A DNA stretch of 51,873 nucleotides from an uncultured Clostridia bacterium (GCA_947174975.1 CAMWLA010000001.1:1-51873); one strand, 5' to 3'; numbered from the stretch's first letter, positions 1 to 51,873 are shown. The notes: a model not told the origin generated them from the letters alone. Translations and numbers: made by a program.

Positions 1-2
1 AT

Positions 3-111
3 GCAGAGATGCAAGCAGAACAAGGCGCGCGAGTATTTCCGAGGGAGCATACACAGAGGTATGTGACCGAGGGAACACGGAGCGCAACGCCGTTATGCGC
101 CGCATATATGC
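3..111 (+). repeat. structured intergenic repeat, type 1, copy A (may be clipped by the window edge)
   Basis: Aligns to copies B-F. P3 GCATAC/GTATGT (47-64, loop ACAGAG), P2 TTCC/GGAA, P1 GCGC/GCGC. Followed by T-run 112-116. Confidence 0.75.
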
Positions 112-114
112 TTT

Positions 115-1020
115 TTAGGCTTTCTTCATTGCTTCGACTTGCTTAGCCACTTCGTCCTGAAGATTTTCGCTCTTCTTTTCAAGTCCTTCGCCCATTTCAA
201 AACGAACGAAACGAACTACCGTGAACTTGGAACCGACGACCTGCGCAACAGTCTGGGAATCGTCTTTTACGAAAGCTTGCTCTAAAAGGCAGTTGTCCTG
301 ATAGAATTTGCCAAGCTTGCCGTCGACGATTTTTTCTAAGATATTCTGGGGCTTGTTTGCGTTCTTCGGGTCGTTCTGCATCTGGGAAAGCATAATTTCC
401 TTTTCCTTTGCAAGTACTTCCGCGGGAACGTCAGCCTTGTTAACGTATCCGGGTTTAGCCGCTGCGATCTGCAAAGCTACGTCGTGCAAGGTTTCCTCGC
501 TGCCGGCTTTGAAGTTTGCCGCTTCAACCATAACGCCTACTTTACCGCCCATATGGATATAAGTTTCGATCTTATTCTTGGTATTGTAGATTTCGAATCT
601 GCGGATAGAAATCTTTTCGCCGATAACTGCGGTCTGGTTGGTGATAAAATCTTTAACGGTTGCGCCGTCAAGCTTGCAGCTGTTGAGTGCATCAACGTCT
701 GCGGGCTTGTCCATAGCGATAACGTTTGCAACCTTGTCTACTATTTCGTGGAACTTGTCGCCGCGGGAAACGAAGTCGCTTTCGCAGTTGATTTCAACCA
801 GAACGCCTGCACCGCATTTGTCGCATACGAACGCGCCTACAGCGCCCTCTGCGGCAATTCTGCCCTCTTTCTTTATTGCCTTTGCAATTCCGCGCTTTCT
901 CAAAAGCTCGGCTGCTTCTTCCATATCTCCGTTAGCGTCGGTGAGCGCCTTTTTGCACTCTAACATGCCCGCACCGCTCTTCTCGCGGAGCGTCATTACG
1001 TCCTTAGCTGTGAATGCCAT
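115..1020 (-). CDS. tsf: translation elongation factor Ts
   Basis: ORF 115..1071 trimmed to the ATG at 1020. MAFTAKDVMTLREKSGAGMLECKKAL is the EF-Ts N-terminal motif. Sits 4 nt downstream of the rpsB stop, the conserved rpsB-tsf pair. Confidence 0.95.
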   Translation of the reverse strand: MAFTAKDVMTLREKSGAGMLECKKALTDANGDMEEAAELLRKRGIAKAIKKEGRIAAEGAVGAFVCDKCGAGVLVEINCESDFVSRGDKFHEIVDKVANVIAMDKPADVDALNSCKLDGATVKDFITNQTAVIGEKISIRRFEIYNTKNKIETYIHMGGKVGVMVEAANFKAGSEETLHDVALQIAAAKPGYVNKADVPAEVLAKEKEIMLSQMQNDPKNANKPQNILEKIVDGKLGKFYQDNCLLEQAFVKDDSQTVAQVVGSKFTVVRFVRFEMGEGLEKKSENLQDEVAKQVEAMKKA

Positions 1021-1024
1021 ATAA

Positions 1025-1813
1025 TTATTCCTCCTCCTTAACGTCTTCGGGAACTTCTTCCGCTGCTGCAACTACTTCTTCGATAGACATATCTTCGGCG
1101 TCGCCTTCGGGTACTTCGAGTACGGGAGTTTCGCCTTGATTTGCTTCGATAACCGCGTTAGCAATAACCGACGAGATGAGCTTAACCGCACGGATAGCGT
1201 CGTCGTTGCCGGGAATTACGCAGTCGATAAGGTCGGGATCGCAGTTGGTATCGGTGATAGCCACGATGGGAATGTTGAGCTTTCTTGCTTCCTTAACAGC
1301 GATGTCTTCGGTGTGAGGGTCAACTACGAACATAACTCCAGGGAGCTTGTTCATATCTCTGATACCGTTGAGGTTGGTCTGAAGCTTGCCCATTTCTTCC
1401 TTGAGTTTTGCAACTTCCTTTTTGGGAAGAAGATCGAACTCGCCGCTTTGTTCCATTTTCTCAAGCTTAATCATTCTGTCTACGCGCGAACGGATAGTCT
1501 TGAAGTTGGTAAGAGTACCGCCGAGCCAGCGCGAATTTACGTAGTACATTCCGCAGCGTTCAGCTTCTTCCTTAACCGCGTCCTGAGCTTGCTTTTTCGT
1601 ACCCACGAAAAGAACGCTCTTGCCGTCTTTTACAGCTTCGCATACGAATTTGTAAGCTTCTTCAACGAGGCCTACGGTAATCTGCAAATCGATAATATGA
1701 ATATCGTTGCGTTCCGCATAAATGTACTTGCCCATCTTGGGGTTCCATTTTCTCGTCTGGTGCCCGAAGTGTACACCCGCTTCGAGCAGTTGTTTCATTG
1801 ATATAACCGCCAT
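1025..1813 (-). CDS. rpsB: 30S ribosomal protein S2 (uS2)
   Basis: [27 protein letters not shown] is the canonical uS2 N-terminus. GGAGG RBS (rc of 1821-1825). Acidic C-terminal tail. Confidence 0.96.
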
Positions 1814-1981
1814 TTTAATTCCTCCGTTTTACCTCCCCGAAAGCACGGTTTTGTTGTCGGCGTTTATTACGGCATTGAAAGATTTTACCGTCACGGAACG
1901 CCCGCCCTTCGGGTGTGAATTTTATAGCCTTGTTATTTTAGCAAAATTTTCCGTAGTTGTAAAGCGTTTTAAGCGGGCAAA

Positions 1982-2013
1982 TAAAAAATCGGGCGCTCTT
2001 TGGAACGCCCGAT
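1982..2013 (-). terminator. rho-independent terminator after the lipoprotein gene
   Basis: Stem ATCGGGCG/CGCCCGAT plus TTTTTT on the minus strand. Confidence 0.75.
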
Positions 2014-2023
2014 ATATAAATTA

Positions 2024-3004
2024 TCAGTGATTATGATGGTCTTCGTGGTTTGCGCTATGCTTTTGGAACGAGCAAGTGCTGTTGTCGTCGAAAATATATT
2101 CGTAATAGGGCTGACCGTCCTTTATTATTTCCTTTATTCTGAACTTGCCGCTCTCTCCGTTTAAGTTATACTTTACGGAAATTTCGGTTACTCCGTTTTT
2201 AACTTCGCGCTCTACCTTGTACTTGCCCTTTGAACCGCCTTTAATAAACTCAAGCTCGTACTCGGTTTCCGTCTTGCCTTTTTTCGTTTCGGTTCCGAAC
2301 TCTACTTTCGTCTCTTCCACAAGCATATTGTTTGAATAAACTCTGTAAACGTATTCCGTTTCTCTTTCGTTATCCTCTACAGAAACCTCGTGCTTCATTT
2401 CGACGAAATCGCCCGTTGCCTCGCCTATATATGCGCGCATTCTAAGCTCTTCTTCCCTTTCGCCGTTTTCAACCTCGATTTGCTTTCCGCCGGTAAGACG
2501 GTATTCCACGTCTTCGGAAATCATAACGCCCTCTAAGGTATATCGGCTTTCGGTTTCGTCCTTATCAGTAGTTTGCCCAACGAAGGTTTCGTTATAATAC
2601 ATAACGTACTCGGTTGCATTGCCCGCGATATCCTTGCCCTTTACCGTAAGCTTGGTTGCAAACTGCGAATAAGCTGCGTCGGTGTTTTTCTCGGTGGTAA
2701 CGCTCATTGCGCTGTCGTCGAGGAAGCTGTCAAGCGCGGCAAAATATTTATTGAAATTTTCCGCTTGCGCCTTAATATCGTCGGAAGCCGCTGCCGCCGA
2801 TTGGGCAAGTGAGGTAAAAGTCTTTGCCGACTGCGCGTTTAAAGTGCTGCCGAGAATCTGAACGCAAGAAACCGCGCCCACACCGTAAAACTCTTCCTTG
2901 GAAAATTTCTCGGCGCTGTCATTGCCGCCTCCGCATCCGCCGAGCATTGCGCACGCGCCTATCATACCCGCCGCAAGTGCCGTAAATTTAAATATCGATT
3001 TCAT
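2024..3004 (-). CDS. putative lipoprotein, unknown function
   Basis: Signal peptide plus lipobox MKSIFKFTALAAGMIGACAMLGGC. E/K/T-rich body. His-rich C-terminus HEDHHNH. Followed by a hairpin plus T-run. Confidence 0.7.
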   Translation of the reverse strand: MKSIFKFTALAAGMIGACAMLGGCGGGNDSAEKFSKEEFYGVGAVSCVQILGSTLNAQSAKTFTSLAQSAAAASDDIKAQAENFNKYFAALDSFLDDSAMSVTTEKNTDAAYSQFATKLTVKGKDIAGNATEYVMYYNETFVGQTTDKDETESRYTLEGVMISEDVEYRLTGGKQIEVENGEREEELRMRAYIGEATGDFVEMKHEVSVEDNERETEYVYRVYSNNMLVEETKVEFGTETKKGKTETEYELEFIKGGSKGKYKVEREVKNGVTEISVKYNLNGESGKFRIKEIIKDGQPYYEYIFDDNSTCSFQKHSANHEDHHNH

Positions 3005-3059
3005 ATAACACCTCCTATATCAGTAGTATTCGCAAATTTTGTGTATATTTATGACTTGC

Positions 3060-3755
3060 CTAATTTTTAGTAATTTTATTATTTTTAAATTTTGAGATTA
3101 CACTGCAAGCTTGTTCGTAAACCCCAAAAACCAAGCCCGTAACGAAACCGCTTGCGTGCCCCAAGTTGTGCAACAAATCGTAGGGGTACCACTCAAAGGT
3201 TACACGGACAGTCCCGCCGCTGAAACACATTGCAAAGTAAATCAGTCCGAGTACGACCACGCCGGAAATTATATTGAATAAATTCCTCTTTTCTTTTTGG
3301 CATAGCACGAATACATATTCGATTATTATGTAGCCGTACAGTCCGAAGTTTACTGCCGAAAACCCTTGCCAATAAAGTGTTAAGTCATTCGTGCAGGTAG
3401 CGAACGCCGTAAACAGCGACATAATCGCCATAAAAAGCAGAAATTTAAGACTGCCCTTTTTGCGTTCAAGATATAACCCCGCAATAAAAAAGCAGAGCAT
3501 ATTCAAAAGGCAATGTTGCCAATTCGAGTGGGTATATGAGTTGACCAATGCTTGAAACAGGTTGCTCACGGAAAACTCGCCCCAATGAGGATAGCTGTCG
3601 ATAAAATATTTTGTCGCTGAGCCGTGAACGGCGTAGACGATAATATTCAGCAAAACGATAAACACCGTAGTAACAAAAAAATAGTTGCGGTTTAATAAAT
3701 TGACCGTTTTATTTTTCTCGTCAAGGCATTCTTTTATATCGAAATGCGGCTTCAT
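3060..3755 (-). CDS. rhomboid-family intramembrane serine protease
   Basis: Polytopic membrane protein with rhomboid-like motifs in order: WQHCLLNM (HxxxN), GFSAVNFGLYG (GxSx catalytic Ser), LGHASGFVTG (catalytic His helix). Confidence 0.7.
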   Translation of the reverse strand: MKPHFDIKECLDEKNKTVNLLNRNYFFVTTVFIVLLNIIVYAVHGSATKYFIDSYPHWGEFSVSNLFQALVNSYTHSNWQHCLLNMLCFFIAGLYLERKKGSLKFLLFMAIMSLFTAFATCTNDLTLYWQGFSAVNFGLYGYIIIEYVFVLCQKEKRNLFNIISGVVVLGLIYFAMCFSGGTVRVTFEWYPYDLLHNLGHASGFVTGLVFGVYEQACSVISKFKNNKITKN

Positions 3756-3773
3756 ATCTTTACCCGCCTAAGT

Positions 3774-4061
3774 TTAGTTTTCCTCTGCCTCGTCGGCTTC
3801 GTTTTGGTAAAACTCGAAAACTTCTTCTAAAAGCTTTTCATCCTCGATGGGCTCAAGCGTTTCTTCCTTTTCGTTTAAGCGGAAGATTACAACCTCGTCG
3901 TCGGCAATTTCGTCGCTGGGCTCAGCCGCAAGCAAAAGCGTGTACTTTTCGCCCTTATATTCGGTTACGTCCAAAAGCTTAAACTTTATAATTTTGCCGT
4001 CGTCATCGATAAGCTCGATAACCTCGCTTTCTTCCTCTTCGTTAATGTTTTCGTTATCCAT
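3774..4061 (-). CDS. DUF1292-family small acidic protein
   Basis: ORF 3774..4175 trimmed to MDNENINEEE at 4061, immediately after the ruvX stop at 4063. IELIDDDGKIIKFKLLDVTEYKGEKYTLLL...VVIFRL pattern typical of DUF1292. The ruvX-DUF1292 pairing is common in Firmicutes. Confidence 0.75.
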   Translation of the reverse strand: MDNENINEEEESEVIELIDDDGKIIKFKLLDVTEYKGEKYTLLLAAEPSDEIADDEVVIFRLNEKEETLEPIEDEKLLEEVFEFYQNEADEAEEN

Positions 4062-4062
4062 A

Positions 4063-4482
4063 CTACACTCCTTTAAGTTTTGATAAATAATTGTCAAGTA
4101 TGTTTGCCGCGGCAAGCGCGTCCACGTAGTTTTTCCTCTTTTCCCTACGCATACCCTCGGATATAAGCGTTTCATGCGCCATTTGGGTGGTGAACCGCTC
4201 GTCCTCGCAGATAATCTCGATAGGGGTTGCTTCTTTCAAGGCGTCGATAAATCTTTGGGTTTTTTCCGTCTGCAAAGCAGCCGTTCCGTCAAAATTTACC
4301 GGCAGACCGCAGATAATTTTGGTTGCGCCCTTGTCCTTTGCGATTTTTGCAATCGTTTCCACGTCGGTTTTGAAGCCTTTACGAAAATAGGTTTCCGACG
4401 GCAGAGCGTAGGTATTAAACGGGTCCGAAATTGCAACGCCTATGCGCTTATCGCCTATATCGAATGCGACAAATCTTTCCAT
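4063..4482 (-). CDS. ruvX: Holliday junction resolvase-like nuclease RuvX/YqgF
   Basis: MERFVAFDIGDKRIGVAISDP N-terminal RNase H-fold motif. Size 139 aa. Confidence 0.9.
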   Translation of the reverse strand: MERFVAFDIGDKRIGVAISDPFNTYALPSETYFRKGFKTDVETIAKIAKDKGATKIICGLPVNFDGTAALQTEKTQRFIDALKEATPIEIICEDERFTTQMAHETLISEGMRREKRKNYVDALAAANILDNYLSKLKGV

Positions 4483-4519
4483 ACCGCAAGTATAACATAA
4501 AGCTTATTCTTTGGCAACT

Positions 4520-4553
4520 AAAAAATATTACCGTAGGAAAACCCTACGGTAAT
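4520..4553 (-). terminator. rho-independent terminator after the ytxH-like gene
   Basis: 11-bp stem ATTACCGTAGG/CCTACGGTAAT, then ATTTTTT on the minus strand. Confidence 0.8.
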
Positions 4554-4566
4554 ATCCTTGAACGGC

Positions 4567-4767
4567 TTAGTTAGAAGAGGTAAGATCCTCGGTTATATCT
4601 TCAACCTTTTGTTCCATTTTTTCAAGCTTAGTGTCGATATACTGCTCTGCCTTTTTCAGTAAATCGTCTTGATTTTTCTTGACGAGATTTCTCAGCTTGC
4701 AGTTGTTAGCGACAAGAAGCGCGCCGCCCGCCATTCCGAGTGCGGCACCTAAGATAAATTTTTCCAC
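4567..4767 (-). CDS. YtxH-like small membrane-anchored protein
   Basis: 66 aa. Gly/Ala-rich N-terminal helix (FILGAALGMAGGALLV) followed by a charged coiled segment. Terminator directly downstream. Confidence 0.6.
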   Translation of the reverse strand: MEKFILGAALGMAGGALLVANNCKLRNLVKKNQDDLLKKAEQYIDTKLEKMEQKVEDITEDLTSSN

Positions 4768-4869
4768 TTTTTCTCTCCTTATCTTTGGAGCATACGCTCT
4801 TAATAGTAGTATGGCGTCTTAGCATAAAGTTTATGATTGTAAAAATTTACAAATAATTTCATTTTGCTA

Positions 4870-4898
4870 TTGAATTAAAATATCGGTTGTGATATAAT
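4870..4898 (+). promoter_or_regulatory. sigma-70-type promoter driving leader copy 1
   Basis: TTGAAT (4870-75), 17-nt spacer, extended -10 TGaTATAAT (4890-98). Confidence 0.6.
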
Positions 4899-4934
4899 AA
4901 ACAAGTAAAATAAAAACAGAGGTTATTAATAATA

Positions 4935-5119
4935 ACGGCGCAAGCAAAACCACGCTTTTGCGCAGCGCAACACAATTTGCGAAAACTTTCGCCTCGGCGG
5001 GGTGAATTCGCGCGATTATATAATTGTTTGCTCTTAAAATCGCGCGAAGAGGGCAAGAAGCCCTCAAATCACGAAAAATAGTTTTCGCAGAATAGAAAAC
5101 TATTTTTGTGAGGAGATTT
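4935..5119 (+). promoter_or_regulatory. structured 5' leader, type 2, copy 1 (upstream of the HIT/GltD-like operon)
   Basis: ~185 nt alignable end to end with 8856-9042. Hairpins GCAAAA-CCACGC-TTTTGC, GAGGGC-AAGAA-GCCCTC (5049-5065), and a 13-bp stem 5074-5086/5095-5107 with loop GCAGAATA, flanked by TCAC...GTGA that runs into the SD GTGAGGAG. Confidence 0.7.
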
Positions 5120-5539
5120 ATGAAAGATAAAAATTGCGGTTACTGTATGCGCGGAGAAATTCTTGAAAAATTCGGAATTTTTATCTGCGATTTAAAGGTA
5201 AGCTCTTTAATACTTTTCAAGGAACAGTCCAAGCGCGGACGGTGCATAGTTGCGTACAAAGACCACGTAAGCGAAATAGTAGATATATCCGACGAGGAAA
5301 GAAATCTGTTCTTCGAGGATGTAACGAGGGCGGCTAAGGCTATACATAAGGTGTTCAGACCCGATAAGCTTAACTACGGCGCGTACGGCGATACCGGTTG
5401 CCATCTTCACGTTCACCTCTGCCCCAAATATAAGGACGGCGACGAATGGGGCGGCACCTTTACGATGAACCCGCAAAAGGTTTATTTAACCGACGAAGAA
5501 TACGCCGAAATGATTGCTCAAATAAAAAAGGAATTATAA
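5120..5539 (+). CDS. HIT-family (histidine triad) protein
   Basis: ORF 5108..5539 begins at a GTG that is really the SD (GTGAGGAG). True ATG at 5120 (MKDKNCGYC). Histidine triad CHLHVHLCP near the C-terminus. Confidence 0.85.
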   Translation: MKDKNCGYCMRGEILEKFGIFICDLKVSSLILFKEQSKRGRCIVAYKDHVSEIVDISDEERNLFFEDVTRAAKAIHKVFRPDKLNYGAYGDTGCHLHVHLCPKYKDGDEWGGTFTMNPQKVYLTDEEYAEMIAQIKKEL

Positions 5540-5552
5540 GAGGTTTTATATT

Positions 5553-6776
5553 ATGGCTCATAACGTTATTGCCGAAGCAAAAAGATGCTTAAACTGTAAA
5601 AATCCGATGTGCAGAAAAGGCTGCCCCATAAGCACCCCCATTCCGCAGTTCATATCCTCGTTTTTAAACGGCGACATTAAGAGCGCGGGAAAAATGCTTT
5701 TTGAAAATAACCCGCTGTCCGTCGTCTGCTCGATAGTGTGCAACCACGGCAACCAGTGCCAAGGTCACTGCGTGCGCGGAATTAAGGGCGAACCCGTTGA
5801 GATAAGCACTATCGAAAACTTCGTTTCGTCGCACTATATCGACAGCTTAGAGCTGGAGAAAGCCGAACCTAACGGCATTAAAGTTGCCGTCGTCGGCGCG
5901 GGCCCCGCGGGCATTACCATTGCGATAAAAATGGCTCAGCTCGGCTACGACGTGACTATATTCGAATCGAAGAGCGAAATCGGCGGTGTACTCAGATACG
6001 GCATTCCCGAATTCAGACTTCCCAAATCGATAGTAGACAGATATCTCAAAATTTTATATAAGTTAGGCGTAAAAATAAAGTTCAACGTAACTATAGGCAA
6101 GGCTTTCGGAATTGAAGAGCTTTTCCGCGACGGCTTCAAGGCAATATCCATAGGAACGGGCGTTACCTGGCCCATACCCCTCAACGTAAAGGGCGAAACG
6201 CTCGGCCACGTGCATTACGGAGTACACTATCTCGAACGCCCCGACGTCTATCAGCTCGGCGATAACGTAGTGATTATCGGCGCGGGAAACGTTGCAATGG
6301 ACGTTGCGCGAACGGCACTTCGCCACGGCTCGAAAAACGTTAAAATTACCGTCAGAAGCGACAAGTACTCGGCAAGCGACGAGGAAAAGGAATACGCCGA
6401 AATCGAGGGTGCGGAATTCGTTTACTGCAAACAACCCGTCGAAATCACCGACGAGGGCGTATTGTTCGTCGACACCGTGTGCGACGAAAACCACGACATA
6501 AAATCGGTATCCGAAACGCCTGAGCTTATGAAAGCCGATTCGGTTATAATATGTATTTCACAGCGCCCCTCGAACCTTATTCTCACCCAGACCGAAGGAC
6601 TTGAAACCAACGCCCGCGGACTTGTTAAGATAAACGAGGACGGCTCCACTTCCCGCCCCGGGCTGTTTGCTTCGGGCGACGTCGTACGCGGAGCAAAGAC
6701 CGTCGTAGAGGCTGCGGAAACTTCAAAGCGCGTAGCCTACGCAATGGACGCGTATTTGAAAAGTCTGAAAAAATAA
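5553..6776 (+). CDS. GltD-like NAD(P)H-dependent FAD/Fe-S oxidoreductase (glutamate synthase small-chain family)
   Basis: N-terminal Cys cluster CLNCKNPMCRKGCP, plus CSIVCNHGNQCQGHC. Two Rossmann motifs VAVVGAGPAGITIA and VVIIGAGNVAMDVART. 13 nt after the HIT stop. Confidence 0.85.
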   Translation: MAHNVIAEAKRCLNCKNPMCRKGCPISTPIPQFISSFLNGDIKSAGKMLFENNPLSVVCSIVCNHGNQCQGHCVRGIKGEPVEISTIENFVSSHYIDSLELEKAEPNGIKVAVVGAGPAGITIAIKMAQLGYDVTIFESKSEIGGVLRYGIPEFRLPKSIVDRYLKILYKLGVKIKFNVTIGKAFGIEELFRDGFKAISIGTGVTWPIPLNVKGETLGHVHYGVHYLERPDVYQLGDNVVIIGAGNVAMDVARTALRHGSKNVKITVRSDKYSASDEEKEYAEIEGAEFVYCKQPVEITDEGVLFVDTVCDENHDIKSVSETPELMKADSVIICISQRPSNLILTQTEGLETNARGLVKINEDGSTSRPGLFASGDVVRGAKTVVEAAETSKRVAYAMDAYLKSLKK

Positions 6777-6821
6777 ATGCAATTAAAAAAGCCGCAGCCA
6801 TTTGACTGCGGCTTTTATTAT

Positions 6822-8243
6822 TTACCATTTTGTAGGTTCGCCGTTTACGTAACGCCAATAGTTGCCGTCTTGCTCCGGCCGGGTTGCCGAGTAGAAATAT
6901 ACTTCGGCGGGAACGGTATCGTTCGCGCCCGTAAAATTATCGTTACCCGATTTGCCGATTTTAACCGACGCCCACTCTTCCGCCGTGCCCTTATAGTACA
7001 CGGTATTCAGCGCCGTACATCTGTAAAAGGCAAAGCTTATAATGTTTTTCAAGCTTTTGGGCAAAACCACGCTTTCAAGCTGATCGCAGCCGTAAAACGC
7101 AGAGTAGCTTATCCTTGTTACTTTTTCGCCTATCGTTACGGTTTTAATTCCGCAAAAGCTGAACGAGAAATCGGGTATTTCGGTTAATTTATCGGAAAGC
7201 GTTATTTTGTCTACTTGGTTCGAAGTGTCGCCGGTAACGAAACCCGCGTTCCCGCCGAACATGACTATGCCGAAGCCGATTGAACTTACGGTTGACGGCA
7301 TTTTAAATTCAGCGAGGGATACGCACCCGCCGAACGCGCAGTCGCCGATATATTCAAGCCCTTCTTTCAAGTTGAGCGTTTTTATAGCGGTGCAGTCGGA
7401 AAATGCGGAAGCTTCTATCCTTTTGACGCTTGCGGGAACAGTTAGCTCCTCAATTGAAGCGCAACGCAAAAACGCGTATTCGCCGATTACTTCAACTTGC
7501 CTTCCGAATTCGACTGTTTTCAGAGAAGGGCAGTCGGCAAAGGCAAGCTCGCCCATTTTCAAAAGATTGCCATTGATTTTTATGCTTTCAAGTTGTCCGC
7601 AACCGTAAAATGCACTCTGCCCGATACTTCTTGCACCCTCTATAGTTACGCTTTTAATATTTTCACACTCGTAAAACGCAAAATCGGGAACTTGCGTCGC
7701 GTTGAAAGGAACGACCAAATCTTCAACGGGCTTACCGCCGACACAAAATTCCGTCGCAAAATACATAGGGTTTGACGCCATATTCGCAAACGAAATATTA
7801 CACCAGCTTTCAACGCTTAACGCGGACACGCTTTCAAGATTTTCACATCTTGCAAAGGCGTTTGCGCCTATCACTTCTGCTTTTTCTATGTGTACGCTTT
7901 TAAGATTTACGCAACCCGCAAAGGCGTTTGCGCCCACTTCTGTCACATAATATGGAATAGATATGCTTTCAAGCTGAGTATAGCCGTAAAACGCATTTTC
8001 TTCGATAGCGATTACGGGGCGGTTATTTCTTATGAACGTCGGAATATATGCATCCTTCACAGTATCGGAAATACCACTTACGGTATACCCCATTCCGCCC
8101 TTCGGATTTTTAACAAGCGTATATAATAAACCGTCGTGCGTTTCCGTATCGCCGACTTTATCATTCGACCAGCACGCGGACAAGCCGAACGCGCATGTGC
8201 CGAGTAAAATCAGCGACGAGACCAAAGAAAGAAATTTTTTCAT
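6822..8243 (-). CDS. BspA-type leucine-rich-repeat surface lipoprotein
   Basis: ORF 6822..8261 (TTG) trimmed to ATG at 8243. MKKFLSLVSSLILLGTCAFGLSAC lipobox. Repeated ~23-aa units (IG..AF..C..L.S..I) typical of BspA-like LRR_5 repeats. Confidence 0.8.
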   Translation of the reverse strand: MKKFLSLVSSLILLGTCAFGLSACWSNDKVGDTETHDGLLYTLVKNPKGGMGYTVSGISDTVKDAYIPTFIRNNRPVIAIEENAFYGYTQLESISIPYYVTEVGANAFAGCVNLKSVHIEKAEVIGANAFARCENLESVSALSVESWCNISFANMASNPMYFATEFCVGGKPVEDLVVPFNATQVPDFAFYECENIKSVTIEGARSIGQSAFYGCGQLESIKINGNLLKMGELAFADCPSLKTVEFGRQVEVIGEYAFLRCASIEELTVPASVKRIEASAFSDCTAIKTLNLKEGLEYIGDCAFGGCVSLAEFKMPSTVSSIGFGIVMFGGNAGFVTGDTSNQVDKITLSDKLTEIPDFSFSFCGIKTVTIGEKVTRISYSAFYGCDQLESVVLPKSLKNIISFAFYRCTALNTVYYKGTAEEWASVKIGKSGNDNFTGANDTVPAEVYFYSATRPEQDGNYWRYVNGEPTKW

Positions 8244-8262
8244 AAATTGCCTTTTATTCAAA

Positions 8263-8285
8263 CGGGGCGTTCGACGAACGCCCCG
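8263..8285 (-). terminator. hairpin after the SecB-like gene
   Basis: Palindrome CGGGGCGTTCG-A-CGAACGCCCCG. Only a short TTT follows on the minus strand. Confidence 0.45.
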
Positions 8286-8301
8286 CTTGGAAAGTTTTAA
8301 A

Positions 8302-8739
8302 TTAGTTGAGATTATTGTCTCCGCCGACCGAGAATGCGTAAACGTCTCTGTCTTCGGGGAAGATAGGTCCCGTAATTACGGGAAGATTCAACGGTGCGAT
8401 ATAAGCGTTTGCCGTAAGATTAGTAACGGCTGCGCGAAGGTAGGGATAAATGAGTTTCGTTCCCTCGATTACGAAGCTTCTCTCCTCGCTTTCGTTTGCA
8501 ACTTCAACCTCGAAAATACCTACGAGAGTTACGTTGATATCGAAGGGCTTAGGCTCTGCTTCGGTGGAAGCAATCTTCACTGAAAGCACGATAAAGTTAA
8601 CTTTTTCGTTGCCGTTTACCTTTCTTACTTGTCTGGAAAACTGAGGCTTGATGTCAAGCTTTGTGTCGGGTTCTATTTTCACGTGGTTGAGCTTGAACGA
8701 AAGCTCTTCTGCGGTGATACCTTTAAAATCGAATTTCAT
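8302..8739 (-). CDS. SecB-like chaperone family protein
   Basis: ORF trimmed to MKFDFKG at 8739 with AAGGAG RBS. 145 aa. LIYPYLRAAVTNLTANAYIAPLNLPVI resembles the SecB C-terminal core (LyPYlR...pp..Lp.i). Assignment from memory. Confidence 0.6.
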   Translation of the reverse strand: MKFDFKGITAEELSFKLNHVKIEPDTKLDIKPQFSRQVRKVNGNEKVNFIVLSVKIASTEAEPKPFDINVTLVGIFEVEVANESEERSFVIEGTKLIYPYLRAAVTNLTANAYIAPLNLPVITGPIFPEDRDVYAFSVGGDNNLN

Positions 8740-8814
8740 AATAATTAACTCCTTAATTAGCTTGTTTATATTATAAACGATTAACCATAATATGTCAATC
8801 AATCGGCGTTTTTA

Positions 8815-8843
8815 TTGCATAAATTTTTCAATTAATATATAAT
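8815..8843 (+). promoter_or_regulatory. sigma-70-type promoter driving leader copy 2 / rng
   Basis: TTGCAT (8815-20), 17-nt spacer, TATAAT (8838-43). The predicted start falls at about the first conserved leader nucleotides. Confidence 0.6.
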
Positions 8844-8855
8844 TAAGAAAAATAA

Positions 8856-9042
8856 ACGGCGCAAGCAAAACCACGCTTTTGCGCAGCGCAACCCAATTTG
8901 CGCAAACCTACGCCTCGGCAGTTTGAATTGGCGCAACTATATGATAAGTTTGCCATTGGGGTTGCGCCAAGAAAGGCAGCGCCTTTAAAATCACGAAATT
9001 TTATCGTCGCAGAATAGACGATAAAATTTGTGAGGTAATAAT
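8856..9042 (+). promoter_or_regulatory. structured 5' leader, type 2, copy 2 (upstream of rng)
   Basis: Same architecture as copy 1. AAAGGC-AGC-GCCTTT (8972-8986). 13-bp stem 8996-9008/9017-9029 with the identical loop GCAGAATA. TCAC (8991-94) pairs with GTGA (9030-33) of the SD GTGAGG. Confidence 0.7.
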
Positions 9043-10527
9043 ATGAAGAAAACTCTGTATTTCGATGAATATTGCGGGTACGCCGTTTCGGCGGTTACCG
9101 AGAACGGCAAGCTGACCGAATTCAATTTCGAAAAAGACGGCAACCGTTCTATTAAGGGCAACATATATAAGGGTAAAATAGTAAACGTTCTCAACGGAAT
9201 GCAAGCGGCTTTCGTCGACTGCGGGTTAGAGCGGAACTGTTATTTATCCGCGGACGACGCTATCCCCTACGCCGAAAAGTACGACGGCAGTCACGGTGAA
9301 ATTACCTTTCCAGAATTGAAAGAGGGCGACGACGTAATCGTTCAAGTAGTCAAACCGCCCGTAGGCAAAAAGGGCGCAAAGGTTACGCTGTTCCCATCGT
9401 TCGTAGGCAAAACTATAATATATCTGCCGAACACGCCGTTCGTCGGGGTTTCGCGCAAAATTGCAGACGACGAGCTGAGAAAAAGCCTTGCGTATTCGGT
9501 AAGCAGACTTATACGCGGCGACGAGGGTATCGTTCTTCGCACCGCTTCGCCCTACACCCGCCGAGACCTTTTGGAAAGCGAGCTTACAAGCCTTAAAACA
9601 ATTTATCAAAACGTTTTACAAAGCTTTGAAAGCGCGGAAACGGGTGCGGTTCTTTATTCGGAAATGGGGCTTTTGAAACGCGTTCTGCGCGATATATTGA
9701 GCTATGATATCGAGGAAATAGTAGTCGGAAACGAGAAGCTTAAAAAAGTAATCGAGGGGTTTTACACCCTTTTCCCGCCCGCACGGCGCAGACCTATTAC
9801 CGTACATAATTCGGGCAAGGATATGCTTGACGAATACGGCATAGGCGCACAGATTGCAAAAATGATTGAACCGCGCGCAGAGCTTGAAAACGGAGCGTAC
9901 CTCGTCATAGACAAGTGCGAAGCGCTGACCGCTATCGACGTGAACACCGGCGCATTTACCGGCGGCGACAACCTCGAGCAGACGGTATATTATACCAACG
10001 TGCTTGCGGCGCGCGAGATCGCGCGGCAAGTGAAGCTCAGAAATATCGGCGGAATAGTCGTCGTCGACTTTATTGATATGGCAAGCGAAGCGCACAACAA
10101 AACGGTTGTGGAAGAGCTTGAAAACGCACTTAAAAACAACGGCTCTAAATGTTCGGTAAGTCAGATGTCTCAGTTCGGACTTGTGGAATTTACGAGAAAA
10201 CGCGAGGGTTCGGGCGCACTGTCCTTGATGTGTAAGCCTTGTTCGAGGTGCAGAAACGGCTTTATAAAATCGCCCAAGTTCACTATGCTTGAAACGCGTG
10301 CAAAGCTTTTGCACCTTTACGCGGAAGGACATAGGCGCATACTTTTGGACGTTGCCGCGGATATGTCGGAACAGCTTTCAAGCTGGACTGCATTCTCCGA
10401 CGACTTAAAAACGCGCATGCCCGATTTACAGATTTACCTGACCCCGCACCGCTCCTATCCGGACGACCAAGTGCGTATCCGTTGCGGGCAGTTTGAAATT
10501 AAAGAAAATACGGTTAAATTATATTAA
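9043..10527 (+). CDS. rng: ribonuclease G/E family endoribonuclease
   Basis: 494 aa. S1 domain IYKGKIVNVLNGMQAAFVDCGLERNCYL. Catalytic-core blocks TAIDVNTG, RNIGGIVVVDFIDM and GLVEFTRKR. Confidence 0.9.
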   Translation: MKKTLYFDEYCGYAVSAVTENGKLTEFNFEKDGNRSIKGNIYKGKIVNVLNGMQAAFVDCGLERNCYLSADDAIPYAEKYDGSHGEITFPELKEGDDVIVQVVKPPVGKKGAKVTLFPSFVGKTIIYLPNTPFVGVSRKIADDELRKSLAYSVSRLIRGDEGIVLRTASPYTRRDLLESELTSLKTIYQNVLQSFESAETGAVLYSEMGLLKRVLRDILSYDIEEIVVGNEKLKKVIEGFYTLFPPARRRPITVHNSGKDMLDEYGIGAQIAKMIEPRAELENGAYLVIDKCEALTAIDVNTGAFTGGDNLEQTVYYTNVLAAREIARQVKLRNIGGIVVVDFIDMASEAHNKTVVEELENALKNNGSKCSVSQMSQFGLVEFTRKREGSGALSLMCKPCSRCRNGFIKSPKFTMLETRAKLLHLYAEGHRRILLDVAADMSEQLSSWTAFSDDLKTRMPDLQIYLTPHRSYPDDQVRIRCGQFEIKENTVKLY

Positions 10528-10532
10528 GCAAA

Positions 10533-10570
10533 GCGACGGGCGGTATCCACCGCCCGTCGTTACTTTTTAC
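10533..10570. terminator. bidirectional terminator between convergent rng and ORF 10567-11007
   Basis: Stem GACGGGCGG/CCGCCCGTC, loop TATCCA, T-rich on the plus side. Confidence 0.7.
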
Positions 10571-11007
10571 AAAAACTTTTTTAACTTCGTTTCAAAACCT
10601 TCTTCCAATTTTACAAGCTCGGTTAAAAGCTTTTTAACTTCGGGGTCCATAGTCGTTCCGCCGTCGGTCAAAGTGGTTTTAAGGGAAGTAATTCCGGTTA
10701 CCGTGCCGCGAATCATCATCTGGGCAATGTTCTGCGAAGAATTGTCGTTTGCCGTACCCATTTTGATTGCGCTCCACATCATAGCCTTTTTGATGGGGCT
10801 GGGTTCCTTTACGTCAACGTTATACTTCAAGGCAAGCGCAGCCGCCTTAGAGCATATCTTTTCGTACTCCTCGTGTTCGCGCATAATTTCGTCACGAATG
10901 TCGCCGTCCACTACCTCGGGCATTATGTCCGAAATAGACTCAAGCGCAAGCTGTGCATTGCGGTAAATTTCCGCAACGACTTCACTGTCAGTTTTTTTCT
11001 TTTCCAT
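10567..11007 (-). CDS. hypothetical helical protein
   Basis: 146-aa ORF with a plausible RBS (AAGGAGATCT). Predicted all-helical, no family recognised. Shares a bidirectional terminator with rng. Confidence 0.6.
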   Translation of the reverse strand: MEKKKTDSEVVAEIYRNAQLALESISDIMPEVVDGDIRDEIMREHEEYEKICSKAAALALKYNVDVKEPSPIKKAMMWSAIKMGTANDNSSQNIAQMMIRGTVTGITSLKTTLTDGGTTMDPEVKKLLTELVKLEEGFETKLKKFL

Positions 11008-11192
11008 AAGAGATCTCCTTATCGTTTCTAAATTATATTTTGCCGTTTTTTAATAAAATAATACCCGCTAACACTTTTTTGCTTGTCTGCCGTTTCCCTA
11101 AGGGACCCCTCGGCAGAGCGTCGCGCAAATCGCGCTCGCACATACCGCAAGCAATTCCCGCAAAAAGTTTTATCCGCTATACTCATAATTGC

Positions 11193-11221
11193 TTGACACA
11201 AACGCTTAATTATGATAAATT
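11193..11221 (+). promoter_or_regulatory. rplU-rpmA promoter
   Basis: TTGACA (11193-98), 17-nt spacer, extended -10 TGaTAAATT (11213-21). Confidence 0.65.
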
Positions 11222-11227
11222 TTTATA

Positions 11228-11319
11228 TGAGCCGCTCGGGACGGGCCCCTAAATGCGCTATGCGCTGCCTAAGCTTTTGGCAAAGATATCCGGCGAGACT
11301 GGTGAGAGGAGGTAAAACT
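11228..11319 (+). promoter_or_regulatory. possible L21-leader-type ribosomal protein leader
   Basis: ~95-nt GC-rich untranslated leader between the promoter and rplU, the position of the Firmicutes L21 leader. I could not verify its fold by eye. Confidence 0.3.
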
Positions 11320-11679
11320 ATGTACGCGATTTTCGAAAACGGAAGCAAACAGTATAAGGTTTGCGAAGGCGACCTTTTAAAGGTTGAAAAGCTGAGCGCC
11401 AATATCGGCGACACCGTAGAATTCCCCGTTGTGCTTGTTGCAGACGATAACGGAATTAAGGTCGGTAAAGAGGTTGAAAGCTTAAAGGTTACTTGCGAAG
11501 TCGTATCTCAAGGCAAGGAAAAGAAGATTATCGTCTTCAAGTACAAGGCTAAGAAAAACGAGAGAAAGAAGCAAGGCCACAGACAGCCCTTTACTCAAGT
11601 AAAAGTTACGGCAATCGGCGCGCCCGCAACAAAGAAGGCGTCAACCAAGAAAGCTGCAGCGGAAGCTAAAGCTGAATAA
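11320..11679 (+). CDS. rplU: 50S ribosomal protein L21 (bL21)
   Basis: ORF trimmed to [14 protein letters not shown] at 11320 with GAGAGGAGG RBS. Canonical bL21 N-terminus. Lys/Ala-rich tail. Confidence 0.93.
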
Positions 11680-11697
11680 TTTCAGGAGGATAACAAA

Positions 11698-11976
11698 ATG
11701 ATATTTTTAAGTTTATTCGCCCATAAGAAAGGTACCGGTTCTTCGCACAACGGCAGAGACAGTAATCCCAAAATGCTCGGCGTTAAGCGCGCTGACGGAC
11801 AGCACGTGCTTGCGGGAAATATCCTTGTAAGACAGCGCGGCTCGAAGTTCAAGGCGGGCAACGGCGTCGGTATGGGAAAAGACGACACTCTGTTTGCGCT
11901 TGTTGACGGCACCGTCAGATTTGAAAGAGTGGGCAAAGACGGAAAGCAAGTTTGCGTTTATCCCGTCGCAGAATAA
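11698..11976 (+). CDS. rpmA: 50S ribosomal protein L27 (bL27) with N-terminal propeptide
   Basis: [22 protein letters not shown]... The mature part matches the bL27 start (AHKK.GGS..NGRDS). The 7-aa extension resembles the Firmicutes Prp-cleaved propeptide. Confidence 0.93.
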
Positions 11977-11983
11977 GAAAGTA

Positions 11984-12015
11984 AAAAAGCGAGTTGATAT
12001 GCTCGCTTTTTTTAA
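11984..12015 (+). terminator. rho-independent terminator after rpmA
   Basis: Stem AAAAAGCGAG/CTCGCTTTTT followed by TTTAAT. Confidence 0.8.
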
Positions 12016-12026
12016 TAGGTAAAATT

Positions 12027-12506
12027 ATGTTACACGTATACCCGCTGAAAGATACAGACAGCGAAATATTCAAAAAACTTTTCAAAGATTATTATGCCGA
12101 GCTGGACTGCGCGGACGATACCGCGCACCTCGTCGACGAATATATAATCCCCGATATGATTGCGGGGCTTCTGCACGTCGATCTCATTGCGGACGGCGCC
12201 GTTTCGGGCTTCGTCATTTATCAGATAGACGATATCAACAACGAATGGAATTTTAAAGAGGGCTGGGGCGATATCCGCGAAATTTATATTACCCCCTCAC
12301 GCCGCCGTCAAGGTTTGGGCAAGTTCCTTTTATTTACCGCCGAAATGAAGCTGAAAGAGGCGGGCGCGAAAAAATCGTATTGTCTGCCTTATGAGGGTGC
12401 AGCTGCCTTCTTTACCGCGTGCGGATATAGCGATTCATCCGAATACTGCGAAGATTTGGACTGCACCGTGTTTGAAAAAAATAATCTGAATAACTGTTGT
12501 AAATGA
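12027..12506 (+). CDS. GNAT-family N-acetyltransferase
   Basis: ORF trimmed to MLHVYPLKD at 12027, downstream of the rpmA terminator. Acetyl-CoA motif RRRQGLGKFLL. Confidence 0.8.
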   Translation: MLHVYPLKDTDSEIFKKLFKDYYAELDCADDTAHLVDEYIIPDMIAGLLHVDLIADGAVSGFVIYQIDDINNEWNFKEGWGDIREIYITPSRRRQGLGKFLLFTAEMKLKEAGAKKSYCLPYEGAAAFFTACGYSDSSEYCEDLDCTVFEKNNLNNCCK

Positions 12507-13171
12507 ATAAAATTATCTATGCACGCCGTGAAAATTTAAGCGGCGAAATAACAACAAAAAGCTTTGAAATTCTTATACCGGATAGCGGCCGTATAACCGT
12601 TATACCTCCGCTGAAAAAGCATTGTGCTGAATTTGAGGGGATAAGAATTATCTTTGACCATGCCTTGCTACCCTTTAACGATATTTGCGAAATCGACGAC
12701 AGCGAAGACGGTGCAATTGCTTTTTGCGCAAAACAAGCATTGAAATATTTCGAAAGCGGGACCGCAAAAGTAGAGTTGATTTTAGCGTCGCTCGGAAATC
12801 TTTTAATAAGCTACGTAACGGCGTTCGGCACCGAAAAGCAGTTTTCGCCAGTGGTAGAGCTTGTCCGCGCGGAAATTGCAAAGGGCGTATCCGATTGCAG
12901 TTTTTCCATTCAAGACGCATTGAAAAAACTGCCGTTAAATTACGACTATATCAGAAAGCTTTTCAAAAAGGAAACGGGCGCAACGCCGTACGAATACCTT
13001 TTAAAGGAAAGAATGGCGCTTGCACAGCAACTTATACTTAGCGGAATTTCCAACAAGTTTTCAAGCTACACGATTTCGCAGATTTCCGAAGCGTGCGGAT
13101 ATTCCGAACCCCTCTACTTTTCGCGGGTGTTCAAACAATACTTCGGCGTTTCCCCAAGTGAATATAAATAA
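12503..13171 (+). CDS. AraC-family transcriptional regulator
   Basis: C-terminal double HTH (YIRKLFKKETGATPYEYLLKERMALAQQLI ... ISEACGYSEPLYFSRVFKQYFGVSPSEY). ATGA overlap with the GNAT stop. Confidence 0.8.
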   Translation: MNKIIYARRENLSGEITTKSFEILIPDSGRITVIPPLKKHCAEFEGIRIIFDHALLPFNDICEIDDSEDGAIAFCAKQALKYFESGTAKVELILASLGNLLISYVTAFGTEKQFSPVVELVRAEIAKGVSDCSFSIQDALKKLPLNYDYIRKLFKKETGATPYEYLLKERMALAQQLILSGISNKFSSYTISQISEACGYSEPLYFSRVFKQYFGVSPSEYK

Positions 13172-13199
13172 AGGAAGTACGGCGTACTTCCTTTTTTTG
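13171..13199 (+). terminator. rho-independent terminator after the AraC gene
   Basis: Stem AAGGAAGTAC/GTACTTCCTT plus TTTTT. Confidence 0.8.
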
Positions 13200-13200
13200 T

Positions 13201-13638
13201 TTACAGATAATCCGGTATTTGCAGTCCTAATTCTCGATATAAAAATCTGTACGTTTCGGGAATAGCCTTATCTGACGTAAGCTCACTGAAAAACTTATTT
13301 GAATCAGATGTTTCTTTGATATATCTAACTACAAAAATGATTGTATTTTCTCTTGCGACGTCTGAATACGTGTTAAGAATTTTTCTCATTTCTTTTAACG
13401 GGCACGGCAGTTCGTTTTGAAAATACGCCAGCTCCTCTTCCGATATGCCTCTATTCAAATCGTGAAAAGCCGCACAACGCCAGCTTCCGTCATCGACTTG
13501 CCAAGCGTATATGTTCGGGCCTCCCCCGCCTTTGCTTACCATATGATAATAGGGTGTATAATCGTAACTTTTACAGCCGCAAAAGAGTATTACAAACGGC
13601 ATTAATAAACAAAGCAAAACCGCCGCAGTTTTTTTCAT
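13201..13638 (-). CDS. putative lipoprotein, unknown function
   Basis: MKKTAAVLLCLLMPFVILFCGC lipobox. 145 aa. 7 nt downstream of the XRE-membrane gene. Confidence 0.65.
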   Translation of the reverse strand: MKKTAAVLLCLLMPFVILFCGCKSYDYTPYYHMVSKGGGGPNIYAWQVDDGSWRCAAFHDLNRGISEEELAYFQNELPCPLKEMRKILNTYSDVARENTIIFVVRYIKETSDSNKFFSELTSDKAIPETYRFLYRELGLQIPDYL

Positions 13639-13645
13639 AATGAGC

Positions 13646-14245
13646 CTACCTCCTACCGTTCATATGGAAAGTATCCGAACCGATAATTCCTATACCGACC
13701 ACTAACGTTATTATAAACAGACAAACGGTAAGTCCGAAAGCTACTCCTTCGGCAATTCTTAAAATCTTTTCGTGCTTGAAGTTACCGAACAGTAAAACGG
13801 TTGTATAACCCGAATTTAAAAGACATAAAATAAACGAAATTATTGCAAGCGGATTTTTTACTTTGAAATATGCGCTTAAAAGATTGATCGTGCCGTAGAC
13901 GTATAGGCTTGAGCTTGTGAACTCGTTACCGTAACTGAAAATAGGAATCACCAACAACAGTAAAAGCGTTAACGAAATAATGAGTGCGACTGCCGTCAGC
14001 GAAATCCACAAAGGTTTTAAAGAAGATTTAACTGTCGCTGAAATTCTCTCTTCCTCGGGCATCAATTCACTTGTAGCAACTTTAAAATAATCGGCAAGCC
14101 GTTTTAAATTTTCCTCGGTCGGATATACCGCACCGCTTTCGTATTTAGTTATAAGCGTCCGCGAAACCAGAATTTCGTTTGCGAGATTTTCCTGCGTAAG
14201 ATTTTTCTGTTTTCTAAACTGCCTCAATTTTTCCGAAAAACTCAA
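13646..14245 (-). CDS. membrane-anchored XRE-family HTH protein
   Basis: N-terminal HTH LRQFRKQKNLTQENLANEILVSRTLITKYESG, followed by about four hydrophobic helices. Confidence 0.75.
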   Translation of the reverse strand: MSFSEKLRQFRKQKNLTQENLANEILVSRTLITKYESGAVYPTEENLKRLADYFKVATSELMPEEERISATVKSSLKPLWISLTAVALIISLTLLLLLVIPIFSYGNEFTSSSLYVYGTINLLSAYFKVKNPLAIISFILCLLNSGYTTVLLFGNFKHEKILRIAEGVAFGLTVCLFIITLVVGIGIIGSDTFHMNGRR

Positions 14246-14320
14246 AGATATACCTCCTTTACAACTTCATTATATCATACAAATTTATTAAATCCATATT
14301 TCATGATGTGAATAAATGTG

Positions 14321-14353
14321 AAAACAAGCGGAGCTTTCAGCTCCGCTTGTTTA
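14321..14353 (-). terminator. terminator after the alpha/beta hydrolase gene
   Basis: 13-bp stem AAACAAGCGGAGC/GCTCCGCTTGTTT. Confidence 0.7.
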
Positions 14354-14356
14354 TTA

Positions 14357-15334
14357 TTATGCGTTAAAATTATTTTTGAAAAACTCTTCTAACTTGTTAA
14401 AGGGGATTATATCTTTTCTGTCGTACAAATCGGTATGAACCGCGTCGGGAATGATAAGCAGTTCCTTGTTATCACCCTTTAAATTTTTGAACGCGTCTTT
14501 ACTGAAATAGCACGAATGCGCCTTTTCGCCGTGCATTACAAGCACCGCGCTTCTGATTTCGCTGCTGTATGCAAGTATCGGCATATTGATAAACGAAAGT
14601 GCGGAAGTCTTATTCCAACCGCCGTTGGAATTTAACGAACGCTTGTGGTAACCGCGTTTGGTTTTGTAATAATCGTAATAGTCCTTTACGTAAAACGGCG
14701 CGTCTTCGGGAAGAGGGTCAACCACTCCGCCGCCCAGCTCGTAATTTCCGTTTTTATAATCCGTAATTCTCTGCGCGTTTAAGGCTTTTTTCGTTTCGAA
14801 CCTTGCCTCTTCACTGTCCGCGGAATCGAAATAGCCCTTGGCGTTCACCCTCGTCATATCGTACATTGTGGAAGCAACCGTCGCCTTAATTCGCGTATCG
14901 ATAGCCGCGGCATTGATTGCCATACCGCCCCAGCCGCAAATACCTATGATCCCGATTTTTTCGGCATCGACGTCATTACGGCATGATAGGTAATCGACCG
15001 CCGCGCAGAAATCTTCGGTATTGATATCGGGGGAAGCAACGTATCTCGGCTGACCGCCGCTTTCGCCGGTAAAAGATGGATCGAACGCGATAGTTAAGAA
15101 CCCGCGCTCAGCCAGCTCTTGCGCGTACAGTCCCGACGACTGCTCCTTTACCGCACCGAAAGGCCCGCATACCGCAATGGCGGGAAGCTTACCGTTTGCA
15201 TTTTTCGGAATATACAAGTCAGCCGCAAGTGTTATGCCGTAGCGGTTGTGAAAGGTAACTTTTTCGTGGTTCACCTTGTCGCTTTTTTCAAAAACCTTAT
15301 CCCATTCTTTCGTTAACTTTAATTTTTCTTTCAT
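14357..15334 (-). CDS. alpha/beta hydrolase (dienelactone-hydrolase-like, Cys nucleophile)
   Basis: 325 aa. Nucleophile elbow GIIGICGWGG (G-x-C-x-G). COG1073/YcjY-like layout. C-terminal DAVHTDLYD (His of the triad). Confidence 0.8.
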   Translation of the reverse strand: MKEKLKLTKEWDKVFEKSDKVNHEKVTFHNRYGITLAADLYIPKNANGKLPAIAVCGPFGAVKEQSSGLYAQELAERGFLTIAFDPSFTGESGGQPRYVASPDINTEDFCAAVDYLSCRNDVDAEKIGIIGICGWGGMAINAAAIDTRIKATVASTMYDMTRVNAKGYFDSADSEEARFETKKALNAQRITDYKNGNYELGGGVVDPLPEDAPFYVKDYYDYYKTKRGYHKRSLNSNGGWNKTSALSFINMPILAYSSEIRSAVLVMHGEKAHSCYFSKDAFKNLKGDNKELLIIPDAVHTDLYDRKDIIPFNKLEEFFKNNFNA

Positions 15335-15347
15335 ATCAACACCTTCC

Positions 15348-15944
15348 TTATTTAAGACTAATTCTCACTTGAACGCTTCCTTTGCCCGCACCGAGTAATG
15401 AGCGCAACTCGGAAACGGAATAGCCGTTTATTTTACCTAAACGCGTATACGACCACTCGTTACTGCCGTAGAATAAAACGATTTGATTACCCGAATATAA
15501 AATTACGTCGCCCGCTTCCGTCGTTATCTCGGAATTTTCGGTGGGCAGAGAATGACCTAAACTACCCACTATTTCAAAACCGCCGTAGTCGTTCGCCGTA
15601 TAAGTAATATCACCGTTTTTCAGTATTTCCACAAGCGCGGTGACGGCTTTGTTTTTTGCAAGCGTAACTTCAAGCTTATTGTCGTTTATATACAGATACA
15701 TAGCCGTAATTTCCTTTCCCTCGTCGGGTTGTTGTACCTCGCCCTCGTTTGGTTTTTCTTCGGGCGGCTCTTTGCCCTCCTCGGGTTGCTGCGCATCGTT
15801 CGGCTTCTCTTCTTTCCCCTCGTCGGGTTGCTGCGTTTCGCTGCCGCTTTGCGTTCCGTCCGGAAGTGAATCTGAATTACCGCCGCACCCTGCAAAGGTA
15901 AGCATAACGCACAGTATAAGTAAAAGCGCAAGTAATTTTTTCAT
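15348..15944 (-). CDS. lipoprotein with cyclophilin-like C-terminal domain
   Basis: ORF trimmed to MKKLLALLLILCVMLTFAGC at 15944. Linker with repeats QQPDEGKE/QQPEEGKE. C-terminal DYGGFEIVGSLGHSLPT...GDVILYSGNQIVLFYGSNEWSYTRLGKI resembles the cyclophilin-like family. Confidence 0.65.
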   Translation of the reverse strand: MKKLLALLLILCVMLTFAGCGGNSDSLPDGTQSGSETQQPDEGKEEKPNDAQQPEEGKEPPEEKPNEGEVQQPDEGKEITAMYLYINDNKLEVTLAKNKAVTALVEILKNGDITYTANDYGGFEIVGSLGHSLPTENSEITTEAGDVILYSGNQIVLFYGSNEWSYTRLGKINGYSVSELRSLLGAGKGSVQVRISLK

Positions 15945-15948
15945 GTTT

Positions 15949-16521
15949 CTATTTCCTCGGTACGTCCTTGATTTTGCGGGCGGGTATCCCCGCAACTACG
16001 GTATAAGCTTCTACGTCCTTGGTCACTACGGCACCCGCGGCAATAACCGCACCGTCGCCTACCGTAACGCCCGCAAGTATGGTTGCGTGCGCGCCTACCC
16101 ATACGCCGTTACCGATTTTAACGGGTGCGGCGGTCATATTTGCGCGCTTTTGCGGAATTAAATCGTGATTTAGCGTGGCTATAACGACTTGCTGACCGAT
16201 AAGTGCATTGTCGCCTATTTCTATGCCGCCTTGGTCTTGAAAACAGCAACCGGAATTAATAAATACGTTTTTGCCAACCGTAATATTCAATCCGTAATCT
16301 GCGGAAAACGGCGGAAATATTCCGAACCCTTCGTCAACCTCTTTCCCGATAAGCTTGGAAAACAGCTTCCTCAATTTTTTGGGATTTTGATAAGCGCCGT
16401 TCATTTTGGCCGTTATTTTACGCGCCCTTTGCGCCGCCCCGTGCATATGCTTATGCTCTTCCGACCCGGCAAATATATAACTGCTCTTTTTTATAGCATT
16501 TTTGAATTCTTCACTGTTCAT
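15949..16521 (-). CDS. sugar O-acetyltransferase (Maa/LacA-like, left-handed beta-helix)
   Basis: Hexapeptide repeats [49 protein letters not shown]-terminal AGIPARKI. Confidence 0.85.
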
Positions 16522-16592
16522 AGCTAAATTATAAATCTTTACATTCAGTTATGTCAATTACTTATTATAAGTAATATTATGCGAAACAGAAA

Positions 16593-16613
16593 GGCGGAGC
16601 TGAAAGCTCCGCC
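16593..16613 (-). terminator. terminator after the MerR gene
   Basis: Stem GGCGGAGC/GCTCCGCC followed by TTTCTGTTT on the minus strand. Confidence 0.65.
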
Positions 16614-16619
16614 CGCGGT

Positions 16620-17336
16620 TTAATCTGAATACGTTTCCGTGTGATAGGTTTTAACTCCGCAGTGCGGGCACGTCAGTTTGCGCGTTTTAACGGTATGCTT
16701 AGAAAAGAAAAATTCACGGAACTTAGGACGGAATTTCTTTCCGCAACCGCTGCATACGTAAGCTAAATTACGGTATGCAACCGCAACGACCGCCGCAAGC
16801 ATTACCACAACGCACGGCATAGCTATTGCAAACGGCAGCCACCAACCTTTAACTCCCCACAGCACCGCGCAAGTTAAAATAACCGCGTCCGCGACAATGC
16901 CCGCAATAAGCATTGCCGCATAAGTTGCCCTTTGTTTATGCTTACCTTTCATAATAGTCTGTACGTCAAAGAATGAATTTCGGGTCATAGCCCTACCTTG
17001 GGAAAGGTATTCTTTTATTACTTTTACGCTGTCACGCTGCGAAAGCTTTTGTTTTATCTCTTCGTCCAACGCTTTTTCCCTTTCGGCAAGAACTGAAAGA
17101 AGAATTTTTTTGCAGTTTTCCTCGTCCGATAAAACTTCCTTGATTTCCGAAAGGCTGAGTCCAAGCTGCTTATACATACAGATTATCTGTAACGTTTTAA
17201 GCCCCTTTTCGCCGTAAAGCCTTCTGCCGCCCTCCGAAAAGCTTTCGGGTTTTAAAATACCCTCTCTGTCGTAGTACTGAACAGTGCGCACCGTAACGCC
17301 GCAAAGTTCGGCTAATTCTCCCGTAGAATATGACAT
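16620..17336 (-). CDS. MerR-family regulator with two TM helices and a C-terminal zinc ribbon
   Basis: ORF trimmed to MSYSTGELAELCGVTVRTVQYYDREGIL at 17336 (AAGGAGG RBS). Hydrophobic AMLIAGIVADAVILTCAVLWGV and WLPFAIAMPCVVVMLAAVVAVAY. CSGCG...CPHCG at the C-terminus. Confidence 0.8.
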   Translation of the reverse strand: MSYSTGELAELCGVTVRTVQYYDREGILKPESFSEGGRRLYGEKGLKTLQIICMYKQLGLSLSEIKEVLSDEENCKKILLSVLAEREKALDEEIKQKLSQRDSVKVIKEYLSQGRAMTRNSFFDVQTIMKGKHKQRATYAAMLIAGIVADAVILTCAVLWGVKGWWLPFAIAMPCVVVMLAAVVAVAYRNLAYVCSGCGKKFRPKFREFFFSKHTVKTRKLTCPHCGVKTYHTETYSD

Positions 17337-17354
17337 ACTTACCTCCTTACCCCG

Positions 17355-17385
17355 ACTATACAACGTTACGTTGCGTCACGAGCAA
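17355..17385 (-). promoter_or_regulatory. MerR-type promoter with 19-bp spacer and dyad operator
   Basis: Minus strand reads TTGCTC, then the 19-nt spacer GTGACGCAACGTAACGTTG, then TATAGT. The spacer contains the dyad CAACGT-A-ACGTTG (17361-17373). The overlong 19-bp spacer is the MerR-family hallmark. Confidence 0.6.
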
Positions 17386-17462
17386 GCGTTTTTTTAACTT
17401 TTTTTAAATATTTTAAATTTTTTACGATTAACGGCGCGGATATACTCCGCGCCGTTCAATAT

Positions 17463-18596
17463 TTATAATTGTTTAATCTCCGTATAAGCCATTACGAAGG
17501 GGCCGGTGCCCTTGGCGTCGTTTTCGACGACTGGTTCGGATATGTAATACTCAAAAGTGCCGTCGCGCTTGCGGTTTGTTTCGGGACCTAAGCCCGCCAT
17601 TAAACAGATACCGCCGAGGTTGAGTTTGCCGTCGGTTTCGGTAAGATACTGCTTGCAGATACCGTTGAATACTTCCTCTCCTACGCTTGCAAAGCGCTTA
17701 TCCACAACACCCAGCCTTGCGCCCTTCATCATTGCGTACGCAATCATTGCGCTGCCCGAGGTTTCGAGATAATTGCCCGCTCTCCCGCCTTGGTCGACGA
17801 CTTGCCAGAACATCTTCTTATCGCTGTCGATATACTGTTCCAAGCCCTCTATCGTAGCTTTGAATATTGCAATAAGCTTATCTTTCTGCGCTTTGGCGCT
17901 GTCGGGCATATAGCCGATAACGTCTACAAGTCCCACCGTATACCAGCCTACCGAACGCAGCCAAAAGCTTTTGGAAAGTCCCTTTTCGTTGCACCAGAAC
18001 GATTTTTTGGAACAGTCCCAGCCGTGGTAGTACAGCTTTTTTTCACGATCGTACATATTGTCGTACACGCTTTGAAACTGCGCTGCGATATCGTCGAAAT
18101 TCTTGCCGTTATTGAACTCGGCTTCGTAGCGGGTATAGAATACCTGCGCCATATAAAGTCCGTCAAGCCATACTTGATCGGGGTAAATTTTCTTGTGCCA
18201 GAAATTGCCCGTTACTGTTCGCGGCTGTCCTTGTATTTGTGAGGCAAGAAGGTCAATTGCTTTTTTATATTTGGGTTTGCCCGTTTCGCGGTACAAATCG
18301 AACAGAACTCTGCCCTCGTTCAAGTTGTCAACGTTATAGGTATCAAGGCTGTATCCGCGGATAGAGCCGTCCTCGAAAACGTAGTAATCTACGAATTTAT
18401 CGATAAAATCAAGATATTTTTTCTTGCCGGTCTGCTTATAAATTGTGTAAAGCGAAGTCATCATACAGCCGTCGATATAGTTCCACCCCGCCGGCTTGCC
18501 GTGCTTAATATTTTCGATATTCCAAATAGGCTTATCTGGCGTTGTGTCGTCGATAAGACGGTCGATATACTTATCGATAATCGAATAATCTATCAT
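17463..18596 (-). CDS. GH88/GH105-family unsaturated (rhamno)galacturonyl hydrolase
   Basis: 377 aa with YteR/YesR-like blocks (GWNYIDGCMM, WLDGLYMA, WLRSVGWYTVGL). No signal peptide. Pectin-locus context. Confidence 0.85.
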   Translation of the reverse strand: MIDYSIIDKYIDRLIDDTTPDKPIWNIENIKHGKPAGWNYIDGCMMTSLYTIYKQTGKKKYLDFIDKFVDYYVFEDGSIRGYSLDTYNVDNLNEGRVLFDLYRETGKPKYKKAIDLLASQIQGQPRTVTGNFWHKKIYPDQVWLDGLYMAQVFYTRYEAEFNNGKNFDDIAAQFQSVYDNMYDREKKLYYHGWDCSKKSFWCNEKGLSKSFWLRSVGWYTVGLVDVIGYMPDSAKAQKDKLIAIFKATIEGLEQYIDSDKKMFWQVVDQGGRAGNYLETSGSAMIAYAMMKGARLGVVDKRFASVGEEVFNGICKQYLTETDGKLNLGGICLMAGLGPETNRKRDGTFEYYISEPVVENDAKGTGPFVMAYTEIKQL

Positions 18597-18617
18597 TATT
18601 TTCTCCTATTTTTATTC

Positions 18618-18730
18618 GGGAAACAGACGAGCGGCAGACGCGAAGGGCGCGGATTTGCTGACGGGCGCGTACAAAGAAGTACGCAACCAAAGCAAAACGC
18701 AAGCCCGCCAAAGTATCCCGCGAAGTATGT
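18618..18730 (+). repeat. structured intergenic repeat, type 1, copy E
   Basis: Lies between the GH28 stop and the GH105 start. P3 GCGTAC/GTACGC (18667-18684, loop AAAGAA), P2 TTTGC/GCAAA, P1 GGGC/GCCC. T-run 18730-18734. Confidence 0.75.
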
Positions 18731-18739
18731 TTTTCGAAT

Positions 18740-20278
18740 TTACTCCTTTATCAATTGACCGATATTTTTGCAGATTATCTGTTCGCCCTCGACGCCGTCT
18801 ATCGTGACGTTTTTCAAGATAAGCTTTTCAACGTTGTCGGCGTACAGTCCTTCCTTGCAGTGTTCGGTAACCTTTAAAGCCATAGCGGGGAAGAAGGGCT
18901 TGGAATCGGGCTTGAAAGAAAAATGCACGTTTTCAAGTCTGATTTCCTTAATCGGCATTTCCGAAAGTCCGTCGAACCAAGCGGGCATACACTCGCAGTC
19001 GACGCAGTCGATATCGCGGAAGGTGAACTTACCCATATAGGGCGTGCCGTCGTCCACGGGAATATTTTTGTCGTGCGACCAGACGAAATCGGACATTCCG
19101 TCGGGGTCGCAGAAATAGTACATATTAATTACAAGCGGCGTTTTGACGTTTAGCATTTTAATGTTTTCAAAGCAAACGCCGTCGATTATTCCGTCCTTGC
19201 CGCGGCCTCTGCGCGACTTGATTCTAAGTCCTCTGTCAGTATTTTGAAATACGCACTGACCCAAAGTAAGGTTCTTTACTCCTCCGCTCATTTCGCTGCC
19301 GAGGACTATCGCGCCGTGCCCGTCGCAGAAAAGATTGTTTCTGAGAGTATGATTGTTTGCGGGCGTTTTATAGGTTTTGCCCATATAAAGCTTTCCGCTT
19401 TTCAGCGCGACACAGTCGTCGCCGACGCTGAACTTACAGCCGATAATATCAACGCCGTTACAGCTTTCGGGGTCAAGTCCGTCTGTATTCGGCGCGTCCG
19501 CGGGGCATTCCACGCTGATATCGTAAAATTTGAGATTATCCGAGAAGAAGGGATGCAAGTTCCACGAAGCGGAGTTGCCCGCCTTTACGCCGTGAAAAAC
19601 CACGTTTTCGCACTTGTTTAAAAAAACGAGGCGTGGACGTGCGATTTTGCGCCCTTTGGGAGTTGCCCACCAAGTAGAATTGTTTGCATTGCCGTTAATG
19701 AAGCCCTCGCCTACAATTCGTATATTTTTCTGCCTATACGCGTAAATCAGCGACTGGAAGCAGTCGAAAGGCTCGCCTTCCCAGCTTGCCATAATCTCTT
19801 CTTTGCCGTTTAAAATCGTGCGGGCGGGAAGCACGGGATAGTGTTCCTCCACCGTATCACCTAAGATTTGCGCACCCTTTTTCAGCTCGATAGTTATATC
19901 GCTTTTTAACTCAAGCGGGCGGGTATAATACGTGCCTTCGGGGAAAAGCACCCTACCGCCATTGGGGCAGCCGTCGATTGCGCTTTGAATGCTTTCCGTA
20001 TCGTCGGTCGCGCCGTCGCCCTTTGCGCCGAACGCTTTGACGTCAACTACGCCCGATTCCTTTTCAGTTACGAAATTAACCGTCCCGCCGAGCGAGGTTT
20101 TAACGGTGTACTTAGTGTTGGGTGCAAGATTGAAAACCGAGAACACGTTGGTATCGCGCTCGGTTTTGTCCTCAACTCCATTGACCGTAACCGTGTACTT
20201 TTCGGGGCTGTAATAAGGGTTTTTATTATTAAATTCGAAACAAGCTGAGACACTTGATACAAAAAGCAGTTTAAACAT
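18740..20278 (-). CDS. GH28 exo-polygalacturonase with N-terminal FN3-like domain
   Basis: GH28 motifs NTDGLDPES, GDDCVALKSG, GHGAIVLGSE, RGLRIKS. VDVKAFGAKGDGATDDT beta-helix cap. Start set at MFKLLFV (20278); the alternative upstream ATG at 20311 would overlap the preceding gene by 41 nt. Confidence 0.88.
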   Translation of the reverse strand: MFKLLFVSSVSACFEFNNKNPYYSPEKYTVTVNGVEDKTERDTNVFSVFNLAPNTKYTVKTSLGGTVNFVTEKESGVVDVKAFGAKGDGATDDTESIQSAIDGCPNGGRVLFPEGTYYTRPLELKSDITIELKKGAQILGDTVEEHYPVLPARTILNGKEEIMASWEGEPFDCFQSLIYAYRQKNIRIVGEGFINGNANNSTWWATPKGRKIARPRLVFLNKCENVVFHGVKAGNSASWNLHPFFSDNLKFYDISVECPADAPNTDGLDPESCNGVDIIGCKFSVGDDCVALKSGKLYMGKTYKTPANNHTLRNNLFCDGHGAIVLGSEMSGGVKNLTLGQCVFQNTDRGLRIKSRRGRGKDGIIDGVCFENIKMLNVKTPLVINMYYFCDPDGMSDFVWSHDKNIPVDDGTPYMGKFTFRDIDCVDCECMPAWFDGLSEMPIKEIRLENVHFSFKPDSKPFFPAMALKVTEHCKEGLYADNVEKLILKNVTIDGVEGEQIICKNIGQLIKE

Positions 20279-20927
20279 TGCTCGTTTCCTCTCTTTTGCG
20301 TTTTTTGACAAGGCGTAAGCCTAAGTCCTTTATTCCTATGAAAATCATATCTATAACAAGTACGATAAGCGCCCAAGATAACGGCTCGATATTAAACCTG
20401 AACATAAAGGTGTTTATGAACAGATAAACGAAGTTTACGATAACCGCGACGATGACGTAGTACAGCACGTTTGTGAAGAACGTCCAGTATGCCTTAAAGG
20501 GAAACGGAAACATGATATAATCGTTGTATTCGCGTTTGTCTGTTTCCATAAAGCGGAACAGCGGATTTACGAGCACTTCAACGACAAGCCCCAAAAACAC
20601 GCCGTCGAGAACTACGAGATCAGCCGTGGCGACGTACGGACCTAAGCCCATATTGATGAAAAAGCAGACGACACCAGCAAACCACCACTTGATAAAAAAC
20701 GCTTTTAAAAAAGTGGGTATGCGCGATAAAAAGTCGGTGCGGTAGGGGTTGAATTCCTTATCGCTTGCCTTGCCGTCACCGGTGCAGTCTGAAATTTTCA
20801 TCGAAACTTCGCCGTACTCCGACGTGTCCTCGCCTTTAAGCGCGGCGACAAGCTCGTCGACTTTATCGACTTTTAAGTCGTAAAAGTCCTCGATCGTCGT
20901 TTCCTTGATTTTCTTCTTTTTAGCCAT
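20271..20927 (-). CDS. membrane protein, unknown function (~4 TM)
   Basis: 218 aa. Charged N-terminus, then about four hydrophobic helices. No family recognised. Stop overlaps the GH28 start region. Confidence 0.65.
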   Translation of the reverse strand: MAKKKKIKETTIEDFYDLKVDKVDELVAALKGEDTSEYGEVSMKISDCTGDGKASDKEFNPYRTDFLSRIPTFLKAFFIKWWFAGVVCFFINMGLGPYVATADLVVLDGVFLGLVVEVLVNPLFRFMETDKREYNDYIMFPFPFKAYWTFFTNVLYYVIVAVIVNFVYLFINTFMFRFNIEPLSWALIVLVIDMIFIGIKDLGLRLVKKRKREETSNV

Positions 20928-20950
20928 TTTAATACCTATCGTATTCTTGA

Positions 20951-20985
20951 AAAATAACCGACAAAACTTTTTGTCGGTTATTTAT
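20951..20985 (-). terminator. terminator after membrane gene 20999-21625
   Basis: 13-bp stem AAATAACCGACAA/TTGTCGGTTATTT plus TTTTT on the minus strand. Confidence 0.75.
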
Positions 20986-20998
20986 TGTTGTTATGCTT

Positions 20999-21625
20999 TT
21001 AATCGTCTTCTTCGATATCGATTTTGCCGTGCATATGCTCGGTCGCCGAATCGAGTTTTACCGACGTGTTAATCTTCCTTATCAGCTTACTGTAAACGGG
21101 AAGAAGCGCAAATACTATTGCGGAAACGCCCAAAAGCACGATATGTGCCAAAACCATCGGCTGTGCGGGTTTTATAACCGGCGCCAGACTGGTTTTTTCG
21201 GTGATACATTTTGCCATTTGCAAGTAGTAAACCACGTCGCACGCAATCTGTCCCGCAATCATCACGCCGACAAGCACGATAAAGAAAATATTGGGTTTTT
21301 TGCGCTTGGGGAAAGCGTTAAGAAAGCTTACGAGATATAAAAGCGACAAAAGCGTGGTTATAAAGGTACAGATACCCGTTGCATACGTAATATCGGTTGC
21401 GTTTTTCGCTTCGTATACCGCCTTTGAAACGTTGAACAGTATCAGCATAAAGTAAACAGTGGTAATTGCCATCAGCAAAAGGGGAATTAACTGCGGTTTT
21501 ACTTTGAGCGCAACTATTCTTTTACGGCACCATTCTTTTAACGCCGCCTTAAATTTAGCACCCGCGGAGGGTTTGTTTTCGGGCTGAGTTTCGGGTTGAT
21601 TATCCATTATCGTTTCTTCTGCCAT
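20999..21625 (-). CDS. membrane protein, unknown function (~4 TM)
   Basis: 208 aa with about four hydrophobic helices. 10 nt downstream of the ATPase stop. Followed by a strong terminator. Confidence 0.65.
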   Translation of the reverse strand: MAEETIMDNQPETQPENKPSAGAKFKAALKEWCRKRIVALKVKPQLIPLLLMAITTVYFMLILFNVSKAVYEAKNATDITYATGICTFITTLLSLLYLVSFLNAFPKRKKPNIFFIVLVGVMIAGQIACDVVYYLQMAKCITEKTSLAPVIKPAQPMVLAHIVLLGVSAIVFALLPVYSKLIRKINTSVKLDSATEHMHGKIDIEEDD

Positions 21626-21635
21626 AATACCCTCC

Positions 21636-22745
21636 TTACCTTATTGCCTTGCCGTATTCGGCAACCACTTCTTCGCCCTTTTCGTTTACCGTCATTTTAG
21701 GCAACTCGAAGAAGTGCGTCATAACGGGATCGAATCCGATTTCGATAACGTCGTCCTCTTTATAGTTGCACCATTCGGCGAACTTGGCAACGACGAGTTT
21801 CTTATCGCCGATTTTGCCGTGAACGAGAGTGTTCATTCCGAGGTTTTCGTTGTTGGTTACGGTAAGCTTAACCTTTCCGTCCCTCGTGATATTTTCGGGA
21901 CGGCAACCCATAATTACGGGCTGGCCTTCATAGTCTTTAAGCGCATCCTTCTGTGCATCGTTCAAGGGATACGAGAAAAGATCAGAAACGAAATTGCCCT
22001 TTTCGATTTTGCCCTCGAACATGTTCATAGGAGGAAGTCCTATAAAGGTTGCAACGAAGGTGTTTGCGGGCTTTTCATAAAGGTCGATAGGCTTACCTAT
22101 CTGCTGAACGCGGCCCATCGACATACACACGATTCTGTCGGCAAGCGTCAAAGCTTCCGTCTGGTCGTGAGTTACGTACATCATGGTTGCGTTGAGTTTT
22201 TTATGTAATAACATAATTTCTCTTCTCATCGAACCGCGCAGTTTTGCGTCGAGGTTGGAGAGAGGTTCGTCAAAGAGGAAAACCTTGGGGTTACGGACGA
22301 TTGCACGGCCCATTGCAACACGCTGGCGCTGACCGCCGGAAAGCTGTTTGGGCTTTTTGTTGAGCTGACTCTTCAAATCGAGAATTTCAGCCGCCGCCAT
22401 AACCTTGCGGTGAATAACTTGTTTATCCTCTTTTCTGAGGGTGAGCGAGAATGCCATATTCTCGTATATAGTCATATGACCGTACAGAGCGTAGTTCTGG
22501 AAAACCATCGAAATATCTCTGTCCTTGGGGGGAAGACGGGTACAGTCCTTACCGTCGATGGTAAGCTTACCCGCGGAAATATCTTCAAGTCCCGCGACCA
22601 TTCTGAGGGTCGTTGACTTTCCGCAACCCGAGGGGCCTACGAGTACTATGAACTCGCCGTCCTCGATATCGAGGTTAAAGTCGTATACCGCTTGAACTCC
22701 GCCGTCATAAATTTTGTCTAAATGTTCGATCTTTACGTTAGGCAT
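21636..22745 (-). CDS. ABC transporter ATP-binding protein, MsmX/UgpC/MalK type (copy 1)
   Basis: Walker A GPSGCGKST, signature LSGGQRQR, Walker B FLFDEPLSNLD, C-terminal TOBE-like regulatory domain. Confidence 0.93.
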   Translation of the reverse strand: MPNVKIEHLDKIYDGGVQAVYDFNLDIEDGEFIVLVGPSGCGKSTTLRMVAGLEDISAGKLTIDGKDCTRLPPKDRDISMVFQNYALYGHMTIYENMAFSLTLRKEDKQVIHRKVMAAAEILDLKSQLNKKPKQLSGGQRQRVAMGRAIVRNPKVFLFDEPLSNLDAKLRGSMRREIMLLHKKLNATMMYVTHDQTEALTLADRIVCMSMGRVQQIGKPIDLYEKPANTFVATFIGLPPMNMFEGKIEKGNFVSDLFSYPLNDAQKDALKDYEGQPVIMGCRPENITRDGKVKLTVTNNENLGMNTLVHGKIGDKKLVVAKFAEWCNYKEDDVIEIGFDPVMTHFFELPKMTVNEKGEEVVAEYGKAIR

Positions 22746-23352
22746 TTGTAACCTCCTCTGCTTTTACTTCGGCAGGCATTTCAGACGCCTTTTTTTCGTC
22801 GGCTTCGTCAAGCTCTTTCAAAGTTGCTTCGACGGAGATTTCTCCGCTTGCAAGTTTTTTAGTAAACTTCTCAAGGCTCAGCGAGCGGATAAAGCCTACT
22901 ATTCCCGACGCAATAACGCACGCGCTGGAACCGGCGAGGAACACAACCATACAGATGAATGCGCCCGAGCTTAAAACTTTGCCGGGATAATCAATACCGA
23001 CAAGCTTGGGATAAACCGTTTCCGTTACGCCCGCAAGGGGAAGCCAGAAAATTCTTACTATCTGCATTACGCCTAAGAACATCTGAAGCCAGAACAGTTT
23101 ACGGTTGTAGTTTTTGACTTGTTCGGATAACAAGAAAACGAACAAAAGGAATATAAGGTTGAAAATTACGTCAAGCGCAATGGGCCACTTATAATAGTAG
23201 TTGCCGTTTTTTACTTGCGCGTATAAAACGACGAAGTATGCACAGCAAAGTACTAAGCCCAAAATAGCCAGCATAGACGCAAGCTTATTCTTTTTGTAAC
23301 GCTGAATATCGTCTTTAATTACGGGATGCACGTCGGATTTCTTGAATATCAT
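22738..23352 (-). CDS. membrane protein, unknown function (~4 TM)
   Basis: 204 aa with about four hydrophobic helices and an acidic tail. 8-nt overlap with the ATPase start and 4-nt overlap with the upstream gene. Confidence 0.65.
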   Translation of the reverse strand: MIFKKSDVHPVIKDDIQRYKKNKLASMLAILGLVLCCAYFVVLYAQVKNGNYYYKWPIALDVIFNLIFLLFVFLLSEQVKNYNRKLFWLQMFLGVMQIVRIFWLPLAGVTETVYPKLVGIDYPGKVLSSGAFICMVVFLAGSSACVIASGIVGFIRSLSLEKFTKKLASGEISVEATLKELDEADEKKASEMPAEVKAEEVTNA

Positions 23353-23990
23353 ACCGCACCTCCCTCAACGGTTTTAGTGCCGTTTAATAATTTCTTTTCG
23401 CCTTGCATAAGCATAATCTTCCATACGAGGTTTAAGATTAATAAGACGGACGCAACTATTACGAGCACATAGACGACGAAGCCGATTGTAAACCAAGTCG
23501 TAGATTCGGAATAGTGCGTATATTCGCTTATATCTTCGCCTTCCTCGGCAAACTGAATCATTCTCTCGTTATATTTAGCCCAAGCTTCAAAGTCAATGTT
23601 ATTGAATCTGCCCATCCACACGCCGTTCATTGCCATGAGAATTACGGAAATAATGATATTTCCGCCGGCGCATACGCCCGTTGCCACGTAGTTGGTAACG
23701 TAATAATTTCTGCGCTTATGGCAAGAAGTTATGTACAGACAAACCGCCAAAAGTATCATAACGATACCGCAGTACATCAACGTGTCGTTAAAGCCTTGAA
23801 TATCAAGGAACAGCGTTGCGTCGTATTTGCCTTCCGCCGCCTTAAAAAATGAGGTCTTATCGCTCTTTAACATCTGTCCCAGCTCGGCAAGTCCGCCCGT
23901 CGCATAACAGAACGCATAGACGAGAGCAAGCGCGCCGACGATAATCATTGCAAGACATATATATTTTTGAAATCTCATCTGAGTTTTCAT
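23349..23990 (-). CDS. membrane protein, unknown function (~4 TM)
   Basis: ORF 23349..24044 trimmed to MKTQMRF at 23990 (AGGGGGA RBS), because the upstream part of the ORF is a GC-rich hairpin. About four hydrophobic helices. Confidence 0.65.
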   Translation of the reverse strand: MKTQMRFQKYICLAMIIVGALALVYAFCYATGGLAELGQMLKSDKTSFFKAAEGKYDATLFLDIQGFNDTLMYCGIVMILLAVCLYITSCHKRRNYYVTNYVATGVCAGGNIIISVILMAMNGVWMGRFNNIDFEAWAKYNERMIQFAEEGEDISEYTHYSESTTWFTIGFVVYVLVIVASVLLILNLVWKIMLMQGEKKLLNGTKTVEGGAV

Positions 23991-24004
23991 AAAGTGTCCC
24001 CCTA

Positions 24005-24042
24005 AAATTTTTGAACGAAGCCCGCGCCCTTGCACGGGCTTC
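24005..24042 (-). terminator. intra-operon attenuator/terminator hairpin after the SBP gene
   Basis: Stem GAAGCCCG/CGGGCTTC with a 10-nt loop, then GTTCAAAAATTT. This is the classic position for raising SBP expression over downstream genes. Confidence 0.55.
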
Positions 24043-24070
24043 ATTCGTAGTTGGGTTTTTTAAAGTTTAA

Positions 24071-26728
24071 TTATTTTGCCGTGCCGTTTAAGATGGGTTC
24101 GAGATAAGCCCAGTAAGCTTTTGCCGTAGTCCAGCCGTCGGCATAAACGATTTGTCTGTTTTCTGCGAGTTTTGAAATTTTAGCTCCGTTGGTAACTAAC
24201 GGCTTATCAAGCAGATCTTCGATAGAAGTATAATCCACAACTACACTTTGCATATCATAATGTCCGCTCGTTCCGTAAAGAATGATGTAGTTCATTATGC
24301 TGAAGAAGCTGTCGTCTGTTCTCTTTTCGCCGGTCAGATACCTGAAGCTAAGCTGGTTGGAAGCATTGAGCACGTTCCTCTGGAAGTCTTCGGCTACGGG
24401 AAGTCCCGTGGGAACACAAGTAAACCAGTAATTGTTAGCGTCGATATCGAGGGACATACCCTTAATTATACCCTTATCAAGCGCCGTGCCGACGATCTTT
24501 GCGCCCGCCTGACCCATCTTGGAGGTAAGCTGGTTTTCGAACGACTGGTTCTTTACGCCGATAGGAAGGGTTGAACCGATGAGATAACGCGCATAGTTGT
24601 TATAGTTGAGTTTTACGTCGGCAAGGTCGCCGGTGAAGTTGGTTACACCGTCAAGTCTCTTACCCTTAAACGACTCATAGAATTTATCGGTTATGGTGGG
24701 GGTAATCGCTCCCTTGTAGTCGGAACCGGCATATTTAACGCCCTTGTAGGTGAAGTAGTTCTCGGGAACATTCTTTCCGGTTTTAGGGTCTACTTTAGTC
24801 TTAGGATTGGACTGTACTTCGTTGTACCAGAAGCCGCCCTTACCGTCTGCATTCTCAGCCATGGGGCCGAAGGTGGAAACGATTTGTCCGTCTTCCGAAT
24901 ACAGATAGTCGATGAACTGCAAAGCCGCGTCAAGCTTTTTCTCGTCCTTTGCTACCGCGCCGTTAACCGCAAGACCGGAGGTCTTGGTTGAACGCCAGCT
25001 TTCGGTAAATCTGAAATACTCGTCTTCGGAATAAGAACCGTTACCGTCAACGTCCCAAGTGGAAACGGGGGTCATTACCGGTGCGAAGTAGTAGCCCTTA
25101 GGTATAGTACCCGCTTCCGTATAGGATACGCCGTTATCCTCAACCTTTAAACCGGCAAGGGTCTGCGACTGCGAATAATCGTAAGCCATAAAGTACTCGG
25201 TTTTACCCTTATTATCGCCGATACCGAGACCGGAAGCCGTCTGATAAGCTTTCATATCCTTGTAATCGGCTATCAGATTTTCACTTCTGAGGGCATGCAT
25301 TTTCTCCATTGCCTGGTAGAAAACTTTTTCCGTACGAGCGTCTTTAAGGTCGCCGTTATTGTCGATATAGGTATACTCAAGTCTCGAAGTACCGCCACGC
25401 ACGCCGTAGAGCTGGCACGCAAGGCTTACCATAGTGGGAGTTCTGTCGTTTGTTCCCGCACGGGGTGTAATTCCGTCGATAGTCTTACCGCTACCTACAA
25501 GCACGCTTGCGTTCGTCTTTACGCAGCGGAGCATTGCTACTAATTCGTCAACGTCCCAGCATGCGTCGTAACCGGTGAAGAGATTTGCACGGTTTGTAGC
25601 TGAATAAACGCTTTCACCCTTTTCGTTCTTATAGCATACGTCGATATATGCGCGGAAAAGGTTGACAAGCTGTTCGCCCGAAGCGTTAATATTTTCTTTG
25701 AGGGCTGCGTTCATAACGTCAACGATATTACCGCTTGTGCCCGCGTAAGCCTTATTGTTGGTTATTGCTTTATAAGCAGTGGCAAGCGGGGTATTTCCGC
25801 CTAACGCGGTAACAACAGCCGCATAGTCTTTCGTAATTTTCTGGGTATTCGAGCCGTCCGCTGTCAAAGCGTCTACGGTGTAGTTATCTGAACCCATAAA
25901 TGCATCTGCATAGGTTTGGGTTTCTTTTGCACCGCCGGTCTTTATGGTACAGACTTCCGCATACTTAGCCGTAGCGCCGGTAGCGGTGTCGCTGTTCAGA
26001 AGCTTTTCAGCCCAGTCGTGACGGATAAGGCAGTATCTTTCGATATCGTCGTAACCGTCGAAATAAGGAGCAATGTAAATCGTCTGATTAGAGCCGTCGC
26101 TCGTGCTCATACCCTCTTGCAACAGCGAGAGATAGACGATGGGGTTTTCCGCAAGGAACTTCGTGAAGTTGGGCATACGGTCAAGATAGTCCGCAAGATT
26201 TAAAATCATACTGCGGTCGGTTGCCGCATAAGAAACCGCTTCGGAAAGGTCGGTGGTGAAAAGATCGGTTTTTGAATATACCGTTTCACCGTTACGGATA
26301 GTTTCGTACAACTGCTTAAGGTTGTTACCCGTATCGTCGCCCATATACTTGTCATCCCAAGTGATATTGAGGTCTTTGCCCATCTGAACCCAAGCGGGCT
26401 TTACGCTTCTGTTGGAATATTTAACTCCGTCGGGAAGAGTAATTTCATCGCCGATGCCTTGGAAAGTTGTAGACGTAAGCGTACCCTTTGAACCTATTGC
26501 TACGTTTAAGGTTACGTTTCCTCTGTTCTTGTAAACGTCGTAGTTGAGCGATACGCCGTCTTCCTTTAATACGCCGTAATGGTCGGTTCCGACGACTACG
26601 CCTTTGTTTCCGCCGCCGCCGTTATCACCGCTGTCAGGCTTACCGCCGCAAGCGGCAAAAGATAAAGCCATTGTTCCCGCCATAACAACCGATACGGAAG
26701 CTATAGCCAGCTTTTTGAATTTGTTCAT
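24071..26728 (-). CDS. very large (~885 aa) extracellular solute-binding lipoprotein of a carbohydrate ABC importer
   Basis: ORF 24071..26896 trimmed to MNKFKKLAIASVSVVMAGTMALSFAACGG at 26728 (AAGGAGAAAA RBS). Lipobox. Adjacent to two CUT1 permeases. The upstream part of the ORF is repeat copy D. Confidence 0.8.
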   Translation of the reverse strand: MNKFKKLAIASVSVVMAGTMALSFAACGGKPDSGDNGGGGNKGVVVGTDHYGVLKEDGVSLNYDVYKNRGNVTLNVAIGSKGTLTSTTFQGIGDEITLPDGVKYSNRSVKPAWVQMGKDLNITWDDKYMGDDTGNNLKQLYETIRNGETVYSKTDLFTTDLSEAVSYAATDRSMILNLADYLDRMPNFTKFLAENPIVYLSLLQEGMSTSDGSNQTIYIAPYFDGYDDIERYCLIRHDWAEKLLNSDTATGATAKYAEVCTIKTGGAKETQTYADAFMGSDNYTVDALTADGSNTQKITKDYAAVVTALGGNTPLATAYKAITNNKAYAGTSGNIVDVMNAALKENINASGEQLVNLFRAYIDVCYKNEKGESVYSATNRANLFTGYDACWDVDELVAMLRCVKTNASVLVGSGKTIDGITPRAGTNDRTPTMVSLACQLYGVRGGTSRLEYTYIDNNGDLKDARTEKVFYQAMEKMHALRSENLIADYKDMKAYQTASGLGIGDNKGKTEYFMAYDYSQSQTLAGLKVEDNGVSYTEAGTIPKGYYFAPVMTPVSTWDVDGNGSYSEDEYFRFTESWRSTKTSGLAVNGAVAKDEKKLDAALQFIDYLYSEDGQIVSTFGPMAENADGKGGFWYNEVQSNPKTKVDPKTGKNVPENYFTYKGVKYAGSDYKGAITPTITDKFYESFKGKRLDGVTNFTGDLADVKLNYNNYARYLIGSTLPIGVKNQSFENQLTSKMGQAGAKIVGTALDKGIIKGMSLDIDANNYWFTCVPTGLPVAEDFQRNVLNASNQLSFRYLTGEKRTDDSFFSIMNYIILYGTSGHYDMQSVVVDYTSIEDLLDKPLVTNGAKISKLAENRQIVYADGWTTAKAYWAYLEPILNGTAK

Positions 26729-26795
26729 TATTTTCTCCTTATTATTTATAAATAATATAATGATTAACTTAATTATTAATGCGCCTTCAAAAACT

Positions 26796-26905
26796 TTGTA
26801 GATACAAGCAAGACAAGAAGAGTGAGGAAAACTTGAAGGAATGTACAATGAAGTACATGACTGAAAGTTGCCGCAACTCGACACAGTATTGCGCAAGTAT
26901 ATACG
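26796..26905 (+). repeat. structured intergenic repeat, type 1, copy D
   Basis: Lies between the permease stop and the SBP start. P3 ATGTAC/GTACAT (loop AATGAA), P2 AACTT/AAGTT, P1 GAGT/ACTC. T-run 26909-26913. Confidence 0.8.
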
Positions 26906-26911
26906 AAGTTT

Positions 26912-27835
26912 TTATTCTTTGACGCCACCCATATTTACGCCCTTTGCAAAATACTTCTGAATGAAAGGATAAATTGCAAGGATGGGGATAACCGCACAGA
27001 CGACCATTGCATACAGTACCGAGGTTGCGGAATAAGTATAGTCGGGAGACCACTTGTTGTCGCCGGCACTCGAACCGGTTATCTGCGTGTAGGTATTTAA
27101 GAAGTCACGGATATAAACCTGAACGGGCCATGAATACTCTTGCCCTTGTTCGCCTCCGGGGATAACCTTGTATGCCCAGAAGTAGCCGTTCCAACGGGAA
27201 ATTCCGAAGAAGAGCGCTACGGTTGCAATTGTTGCCTTACTCATAGGAATATATACTTTGGTAAGTACTTGCAGCTCGGTAGCTCCGTCTATTCTTGCAG
27301 CTTCTTCGATTTCGGAAGGAACACCCTCGAAAGAGTTACGAAGAAGTATGATATTCGTCGCATTCATACCCATCGCGATAACGATAGTCCACTTAAGGTC
27401 GGTTATGCCGATAGAAGTGAAAACTTGTGACGTCTGCATATAGTTCATATACTGGGGAATAATACCCGCGGAGAACCACATCGTGAACACGAGGAAGAAG
27501 TTGAAACCGTGTCTGCCCAAAAGTCTTTTCTTGGAGAGTGCGTACGCGCCGAGTATCGAATAGCCGAGCGACCAAACCGTACCGAAGAAGGTTACGAACA
27601 GCGTGTTCGAATAGTTTATCCAGAAACGGTTATCCGTCAAAACGTGCTTGAATGCGGAGCCTTGAACGTCGACGGGCCAGAGAATTACCTTACCACCGTC
27701 CACTGCGTCGGCAGAGCTGAACGCCGCCGAAAGTGCGTAAATTAAAGGATACACACACATCAGTGAGAACAGTATGAGGATAAAGTATGCGATAATTTTG
27801 AAAATAAGTTCTGAAACTTCTGTCTTTCTTTTCAT
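26912..27835 (-). CDS. carbohydrate ABC transporter permease (LplC/CUT1 type)
   Basis: Six TM layout. EAA loop IEEAARIDGATELQVLTKVYIPMS. Confidence 0.9.
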   Translation of the reverse strand: MKRKTEVSELIFKIIAYFILILFSLMCVYPLIYALSAAFSSADAVDGGKVILWPVDVQGSAFKHVLTDNRFWINYSNTLFVTFFGTVWSLGYSILGAYALSKKRLLGRHGFNFFLVFTMWFSAGIIPQYMNYMQTSQVFTSIGITDLKWTIVIAMGMNATNIILLRNSFEGVPSEIEEAARIDGATELQVLTKVYIPMSKATIATVALFFGISRWNGYFWAYKVIPGGEQGQEYSWPVQVYIRDFLNTYTQITGSSAGDNKWSPDYTYSATSVLYAMVVCAVIPILAIYPFIQKYFAKGVNMGGVKE

Positions 27836-27846
27836 ACCTTTCCTCC

Positions 27847-28920
27847 TTAATACAGCGATACGTCGGACGCTTTTCTTGCAATCGAGTTGGAACCGATTAC
27901 CAGAATCATACCGATTAAGTTATTGAGCATTTCGGCAGCGGTACCGACGGCTTTGAACTCGGTATCCGAAAGGTCGTTTGCGAAAGTCGAAACAACGTGC
28001 GCAACTTCGTAGTTACTGCCCGCGCCTTCGCCGTTACCTTGACCTAAGAGAAGGAATATCTTTTCGTAGCCTACGGAAAGAAGTCCGCCTATTTTCATAA
28101 TCAGCATTATGATTACGGTCGATAAAATGCTGGGTATTACAACGTAGCGCATCTGCGCCATTTTGCCCGCGCCGTCTATCTGAGCCGCCTCGTACGAGGT
28201 GGGCGACACGGCGATTACCGCAGCGAAGAATACTATACTGTCATAGCCCGCGTGTTCCCATAGGTCGGATATTATGTATATCGCCCTATAATACTTGGTT
28301 GAGAACACAAGACCTTGATTTATCGCCGTCTGATCCGCGCCGAACCAGCCGAACACCTTGGATACGACGCCGGGCGTCTGGTTGTTCGTCGAGTTGCGGA
28401 AAAGTATCAGAACGAGTGACGTTACGATAACGGTCGACAAGAATTTGGGAAGGTAAACGCAAACCTGCATTATACTTCTTGCCACGTTTGAACGGACTTC
28501 GTTGAAGAACAACGCAAGTATAATGGGCATAGGGAAGCCGAACAACAGTCCGTAGAACGCCGTTATAAAGGTATTTCTGAACGCACGCCAGAACTCGGGG
28601 CTGAGGTTGCCGTCGGTGAACAGCATCTGGAAGTATCTGAGACCGTTCCAGTAATAAGTGTTCACGTGACCTTTAACGCCGGTGTTGGGGTCTTTGAAGC
28701 AACCCATAAGCTCGTACATGGGCAAGTATTTCCATAAGAGATACACTAAAATCATAGGTATCAGCATTGCATAAAGACGCCAGTCTTTAAGTATGGTAAA
28801 GCCCGTGTTCTTCCATTTGTTCCGCTCTGTTTCGTCCCTTACTTGCTGTTCGGGCGACATACTGTAAGTACCGGTCGCCTCGTCGTAGATAAGGAAGTCG
28901 TCACATTTGAGTTTGAACAT
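27847..28920 (-). CDS. carbohydrate ABC transporter permease (LplB/CUT1 type)
   Basis: EAA loop YEAAQIDGAGKMAQMRYVVIPSI. GGAGGA RBS. Long N-terminal cytoplasmic extension. Confidence 0.88.
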   Translation of the reverse strand: MFKLKCDDFLIYDEATGTYSMSPEQQVRDETERNKWKNTGFTILKDWRLYAMLIPMILVYLLWKYLPMYELMGCFKDPNTGVKGHVNTYYWNGLRYFQMLFTDGNLSPEFWRAFRNTFITAFYGLLFGFPMPIILALFFNEVRSNVARSIMQVCVYLPKFLSTVIVTSLVLILFRNSTNNQTPGVVSKVFGWFGADQTAINQGLVFSTKYYRAIYIISDLWEHAGYDSIVFFAAVIAVSPTSYEAAQIDGAGKMAQMRYVVIPSILSTVIIMLIMKIGGLLSVGYEKIFLLLGQGNGEGAGSNYEVAHVVSTFANDLSDTEFKAVGTAAEMLNNLIGMILVIGSNSIARKASDVSLY

Positions 28921-28973
28921 TCAAATTTTCCTCCATATCACTTAAAAATTTTTAAGTAATTATTTTTACCTTA

Positions 28974-29663
28974 TTAATTATCCAAGCCGTCGTCCCATCT
29001 CTTTAAAATGGAAAGCGACTCTTTGTCTATCTCCAACGGCTCGTCGCCGTACTCGTCACGGCGGGCAAGCTCTTTACGCTCCGCATCCATGCGCAAGAGA
29101 TAGTGTTTCTGATCCTCGAACATTCCGTTCATTTTGCGGAGTATCATTATCACCGCAACCGCAAGCGCGAACGACAGACCGCCGTACACACCGAAGCCGA
29201 AGCTTGTGGCAAGAGATGCGAGGAAATTTGCGCCGAGTATCGCGCCCATACACGTTATGCCGAAGTTTACCGATACCCAGCCGACTAATATATATATTAA
29301 TGAAAAGTACCACTTGCCGCGGATCTTTTCTTTGCCCAAAAACTTGGTTAAAAGCAAAACCGAAAGAATGCACGCGCAGCCTATTGCATATGAAAGATAG
29401 CTTTGCCAGCTTCCGCCTTGCATTGCGCACAGCACGACGCCGTCCGCCACCGCGTAAATTCCGCCGACCCAGCCCCAGCGCATTATCACCGTAAGCGCGA
29501 TTGCCAGCATAAAATTCACGTAATACTTGTCGATCGTGGTTTTAAACCAGAATTTGAACGAGCAAAATACCAAAAGTTCGGAAAGCCCCAAGACAAGCGC
29601 AAAAAAGAATAAATCAGTGTATTTATATTGCCTGAATGAGATTAATTTTCCGTTTTTTCGCAT
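28974..29663 (-). CDS. membrane protein, unknown function (~6 TM)
   Basis: 229 aa. Polytopic, with a charged C-terminal tail. First gene of the transporter cluster. No family recognised. Confidence 0.65.
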   Translation of the reverse strand: MRKNGKLISFRQYKYTDLFFFALVLGLSELLVFCSFKFWFKTTIDKYYVNFMLAIALTVIMRWGWVGGIYAVADGVVLCAMQGGSWQSYLSYAIGCACILSVLLLTKFLGKEKIRGKWYFSLIYILVGWVSVNFGITCMGAILGANFLASLATSFGFGVYGGLSFALAVAVIMILRKMNGMFEDQKHYLLRMDAERKELARRDEYGDEPLEIDKESLSILKRWDDGLDN

Positions 29664-29764
29664 TTTTATAATTTACAACATTTTATAGGGCATAAAATGT
29701 GACTATATTTCATTTTATAGAATCATTATATCATAGGGCAATTCAAAAATCAATACATTTTTAA

Positions 29765-29793
29765 TTGTTTCAAAGTTTTTTTTGTGGTATACT
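29765..29793 (+). promoter_or_regulatory. pectinesterase promoter
   Basis: TTGTTT (29765-70), 17-nt spacer, extended -10 TGgTATACT (29785-93). Confidence 0.5.
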
Positions 29794-29841
29794 GATTTCA
29801 ACAAAATAACAAAGCAAGTTAACAAATTAACAGTATTTACC

Positions 29842-30771
29842 ATGAAAACTTTACATTTAACTCCCGATTGCAACTTGTCCGAAGCGATAAATTCGTCCGA
29901 CGCGGAAGTAATTTATCTCAGCAAAGGAATATACAATCAGAAAACCGAAATACTTCGCGACAACCTCACAATTATAGGCGAAGGGCGCGAAACGGTGCTT
30001 ACCTTTGCAGACTTTGCGAATAAAATTCACGCCGACGGCAAGGAATACAACACTTTCCGCACGTATACGCTGTGCGTAACCGGAAACAATATACGTCTTG
30101 AAAATTTTACAGTGGAAAACTCAAACACCGACCCCGAAAGAGTGGGGCAATGCGTAGCGCTGTCCGTTCACGGCGATAATTTTACGGCTTTGAATATGAA
30201 TTTGGTATCCACGCAAGACACCCTTTTCCTCTCCCCTTTCCCCGACGATTTGGTCGTACGGTACCGCGGTTTTATTCCGCAAAGGCAACTCTATAAAGAG
30301 GGCGGGAACACGCACCTTTTCAAAAACTGCCGAATCTCGGGAACGGTTGATTTCATTTTCGGCTGTGCGGAAGCGTACTTTAAAAACTGCGAAATAATTT
30401 CGCTTAAAGATACGCGCGATATCGGCTTTGTCGCAGCGCCCGCGCACCCCCTACACGCGGAACGCGGTTTTACCTTTATAGACTGCGACTTCAAGTCCGA
30501 CGGCGCGAACGCGCAGACCGTTTACCTTGCAAGACCTTGGCGCGACTTCGGCAAGTGCGCGTTTATTAACTGCAAGTTGGGCAACCACGTAAACGGCGGA
30601 CTGTTCGACAAATGGAACGACACCGACCGCGATAAGAGCGCAAGATTTTACTACTTCGGTCTTGACTGCGAGCAAGCGAACCCCGTAGGATGGGGCAGAA
30701 AGCTTACGGCAGAGCAAGCTAACGATATTATAAACGACTGCGCGCGAAAATTTAAAACGCATAATATATAA
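29842..30771 (+). CDS. pectinesterase (CE8 pectin methylesterase), no signal peptide
   Basis: ORF trimmed to MKTLHLTPD at 29842. CE8 signatures QDTLF, GTVDFIFG, LARPWR. Confidence 0.88.
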   Translation: MKTLHLTPDCNLSEAINSSDAEVIYLSKGIYNQKTEILRDNLTIIGEGRETVLTFADFANKIHADGKEYNTFRTYTLCVTGNNIRLENFTVENSNTDPERVGQCVALSVHGDNFTALNMNLVSTQDTLFLSPFPDDLVVRYRGFIPQRQLYKEGGNTHLFKNCRISGTVDFIFGCAEAYFKNCEIISLKDTRDIGFVAAPAHPLHAERGFTFIDCDFKSDGANAQTVYLARPWRDFGKCAFINCKLGNHVNGGLFDKWNDTDRDKSARFYYFGLDCEQANPVGWGRKLTAEQANDIINDCARKFKTHNI

Positions 30772-30792
30772 ATTTGTCGTAAAAAAGCAAAT

Positions 30793-30828
30793 CCCCCCTA
30801 CACTCACCGTGTAGGGGGTTAGTTTTAT
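30793..30828. terminator. terminator between convergent pectinesterase and Cys-rich genes
   Basis: Stem CCCCCTACAC/GTGTAGGGGG (30794-30818), T-rich after it. Confidence 0.75.
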
Positions 30829-31067
30829 CTGAATATTTTTTTTAACTCTTTAACTGCGCTTATAGCACCGCTGACGTTTTCCGCAGTTGCACGTTTCGTT
30901 TCGCGTTTACAGAACAAATCGCAGATTTCATCTTCTTTTACAATTTGTTCTTTAACACCGCAATTCCCGAACTTACGCGGATAAAAATTATGAAGACCTC
31001 TCTCGTAAAACTGCGTAAACAGTGCGCAATTACTGCACACCATATCATTTATTTTTATTTTTTTCAT
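30825..31067 (-). CDS. small Cys-rich protein, unknown function (paralog 2)
   Basis: Start ambiguous: MKKIKI at 31067, or MVCSNC at 31043 one nt after the upstream stop. CSNC...FY...GNC...C pattern parallels the upstream paralog. Confidence 0.5.
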   Translation of the reverse strand: MKKIKINDMVCSNCALFTQFYERGLHNFYPRKFGNCGVKEQIVKEDEICDLFCKRETKRATAENVSGAISAVKELKKIFR

Positions 31068-31332
31068 ACTCTTCTTCCCGTAAAATCTGCGCAACTGCCA
31101 TTAAGTGAAACAATATATCCTTTAATACGCGCTCGGTTGTCTTTTTCCGGCTCAACAACCAATATGATTTGTTTATCCACTGTTCGCAAGTTTCTTTATG
31201 ATTTTTAAGCTGTTTACACATATTACAATAGCCGTCTTTTAACTTTTCAAAACAAGTTTCTTTTTTTATATAGAAAGGGTCGTAAAATTTACAAATATTG
31301 CATCTGTGTTTATTTTGATTTTCTTTTTCCAT
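31045..31332 (-). CDS. small Cys-rich protein, unknown function (paralog 1)
   Basis: ORF trimmed to MEKENQNKH at 31332 with AAGGAG RBS. CNIC...FY...GYCNMC...C pattern. Low-GC segment. Confidence 0.55.
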   Translation of the reverse strand: MEKENQNKHRCNICKFYDPFYIKKETCFEKLKDGYCNMCKQLKNHKETCEQWINKSYWLLSRKKTTERVLKDILFHLMAVAQILREEEYEKNKNK

Positions 31333-31366
31333 ATTGTACTCCTTAATTATGCAAATATGTATCACT

Positions 31367-31395
31367 ATGATATTATGATAATGTGCATAAGTCAA
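31367..31395 (-). promoter_or_regulatory. promoter of the Cys-rich gene pair
   Basis: Minus strand reads TTGACT, 17-nt spacer, TATCAT. Back-to-back with the XRE -10 box. Confidence 0.5.
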
Positions 31396-31413
31396 GCATT
31401 TTTGATGCAAATA

Positions 31414-31421
31414 TGTATAAT
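31414..31421 (+). promoter_or_regulatory. -10 box for a leaderless XRE transcript
   Basis: TGTATAAT ends 8 nt before the XRE ATG. No SD is present. Confidence 0.45.
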
Positions 31422-31428
31422 AAATTAT

Positions 31429-31632
31429 ATGACAGTAGATTACAAAGAAGCTTTAAAATACCAAAGAGAACAAGCAGAACTATCACAAAGACAGTTGGCA
31501 ATCAAAACAGAAATACAACAAGGTAGTATAAGCCGTTGGGAGGCGGGTAAATCAATACCCAATATTGAAGCTTGCATTAAGCTTGCTGATTTTTACGGCA
31601 TTACACTTGACGAGCTTGTCGGCAGACATTAA
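31429..31632 (+). CDS. XRE-family HTH protein (67 aa), probably leaderless
   Basis: MTVDYKEALKYQREQAELSQRQLAIKTEIQQGSISRWEAGKSIPNIEACIKLADFYGITLDEL is a complete Cro/CI-type HTH. The ATG lies 8 nt after a TATAAT box and has no SD. Confidence 0.7.
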   Translation: MTVDYKEALKYQREQAELSQRQLAIKTEIQQGSISRWEAGKSIPNIEACIKLADFYGITLDELVGRH

Positions 31633-31643
31633 ATTCTAATAAA

Positions 31644-31686
31644 GAAAACCCCCGACCGCGAATTGCGGTCGGGGGTTATTTTATTT
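31644..31686. terminator. bidirectional terminator between XRE and the 382-aa membrane gene
   Basis: 13-bp stem AACCCCCGACCGC/GCGGTCGGGGGTT flanked by A-run and T-run. Confidence 0.85.
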
Positions 31687-31688
31687 AA

Positions 31689-32837
31689 TTATTCGGCTTG
31701 GGCGGGAGCTTCTTGGGGAACTTCTTCCGCGGCTTCCGTTTTAGCTTTGAACAGAACTTTGCCGACTACTTCCGCAACGAGTGCAAGCACAGCCGCTACG
31801 GCAACCATAATGGGGACGGCAAAATCTTTAGTTAAGTCTGCGTCGGCATCTTCATACATTTTATTTGCAAAAAGAATTGTAAACACAAGGTATACAAGCG
31901 CAAGCCCCGCAACGACCGAGCAAAGGACTATATTGCTTTTGTTTTTGCCTTCGCATACGGCGGGTATTTTTCTGAAAAGCGTTACCGCCGAAATTACTCC
32001 GGCTGCAACTGCGGCGACTCCGCCGATTAAAGCGTAAGCTAAAACCTCGAAGAAAGCTTCGTCGTCGGAAACCGTTAAAAGCGTTGACTGCATTCCGATA
32101 AACAGACCGTTGTAAACCCTCTTTATCGTTATCTCGCCGTAGGATACTCCGGTTGAAACCGCACCGGCGGCGGGAAGAGCCAAAAGCCCGAGTATAACCG
32201 CGGTAAACGCGCTTACGGCTACGGCAGCTATTGCGCCCGCTTTCACGTCGATACCCTTAAACTTTTCGAAGTTGGCGCCGCCGATTAAAAGCGCGCCCGC
32301 CCCTAACAATACTCCGCCGGTAATAAGTCCCGCGCGGGTGGGCGCAGAAAATACCGTTTTCATACCGCTTGCTTCCGCGGATACCAAGCATAACAATAAC
32401 GTTGCAAAAGTTGCAAAAACAAGATAGGTTGCAACCGCGGGAGCGATTACGTTTACTTCTTGATTTTTGCAGTACTTCTTATAAGCGTTGACCGCTGTGA
32501 GGATTGCCAAAGCTACCACACCGAGCAGTCCGACAGCCGATACGACCGTTCCCAAAATTATAGGAAAGTAAATTGCAAATTCGCGCGCGGCGCCGATGTC
32601 GGATACGTCTATCGCGCTTGCTATCGTATCACGCGTATCTTCTATACCCGAATATGCGTTGCCGAAATAGTCGTACAGCATAGTCGTTGCGCTTACTTTC
32701 ATTCCGTCAACGTGCGTAACGGCGGAAACTCCGCAGACGAACACGAAAACCAAAGCCGTAAGCGCCGCTAAGAGTATAAGCGCTATACCGCCTATATTTA
32801 AGGCGTTTTTAATTTTTTCGCATTTAGTGTTTTGCAT
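31689..32837 (-). CDS. polytopic membrane protein, unknown function (382 aa, Ala/Gly/Val-rich)
   Basis: About 9-10 hydrophobic helices. 11 nt downstream of the uxaC stop and followed by a strong terminator. No family recognised. Confidence 0.7.
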   Translation of the reverse strand: MQNTKCEKIKNALNIGGIALILLAALTALVFVFVCGVSAVTHVDGMKVSATTMLYDYFGNAYSGIEDTRDTIASAIDVSDIGAAREFAIYFPIILGTVVSAVGLLGVVALAILTAVNAYKKYCKNQEVNVIAPAVATYLVFATFATLLLCLVSAEASGMKTVFSAPTRAGLITGGVLLGAGALLIGGANFEKFKGIDVKAGAIAAVAVSAFTAVILGLLALPAAGAVSTGVSYGEITIKRVYNGLFIGMQSTLLTVSDDEAFFEVLAYALIGGVAAVAAGVISAVTLFRKIPAVCEGKNKSNIVLCSVVAGLALVYLVFTILFANKMYEDADADLTKDFAVPIMVAVAAVLALVAEVVGKVLFKAKTEAAEEVPQEAPAQAE

Positions 32838-32848
32838 ACTGTCACCCG

Positions 32849-34261
32849 TTAAAAGCCGAAATACTCCGCTGCATTATTATAACAGATGTTTTCGACGATT
32901 TCACCAAGCCTCTTCATTTCGCTTGCGGGGTACTGTCCGCTTTCCACTAAACGGCCGAGCATCTGGCAAAGTATGCGCCTATAATACTCATGCCTGGGAT
33001 ATGCAAGGAACGAACGGCTGTCTGTAAGCATACCGACGGACTGCGCCACAAGTCCTACTTGCATAAGCGTTTCCAAATTCTGTCTCATACCGTCTTGCTG
33101 ATCCAAGAACCACCACGCCGTGCCGACTTGCACTCTGCCCTTTACTCCTTCCTTCTGGAAACAGCCCGCAAGCACCGTCAAGGCGTAATTGTCGCGGGGG
33201 TTGAGGCAGTACAGAATAGTTTTGGGAAGGTTGCCGTCCTTGTCAAGCTCGCCCAAAAGTGCGGAAAGCTTTTCCATATAAACGGCGTCCTCTATTGCGT
33301 CGTAACCCGTGTCGGGTCCGATTTTTTCAAGCATAGATTTGGAGTTGTTGCGAAGTGCGCCGATGTGATACTGCTGTACCCAGCCGTACTTTGCGTACAT
33401 TTTACCGAGCTCTACCAAAACGTAGCCCTTGTACTTGTCTTGCTCTTCGTCGGTGACGTGCTGACCCTTCATTCCCTTCAAGAAAATCTTGTTAGCCTCA
33501 TCATACGTTGCGGGCGCAAAGTGCACCACGTCAAGCGCGTGGTCGGAAAGTTTTGAACCCATTTGATCGAAGAATGCAATTCTTTCGGCAAGCGCGTCGA
33601 GTAAATTCTGCAAGGTTTTAATGGGTTTACCCACTACGCCGGCAAGCTGATTTACCCAGCTTGCAAACCAGCTTAATTCCACGTTGATAGCCTTGTCGGG
33701 ACGGAACGCGGGACGGACGCGAACTTTAAGCGTCTTGTCCTCGTTCATTTTCTTGTGCCACTCCAAGCTGTCGACGGGGTCGTCGGTGGTGCAGACCGTT
33801 TTGACGTTGAACTTATACATCATTTCCCTTGCGGTCAGCTTTTCCAGAACCTTGTTAGCTTTATCCCAAATCGTCTTGGCGTTTTCGGGGTTTATTACCT
33901 CTTCGATACCGAAGTATCTTCTCATTTCCAAGTGCGACCAATGGTAAAGCGGGTTGCCCACGAAGTAAGGCATTGATTCGACGAACTGCATATATTTTTT
34001 GAAATCGTCGTCGGGACCCGAAATGGAATCCTCTTCATAACCGCGTGCGCGGAGTGCTCGCCACTTGTAGTGGTCGCCGTATCTGTCGCCCGCGCCAAGC
34101 CAAACCTCGGCAAGGTTACGAAATTTCTTGTCCTCGTAAATTTCCTTGGGCTGTAAGTGGCAGTGATAGTCGATTATAGGCATCTTCTCGGCATGCTCGT
34201 GATACAGCTTTTTCGCCGTTTCGGTGTCGAGAAGGAAGTCCTTATCCATAAATTCTTTCAT
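32849..34261 (-). CDS. uxaC: glucuronate/galacturonate isomerase
   Basis: MKEFMDKDFLLDTETAKKLYHEHAEKMPIIDYHCHL is the canonical UxaC N-terminus. 470 aa. Confidence 0.95.
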   Translation of the reverse strand: MKEFMDKDFLLDTETAKKLYHEHAEKMPIIDYHCHLQPKEIYEDKKFRNLAEVWLGAGDRYGDHYKWRALRARGYEEDSISGPDDDFKKYMQFVESMPYFVGNPLYHWSHLEMRRYFGIEEVINPENAKTIWDKANKVLEKLTAREMMYKFNVKTVCTTDDPVDSLEWHKKMNEDKTLKVRVRPAFRPDKAINVELSWFASWVNQLAGVVGKPIKTLQNLLDALAERIAFFDQMGSKLSDHALDVVHFAPATYDEANKIFLKGMKGQHVTDEEQDKYKGYVLVELGKMYAKYGWVQQYHIGALRNNSKSMLEKIGPDTGYDAIEDAVYMEKLSALLGELDKDGNLPKTILYCLNPRDNYALTVLAGCFQKEGVKGRVQVGTAWWFLDQQDGMRQNLETLMQVGLVAQSVGMLTDSRSFLAYPRHEYYRRILCQMLGRLVESGQYPASEMKRLGEIVENICYNNAAEYFGF

Positions 34262-35733
34262 TAAAGAGTTACCCCCGTTTTAAATATGGCAATTTCTCTT
34301 GAACTGTTTATTTCGTTGCGCGTCTTCGAGCCGTTGGCAACATATACGACAAGATCGATAAGATTTTCAAGCTGAACGTCGAAGTTGCTTTCTAAAACTG
34401 CGCCCGCGTTGAAATCTATCCAGTTTGATTTCTTGGCTGCAAGCTCCGCATTGGTTGCAATCTTCACCGTGGGAACGAAGCCGCCGAAAGGCGTTCCTCT
34501 GCCCGTGGTGAACAGTATAAGGTGACAGCCCGAAGCCGCAAGATTTGTGACCGCGCACATATCGTTGCCGGGACCGTTCAAAAGGTTTAAGCCCTTTGCC
34601 ATTACGAAGCCGTCGTCGAACACTACGTCCTCAACGGGACCCGAACCCGACTTCTGCGTACAGCCGAGCGACTTGTCTTCCAAAGTGGTTATTCCGCCCG
34701 CCTTATTGCCGGGGGAAGGATTTTCGTAGACCGTCTGTCCGTTGCGGCGGAAGTAGTCCTTGAAATCGTTGATAAGCTTTACCGTCTTTTCAAAAACTTC
34801 CTCGTCGCGCGCCCTATTCATTAAAAGCTGTTCCGCGCCGAACATTTCGGGTACTTCGGAAAGCACGGTAGTGCCGCCCGCCGCGACGATATAGTCGCTG
34901 AATCTGCCGACGAGCGGGTTTGCGGTTATGCCCGAAAGTCCGTCCGAACCGCCGCATTTAAGTCCCACTTTGAGGCACGATATGTCGTCCTCTTCGCGCT
35001 TGTCGTGGCGGACGACTTCGACAATCTGCTTTATGAGCTGAACGCCCGCTTCGATTTCGTCGTCCTCTTCCTGGCAGACCATAAACTTAACTCTCGTTTC
35101 GTCAACCCAGCCGAGCGATTTTCTGAACTCGTCCATCTGGTTGTTCTCACAGCCGAGACCTACGACGAGCACTCCGCCCGCGTTGGGGTGGCGAACCATT
35201 TTCTGCAAAATGAGTTTCGTTCTCTCGTGGTCGTCGCCGAGTTGTGAGCAGCCGTAAGGGTGGGTATACGCGAATATACCGTCGAAGCCCTCCTCGCCGT
35301 ATCTGTTTTTATAGGTTTCGTGTATAAGCTTGACTTGACCGTTTACGCAGCCGACAGTGGGAATTATCCATATCTCGTTTCTGATGCCCACGTCGCCGTT
35401 CGCACGGTGATATACGTTGACCTTGCGGGGTTTAACCTCTTTCAATTCTGTATCGACCTTGTTATAGGTGTACTCTAAATTTTCGGAAAGGTTGGTGTGC
35501 ACGTTGTGTGTGTGAACGTGGCTTCCCGCAGAAATGGGCTTGTGTGCGCACGCGATAGGGTTGCCGTATTTGATAACCATATCGCCCTCTTTCAAGTCAA
35601 CAAGCGCAAACTTATGACCCTTTGTTATATCTTCTTTTAAAACGACGCCCTCGTGCTGTTCGCCCTTCTTCAAATCGGTGAGCGCAACCGCAACGTTATC
35701 GAGTTCGTTTATAATTATCGTTTTTTTAGCCAT
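34261..35733 (-). CDS. uxaA: altronate dehydratase
   Basis: N-terminal SAF domain (NELDNVAVALTDLKKGE). 490 aa UxaA/GarD family. Overlaps the uxaC start by 1 nt. Confidence 0.93.
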   Translation of the reverse strand: MAKKTIIINELDNVAVALTDLKKGEQHEGVVLKEDITKGHKFALVDLKEGDMVIKYGNPIACAHKPISAGSHVHTHNVHTNLSENLEYTYNKVDTELKEVKPRKVNVYHRANGDVGIRNEIWIIPTVGCVNGQVKLIHETYKNRYGEEGFDGIFAYTHPYGCSQLGDDHERTKLILQKMVRHPNAGGVLVVGLGCENNQMDEFRKSLGWVDETRVKFMVCQEEDDEIEAGVQLIKQIVEVVRHDKREEDDISCLKVGLKCGGSDGLSGITANPLVGRFSDYIVAAGGTTVLSEVPEMFGAEQLLMNRARDEEVFEKTVKLINDFKDYFRRNGQTVYENPSPGNKAGGITTLEDKSLGCTQKSGSGPVEDVVFDDGFVMAKGLNLLNGPGNDMCAVTNLAASGCHLILFTTGRGTPFGGFVPTVKIATNAELAAKKSNWIDFNAGAVLESNFDVQLENLIDLVVYVANGSKTRNEINSSREIAIFKTGVTL

Positions 35734-37174
35734 TTACAAAATCCTCTACAGCCCCGCGCATTCCCTTGGTTTCGATATCCTTGAGATACTTCGCAACCGT
35801 TTTTGCAATTTCGGGGTGAATCGTATTCATATCAATATCCCACGCTTCCTTCCAAGCGAGTACGGCTTTTGCAAGCTTTTCATAGTCGCCGTCAAACTCA
35901 GCCCAAAGCTGTTTCCACTTTGCAAGATATGCGGGGTCGTCGCTGAGCGCGATGTCCTCGTTGCCTCTCTTGCCCTTGTGGAATTCGATTATCGCCGCAA
36001 ACGAGAATAAAAGATGTTTGGGAAGCGCTTTCTTGATTTTAACGTAGTCCAAAAGCGTAGGCAGAAGTCTCGTCTTAAACTTGGTTGTGGAATTTAACGC
36101 AATCGACATAAGCTCGTGGCGGATATAGGGGTTTTTGTACCTCTCTATTACGCTGTTTGCAAACGCCGTCATCTGGTCTTGCGGTAAATTTATAGTGGGG
36201 TTAACCTCGTCGAAAACAAAATCATGTACGTACTTTGAAACCGTCTTATCGTTCATTGACTCGCCTACGGTGTCGATACCGCAAAGGTATGCGACGGGAA
36301 CGAGAGCCGTGTGCGAACCGTTTAAAATTTTAACCTTTCTCTGCTTGTAAGGGTGAATGTCGTCCGCAAAGATAACGTTGAGCCCCGTCTTGTCTGCGGG
36401 AAGATACTTCTGAACGACGGGTTCTTTTTTAAGCACCCAAAGGTGGAAAATTTCGCCCTTTACGACGTTGTTGTCGATATATCCCGTTTCCTTTTGGATA
36501 TCCTCGATTTCGTTCCTCGGATAGCCGGGAACTATTCTGTCAACCAGCGTCGAAGTGAAGTGGTTTGCCGTCTGCATCCACTTAATGAACTTTTCGTCCA
36601 TCTTGTTGATTTTCGCAAGCTCGGTCAAGCAGCGATACAGCTCGTCGCCGTTGTCGTCGATAAGCTCGCAAGGGATAATCGCAAGTCCGCGGGACATATC
36701 CCCCTTGAAACGGTCGTATCTTCTCTTCAAAAGAGCCAAAAGTTTTCCGGGGAAGCTTTTGGGGCATTTCGTGAAATCGGTGTCGGTAGGATCTACCGCG
36801 ATACCCGCTTCCGTAGTGTTGGAAATGATGACTTGCAAGTCCTCGCTTTCGCCGTACTTCAAGAATTTCTCGTATTCGGTAAAGGGGTCGATGCAGTCGC
36901 CGATTACGTCGATAACCTGGCTCTTCTTTACGTTTTTGCCGTTGTCGATTCCCTCTAAACGGAGAGTATAAAGTCCGTCTTGTTTTTCAAGGTCCTTAAC
37001 TCTGCCGAACGGCATAGGCTGAACTACTGCGACGTTTGCGCTAATTGCGCCCTTGTCGTTTAAGTCCTGTATTATCCATTCGACGAACGCACGCAAGAAA
37101 TTGCCCTCGCCGAACTGCATTATCTTGATTTTTCTTTCGGGTTTCGCAAAAAGTTTTTTGCTTATTAATTCCAT
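35726..37174 (-). CDS. uxaB: tagaturonate reductase (altronate oxidoreductase)
   Basis: Mannitol-dehydrogenase family. IMQFGEGNFLRAFVEWII N-terminal Rossmann motif. 8-nt overlap with uxaA. Confidence 0.9.
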   Translation of the reverse strand: MELISKKLFAKPERKIKIMQFGEGNFLRAFVEWIIQDLNDKGAISANVAVVQPMPFGRVKDLEKQDGLYTLRLEGIDNGKNVKKSQVIDVIGDCIDPFTEYEKFLKYGESEDLQVIISNTTEAGIAVDPTDTDFTKCPKSFPGKLLALLKRRYDRFKGDMSRGLAIIPCELIDDNGDELYRCLTELAKINKMDEKFIKWMQTANHFTSTLVDRIVPGYPRNEIEDIQKETGYIDNNVVKGEIFHLWVLKKEPVVQKYLPADKTGLNVIFADDIHPYKQRKVKILNGSHTALVPVAYLCGIDTVGESMNDKTVSKYVHDFVFDEVNPTINLPQDQMTAFANSVIERYKNPYIRHELMSIALNSTTKFKTRLLPTLLDYVKIKKALPKHLLFSFAAIIEFHKGKRGNEDIALSDDPAYLAKWKQLWAEFDGDYEKLAKAVLAWKEAWDIDMNTIHPEIAKTVAKYLKDIETKGMRGAVEDFVNG

Positions 37175-37176
37175 AA

Positions 37177-38286
37177 TCAGTGCCTCTTAATATCGTTTTC
37201 AATTATTTCTTCCGTCTCCGCGTCATAGACGTATGCCGCAACCTGGGGAATACGGAATGTGAAATCTGCGCCCATCTCGGGGGTGTGGTGAGGGTTGACT
37301 TTGAGGATAACGTTTACCTTGTTATCGCCCTCGCCTACGGTCGCGTATACGTTGGTGGTATCGCCCAAAAGCTCGGTAAGCTCTACCTTTGATTTGATTT
37401 CGAAATCGTTCTTGGTCTTGGTAAGCTTGATAGCTTCGGGTCTGAACGCGAACACCACTTTCTTGCCCTCGACTGCCTTTACGTCCTTTACAAGCGGCGC
37501 TATATCCAAAGCCAAACCGTGGCCGACAAACTTGCCGTCCTTTACTTCACCGCGGAAGAAGTTCATAGGAGGTTCGCCTATGAAGCCCGCAACGAAGAGG
37601 TTCTTCGGATAGAAATACAGCTCGTACGGAGTGCCGATCTGCTGAACGTATCCGCCCGATTTCATAACGACTATTCTGTCCGACATGGTCATAGCTTCGG
37701 TCTGGTCGTGGGTTACGTAAATGGTGGTAGCGCCGACCGAACGGTGAATCTGCTTGATTTCCGAACGCATAGTTACACGCTGCTTTGCGTCGAGGTTGGA
37801 AAGCGGTTCGTCCATAAGGAAGATATTAACCTTTCTTATCAGCGCACGGCCTACCGCAACACGCTGACACTGTCCGCCCGACAGTGCGCGGGGGAATCTT
37901 TCAAGGTAGTCGGTAAGTCCTAAAATTTTAGCCGTTGCCTTAACCTTTTCGTCGATAACTTCCGCGTCGATACCTTCAAGCGTAAGTCCGAAAGCAAGGT
38001 TTTCGTAAACGGTAAGGTGGGGATAGAGCGCGTAGGACTGGAATACCATTGCTATGCCCCTATCACGCGACGACATCTGATTTGCAAGCTTGCCGTCGAT
38101 GTAGAACTCGCCCGCGGTTATGTCTTCGAGACCCGCTATCATTCTGAGCGTAGTCGATTTACCGCAACCCGAATCACCTACAAGACAGATGAACTCGCCG
38201 TCGTTGATTTCCATATTGAAATCGTGCACGGCGTGATATCCGTTAGGATAAACTTTGTTAACGTCAATGAATTTAAGTTGTGCCAT
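37177..38286 (-). CDS. ABC transporter ATP-binding protein, MsmX/UgpC/MalK type (copy 2)
   Basis: Walker A GDSGCGKST, signature LSGGQCQR, Walker B FLMDEPLSNLD, TOBE-like C-terminus. 2 nt upstream of uxaB. Confidence 0.92.
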   Translation of the reverse strand: MAQLKFIDVNKVYPNGYHAVHDFNMEINDGEFICLVGDSGCGKSTTLRMIAGLEDITAGEFYIDGKLANQMSSRDRGIAMVFQSYALYPHLTVYENLAFGLTLEGIDAEVIDEKVKATAKILGLTDYLERFPRALSGGQCQRVAVGRALIRKVNIFLMDEPLSNLDAKQRVTMRSEIKQIHRSVGATTIYVTHDQTEAMTMSDRIVVMKSGGYVQQIGTPYELYFYPKNLFVAGFIGEPPMNFFRGEVKDGKFVGHGLALDIAPLVKDVKAVEGKKVVFAFRPEAIKLTKTKNDFEIKSKVELTELLGDTTNVYATVGEGDNKVNVILKVNPHHTPEMGADFTFRIPQVAAYVYDAETEEIIENDIKRH

Positions 38287-38336
38287 AATATATTTTCCCT
38301 CTCAAAAAAATTTCTTATATAATTGTTAGCTAAACT

Positions 38337-38447
38337 GTGGAGAAACGAGCAAGACAAGGCGAGTGCGCAAACCGCGAGGAAGTTTACATAGAGGTAAATG
38401 ACCGAAGCGGTGCGTAAACTCAACGCCGTATTGCGACGTTTATACGC
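38337..38447 (+). repeat. structured intergenic repeat, type 1, copy B
   Basis: Lies between the kduI stop and the msmX-like copy 2 start. P3 GTTTAC/GTAAAT (38382-38399, loop ATAGAG), P2 ACCGC/GCGGT (38371-75 / 38407-11), P1 GAGT/ACTC (38361-64 / 38418-21). Confidence 0.8.
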
Positions 38448-38453
38448 AGTTTG

Positions 38454-39323
38454 TTATTTCAAGTCGCGAGTTTTAATGTTATCCATATCGTCATAAGTTT
38501 GGTTCTCACCGCACATACCCCAAATGAATGTGTAGTTGTGCGTGCCTACTCCGCTGTGGATAGACCAGCTGGGCGAGATGACCGCTTGTTCGTTGTGCAT
38601 AATTATGTGGCGCGTTTCCTGGGGAGTGCCCATAAGGTGAATTACCGCCTCTTCTTCGGGAAGCTCGAAGTACATATATACTTCCATTCTTCTCTCGTGG
38701 GTGTGGCTGGGAAGAGTGTTCCAAGCACTGCCTTCGGCAAGCTCAGTCATGCCCATTGCAAGCTGACAGCTTTCGCATACGTCGCCGATTATGAACTGGT
38801 TAATCGTTCTCTTGTTGATACCCTCCAAGGAGCCCAAATGCCTTTGAACGCAATATCTTGCGTCTGCGGGGGCGGGCTTACCCTCTACGGGTTTCATAAT
38901 TTTAACCGTGGGATAGGTCTTGTGCGCAGGGCAAGAATTGATATAGAATTTCGCGGGGTTTTTACCGTCAACTGAAGAAAACTCGATTTCCTTCGTGCCC
39001 ATTCCTATATAGATACCCTCTTTATGACCTATCTCGTAAACCTTGCCGTCAAGCGTGATTTTACCCGCTCCGCCGATATTGATTACGCCCATTTCACGGC
39101 GTTCAAGGAAGAACGCGGTAGCCAGCTCTTTAAAAGTGCCGAGGCTTAATTTCTTTTTAACGGGCATTGCGCCGCCCGCGATTATTCTGTCCTGGTGGGA
39201 ATACGTTAAAAGTATTTCGTCCTCTTCGAACAGTTTGTTAATGAGATATTTTTCTCTCAACTCTTTCGTGTCGTAATGCTTGGAATCATCGGGATGATTA
39301 GCATATCTAATATCGAACTTCAA
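38454..39323 (-). CDS. kduI: 5-dehydro-4-deoxy-D-glucuronate isomerase
   Basis: MKFDIRYANHPDDSKHYDTKELREKYLI is the KduI N-terminus. Cupin His cluster PSHTHERRMEVYMYF. Confidence 0.92.
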   Translation of the reverse strand: MKFDIRYANHPDDSKHYDTKELREKYLINKLFEEDEILLTYSHQDRIIAGGAMPVKKKLSLGTFKELATAFFLERREMGVINIGGAGKITLDGKVYEIGHKEGIYIGMGTKEIEFSSVDGKNPAKFYINSCPAHKTYPTVKIMKPVEGKPAPADARYCVQRHLGSLEGINKRTINQFIIGDVCESCQLAMGMTELAEGSAWNTLPSHTHERRMEVYMYFELPEEEAVIHLMGTPQETRHIIMHNEQAVISPSWSIHSGVGTHNYTFIWGMCGENQTYDDMDNIKTRDLK

Positions 39324-39345
39324 AATCTATAACCTCTCAAATGTT

Positions 39346-40185
39346 TTATATTTCGTTCCATACTTTCTCTATGAACCGAGCGCACGGAACTATATCTTCG
39401 CCCGTAGTCCCCTCTAAAACGAGGTAGGCGTCTTTGTCGTAAGCCTTTATGCGGCTGAGTATTGCCTTGAAATCGAACATACCTTTTCCGGGGGCAACTT
39501 GTTTAAGCTTACCGTCCTCGAACACGCAGTCCTTTATGTGGAAAATATGTATTTTCCCCGCGAAGGTCTTTAATCCCTCGTCGAGAATTTCAAGATACCT
39601 TGAATAGTTTTCCGCGTCGAGGTAGTTGTATATATCGAATATAATCTTTATATTGTCGGCGCCTATTTCGTCAACCGCGCGCTTGAGCGTTGCAACGTTC
39701 CAGCAGACGTGACCCGCCGCGCCTTCCATTCCGATATACTTGCCTTGCAATTTCGCAAACGCGGCAAGCTCCTTGAAAGTGGAAATTACGGTTTGCAGAG
39801 CTTGCTCGGTTCGGTTCAGCGGATTATACGTCCACTTGTCGTCGTTGAAGCTGCCCGTTTCAGAGCCGACTATGTCGGAGCCAAGCTCGTTTGCAAGCGT
39901 TATATATTCTTTGAAAACCTGCTTGCAGCGCGCCACCTTTTCTTTGTCCGAATGAACGGGGTTGAAGTACGCGCCTATAAGCGGAACGGAAATACCCGCG
40001 TTTTTAAAGGCTTTACCGATTTCAACGGCCTTATCCTTATCGATTCCGTCGGGGGCGTACTTAACGTCGTCCAAAAACTTGTACGCCACCAACTGAACGG
40101 CGGATATCCCGCATTCTTTACATTTTTCAATAGCACCGTCTAAGCCCTTAACGCCTAAATCGTGCGTTCTAAATGCAATTCTCAT
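39346..40185 (-). CDS. sugar phosphate isomerase/epimerase (xylose-isomerase-like TIM barrel)
   Basis: 279 aa with AP-endonuclease-2/TIM-barrel pattern (IGMEG..GHVC, IHIFHIKD). The start abuts the kdgK stop. Confidence 0.8.
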   Translation of the reverse strand: MRIAFRTHDLGVKGLDGAIEKCKECGISAVQLVAYKFLDDVKYAPDGIDKDKAVEIGKAFKNAGISVPLIGAYFNPVHSDKEKVARCKQVFKEYITLANELGSDIVGSETGSFNDDKWTYNPLNRTEQALQTVISTFKELAAFAKLQGKYIGMEGAAGHVCWNVATLKRAVDEIGADNIKIIFDIYNYLDAENYSRYLEILDEGLKTFAGKIHIFHIKDCVFEDGKLKQVAPGKGMFDFKAILSRIKAYDKDAYLVLEGTTGEDIVPCARFIEKVWNEI

Positions 40186-41217
40186 TTATCTCTGAACTCT
40201 ACCGGAGCCATCTCCGCCTGCAAGAGCTTCAACTTCCTTACGGGAAACAAGGTTGAAGTCGCCGGGGATAGTGTGCTTCAATGCGGAAGCCGCTACGCCG
40301 AATTCCAAAGCAGCCTTGAAATCTTTTCCGTCAAGGAAGCCCGTAATAACGCCGCCCGCGAACGAGTCGCCGCCGCCTACGCGGTCAACGATGGGGCTTA
40401 TACGGTATTCTTTGGAGTGATAGAATTCCTTGGTAGCCGCGTTATATATGCAAGCCGACCAACCGTTATCAGATGCGGAATGGCTTACGCGGAGCGAAGA
40501 AATCGCAAACTTGAAGCCCAAATCTTTGCACATTCTCTCGAATATATCCTTGTAGCCCGCAAGCTCCAAATCGCCTTGGGTTACGTCCGTCTTTCCGGGC
40601 TTGTATCCTAATACGAGGTCAGCGTCCTCTTCGTTGCCGATACATACGTCAACGTATTTCATAAGCTTGGTCATGACCGACTTTGCCTTTTCGCTTGACC
40701 AAAGCTTTTTACGGAAGTTGAGGTCAACCGATACGGTTACGCCGTGTTTTTTAGCGGCTTTCAAAGCTTCTTCGGTGAGCACCGCAGCCGAATCCGAAAC
40801 GGCGGGTGTAATGCCCGTAAAGTGGAACCAGTCTGCATCCTTGAAGATTTCGTCGAAGTCAAAATCTTTCTTGGTAGCCGTAGTAATCGAAGCGTGCGCT
40901 CTGTCGTAAACGACTTTCGAGGGTCTCATAGCAGCACCAGTTTCAAGGAAGTATATGCCCAGTCTTTCGCCGCATCTTGCGATATGGCAAGTTTCAACGC
41001 CGTACTTTCTTAAAGCCGCGACAGCGCATTCGCCGATTTCGTTATCGGGAACTGCCGTTACGAATTCAGCCTTGTGGCCGTAGTTGGCGCACGATACCGC
41101 TACGTTAGCTTCGCCGCCGCCGTAGTTGATATCAAACTCGTCGGCTTGAATAAACTTTTCGTTGTTGGGGGTTGAAAGGCGGAGCATTATCTCGCCCATA
41201 GTTACGATTTTTTTCAT
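40186..41217 (-). CDS. kdgK: 2-dehydro-3-deoxygluconokinase
   Basis: PfkB family. MKKIVTMGEIMLRLSTP, GGGEANVAVS, C-terminal VDRVGGGDSFAGG. Confidence 0.9.
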   Translation of the reverse strand: MKKIVTMGEIMLRLSTPNNEKFIQADEFDINYGGGEANVAVSCANYGHKAEFVTAVPDNEIGECAVAALRKYGVETCHIARCGERLGIYFLETGAAMRPSKVVYDRAHASITTATKKDFDFDEIFKDADWFHFTGITPAVSDSAAVLTEEALKAAKKHGVTVSVDLNFRKKLWSSEKAKSVMTKLMKYVDVCIGNEEDADLVLGYKPGKTDVTQGDLELAGYKDIFERMCKDLGFKFAISSLRVSHSASDNGWSACIYNAATKEFYHSKEYRISPIVDRVGGGDSFAGGVITGFLDGKDFKAALEFGVAASALKHTIPGDFNLVSRKEVEALAGGDGSGRVQR

Positions 41218-41244
41218 AAAACTTTTTCTCCTTATAATTGCTAA

Positions 41245-41358
41245 CCGCGTATATACTTCGCAATACTGCGTTGCGCTACATTTTGCTCAGTCATTTACCA
41301 TCTTTGTAAACTCCTATCGCAAAGCCTCGCGCTCCTTGTCTTGCTCGTATCTCCACGG
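41245..41358 (-). repeat. structured intergenic repeat, type 1, copy F (inverted)
   Basis: The reverse complement aligns to copy B over its full length (GTGGAGATACGAGCAAGACAAGG...GTATTGCGAAGTATATACGCGG). P3 GTTTAC/GTAAAT, P2 TTTGC/GCAAA, P1 GCGC/GCGC. Lies between the eda stop and the kdgK start. Confidence 0.8.
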
Positions 41359-41377
41359 TTGTTTAATTATTTATTTT

Positions 41378-42361
41378 TTATTTTTTGAGTACGAGGTGTA
41401 CGGCAAAGCCGCCGAACTCGTGTTCTAAATAAGCCACGTTCATAACGCCGTCGGCGTTGAATTTTTGCGAGCCTTCCATTACCTTGTATCCGCGCTTTTC
41501 AAGCTGATACAGTGCACGCGTTACGGAATTTGTTGCAATTGCGATATGTCCGTGCGTGCCGTGGAAAGGCTTTTTCATCATTTCCATATAGGTTGATGCG
41601 AATACCGAGCTGTTGCCCACTTTCTTTTCAAAGCCGAACGCCGCTTCGAATTCGTCCGCAACGTTTTCCGCTTCTTTCTCGTTAGCACAGTTAAGACCGA
41701 CGTGAACCATAGTGAAGCCGAGCATCTTATCCACAGCCGTACGGCAGAGCTTCGTTATACCCGCCCAGTCCTCGGCGTCTAAGAGTTTTGCGGGAACTAT
41801 CCAGCTTCCGCCGCAGCAGACTATCTTGTTAAAGCCGAGATAGGTGTTGAGGTTTTCTTCCGTAACCCCGCCCGTAGGCATAAAGCGCATTGTGGAATAG
41901 GGTGCGCAGACCGACTTGATGTAGGGAAGTCCGCCCGCTTGCTCCGCGGGGAAGAATTTTACGAAATCGAGTCCTAATTCAAGCGCTTGTTCTATTTCAC
42001 TTGCGGAAGAAACTCCGGGGGCGAAAGGCTCGCCCTTGTCAAGGCAGTGCTTGACGACTTTGGGGTTAAGTCCGGGGGCTACGCAGAATTTTGCGCCCGC
42101 CTTGTATGCCGCGTCGGCTTGTTCGCAAGTAAGCACGGTGCCCGCGCCCACAAGCATATCGGGATATGCCTTGGTCATACGGCGGATAACATCGTCCGCG
42201 CCCTTTGCCCTGAAAGTTACCTCGGCACAGTTGATACCGCCGTCGCGGAGAGCTTTGGCAAGCTTTTCCGCATTTTCAACCTTGTCAAGCTTGATTACGG
42301 GAACGATGCCGATATTCGAAAGCTCGTCCACGAGGGAATTGATTTTTTCTTTTACAGTCAT
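41378..42361 (-). CDS. eda: KDPG/KHG aldolase fused to a C-terminal VOC (glyoxalase-like) domain
   Basis: Residues ~1-210 match Eda (GINCAEVTFR, GAGTVL, KFFPA, MPTGGV). Residues ~215-327 (MVHVGLNC...GHIAIATNSVTRALYQLEKRGYKV...FAVHLV) look like a VOC fold. Confidence 0.8.
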   Translation of the reverse strand: MTVKEKINSLVDELSNIGIVPVIKLDKVENAEKLAKALRDGGINCAEVTFRAKGADDVIRRMTKAYPDMLVGAGTVLTCEQADAAYKAGAKFCVAPGLNPKVVKHCLDKGEPFAPGVSSASEIEQALELGLDFVKFFPAEQAGGLPYIKSVCAPYSTMRFMPTGGVTEENLNTYLGFNKIVCCGGSWIVPAKLLDAEDWAGITKLCRTAVDKMLGFTMVHVGLNCANEKEAENVADEFEAAFGFEKKVGNSSVFASTYMEMMKKPFHGTHGHIAIATNSVTRALYQLEKRGYKVMEGSQKFNADGVMNVAYLEHEFGGFAVHLVLKK

Positions 42362-42404
42362 AAATTACCTCTGTTTTTTGTATTAACATATTTTGGCAAT
42401 TAAC

Positions 42405-42433
42405 ATTATATATATAATTGCGTTTAAAGTCTA
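42405..42433 (-). promoter_or_regulatory. candidate eda-kdgK operon promoter overlapped by an inverted repeat
   Basis: Minus strand reads TAGACT, 17-nt spacer, TATAAT. The inverted repeat GCAATTA(12 nt)TAATTGC (42396-42421) spans the -10. Confidence 0.4.
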
Positions 42434-42535
42434 TTAAAAATACGGATATATTTATACATTTTTCGGATAAGCGTTCCGCTTAACCAATGTATCTTAATTT
42501 CTCATCCTTGACACGAACTATCCACTAATCAAACA

Positions 42536-42563
42536 TAAAAAGCGGACGGCATTTGCCGTCCGC
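42536..42563 (-). terminator. terminator after the 54-aa ORF
   Basis: Stem GCGGACGGC/GCCGTCCGC plus TTTTT on the minus strand. Confidence 0.8.
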
Positions 42564-42568
42564 ACTTA

Positions 42569-42733
42569 TTATTTATACAGTTTATATTCTTTTAAAAGCT
42601 CGATATGGCGCACGATATCTTCGACGGTGCGCTCGGGCGTTTTTAATTTTTCTTCGAGTGCCGCAAGCTGATTTTCGATTTCTTCTTTGCGGGTTAGCGT
42701 ACTGAGATAGGTCTGTTCTAAAATAATTTTCAT
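42569..42733 (-). CDS. small coiled-coil protein, unknown function (54 aa)
   Basis: ORF trimmed to MKIILEQ at 42733 (AAGAGGA RBS). Strong terminator directly downstream. No family recognised. Confidence 0.45.
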   Translation of the reverse strand: MKIILEQTYLSTLTRKEEIENQLAALEEKLKTPERTVEDIVRHIELLKEYKLYK

Positions 42734-42810
42734 TTCGTTTTTCCTCTTAATGCGGCGTCCACTATATTTCGTGGAGTTTAATTTCCGCATCCACTATATT
42801 TTGTAGTTTC

Positions 42811-42819
42811 ATTCTAACA
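42811..42819 (-). promoter_or_regulatory. extended -10 promoter upstream of the 54-aa ORF
   Basis: Minus strand reads TGTTAGAAT. It is followed by two AAATATAGTGGA repeats and a nested hairpin before the RBS. Confidence 0.4.
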
Positions 42820-42973
42820 CGGAAAATACGAAAAAAACAATGATTTTGTCGAATAAATTGTACGCTCGTCAAAAGTAGAACTTTTTCGACAAATTCCGAC
42901 AAGCATTATGCTTGACTGTGTATCTTTATTACTCAACCTCGACACGAACAATCCGCAAATCAAACGAAAAGGC

Positions 42974-43921
42974 TTAATAATATGTGGCAACGACTTCTTC
43001 GGGGGGATCTGTCCGTTCGAGTTTAATTGCCGACAGCACGGGGCCTTGCGCGCGGTAAACAGAATTATATTCGTAACCTATCTTCGCGGTAACGGTAAGC
43101 CAGTCGCGCGTGGCAATATCGGACAGCAAATTGTTGCAGTTTACCGCAAAACCGTCGTAGGCGATATCCGCTTCACAGCACGTCATTATATGTCTGCCGA
43201 GGACGATATATCCCTTGGGCACCTTTTTTGAAACAGCAGCCATTCCTTTGAACTTGACGGTTTTATTGATATAGTTTTTCGTGTTCTCCGCCATATCGCG
43301 GTAGAACCACGCAAAATCTCTGTCCTCTATCTCGATTACGGGTGCGTTTATGTCGTAGGGAAGCGGGTCTTCGATTTCGTCAAATTCGGCTTTGCCCCCT
43401 ACATATTCGTAAACTATATCGGGGCGACGCGAAATTCCGCGGACGATTTTGTGGAATTCTTCCTTTTGAAATTCGCCCTTAAAGCGGTTGAAAACTACCA
43501 TCTGCGTCATCTGTATTTTGTCGAAAACAAGCTGGCGCATATTCGCGTTATAGTTTAAAAACGTGTTCGCATCAAAGAAGGTCATCATCTGATTAATGAC
43601 CCAGCTTTCGGGCATTGCGTCGAAAAACTGTTGCAAAAGCCAAGTTCCGTTATATTCTACGATAACCCTTTGCGCCTTGTACTTTTCGGTGATTTTACTT
43701 AAATTTTCTTCAGTCAGCTCGGACGAGTTTTCAAGCGTTACTACCGCAAGATTTTTAATGCCGAACTTTTCGGGCGAATACTCTTCCTCGCCCTCCTCGC
43801 AGATTAAAAGAAGGGTGTTTTCGCCGGTTTCCATTCGCTTATCTTCAAGCGTTTCTTGTATAAACTTCGTCTTGCCCGATTCCAAAAAACCGAGAAAGAG
43901 ATAAACTGATACTTCTTCCAT
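42974..43921 (-). CDS. CobW-like P-loop N-domain fused to a TCC-x-x-D C-terminal domain (DUF1980-C-like)
   Basis: N-terminus VYLFLGFLESGKTKFI...LLLICEEGEEEY parallels the COG0523 G1 and NEFGE regions but lacks CxCC. The C-terminus GRHIMTCCEADIAYDGFAV resembles, from memory, the conserved C-terminal motif of DUF1980/TIGR03943 proteins. Confidence 0.7.
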   Translation of the reverse strand: MEEVSVYLFLGFLESGKTKFIQETLEDKRMETGENTLLLICEEGEEEYSPEKFGIKNLAVVTLENSSELTEENLSKITEKYKAQRVIVEYNGTWLLQQFFDAMPESWVINQMMTFFDANTFLNYNANMRQLVFDKIQMTQMVVFNRFKGEFQKEEFHKIVRGISRRPDIVYEYVGGKAEFDEIEDPLPYDINAPVIEIEDRDFAWFYRDMAENTKNYINKTVKFKGMAAVSKKVPKGYIVLGRHIMTCCEADIAYDGFAVNCNNLLSDIATRDWLTVTAKIGYEYNSVYRAQGPVLSAIKLERTDPPEEVVATYY

Positions 43922-43978
43922 AACCTTACGTTAACGACGTATCTTAACTACTTATCCGATACGCCGATTCTCCTCCCG

Positions 43979-45139
43979 TCAAACTTCAAAAAGCTCTTTT
44001 AATTCTTCTTCGTCTATCTTCGAACCGATTACGCACAGTCTGCCGGTATAAGCGGGACTGCCCTTGCGGATATCGATTTCGCCGGGGATATAGTCGAAGT
44101 GAAGCCAGCCGTCCGTGCCGGCAACGATACCCTTTGCGCGTAAGATAGTACCGAACCTAACCGCGTCCGAAAGCGCGGAGAGGTGAGCTTTGAGCTCGGC
44201 TTCGGTGAACTTTTTGCTCGTTTCAACGCCCCAGCTTGTGAACACTTCGTCCGCATGGTGATGGTGATGATCGTGGTGGTCATGGTCATGATGGTGGTGA
44301 CCCTCGTGCTCATCCTCGTCGTGATGATGGTGACCGTGGCAACACTCATGTTCGTCTTCGTCGTGGTGGTGATGTCCGTGACAGCATTCGTGCCCCTCTT
44401 CGTCATGATGGTGATGATGGTGGCACTCACCGTCTTCATGGTCGTGATGGTGGTGACCGTGGCAGCACTCGTGCTCGTCATCGTTGTCGTGGTGATGGTG
44501 GTGGTGATGCTCTTCACCCAGCTTTTTAAGCTCGCTTTCAAGCGTTTCGGAATGCTCCATAGCAGAAAGAATTTCCTTGCCGTCAAGCTCCAACCAAGGG
44601 GTTGTGACTATGGTTGCGTTTGCGTTGTGTTCGCGCACAAGCTTAACCGCGGTTGCAAGCTTGTCCGCGCTTGTTACGTCTGCATGGCTGAACACTATGC
44701 ACGCGGCGGTTTCAATCTGGTCGTTGAAAAACTCGCCGAAGTTCTTCATATACATTTTGCACTTGCCCGCGTCGACAACCGCAGTGAACGTATTGATTTT
44801 GCAGTCGGCAAGGTGCGCGCTTTCTACCGCGCGGATGACGTCGGAAAGCTTGCCCACGCCCGACGGTTCGATTAAAATGCGGTCGGGGTGATACTCGGCG
44901 TAAACCTTTTTCAAAGCTTCGGCAAAGTCGCCGACGAGCGAACAGCAGATACAGCCCGAATTGAGCTCGTTAATCTTAATGCCCGCGTCCTGCAAAAAGC
45001 CGCCGTCAATTCCGATTTCACCGAACTCGTTTTCGATTAAAACGAGCTTTTCGCCCGCGTAAGCTTCCTTTATAAGTTTTTTGATAAGCGTAGTTTTGCC
45101 CGCGCCGAGAAAACCCGAAAAAATATCGATTTTAGTCAT
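43979..45139 (-). CDS. COG0523 (CobW/YciC/ZigA-type) metallochaperone GTPase with giant His/Cys-rich insert
   Basis: GFLGAGKTTLIKKL Walker A, ENEFGEIGID, metal motif GCICCS, CobW_C-like end. 85-aa insert that is almost entirely H/D/E/C. Confidence 0.88.
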   Translation of the reverse strand: MTKIDIFSGFLGAGKTTLIKKLIKEAYAGEKLVLIENEFGEIGIDGGFLQDAGIKINELNSGCICCSLVGDFAEALKKVYAEYHPDRILIEPSGVGKLSDVIRAVESAHLADCKINTFTAVVDAGKCKMYMKNFGEFFNDQIETAACIVFSHADVTSADKLATAVKLVREHNANATIVTTPWLELDGKEILSAMEHSETLESELKKLGEEHHHHHHHDNDDEHECCHGHHHHDHEDGECHHHHHHDEEGHECCHGHHHHDEDEHECCHGHHHHDEDEHEGHHHHDHDHHDHHHHHADEVFTSWGVETSKKFTEAELKAHLSALSDAVRFGTILRAKGIVAGTDGWLHFDYIPGEIDIRKGSPAYTGRLCVIGSKIDEEELKELFEV

Positions 45140-45215
45140 TACATTACCTCTTTACTTTTTAATTAAATTATAAACAGAAAATCGCAATATCAACCATTGG
45201 TTTAACTATCGGTTT

Positions 45216-45320
45216 CTATGAACAAGCAGTACAACGCGAGTGCGCAAACCGCAAGGGCGCTTACAATGAAGTAAGTAACCGCAGCGGTGCGCAAACTCAA
45301 CACAGTAATGCGAAGTTCAG
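45216..45320 (+). repeat. structured intergenic repeat, type 1, copy C
   Basis: Lies between the terminator of the DUF2188 gene and the COG0523 promoter region. P3 GCTTAC/GTAAGT (loop AATGAA), P2 ACCGC/GCGGT, P1 GAGT/ACTC. Confidence 0.75.
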
Positions 45321-45335
45321 GGGAAGCGACAAACT

Positions 45336-45359
45336 AAAAGCTCGCACAAGCGAGCTTTT
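45336..45359. terminator. terminator after the DUF2188 gene
   Basis: Stem AAAAGCTCGC/GCGAGCTTTT, loop ACAA. Confidence 0.75.
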
Positions 45360-45370
45360 CTGTTTAGTTA

Positions 45371-46126
45371 TTAAACTTCGCGAACGCCGCCGTCCTCTTT
45401 ATGTACGAGGATCTTTTTCTTGCCCGACACCTTTCTTACGTAGTCGATAGCTTCCTTCTGGGTGAAGAAAAGCTTTAACGCCTTTTCACCGCCGTCAAGT
45501 CTTACTTCCCACTTCTTGTCATAGCGTTTGGAAATGTGGTATATCTTTACGTCGTCTTCGTTTCCCGCACCGGCTTTCGCGGTTGCCGTTTTTGCTGCGG
45601 GCTTAGCTGCAGTTTTAGGTTGTTCTTTCTTTTCTGCTGTTGCAGCAGTCTTTGTTTCCTCATTTTTAGCCTTTGCCGTAGTCGACTTTGCCGCGGTTGT
45701 TTTCGCAGCAGCCTTGGGCTCTTCTTTCTTCGCGGTGGTTTTTGCCGCGGTTGTCTTTGTCGAAGCCGACTTCGTTTCAGTTGATTTCGTTGCAGTCGTC
45801 TTTTTTGCGGTTGTGGTTTTCTTCGCCGCGGGTTTCTTTACCGGCTCTTCCTCTACGAGCACGGGCTCGGGTTCTGCTACGGGCTCCGCTACGGGTTCGG
45901 GCTCTGCCGCGACCTCTTCGGTAACCTTTTCCTCTTTGACTTCCTCCGCCTTAACTTCTTCGGCGGGCATAGGCACGGGCTCTGCTGAGTTCTCTTTCGA
46001 TTTATCGCCCTTCTTAACGCAAGCAACGATAATTATTGCCATAAGCAAGCATGCAATTCCGAGAATGATTGCAATCCACGCCCAGTTGGGTATAAGAAAC
46101 ATACTTTCTTTAAACCAGTCTAACAT
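45371..46126 (-). CDS. membrane-anchored protein with K/A/T-rich linker and DUF2188-like C-terminal domain
   Basis: N-terminal TM WAWIAIILGIACLLMAIIIVACV. Histone-H1-like AAKKTTTAKKTTATK repeats. C-terminal YHISKRYDKKWEVRLDGGEKALKLFFTQKEAIDYVRKV...ILVHKEDGGV resembles DUF2188. Confidence 0.7.
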   Translation of the reverse strand: MLDWFKESMFLIPNWAWIAIILGIACLLMAIIIVACVKKGDKSKENSAEPVPMPAEEVKAEEVKEEKVTEEVAAEPEPVAEPVAEPEPVLVEEEPVKKPAAKKTTTAKKTTATKSTETKSASTKTTAAKTTAKKEEPKAAAKTTAAKSTTAKAKNEETKTAATAEKKEQPKTAAKPAAKTATAKAGAGNEDDVKIYHISKRYDKKWEVRLDGGEKALKLFFTQKEAIDYVRKVSGKKKILVHKEDGGVREV

Positions 46127-46153
46127 TTTTCACCTCTGTATTTTTATTTTTTA

Positions 46154-47539
46154 TCAGTTTCTCGTTTTGGTACGGCTGACCGTTCCGCCGGTCAACACTA
46201 TCATTTTAACTGCCGAAGGGGAGAAATCGTCCGCTTCAACGTTCAGCGCCTTGTCCAAAGTTCCGCGTGCAAGCACCTTGATATAGGTTGCTTTTTTATT
46301 AACGGAAGGTACGCGCTTTTTAATTTCTTCGATAGTAACGTCGTCGCCCGCATTGAAATATCTGCTAAGCGTATCGATATTGACAATATCCTTTTTGGTT
46401 TTATCGGAATATCTTTCACTCTCTTGAATAAAGGTTTCGGCAACCTCGTCGGCGATTTCCTCGTCCGCTTCGACTACCGTTATGCTTTCAACGACTTCGG
46501 GATACTGTACTTCTTCCGCAGTCTCTTCTACAACCTCTTCTTCAACCTCGGCGGGTTGCTCATCGGCAACTTCTTCAACGACCTCTTCGATAGGTTCTTC
46601 GACGATTTCTTCTACAACTTCTTCGGCAACTTCTTCCGCCGCCTCTTCAACGGTAGCGACTTCGGAATAGTCGGCTTCCGCAGTAAGTTGTTCATACCTC
46701 TCTTCGGAAATTTCGATTAAGCCCTCTTCCGCGCCTTGAGCGTTTTCTTCAAATTTCAGAAGTTTGACAAGCTTACGCTCGATAAGCGGTTCAAGCTCCT
46801 CGTAAGGGTATCTTGCGACGTAATCTTCCGTCGGGGTGTCGCCCGCCGCAAGTCCGTTTTCCGCCATTAACGCGGAGATAAGGTCCTTCGAATATTTGCA
46901 GCGTCTGTCGTTTTTGATTTTGTAAAGCGAGGGAACGCTTGCGTTATTTGCAACCGACGAAACGTCGTTGATTTTGTATTTGGTGCCGTCATATGCCTTG
47001 GGGTCGAGCGCCAGATACAGACCGAGCGTTTTGCCGCGCATAGAAATTTTCGCAAGCAGTTTTCTGCCGAGCTTGAAGGTTTCGTATCTCCAGCTTGTAC
47101 GCGTTTTTACTTTATAGCGCAAAAGCTCGTTTTTGATTTCGCCGTAATAGCTTTTAATTTTGTCGTCCGACTGAATAAGCTTTGCCGTAAAGCTGCGGTT
47201 GTACCTTACACGTATAAACACCTTGCCGTCGGCTTTAACCGCAACCGGTCTCTCCGCTACGGGTTTAACCTCGGCGGGCGCATTCTGCGCAACTTCTTCC
47301 TTCGGTTCTTCAGCTATAGGTTGAACTTCGGCCTCGGGTTGCGCCGCGATAGGCTGCTCAACAGTCTGAACCTCGGGTTCCGTCCGAACTTCTACCTCGG
47401 GCTGAGCTACGGGTTCGGGCTGCACATCTTCTACGGGTTGAACAACTTCTTCCTTAATGTCAACCGCTTCGGGGACGACTTCAGTCTTAACTTCCGCCGT
47501 CTTATTTTTCTTGCGTTTAAACAATTTGAAAAAACACAT
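46154..47539 (-). CDS. low-complexity protein with C-terminal uL15-like domain
   Basis: The last ~75 aa (IVNIDTLSRYFNAGDDVTIEEIKK...IKVLARGTLDKALNVEADDFSPSAVKMIVLTGGT) align by eye to the C-terminal half of bacterial L15 (VNL..L..F..G..VT.E......KILG.G.L.K.L.V.A..FS.SA......GG). Two acidic E/V/P repeat tracts. Confidence 0.7.
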   Translation of the reverse strand: MCFFKLFKRKKNKTAEVKTEVVPEAVDIKEEVVQPVEDVQPEPVAQPEVEVRTEPEVQTVEQPIAAQPEAEVQPIAEEPKEEVAQNAPAEVKPVAERPVAVKADGKVFIRVRYNRSFTAKLIQSDDKIKSYYGEIKNELLRYKVKTRTSWRYETFKLGRKLLAKISMRGKTLGLYLALDPKAYDGTKYKINDVSSVANNASVPSLYKIKNDRRCKYSKDLISALMAENGLAAGDTPTEDYVARYPYEELEPLIERKLVKLLKFEENAQGAEEGLIEISEERYEQLTAEADYSEVATVEEAAEEVAEEVVEEIVEEPIEEVVEEVADEQPAEVEEEVVEETAEEVQYPEVVESITVVEADEEIADEVAETFIQESERYSDKTKKDIVNIDTLSRYFNAGDDVTIEEIKKRVPSVNKKATYIKVLARGTLDKALNVEADDFSPSAVKMIVLTGGTVSRTKTRN

Positions 47540-47602
47540 AAATTATCGCCTCCTTTGTAAGTTTGAAAGGAAAGGAACATAATTTCCCATATTATTTTAA
47601 TT

Positions 47603-47631
47603 ATTTTATCACATTTTTTTTGCAAGGTCAA
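47603..47631 (-). promoter_or_regulatory. promoter of the uL15-like / DUF2188 operon
   Basis: Minus strand reads TTGACC, 17-nt spacer, extended -10 TGaTAAAAT. Confidence 0.6.
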
Positions 47632-47642
47632 CCGTGGCGCAA

Positions 47643-47673
47643 CAAAAAAAACCGACCGCCGTCGGTTTTTTTA
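47643..47673. terminator. terminator after patB
   Basis: Stem AAAAAAACCGAC/GTCGGTTTTTTT, loop CGCC. Confidence 0.85.
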
Positions 47674-47693
47674 TACAAATTTTTACCAAACCG

Positions 47694-48848
47694 TTATAAA
47701 TTTTGCAGAGCCTTTTTAAGCCTTGCAAGTCCGTCCGCAATCGTCTTGCGGGGACAAGCCACGTTCATACGCAGAAATCCGCGTCCGCTTTCGCCGTATT
47801 CGGCGCCGTCGCAAAGATATAATCCCGTGCTTTTGCGTATGGTTTCCGCCAGCATATCCGCGTTTGAATACGCATTGCAGTCCAGCCACACGAGATACGT
47901 CGCTTCCGACGGAACGACCTTAATTTTAGGCAAGTTTGCTTGGATAAAATCCTTAACGGCTTTCTTATTGTCCGAGATATATTTGCGCAGTTCGTCAAGC
48001 CATTCACCGCCCTCGTTAAACGCCGCAACCGTTGCGCATACCGCGAACGTGTTGGGCTCGGCGACCTCGTCGGTATTTAGCGCGCGGTTGACTTTATTGA
48101 ACAGTCCCTCGTTTTCGGTGAACACCGCGGCGCTTTGAAGCCCCGCAAGGTTAAACGCTTTACTTGCCGATATGCAGGTTACGCTGATTTCGGCGCACTC
48201 TTCGGACGCCGAAGCAAAGGGGGTATATCCCCTTTCGGGCTCGGTTATGTCGCAGTGAATTTCATCCGACAGAACGTTTACGTGATGCTTTTTGCAAAGG
48301 CTTCCGATGCGCGCAAGCGTCTCCCTATCCCATATCTTTCCCACGGGGTTATGCGGGTTGCAAAGTATCATTAACGTGGTTTCGGGCTCGGCAAGCTTTT
48401 TTTCTAAATCGTCCCAGTCTATGCCGTAGCTTTCGCCGTCGTAGCTGAGGGGCGCTTCCAAAACGCGTCTGCCGTTATTTACTATCGAATTAAAGAAAAT
48501 GTTGTATACGGGCGTTTGCACAACGACGTATTCGTGAGGAGTGGTAAGCTTTCTGACAAGCGAAGAAATTGCGGGCACAACTCCCGTGCAGAAAATGAGT
48601 TTGTCCGCGGGTATAGCGTAGCCATGCCGTTTTTTCCACCAGCCCACAATACTTTTATTCCATTCTTCGGGTACGATATTGTAACCGTAAACACCGTGCT
48701 CGGCGCGCTTTTTTATGGCGTCGATTACGGCGGGCGCCGTGCAGAAATCCATATCCGCAACCCACATGGGAAGCTCGTTTTCCGCGATATCCCATTTGAG
48801 GGAAGCCGTATTTCTTCTGTCGGTTATTTTGTCAAAATTATATTTCAT
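47694..48848 (-). CDS. patB: PatB/MalY-type PLP-dependent C-S lyase (cystathionine beta-lyase family)
   Basis: MKYNFDKITDRRNTASLKWD is the characteristic N-terminus. Class I/II aminotransferase fold with SASKAFNLAGL (PLP Lys). Confidence 0.88.
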   Translation of the reverse strand: MKYNFDKITDRRNTASLKWDIAENELPMWVADMDFCTAPAVIDAIKKRAEHGVYGYNIVPEEWNKSIVGWWKKRHGYAIPADKLIFCTGVVPAISSLVRKLTTPHEYVVVQTPVYNIFFNSIVNNGRRVLEAPLSYDGESYGIDWDDLEKKLAEPETTLMILCNPHNPVGKIWDRETLARIGSLCKKHHVNVLSDEIHCDITEPERGYTPFASASEECAEISVTCISASKAFNLAGLQSAAVFTENEGLFNKVNRALNTDEVAEPNTFAVCATVAAFNEGGEWLDELRKYISDNKKAVKDFIQANLPKIKVVPSEATYLVWLDCNAYSNADMLAETIRKSTGLYLCDGAEYGESGRGFLRMNVACPRKTIADGLARLKKALQNL

Positions 48849-49695
48849 TCTTTCCCCGTATAATTATTTTTGTTTTGCCGACGTCGACCTTATCCTTTTC
48901 CAAGATAAGCTCCTTTATTCCGTCGCACACTATGACCCCGCTAAGGGGATTTTTAACGCTGTCTATCTCGCCTACTATATCCGCGTCGATGTCCTTGCAG
49001 TACTCAAAGGAAAGGGTAGTGTTGTTGAGTCTGCAATTTACAAGCTTTAAATTTTCTATGTAACAAAAGCCTTGCAAGCTTTCTATTTCACAGTCGATAA
49101 GCGTAACGTTTTTGCTGTTCCAGCCGAAGTATTCCCCGCTGATTTTAGACTTTATTACGGTCACGTTTTCGCAGTTCCAGAACGCGTCCTTCGTTTCGAG
49201 AACCGAATTGCGGATAGTAACGTTCTTTGCGCCGTCAAAGCCGTAGTCGCCGTGCAATATGAGCTTGTCAACCGTAATATCCGTGCAGTTCATTGCAAAG
49301 TAGTTGCCGGAAACCTCCACGTTTTTTAAGGTGACTTTTTCACATTGCCACAACGTTTCCTGGGCGTTTGGCATATCGCAGTTTTCTATCGTGAGATTTT
49401 TACATCTGCGAAAATTTTTGGGAGCGTTTATCGGGGTGTTTTTTAAAGTAATATTTTCCGTATACCATACGCCCGCCCGCGCGGTTTCCGTCCAAAGACA
49501 ACCTTCAACCTCGATATTTTTCGAATACCACAGCGGATATTTCCAGCCGAAAGTACAGTCGTTAAGTTTTATGTCCGCACTCTCTTTAAGGGGCGATTCG
49601 CCGTCGTCGAACAAGCAGCCGGCAAATATCAAGTCTTTGCCTTGGAATACCGCCCTTTCGCCCGTGAAGTGCTGTTTTGAAATTTTCTTTGCCAT
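48838..49695 (-). CDS. DUF3737-like beta-helix protein
   Basis: 285 aa. FTGERAVFQGKDLIFAGCLFDDGESPLKES...WKYPLWYSKNI with repeated NCxx/NV(T)L turns. Family name from memory. Confidence 0.65.
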   Translation of the reverse strand: MAKKISKQHFTGERAVFQGKDLIFAGCLFDDGESPLKESADIKLNDCTFGWKYPLWYSKNIEVEGCLWTETARAGVWYTENITLKNTPINAPKNFRRCKNLTIENCDMPNAQETLWQCEKVTLKNVEVSGNYFAMNCTDITVDKLILHGDYGFDGAKNVTIRNSVLETKDAFWNCENVTVIKSKISGEYFGWNSKNVTLIDCEIESLQGFCYIENLKLVNCRLNNTTLSFEYCKDIDADIVGEIDSVKNPLSGVIVCDGIKELILEKDKVDVGKTKIIIRGKNEI

Positions 49696-49710
49696 AGCTT
49701 CCTCTTACCG

Positions 49711-50352
49711 TTATTTCGTGCCGAACAGTCTGTCGCCCGCATCGCCTAAACCCGGGCGGATATAGCCGTTTTTATCCAACTCTCTGTCGAGTGCGGAAAG
49801 GTAAATTTTTACGTCGGGGTGGGCGGTTGCCACTTTTTCCACACCTTCGGGGGCGCCGACGATCGCCAAGAACCTAATATCCTTGCAGCCGCGCTTTTTC
49901 AGTGCGTTGAGCGCATCATCCGCCGAGCCGCCCGTCGCAAGCATAGGGTCGACGAGAATAACCGTTTTATCCTCTATACCCTCGGGTAATTTGCAATAAT
50001 ATTCGTTGGGCGTAAGGGTCTTTTCGTCGCGGGATATTCCTATATGCCCCACGCAAGCCGTGGGCAGAATATCGAGTACGCCGTCAACCATTCCGAGACC
50101 CGCGCGCAGTATCGCGACCACGGCAATACTTTTTTCCTTTATCCTATGCTGCACCGTTTTTTCAAGCGGAGTTTCCACCTCTTTAGGAACGAGATTTATA
50201 TCCCGCATACTCTCGCAGGTCATTATTGCGGTAATCTCGCCGATAAGTTCGCGGAACTTTTTCGTTTCCGTACTGCTATCGCGGGCAACCGCAAGTTTAT
50301 GTTTTATGAGCGCATGCTCTAAAACGAATACGTTACTTAGCTTTCTCATCAT
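49711..50352 (-). CDS. upp: uracil phosphoribosyltransferase
   Basis: LEHALIKHKLAVARD, PRPP loop ILVDPMLATGGS, C-terminal YIRPGLGDAGDRLFGTK. The start may be the second ATG at 50349. Confidence 0.93.
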   Translation of the reverse strand: MMRKLSNVFVLEHALIKHKLAVARDSSTETKKFRELIGEITAIMTCESMRDINLVPKEVETPLEKTVQHRIKEKSIAVVAILRAGLGMVDGVLDILPTACVGHIGISRDEKTLTPNEYYCKLPEGIEDKTVILVDPMLATGGSADDALNALKKRGCKDIRFLAIVGAPEGVEKVATAHPDVKIYLSALDRELDKNGYIRPGLGDAGDRLFGTK

Positions 50353-50369
50353 TTTCCCTTATAACACGA

Positions 50370-51873
50370 TTATATTTGTCTACTTTCGTGACAGCAGAAA
50401 TAAATTATCTGCTTATTTTTTGCAAGTTCTTTTAAAAGCACTTCCGCGCGCTTCATATGCTCGCCGTCGAGGTGAACGAACGGATCGTCCATAATTATGA
50501 ACGGCTTTTCGCCCTTGTACATATTGTCAATAAGCGCAAGCCTTAAACACAGCGCGCAAAGGCTTTTCTGCCCCGCGCTGAGGTGCGTGTCGCTTCTCAG
50601 CTCGCCGCCGCGCTCGAAGCGGACTTTGAAATCTTTATCGAACGCCACCCTTTCACCGAGCACGGTTTCCAAAAGACCGCTGTAATTTAAAAAGCTGTTT
50701 TTGACCGGGGATACGTATCTGTCTTTGAGGTTCTGCTCCGCTTGTTCCAAAAGATATAAAGTCTTGACTAAAATGTCGTATTTCTTTTTGAGTGCGGCCT
50801 CTTCTTCCAAAGCCGTTTCAAGCTCTTCGCGAAGCTCGGCAAGTCTTTCAACCGCGGCTTCGTCGTCGGCTATATCCCTATCCAAAAGACTGAGCTCTTC
50901 GCGCTTTCTTGAAAGCTCGGCGTCTATGCTTTGAGTATCCTCTTCACCGGCGGGGCGCTCTTCCAAACCGTTTTCCGCCTTGTAATCCGCCGCCCTCTTT
51001 TCAAGCCTTTCTATATTTGCAATAAGTCTGTCGGCCTCGGCGCTGTCGCGCTCGATTTCGTTTGCAAGCTCACTGAGGTTTGCGCGCGGTGCTATCGAAT
51101 ACTTTGAAAGTATATTTTGTATTGCGTGCGTGTATTCTTCTATTTCGGTTTTGCCCGCGTCCGAACGCTTTATAGTATCCTCTTTTTCCGCGTTGAGCGC
51201 GGTATATTCCGTCGCCAACGCGCCGAGGCGGGTCAAGTCCGCCTGAATGTTTTCACCGTCAAAATCATATCTTGCAAGGAAAGCCAAAACCCGCGCCTTA
51301 TGCCCGTCCGCTTCCGCTCTCTTTTCCGACAAAAGCGTTTCATACTTTGCGCGTTCCTCAACGCTTGAATTGTATATTTCCAAATCGCGGGTTAGGTTGT
51401 TGAAATCAACCTCGATACCGCCGTCCGAATAGTAGCCGCAACGCGCAAGGAAACTCCTTATTTCATTTTCAAGCCCGCTGCTTTCCGCGGTGGGCACAAC
51501 CTTCATACTGTTTATCTGACCGGTAAAATACGTAAATATTCCCGCAAGCGCCAGAACGCCGCCCACACCCAGAAGTATACCGCCGTAAAGCATCTTCTGC
51601 ATAAACATCATAGCCGCGCCCGCGCCGAGTGCCACAACAGCGACAACTGCCAGAACCAACGCGATTTTTTTGCTAACCGATGCGCGGGGTGCTTGATTAT
51701 TTTTCTTTTCGCGCAAGGATATGAGCTTGTCACTGTACTTTTTAACTTCTTCCGCTTCGGGCACGCCCATGGGGAATTTATTTGCCCCGCCGCCCTTGAC
51801 TAAGCTTTCGTAATTGGAAATTTCCGCTTCCAGCCTTATGATTTCCGCAGCGGTCTCGTTTGCGGAATTAATT
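50370..51873 (-). CDS. SMC/YhaN-like AAA ATPase with internal TM hairpin (5' end outside the window)
   Basis: C-terminal ABC/SMC signature LSAGQKSL plus Walker B FIIMDDPFVHLD. Long coiled coil. The frame stays open from 51770 to the window edge, so the gene is truncated. Confidence 0.75.
   Translation of the reverse strand, partial: INSANETAAEIIRLEAEISNYESLVKGGGANKFPMGVPEAEEVKKYSDKLISLREKKNNQAPRASVSKKIALVLAVVAVVALGAGAAMMFMQKMLYGGILLGVGGVLALAGIFTYFTGQINSMKVVPTAESSGLENEIRSFLARCGYYSDGGIEVDFNNLTRDLEIYNSSVEERAKYETLLSEKRAEADGHKARVLAFLARYDFDGENIQADLTRLGALATEYTALNAEKEDTIKRSDAGKTEIEEYTHAIQNILSKYSIAPRANLSELANEIERDSAEADRLIANIERLEKRAADYKAENGLEERPAGEEDTQSIDAELSRKREELSLLDRDIADDEAAVERLAELREELETALEEEAALKKKYDILVKTLYLLEQAEQNLKDRYVSPVKNSFLNYSGLLETVLGERVAFDKDFKVRFERGGELRSDTHLSAGQKSLCALCLRLALIDNMYKGEKPFIIMDDPFVHLDGEHMKRAEVLLKELAKNKQIIYFCCHESRQI

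Follow-up and report, generated by a model that had tools for sequence, protein, structure and literature searches.

A previously undescribed family of small structured repeats in gut Clostridia, probably mobile, with two copies in front of unrelated genes

The window analyzed here, i.e., the whole 51,873-nt (51.9 kb) stretch of DNA from an uncultured Clostridia bacterium (GCA_947174975.1, CAMWLA010000001.1:1-51873), contains a two-gene operon encoding a HIT-family protein and a GltD-like oxidoreductase and, further downstream, a gene for an RNase E/G-family protein (Table 1). An earlier note on this DNA, made from the sequence alone, described a segment of about 185 nt that was duplicated end to end, with roughly three quarters of positions identical, in front of these functionally unrelated genes. 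Both statements hold: the genes belong to different Pfam families, and the cores of the two segments (hereafter, copies A and B) can be aligned over their whole length with 76.2% identity over 181 nt (blastn, E ~2e-31). The 5'-most 38 nt are the same in both copies (0 such matches expected from shuffles), and there are no further copies in the window.

Copies A and B share a common series of hairpins, with minimum free energy (MFE) folds of -70.4 kcal/mol (z = -6.1 against shuffled controls) and -67.4 kcal/mol (z = -4.9), respectively. Copies A and B differ at six positions in each arm of the 13-bp stem of the terminal hairpin H6 and, as the earlier note had stated, all six are compensated when read directly from both copies. 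The second covarying hairpin that it reported (GAGGGC/GCCCTC vs. GCCTTT paired with AAAGGC) is likewise seen in the sequences and corresponds to H5; the 10-bp stem of H4 also covaries between the copies (TTCGCGCGAT/ATCGCGCGAA vs. TTGGCGCAAC/GTTGCGCCAA). H6 of copy A has a terminator-like shape (A-tract, stem, U-tract), and a terminator scan of the window flagged copy B on the minus strand only. Relative to the starts given in the earlier note (4935 and 8856), the element proper includes an additional ~7–13 AT-rich bases upstream of AACGG. A similar correction applies to the two promoters: the promoter of the HIT operon passes the scan and is also aligned in three syntenic relatives (L127, L126, and L003), being kept in relatives without the element, whereas that of the RNase E/G gene has a perfect -10 box, conserved in all relatives, but matches only 3/6 positions of the -35 box and is therefore absent from the scan list.

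Table 1 Features at the two element copies of the window
Feature	Position	Strand	Evidence or details
Host promoter (sigma-70 type) of the HIT/GltD-like operon	4870..4898	+	TTGAAT-17-TG-TATAAT; scan 10/12 matches plus TG
Probable original SD of the HIT gene, CAGAGG	4917..4922	+	Aligned with the AAGGGG SD of the empty L127 and L126 sites
Copy A, AT-rich 5' extension	4923..4933	+	TTATTAATAAT; flank position weights, filled/empty comparison, abutting target-site duplications
Copy A, core	4934..5114	+	Covariance model R1 186.3 bits, E = 4e-59; consensus fold; MFE fold
Copy A, hairpins	H1 4938-4968, H2 4979-4992, H4 5007-5048, H5 5050-5064, H6 5069-5111	+	
Copy A, H6	5069..5111	+	Base TCAC/GTGA, 13-bp A/U-rich stem, loop GCAGAATA
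Copy A, 13-bp stem of H6	5' arm 5074-5086, loop GCAGAATA 5087-5094, 3' arm 5095-5107	+	
SD GAGGAG in the 3' tail of copy A	5110..5115	+	Serves HIT ATG 5120; first two bases paired in H6
HIT-family protein	5120-5539	+	Pfam; operon 5120..6776
GltD-like Fer4_20/Pyr_redox_2 oxidoreductase	5553-6776	+	Pfam; second gene of the HIT operon
Host promoter of the RNase E/G gene	8815..8843	+	TTGCAT-17-TATAAT; alignment of seven syntenic loci
Copy B, AT-rich 5' extension	8844..8854	+	TAAGAAAAATA; sequence, syntenic alignment, flank position weights
Copy B, core	8855..9036	+	R1 175.8 bits; MFE fold; homologous site empty in six relatives
Copy B, hairpins	H1 8859-8889, H2 8900-8913, H4 8928-8970, H5 8972-8986, H6 8991-9033	+	
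Copy B, 13-bp stem of H6	5' arm 8996-9008, loop 9009-9016, 3' arm 9017-9029	+	
SD GAGG of copy B	9032-9035	+	Start codon 9043
RNase E/G-family gene	9043..10527	+	Pfam RNase_E_G, E = 4e-80

Judged from the sequences collected, copies A and B are members of a previously undescribed non-coding repeat family of ~185 bases, with hundreds of copies in both orientations. The exact 22-mer of H1 (GCAAGCAAAACCACGCTTTTGC) is present in at least 119 stretches from ~60 MAG species of a species-representative genome collection, and in at least 120 further stretches of metagenome contigs (human gut included), with at least seven matches in a single 133-kb metagenome contig. Homologue searches with a covariance model and an iterated profile recovered many relatives (390 nhmmer hits in 248 collected sequences); since the sample was seeded by one exact H1 22-mer, it is biased to carriers of this sequence and the true family is wider, with H1 variants (e.g., GCAGGG...CCCTGC) found as second copies. 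When the sequences 3' of the H1 22-mer were compared, 110 out of 126 belonged to one family, and the remainder comprised short ~104-nt versions (H1-H2-H6) and a few cases of H1 before unrelated sequence. The carriers among the matches listed are Candidatus Borkfalkia, Gallimonas, Coproplasma, Borkfalkiaceae, “Christensenella sp.”, and uncultured Clostridia MAGs, and the hosts of carrier MAGs among the matches listed are chicken, rabbit, mouse, and human (gut). The element is multicopy, shorter than ~300 bp, and intergenic, with all hits in Borkfalkia/Gallimonas/Coproplasma/‘Christensenella’-type MAGs or gut metagenomes, and no conserved ORF was seen within it. Tandem arrays of 3–5 units with spacers of ~10 nt exist at three loci (L016, L071, and L067). 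Matches were absent from viral contigs, a phage collection, and a plasmid collection, leaving no obvious vector. Consistent with the earlier note, which had recognized no known riboswitch class, Rfam 15 contained nothing that passed its gathering thresholds, and a cutoff relaxed to E <= 10 added only chance matches of hairpins with models of the microRNA type; no prior description of the element was found in the Borkfalkia/Christensenellales literature or in Rfam. Many element hits are located at the ends of MAG contigs, suggesting that the element fragments MAG assemblies.

The consensus fold was derived from a sequence-only alignment of 39 diverse copies, in which RNAalifold predicted 41 pairs, 34 of them with compensatory changes. 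A covariance model (R1) was then built, and in an alignment of 150 copies fitted to it, 95.6% of 5261 cells were paired and 40/41 pairs had changed on both sides, i.e., homologues keep the compensatory changes; this alignment is model-fitted, and the sequence-only alignment of 39 copies agrees with it on covariation. The covariation score was 0.505, compared to 0.14 in shuffled alignments (0/500 reach the observed value) and 0.05–0.09 when the pairing partners were slid, and all 13 pairs of H6 covary across the family. Of the reading in the earlier note, a shared non-coding structured element rather than a gene duplication is supported, and the stem covariation is massive across ~150 copies. 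Conserved positions cluster in H1, the junction CCUCAGCG-GGUGAAU, the apical region of H4 (AUUAUAUAAU...GUGNGCCCUUAAAAAU), and the base of H6 (UCACG/CGUGA), and the stems vary freely in sequence outside of these blocks. H6 has a mean dG of -17 to -20 kcal/mol, with A-rich and U-rich lower arms. G.U pairs make up 1.6% of the cells and outnumber A.C in the model-fitted alignment (86 vs. 41), whereas the difference is not significant in the sequence-only alignment (17 vs. 10). This weak strand asymmetry is compatible with a constraint that may act at the level of RNA or of single-stranded DNA, or on the two strands alike. A pseudoknot between the H4 loop and H5 was considered and rejected (covariation support was inconsistent on reading of the alignment), and covariation gave no support to any helix that would exclude another.

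To place the two copies in a comparative frame, RNase G homologues were traced to uncultured Clostridia MAGs, and seven syntenic loci with 70–83% RNase G identity were compared. Gene order is conserved (RuvX ... (HIT) GltD-like - LRR - SecB - RNase G ... rplU - rpmA), with the HIT gene absent from L001 and L004. The RNase G leader contains the element in the window only and is empty in all six relatives (L125, L001, L126, L127, L003, and L004). At three of these empty sites (L125, L127, and L004), the RNase G ATG is aligned 6–9 nt past the conserved TATAAT box, a spacing which indicates that the gene is probably leaderless there. The HIT leader carries a plus-oriented copy in the window and a minus-oriented copy in L003, and is empty in L127 and L126, where it is short (~35 nt) and has its own SD (AAGGGG, 7–8 nt before the HIT ATG). 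The copy of the window was inserted in the sense orientation between the old SD region and the ATG, and based on the alignment with the empty sites, CAGAGG is the probable former SD of the HIT gene, moved ~197 nt upstream of the ATG by the insertion. At the HIT-GltD junction, a minus-oriented copy is found in L127, exactly between the HIT stop codon and the GltD SD so that HIT reads five codons into H6, and the site is empty in the window, L003, and L126. The L003 and L127 copies, which flank the HIT gene on different sides, share both subfamily and orientation. Downstream of rpmA, a reversed copy exists in L126 and L127 is empty. The copies of these relatives, at three sites of the block other than the RNase G leader, are all reversed. 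In total, five separate insertion states (filled/empty or inverted) were distinguished within ~8 kb of conserved synteny. A second, different inserted element in the RNase G leader of L003 had no other copy among the collected loci, and a search for same-species empty sites returned no metagenome matches with the SecB-side anchor.

Genomic context was counted in two independent sets, comprising 107 full copies from genomes and 97 from metagenomes, with elements masked and ORFs of at least 80 aa called by a simple procedure of our own; these calls agree with the genes annotated in the database for L126 and L127, and the long ORFs involved are 150–1874 aa long. The downstream gene was co-oriented with the element in 50 cases and opposite in 49 in the genome set (28 and 59 in the metagenome set), i.e., 78 co-oriented vs. 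108 opposite when the two sets are summed. Between co-directional genes of the genome set, 30 elements were sense and 22 antisense. Placement is polar: the 3' gap to the neighboring gene was smaller than the 5' gap in 61/83 cases of the genome set (medians 11 and 133 nt; p = 2e-5) and in 51/76 cases of the metagenome set (medians 6 and 130 nt; p = 0.004). The end of H6 was located -9 to +13 nt from the stop codon of the convergent gene in 35/49 cases and no more than 23 nt from the start codon of the co-oriented gene in 22/50 cases (genome set); within -9 to +25 nt, the metagenome set yielded 39/59 convergent stops and 12/28 co-oriented starts. In the commonest placement, 0–6 nt separate the 3' end of the element from the stop codon of a gene that converges on it. 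The neighboring genes have housekeeping roles and are unrelated to one another (MatE, an aaRS, SecB, EF-G, RF, GidB, GNAT, and RNase G), and clustering of 580 flanking ORFs revealed no recurrent partner (largest flanking-protein cluster 7/580). The 3' tail of the element varies with the gene that follows it: SD-like tails were present in 16/22 gene-proximal co-oriented copies vs. 1/37 opposite-oriented copies, the latter ending mostly in GAAC. Because tails followed by a gene are purine-rich and the others mostly GAAC, the GUGAGG of the window copies represents the gene-proximal variant of the usual GUGAAC end.

These counts bear directly on the function proposed in the earlier note, a dedicated cis-regulatory leader of the two operons (a riboswitch or a protein- or RNase-binding RNA). 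In such a leader, H1–H5 would form the sensor and H6 together with the SD the expression platform. The strongly conserved fold with its conserved unpaired positions, the lack of a known family match, and the position of both window copies, which follow a promoter and precede a start codon with H6 in contact with the SD, are all in accordance with such a leader. However, the copies exist in both orientations with an excess of opposed ones, form tandem arrays, adjoin unrelated downstream genes, and do not have conserved positions, given that they are absent from the orthologous RNase G leaders of six relatives and inverted in the HIT leader of L003. In addition, most co-oriented copies have the SD outside of the H6 helix. 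The pairing of TCAC with GTGA noticed earlier does exist in both window copies, where it flanks the H6 stem and overlaps the SD (GUGAGG), but it forms the conserved base of H6 in all copies, also where no gene lies downstream, and is not a leader-specific sequestration of the SD. As a family-wide function, the riboswitch or leader is thus largely refuted, and we regard this explanation as extremely improbable.

The ends of the element were defined by comparison of filled and empty sites, which showed that an AT-rich stretch of 7–13 bases located 5' of ACGG arrives with the insert. Flank position weights gave TTTT-AAA(T/A)AAT(T) as the family consensus of this extension, and the element ends are (A)ATAATT-ACGG... 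and ...CGTGA(AC/GG). No terminal inverted repeats were found in the consensus ends, which show by eye only a weak TTACGG/CCGTGAA resemblance. Direct repeats of at least 7 nt, scored immediately outside of these ends (from (A)ATAATT to the CGUGA tail), flank 8/132 solitary non-redundant copies compared to 2.2 +/- 1.3 after flank permutation (0/300 permutations reach 8), and most copies have no recognizable target duplication. Two cases are clear-cut. In L163, the arrangement is AAGGAG-N8-(ATTATGA)-TAATT-element-GTGAGGAGGA-(ATTATGA)GAATAGCG, in which the repeat ATTATGA duplicates the start codon, the insert has cut the gene off from its old SD, and the tail of the element is the new SD. In L026, GGTTATA flanks the element on both sides and GAGGA is inside of it. 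Because the SD lies inside the target-site duplication in L163 and L026, it belongs to the element.

Known mobilizing systems were compared with these features. No transposase, reverse transcriptase, or integrase gene was found beside the copies, no partner gene of this kind (TnpB and recombinases included) was recurrent among the 580 flanking ORFs, and no mobile-element enzyme was identified by Pfam among the 38 ORFs of the window. Inspection by eye led us to reject integron attC sites, whose core sites (RYYYAAC/GTTRRRY) do not fit the consensus ends, and a group II intron domain-V-like hairpin, which does not fit any of the element helices. The ends of classical MITEs were rejected as well (no terminal inverted repeats, no IS found nearby).

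The AT-rich 5' end could also be viewed as a promoter, in which case the copies would be a multicopy family of small-RNA genes, each starting from its own TAAAAT-like box and ending at H6. This idea draws on the conserved AT-rich motif directly upstream, on the subset of copies preceded by TGCTATAAT, on the room for a promoter on the 5' side (median gap ~130 nt), and on the terminator-like H6. It conflicts with the flank logo, which shows an AT-rich box only without a conserved -35 or TG, with tandem units that are only ~10 nt apart, and with insertions that duplicate target DNA in a transposon-like manner. Moreover, the tracts beyond the H6 helix are short (on average 3.0 A in the 8 nt before it and 2.3 T in the 8 nt after it), i.e., there is no U-tract on the sense strand after H6. 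We therefore consider small-RNA genes to be very unlikely.

Copies of the element are old-looking (median pairwise identity 76%), with 96% for the best dispersed pair within one genome (L081/L104), yet 95.6% of their pairs were kept, which suggests selection beyond mere mobility. Two positional orthologues (L071:7324 and L073:2302), the flanks of which are 78–85% identical, differ by 15 doubly changed pairs and have a different H6 class. Positional orthologues with differing members point to re-insertion or replacement at preferred sites, and not to slow divergence in place. Such differing members are frequent among positional orthologues and confounded an orthologue-based test of selection in place. 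In the orthologous leader copy of L044 and L048, on the other hand, the 3' 215 nt are 98.6% identical vs. 91.6% for the adjacent CDS.

Results of this kind raise the possibility of a domesticated, multi-purpose RNA cassette, of which mobility would be the mode of arrival only and the resident copies would be kept by selection and work in place, as a 3'-UTR terminator or stabilizer when antisense right after a stop codon, and as an SD-supplying leader when sense. In addition to the retained pairs, it would account for 3' ends within a few nt of stop or start codons, for SD-bearing tails that are tied to a following gene, for the L044/L048 copy that is more conserved than its neighboring CDS, and for an H6 that is slightly weaker in leaders (-17.4 vs. 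-19.8 kcal/mol, p = 0.04); a similar co-option has been suggested for the SPRITE repeats (PMC3049150). Nevertheless, positional orthologues carry different members, sense and antisense copies are both frequent between co-directional genes, close relatives live without the copies, and G.U pairs are rare with only a weak strand asymmetry. As the full explanation, the cassette appears unlikely to us, but as a partial alternative, resident copies domesticated to serve as terminators or leaders must be taken seriously.

Taken together, we consider it probable that the element represents a new family of structured repeats that are small and mobile, whose nearest counterparts among described repeats are bcr1, SPRITE, BOX, and RUP. 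Under this interpretation, a repeat of ~175–230 bp (AT-rich 5' end, conserved H1, H2–H5, and a long A/U-flanked terminal H6) would have spread among the genomes of gut Clostridia of the Borkfalkia/Gallimonas/Coproplasma type by inserting, in both orientations, into AT-rich sequence at the boundaries of genes, at least sometimes making a 7–8-bp target duplication, with its fold maintained through compensatory change. The two sense copies of the window would have landed downstream of a host promoter and ahead of a start codon, the minority context of the family. Given their position past the -10 box and before the start codon, we infer that they are co-transcribed as ~190-nt 5' leaders, and their GUGAGG tail (not the usual GUGAAC) would now serve as the SD. 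H6 may act as a terminator or stabilizer for convergent genes, and in leaders it may dampen expression by terminating part of the transcripts and by half-occluding the SD; expression from the leaders of the window would probably be lower or depend on the structure. A bolder version, which we think is quite unlikely, postulates a new type of mobile element: a single-stranded fold of ~185 nt (RNA or ssDNA), and not inverted repeats, would be recognized by the mobilizing machinery, and the element would seek ORF boundaries with a fixed polarity, replace a resident copy in cassette fashion, and bring its own RBS or terminator. If true, it would be a bacterial SINE-like or structure-guided ‘gene-boundary cassette’, and if the fold itself directs mobility, this would be a new transposition logic.

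Recognition of the repeat removes a false riboswitch candidate; the family would otherwise recur in motif screens as “novel leaders”. It also provides a gut lineage that is poorly known and has hardly any cultured members with a well-supported structured repeat family of Rfam grade, and illustrates how gene starts may be rewired, in this case that of an RNase G gene that was probably leaderless and now has a structured leader of 190 nt with an SD brought by the element. The family is a likely source of expression differences among closely related gut strains.

With regard to known systems, the copy in front of the RNase E/G gene resembles the rne 5' UTR leader (RF00040) and rne-II in being a long structured leader before such a gene. 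Unlike those leaders, it has no corresponding Rfam match at E <= 10, is absent from RNase G in six relatives, and belongs to an element that adjoins dozens of unrelated genes. A 190-bp repeat reportedly described in the 1997 genome paper of B. subtilis is a possible lead. Among elements that move as ssDNA by HUH/Y1 enzymes, the IS200/IS605-derived PATEs and REP/BIME make no target duplication and are characterized by a fixed target of 4–5 nt located 5' of the left end and a cognate Y1/HUH enzyme in the genome. The element shares with them a strand-specific structure, subterminal hairpins at both ends (H1 and H6), termini without inverted repeats, and very few G.U-type pairs, but differs by the 7–8-bp duplications in a subset of copies and the AT-rich 5' motif that arrives with the insert, and no TnpA or RAYT gene could be linked to it in the loci covered. 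REPs are 20–40 bp long with GTAG/CGTC heads (PMC3733652).

Classical MITEs such as Correia/NEMIS, ERIC, and RU may carry promoters, terminators, or processing sites that alter the expression of neighboring genes (Delihas reviews, PMC3184786 and PMC2229807). Like them, the element is non-autonomous, shorter than 300 bp, multicopy, and intergenic, with apparent target duplications in a subset of copies, but neither terminal inverted repeats nor a parent IS were found, and its copies are far more diverged, with the divergence compensated. The SPRITE (~105 bp), BOX, and RUP repeats of Streptococcus pneumoniae were judged to be parasitic, with a likely influence on the genes that are co-transcribed with them; SPRITE resembles a terminator, is located near CDS 3' ends, and has no matching IS inverted repeats, and BOX is built from modules and occurs in arrays (Croucher et al. 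2011, PMC3049150). The element agrees with these in being a small repeat with extensive secondary structure, and differs in sequence and host, in being longer than SPRITE, in its conserved multi-helix core, and in supplying an SD before start codons. Finally, bcr1 of the Bacillus cereus group is a ~155-bp repeat that folds into a two-arm cruciform, is flanked by short (5-bp) direct repeats, and is co-transcribed with genes (PMC3184786, summarizing Okstad 2004, Klevan 2007, and Kristoffersen 2011). The element, known here from its sequence, has no sequence similarity to bcr1 and is distinguished by six helices, visible duplications of 7–8 bp, and polar placement at ORF ends. Nevertheless, both are small non-coding interspersed repeats of Gram-positive bacteria with a distribution that is not conserved and a compensated multi-hairpin fold of the RNA type (PMC3184786).

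At the start of the RNase E/G gene, window segment 8838-9045 was compared with three relatives that are syntenic with the window around RNase G (L125:2380-2400, L127:5985-6003, and L004:9985-10003). In these relatives, the gene is probably leaderless, because its ATG lies only 6-9 nt past a TATAAT box. By this comparison, insertion of the structured element in the window appears to have given the RNase E/G gene a 190-nt leader and a Shine-Dalgarno carried in the 3' tail of the element. A fourth syntenic relative, L003, has an insert of about 165 nt in the RNase G leader (L003:9839-10005), which is different from the element, and occupies the same place as window copy B; its two ends (CTTATGAGAG ... 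CTCTCATAAG) form an inverted repeat of 10 bp. No second copy of this insert was found among all the loci analysed. The site immediately 5' of the RNase G start codon seems prone to gathering insertions.

The HIT gene (window 5120-5539) is variably present among syntenic relatives, being absent from L001 and L004. L003 and L127 carry elements of one subfamily, but on opposite sides of HIT, as though this gene were itself another variable cassette. One relative alone has an insertion between the RNase G neighbour and rplU (L001:12184-16009). It holds an AbiH-family gene together with an MmeI-type restriction-modification gene, a small defence islet within the same variable region. On the other strand of the window, a consensus sigma-70 sequence is the predicted promoter of SecB, divergent from that of RNase G. 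The majority of the remaining window is a pectin/hexuronate utilisation region, and no Pfam match was found for a 941-aa ORF (24071-26896) and several adjoining ORFs in the window.

Some element copies consist of hairpins H1, H2, and H6 alone, and the element is therefore modular. A lone H6-like hairpin, inverted, adjoins a full copy at L071:~7510-7570. At four other loci, the H1 module is followed by unrelated conserved sequence (...GCAGCCTTCTCGTCGGCTGTAAGGTAAAACAG), and this type may represent a second repeat family with a common 5' module. A further conserved module lies directly 5' of some copies and ends in an extended -10-like box that abuts the element.

Coordinates of element-related modules and of other window features
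Feature	Location	Strand	Details
Short element version	L014:3865-3968		~104 nt, H1-H2-H6 only
Short element version	L014:4160-4263		~104 nt, H1-H2-H6 only
Short element version	L065:2561-2662		~104 nt, H1-H2-H6 only
Short element version	L074:7530-7637		~104 nt, H1-H2-H6 only
H1 module with ...GCAGCCTTCTCGTCGGCTGTAAGGTAAAACAG	L094:~1380-1406; L018:3710-3766; L037:101-140; L077:2570-2606		
5'-flank module	L011:~6616-6655; also L086, L042, L020, L034, L078		GGGAGGCAAG...GCCCTTTGCTATAAT
Sigma-70 consensus promoter	window 8770-8798	minus	TTGACA-17-TATAAT, 12/12 match
Pectin/hexuronate region	window 14357-45139		GH88, GH28, pectinesterase, UxaC, altronate dehydratase, KduI, KDPG aldolase, ABC transporters

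In L163, another sequence carrying an element copy, the gene with the insertion-duplicated start codon (L163:780-840) begins MRIAAYCRVSTDKADQ. By eye, this predicted protein start looks like a serine recombinase N-terminus in this single case.

Follow-up and report, generated by a model that had tools for sequence, protein, structure and literature searches.

What kind of element lies, in six intergenic copies, in the window (the whole 51,873-nt stretch of uncultured Clostridia DNA that was analysed), and which of its two strands is under selection? The original prediction, made from this stretch, offered a structured RNA or a REP-like element. We therefore examined the copies, their relatives in other genomes, their fold, and their position relative to genes.

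The repeat in the window and in other genomes

A covariance model was built from a MAFFT alignment of the six window copies, and the whole window was searched with it with filters off. The model recovered exactly six copies, all at the predicted positions, with scores of 103 to 141 bits and E values from 2e-33 to 7.5e-24; the next-best match in the window (E = 0.066) was the reverse strand of a known copy. A degenerate search pattern matched five of the six copies, compared with no match in 100 shuffles of the window. The copies had been described as strictly intergenic, which is true with the caveat that, for copies A, E, D, and B, the base of the hairpin lies 0 to 5 nt from a stop codon. The predicted length of about 110 nt was too short: two further covarying outer helices lie outside the GCAAGAC/GTATTGC pairing, so that the hairpin measures about 125 nt.

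The copies are spaced 3 to 12 kb apart among syntenic housekeeping and catabolic genes. According to Pfam matches, the flanking ORFs are real minus-strand genes, encoding EF-Ts, GH28, GH88, an ABC permease, a MalK-like ATPase, KduI, KdgK, KDPG aldolase, and CobW. Copy A (1 to 125, plus strand; 103 bits; fold −44.1 kcal/mol, z −5.1) is truncated by the start of the window. On the element strand, by which we mean the strand written in the original prediction, its 3′ end abuts the stop codon (115 to 117) of tsf, the minus-strand gene of EF-Ts (EF_TS Pfam match). The public contig JAIEAR010000233.1, which corresponds to positions 1 to 45003 of the window, terminates within this copy. Copy E (18607 to 18748, plus; 107.9 bits; fold −53.4 kcal/mol) was the most divergent of the six and lies between the GH88 gene (17463 to 18596, minus) and the GH28 gene (18740 to 20311, minus), the stop of which abuts its 3′ end. 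Copy D (26784 to 26920, plus; 133.3 bits; fold −40.6 kcal/mol, z −8.4) is found between an 885-aa ORF (24071 to 26728, minus) and the ABC permease gene (26912 to 27835, minus), whose TAA stop (26912 to 26914) abuts the base of the hairpin. Copy B (38325 to 38461, plus; 140.6 bits), with its hairpin at about 38331 to 38452, separates the gene of the MalK-like ATPase (37177 to 38286, minus) from that of KduI (38454 to 39323, minus; stop codon 38454 to 38456). It folded at −49.4 kcal/mol, versus −35.2 kcal/mol for its complement, and the orthologous site was also filled in three other loci (L023, L190, and L227).

Copy F had been read as inverted, and the covariance model indeed matched it on the minus strand (41233 to 41368; 119.9 bits; fold −41.3 versus −24.8 kcal/mol for the complement). 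It is one of the few sense-oriented copies, with a rare mirrored orientation in which the element strand coincides with the sense strand. The stop codon of the KDPG aldolase gene (41378 to 42361, minus) directly adjoins the 5′ end of copy F, and the kdgK gene (40186 to 41217, minus) comes next. Copy C (45202 to 45338, plus; 126.3 bits; stop context TAA..AAAAGCTCGCTTGTGCGAGCTTTT) lies upstream of the CobW-like gene (43979 to 45139, minus) and, in the sense of the genes, downstream of the terminator of another ORF (45371 to 46126, minus). This canonical intrinsic terminator (45336 to 45359, minus), with a 10-bp stem containing 5 GC pairs and a T-run, stands between the stop codon and copy C; thus, the element is not itself the terminator at that site.

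The family extends far beyond the window. Pattern scans found at least 115 loci in species-representative genomes and at least 120 metagenome contigs. The covariance model confirmed at least 152 copies in at least 72 species-level genomes, and about 160 further copies in metagenome loci among the matches listed. An HMM built from the confirmed copies recovered all of them, with a total of at least 336. Among the matches listed, the hosts were uncultured gut Clostridia (Borkfalkia, Coproplasma, Scatosoma, and Christensenella/Christensenellaceae). A tandem triplet was also found in a MAG of Seleniivibrio (Deferribacterota), on a 262-kb contig among cytochrome c, cyclophilin, and ABC genes. One copy came from a rabbit-gut bin labeled Alphaproteobacteria; this contig was probably misbinned because the copy is nearly identical to one in a Clostridia bin of the same sample. 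The repeats appear to be specific to Christensenellales-type gut Clostridia, where they number in the hundreds. Seven pattern matches in IMG/VR and one Treponema locus (L052) were due to chance, as none of them gave a covariance-model match. Carriage by plasmids or phages was discarded after blastn gave no match in either, and no blastn match was obtained in 5,426 E. coli genomes (20,395 records).

The element had not been assigned to a named Rfam family, and a search of Rfam 15 agreed: there were no matches at gathering thresholds for the window and none at an E value of ≤10 for copy B with its flanks, which rules out a known RNA family. In the literature that we searched, no description of this repeat family was found.

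A rod-like fold selected on one strand

The nested helices and compensatory changes proposed for the six copies are real. RNAalifold gave 37 base pairs for the six copies, 23 of which were changed on both sides, and each window copy folded 5 to 8 standard deviations below its own dinucleotide shuffles. The claim that selection acts on structure was supported by pairing and covariation in 131 copies from other genomes, where 91.8% of the cells were paired (69.9% in shuffles) and 33 of the 37 base pairs showed two-sided changes. The covariation score was 0.519, compared with 0.160 for shuffles, and none of the 500 shuffles reached the observed value; in slid controls, in which the partners were moved by 1 to 3 columns, it was at most 0.101. 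The 131-copy alignment was fitted to the model, and the independent MAFFT/RNAalifold analysis of the six window copies gave the same helices.

The unit is a rod-like hairpin of about 125 nt, in which 10 or 11 short helices are split by conserved purine-rich internal loops. The conserved loops are AGA, GCAAGACAAGG, a tandem GA/GA, the apical ANNGAM, AAC..GTATTGCG, and TATA. The blocks singled out by the original prediction (GCAAGAC, the apical TAC/GTA with the ANNGAM loop, and GTATTGCG) were correctly identified and are kept in the 131 further copies. The most conserved nucleotides are the unpaired ones, namely, AGA, GCAAGACAAGG, GAGG, the 5′-GA/GA-3′ internal loop, the TAC-ANNGAM-GTA apex, GACC, AAC..GTATTGCGA, and TATA. 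Conservation is lowest in the outermost 8-bp stem, whose consensus, AAAC.GC./.GC.GTTT, was found in only about 50% of the copies, and the others fall into several unrelated subfamilies. Beyond the outer stem, the information content dropped to zero on both sides. Judging from the alignment and its column composition, neither half of the hairpin holds a palindrome of its own.

We compared the two strands. With RNA parameters, the element strand folded better in 125 of the 134 copies (mean, −49.1 versus −41.6 kcal/mol), and with DNA parameters, it did so in 131 of 134. In a hand tally of the cleanly aligned helices, wobbles read on the element strand were G.U or U.G in 88 cases and A.C or C.A in 38. 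The pair at columns 78/160 was GU in 86, GC in 41, and AU in 4 of the 131 copies, with no other combination. On the complement, the same features become A.C mismatches and pyrimidine-pyrimidine loops. The folding energies, the excess of G.U pairs, and the fixed G-Y pair all show that it is on the element strand that the fold is under selection.

Position at stop codons and turnover of the copies

Genes around the copies were called with a crude ORF-based caller, which was checked against the Pfam-annotated window. Of the first 158 copies, 90 were placed so that the element strand ended, on its 3′ side, no more than 40 nt from the stop of an opposite-strand gene, and the mirror arrangement was found in only 4 to 8. 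In an HMM recount among the matches listed, the former arrangement was found 81 times in genome loci and 94 times in independent metagenome loci, against 3 and 0 mirrored copies, respectively. Combined, the polarity was 175 versus 3, and both ends abutted stops in 10 further copies. The median gap between the last base of the outer stem and the stop codon was 1.5 nt (interquartile range, −2 to +10), and overlap was frequent. TAA made up 86% of the abutted stops, compared with 66% of all stops in the same loci. Where genes converged, a stop codon was still touched by the 3′ end of the element. Of the window copies, five obey the polarity rule, and copy F is mirrored. The remaining copies were mostly members of tandem arrays, at contig ends, or behind a canonical terminator (copy C, L048, and L109).

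Since the 3′ end of the element lies at a stop codon of the opposite strand, the mRNA of the upstream gene normally bears the complement of the selected strand. The selected strand was antisense to the adjacent gene in about 98% of the stop-abutting copies. Locally, 76% of the genes were on the dominant strand and 11% were on the minor one; an orientation bias of about 98% exceeds this gene-strand bias, which suggests that the orientation follows the gene and not merely replication. An orientation tied only to replication was rejected on the same grounds, although loci of 8 kb allow only a loose separation of the two. Two other explanations of the polarity were discarded. The first, that the gene-sense strand supplies stop codons, found no support when frames were inspected by eye, as there was no enrichment of stop codons on that strand. 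The second, a Shine-Dalgarno (SD) tail for the downstream gene, was suggested by four filled/empty pairs; in a test restricted to copies with a distant next gene, SD-like motifs were present in 39 of 202 cases, versus 46 of 202 on the control strand. It was also undercut by the tail of L235, which is unique to that copy.

The abutted genes share no function. They include tsf in the window and, elsewhere, fusA, rplA, pyrG, guaB, obg, argG, and an aminoacyl-tRNA synthetase gene, many of them highly expressed. The link to the pectin locus, in which four of the window copies had been placed by the original prediction, turned out to be incidental: housekeeping genes are abutted elsewhere, as is tsf in the window itself. 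These housekeeping genes rule out a pectin-specific regulator. No conserved promoter was found, with zero information in the 60 nt 5′ of the hairpin (117 copies), and promoter-like matches in the window do not align with the copies. A terminator scan flagged no element as a whole, and separate canonical terminators exist in the genome. GTTT(T) ends the outer stem, beside the stop codon, in about half of the copies, and only about 10% have a T-run of at least 4 behind the predicted hairpin.

Pairs of related loci gave a view of how copies come and go. The clearest case was L235 versus L002, which have nearly identical flanks. L235 carries a clean insertion of 142 nt located 2 nt past a TAA stop (GATAAAA|142 nt|TAAATCC), consisting of the hairpin and, distal to the stop, a 20-nt tail unique to this copy. 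No target-site duplication was present in L235/L002, and other filled/empty pairs showed replacement rather than duplication. In L033 compared with L170, the element overlaps the end of the gene, replaces its last codons, and supplies the TAA. In L114/L035, in L090/L038, and in L016 versus the window (35733) and L103, the element and a short extra tail lie between genes; in the genomes that lack it, the genes split in L114, L090, and L016 overlap or are tightly coupled. The flanks are 96% identical in L010/L076 and about 90% in L049/L094, and at the same spot the "empty" allele of each pair has a short hairpin; the event was either an insertion into a small hairpin or a deletion of the interior. 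These two pairs hint that the outer stem is an inverted target duplication or a native terminator stem; L114/L035 and L235/L002 do not support it. No defined target motif was found at the filled/empty sites.

Other pairs pointed to replacement and amplification. L086 and L078 hold different subfamilies at one site, with flanks 90 to 98% identical and elements only 69% identical, and L047 and L198 (flanks 97 to 99% identical) differ by a tandem array of 2 versus 3 units. Tandem arrays of 3 or 4 units occur, and many contigs terminate within copies. Exact matches to proteins of the window all came from one and the same assembly, GCA_029071305.1, and so offer no second strain for comparison. The nearest relative of a copy was in the same genome for 37 of 96 copies, compared with 1.8 expected. 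Copies within a genome were only about 76% identical, and in about 100 records of close-relative pairs, the element was present in both members in all but four. This low identity and the near-universal sharing by close relatives indicate that the family is old and that movement is rare. Long-term upkeep of the fold in resident copies may need selection at the level of the host. No transposase, integrase/recombinase, or reverse transcriptase was found in the 52-kb window and about 1.7 Mb of loci. A tblastn search of about 0.9 Mb of loci for an IS200-like gene, with an approximate TnpA query sequence, gave no match.

Described repeats and candidate readings

Like REPs and REPINs, the family is non-coding, multicopy, extragenic, and clustered; it forms a long hairpin as ssDNA or RNA with compensatory changes in the stems, and it persists for a long time with mostly vertical inheritance. 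The putative mobile unit of REPINs is asymmetric, with a hairpin and a one-sided tail (PMC3116915), and the one-sided 20-nt tail of the L235 insertion resembles this hairpin-plus-tail intermediate. A REPIN consists of two conserved inverted ends formed by REP palindromes and a variable spacer (PMC3116915), whereas our family is the opposite, with a conserved interior, variable ends, and no subpalindromes in its halves. REP doublets are randomly distributed in extragenic space (PMC3116915), unlike the strictly polar placement of the family at stop codons. No RAYT was found in genome pieces of 8 to 15 kb. RAYT systems as described are mainly proteobacterial, and the hosts of the family are Clostridia.

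ERIC/IRU and Correia (NEMIS) elements are also imperfect palindromes of 100 to 160 bp, intergenic and transcribed, with 5′ and 3′ ends that pair to close the stem. The effect of ERIC on the stability of flanking mRNA depends on orientation and on the proximity of ribosomes (PMC2229807). In the blastn search of E. coli genomes, the family had no sequence similarity to ERIC. Correia elements are MITEs with conserved terminal inverted repeats (TIRs) and a TA duplication. Both are absent from the family, whose copies are far more divergent and show extensive covariation. More generally, the conserved TIRs of MITEs are lacking, the outermost stem being the least conserved part. The original prediction had set a plain MITE against its own reading; what we found was copies that are not near-identical, without TIRs and without target-site duplications.

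The attC sites of integrons lie directly 3′ of ORFs, their folded strand is complementary to the ORF, their structure is more conserved than their sequence, and they are of similar size. The R and L boxes, cassette arrays, and integrase of integrons are absent here, and the neighbours are syntenic core genes. The AAAC/GTTT of the family sits at the outer end of the stem rather than at the inner one, and only in about half of the copies, unlike the R″/R′ boxes of attC. PATEs, which are derived from IS200/IS605, resemble the family in having neither TIRs nor target-site duplications, in the recognition of a hairpin on one strand, and in strand-specific insertion beside a short target. However, their model predicts the lagging-strand template, which would be the gene-sense strand, and our fold is on the opposite one. 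Neither TnpA nor a target tetranucleotide was found in the loci and filled/empty pairs. Dispersed intergenic repeats of Gram-positive bacteria include bcr4-6 of Bacillus cereus, EFAR of Enterococcus faecalis, and the pneumococcal BOX and RUP; some of them show compensatory changes or proximity to stop codons and are cotranscribed. They are unrelated to the family in sequence and host clade. We know of no described repeat family with an orientation rule of about 98% and a fold selected on the antisense strand, nor, to our knowledge, has a position and orientation rule this strict been reported for REP, ERIC, BOX, or Correia. Altogether, in how it behaves the family resembles the REP/REPIN, ERIC, and Correia class, yet it lacks the defining features of a MITE, REPIN, ERIC, or attC. 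We rate as new the conserved interior with variable ends, the near-absolute polarity, the antisense-strand fold, and the occurrence in a clade from which no such element is known.

The REP-like half of the original prediction fits these data, as the copies are numerous and dispersed, present or absent at orthologous sites, arranged in tandem arrays, and located at assembly breaks. The RNA half is weakened as far as an RNA gene is concerned, given that there is no conserved promoter and that the selected strand is antisense in about 98% of the cases. We therefore describe a new REP/MITE-like repeat family. An RNA gene is not proven, and we caution that covariation alone does not prove one.

Our preferred reading, to which we give a probability of roughly 50%, is a non-autonomous hairpin repeat whose folded single strand is read by a trans-acting factor. 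Copies would be gained, lost, and replaced slowly, landing at a gene's stop codon or across it, always with the same polarity and with a far end that is ragged. A putative trans-acting enzyme would read the folded single strand, most likely as ssDNA, during mobilisation or recombination. We favour ssDNA because selection on the pairing, the fixed G-Y pair, and the G.A loops acts on the template (antisense) strand and because there is no conserved promoter. By analogy, possible precedents are HUH/Y1 transposases acting on REP/IS200 hairpins and IntI acting on the bottom strands of attC. Once resident, the element would have its complement cotranscribed as a stable hairpin (mean, −41.6 kcal/mol) in a 3′ UTR or between cistrons, and the 98% orientation bias would probably be enforced by the effect of this hairpin on the upstream mRNA or on the terminating ribosome. 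We conjecture that the opposite orientation would put SD-like purine loops (AAGGAG and GAGGGAG) right behind the terminating ribosome and that the observed one would place pyrimidine loops there instead. One point counts against ssDNA: exposure in this form is expected of the lagging-strand template and of the non-template strand, and the folded strand is neither. The excess of the 98% orientation bias over the 76% gene-strand bias likewise points to an effect at the level of expression, beyond the ssDNA model alone.

More tentatively, and with odds that we consider well below even, the family could be one of two more specific things. It could be a polar element homing to the 3′ ends of genes, its fold on the template strand being read by an enzyme, which would make it a new single-strand-dependent system of mobilisation or recombination in Firmicutes. 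Alternatively, a few antisense "master" transcripts could pair loop to loop with the copies borne by mRNAs; if true, this would amount to a genome-wide, repeat-based posttranscriptional network over a hundred-odd mRNA-borne copies. Either would explain why about 40 unpaired nucleotides are invariant across genera and in one Deferribacterota genome while the stems drift.

A cis-acting element of the host mRNA, read in the gene sense, is an unlikely explanation. Sitting at the stop codon, the hairpin would act as a barrier to 3′ exonucleases, as an attenuator of transcription, or as a structure that the terminating ribosome opens, thereby tuning the stability of the upstream mRNA or the translation of the downstream gene, as with REP and ERIC. 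Position and polarity are tied to the direction of expression (175 versus 3; median, 1.5 nt from the stop), often behind highly expressed genes (tsf, fusA, rplA, pyrG, and guaB), and even the gene-sense strand reaches a mean folding energy of −41.6 kcal/mol. Orthologous sites also keep the element in nearly all close relatives, and ERIC provides a precedent for orientation-dependent mRNA stability involving the ribosome (PMC2229807). However, the conserved G-Y pair turns into an A.C mismatch in 86 of 131 copies when read in the gene sense, the wobbles are reversed (38 G.U versus 88 A.C), and the conserved tandem G.A loop becomes a pyrimidine mismatch. Copies behind canonical terminators (C, L048, and L109) would be poorly transcribed, and this role leaves the approximately 40 invariant loop nucleotides unaccounted for.

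Alternatively, the element strand could give rise to structured RNAs antisense to the neighbouring genes; the fold, the G.U pairs, the tandem G.A, and the conserved loops are all on that strand. These RNAs might be independent small RNAs (sRNAs) sharing the terminator of the convergent gene or, again, a handful of expressed master copies, with purine-rich loops that would form kissing contacts with the pyrimidine loops of those carried on mRNAs. About half of the copies end in GTTT(T) at the stop, like the arm of a bidirectional terminator, and the loops are kept across genera and in one other phylum, as for an interaction surface. Nevertheless, we think that such RNAs are improbable: there is no conserved −10 or −35 box, no sequence is conserved 5′ of the hairpin, the promoter-like matches of the window are not lined up with the copies, and a T-run follows the hairpin in a minority of copies only. 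Moreover, about 100 or more copies per genome (extrapolated from density), arrays, and filled/empty sites are unlike sRNA genes.

Even less weight goes to a site for the host that acts at the DNA level, where strongly transcribed genes would carry a 3′-terminal cruciform or hairpin bound by a host protein such as gyrase or a nucleoid, replication, or repair protein. Host-protein binding of this sort has been proposed for some REP/BIME clusters. The position of the element where highly expressed majority-strand genes end and its long retention at orthologous sites would suit such a site, and the conservation of loop nucleotides is compatible with protein contacts. However, selection on a duplex or cruciform would treat both strands alike, yet the wobbles differ between the strands; there is no binding protein to name, and insertions, tandem amplification, and spread to another phylum are left unexplained. 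Finally, an attC-like site of an integron-like system, or another structure-specific site for a tyrosine or serine recombinase, with the folded bottom strand as the substrate and the gene and its hairpin as the unit, is very improbable: the position directly 3′ of or overlapping the stop of an ORF, the better-folding strand complementary to that ORF, the size within the attC range, and the conservation of structure while sequence varies all agree with it, but there are no RYYYAAC or GTTRRRY boxes, the copies lie 3 to 12 kb apart among syntenic genes rather than in cassette arrays, no integrase is nearby, and conservation is in the interior, not at the ends.

Christensenellales are abundant gut bacteria, mostly uncultured, and their non-coding biology is uncharted. 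The family provides one fold in several hundred natural variants, which covary very strongly and follow a strict rule of position and orientation, and the covariance model can be used to annotate it. In practice, MAG assemblies break at the element, stop codons are overlapped and at times provided by it, and it can be used as a lineage marker. Reading of the fold as ssDNA would imply a mobilising enzyme yet to be discovered; its reading as RNA would make the family a large new regulatory one.

Hairpin element copies at a gene junction and a contig end

The hairpin element, a polar stop-codon repeat of about 125 nt, was examined at a junction between two genes of the uronate pathway. In the window, these genes overlap at positions 35726-35733 (ATGGCTAA). 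At the orthologous junction in L016, a locus from another genome, they are split by the hairpin element together with a new Shine-Dalgarno region. Window positions 1-45003 were identical, in reverse, to contig JAIEAR010000233.1 of GCA_029071305.1. This contig terminates within copy A, the element copy at 1-125 (+) that is cut by the window start. Therefore, the hairpin element breaks assembly GCA_029071305.1.

Occurrence of the hairpin element outside Clostridia

Three copies of the hairpin element were found in tandem in a Seleniivibrio woodruffii MAG of the Deferribacterota (NZ_JAJUIS010000004.1; L077:2868-3223), with a small ORF on one side and a cyclophilin gene on the other. All three retained every conserved loop motif. 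Among the matches listed, this was the only confirmed occurrence beyond Clostridia, and the array suggests horizontal spread of the element. A further copy came from a contig in an "Alphaproteobacteria" bin (L038, CANRJO010000044.1). It was nearly identical, outer stem and flank included, to the copy in a Clostridia bin (L007, CANRKK010000006.1), and both contigs came from the same rabbit sample, Lapin-021. The L038 contig was probably mis-binned and was not taken as evidence for the element in Alphaproteobacteria.

Repeated and paralogous sequences within genes

A CobW-like GTPase gene (43979-45139, minus) contains imperfect 39/42-nt repeats (GTCATGGTGATGGTG...) at 44279-44497, probably encoding a His-rich stretch comparable to that of zinc-chaperone-type CobW proteins. 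Repeats with a 12-nt period (TTCTTC.AC..C) were found at 45854-45931, 46511-46645 and 47264-47421, within two minus-strand ORFs (45371-46126 and 46154-47539) whose predicted products would be low-complexity, acidic or lysine-rich repeat proteins. The gene for a BspA-type leucine-rich-repeat protein (6822-8261) has internal repeats of 33-46 nt and adjoins a bidirectional terminator-like hairpin (6786-6824). Two paralogous MalK-type ABC ATPase genes (21636-22745 and 37177-38286), 15.5 kb apart within the sugar-acid locus, share 72-80% DNA identity across several stretches.

A second dispersed repeat

Another repeat, roughly 170-180 nt long and containing several hairpins, is unrelated to the hairpin element. 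Its two window copies (4930-5110 and 8855-9030, both +) are 77-82% identical. Each carries a TATAAT-like box and extends as far as the start codon of a gene on the plus strand, a HIT-domain gene in one case and an RNase E/G gene in the other. Folding gave an MFE of about -66 kcal/mol, and no match was found in Rfam. Copies or fragments occurred in at least 20 Christensenellales loci, including L073:3432-3600, L021:2524-2664, L023:5163-5331 and L002:3956-4094. This repeat may represent either a portable promoter/5'-leader element or a further structured repeat.
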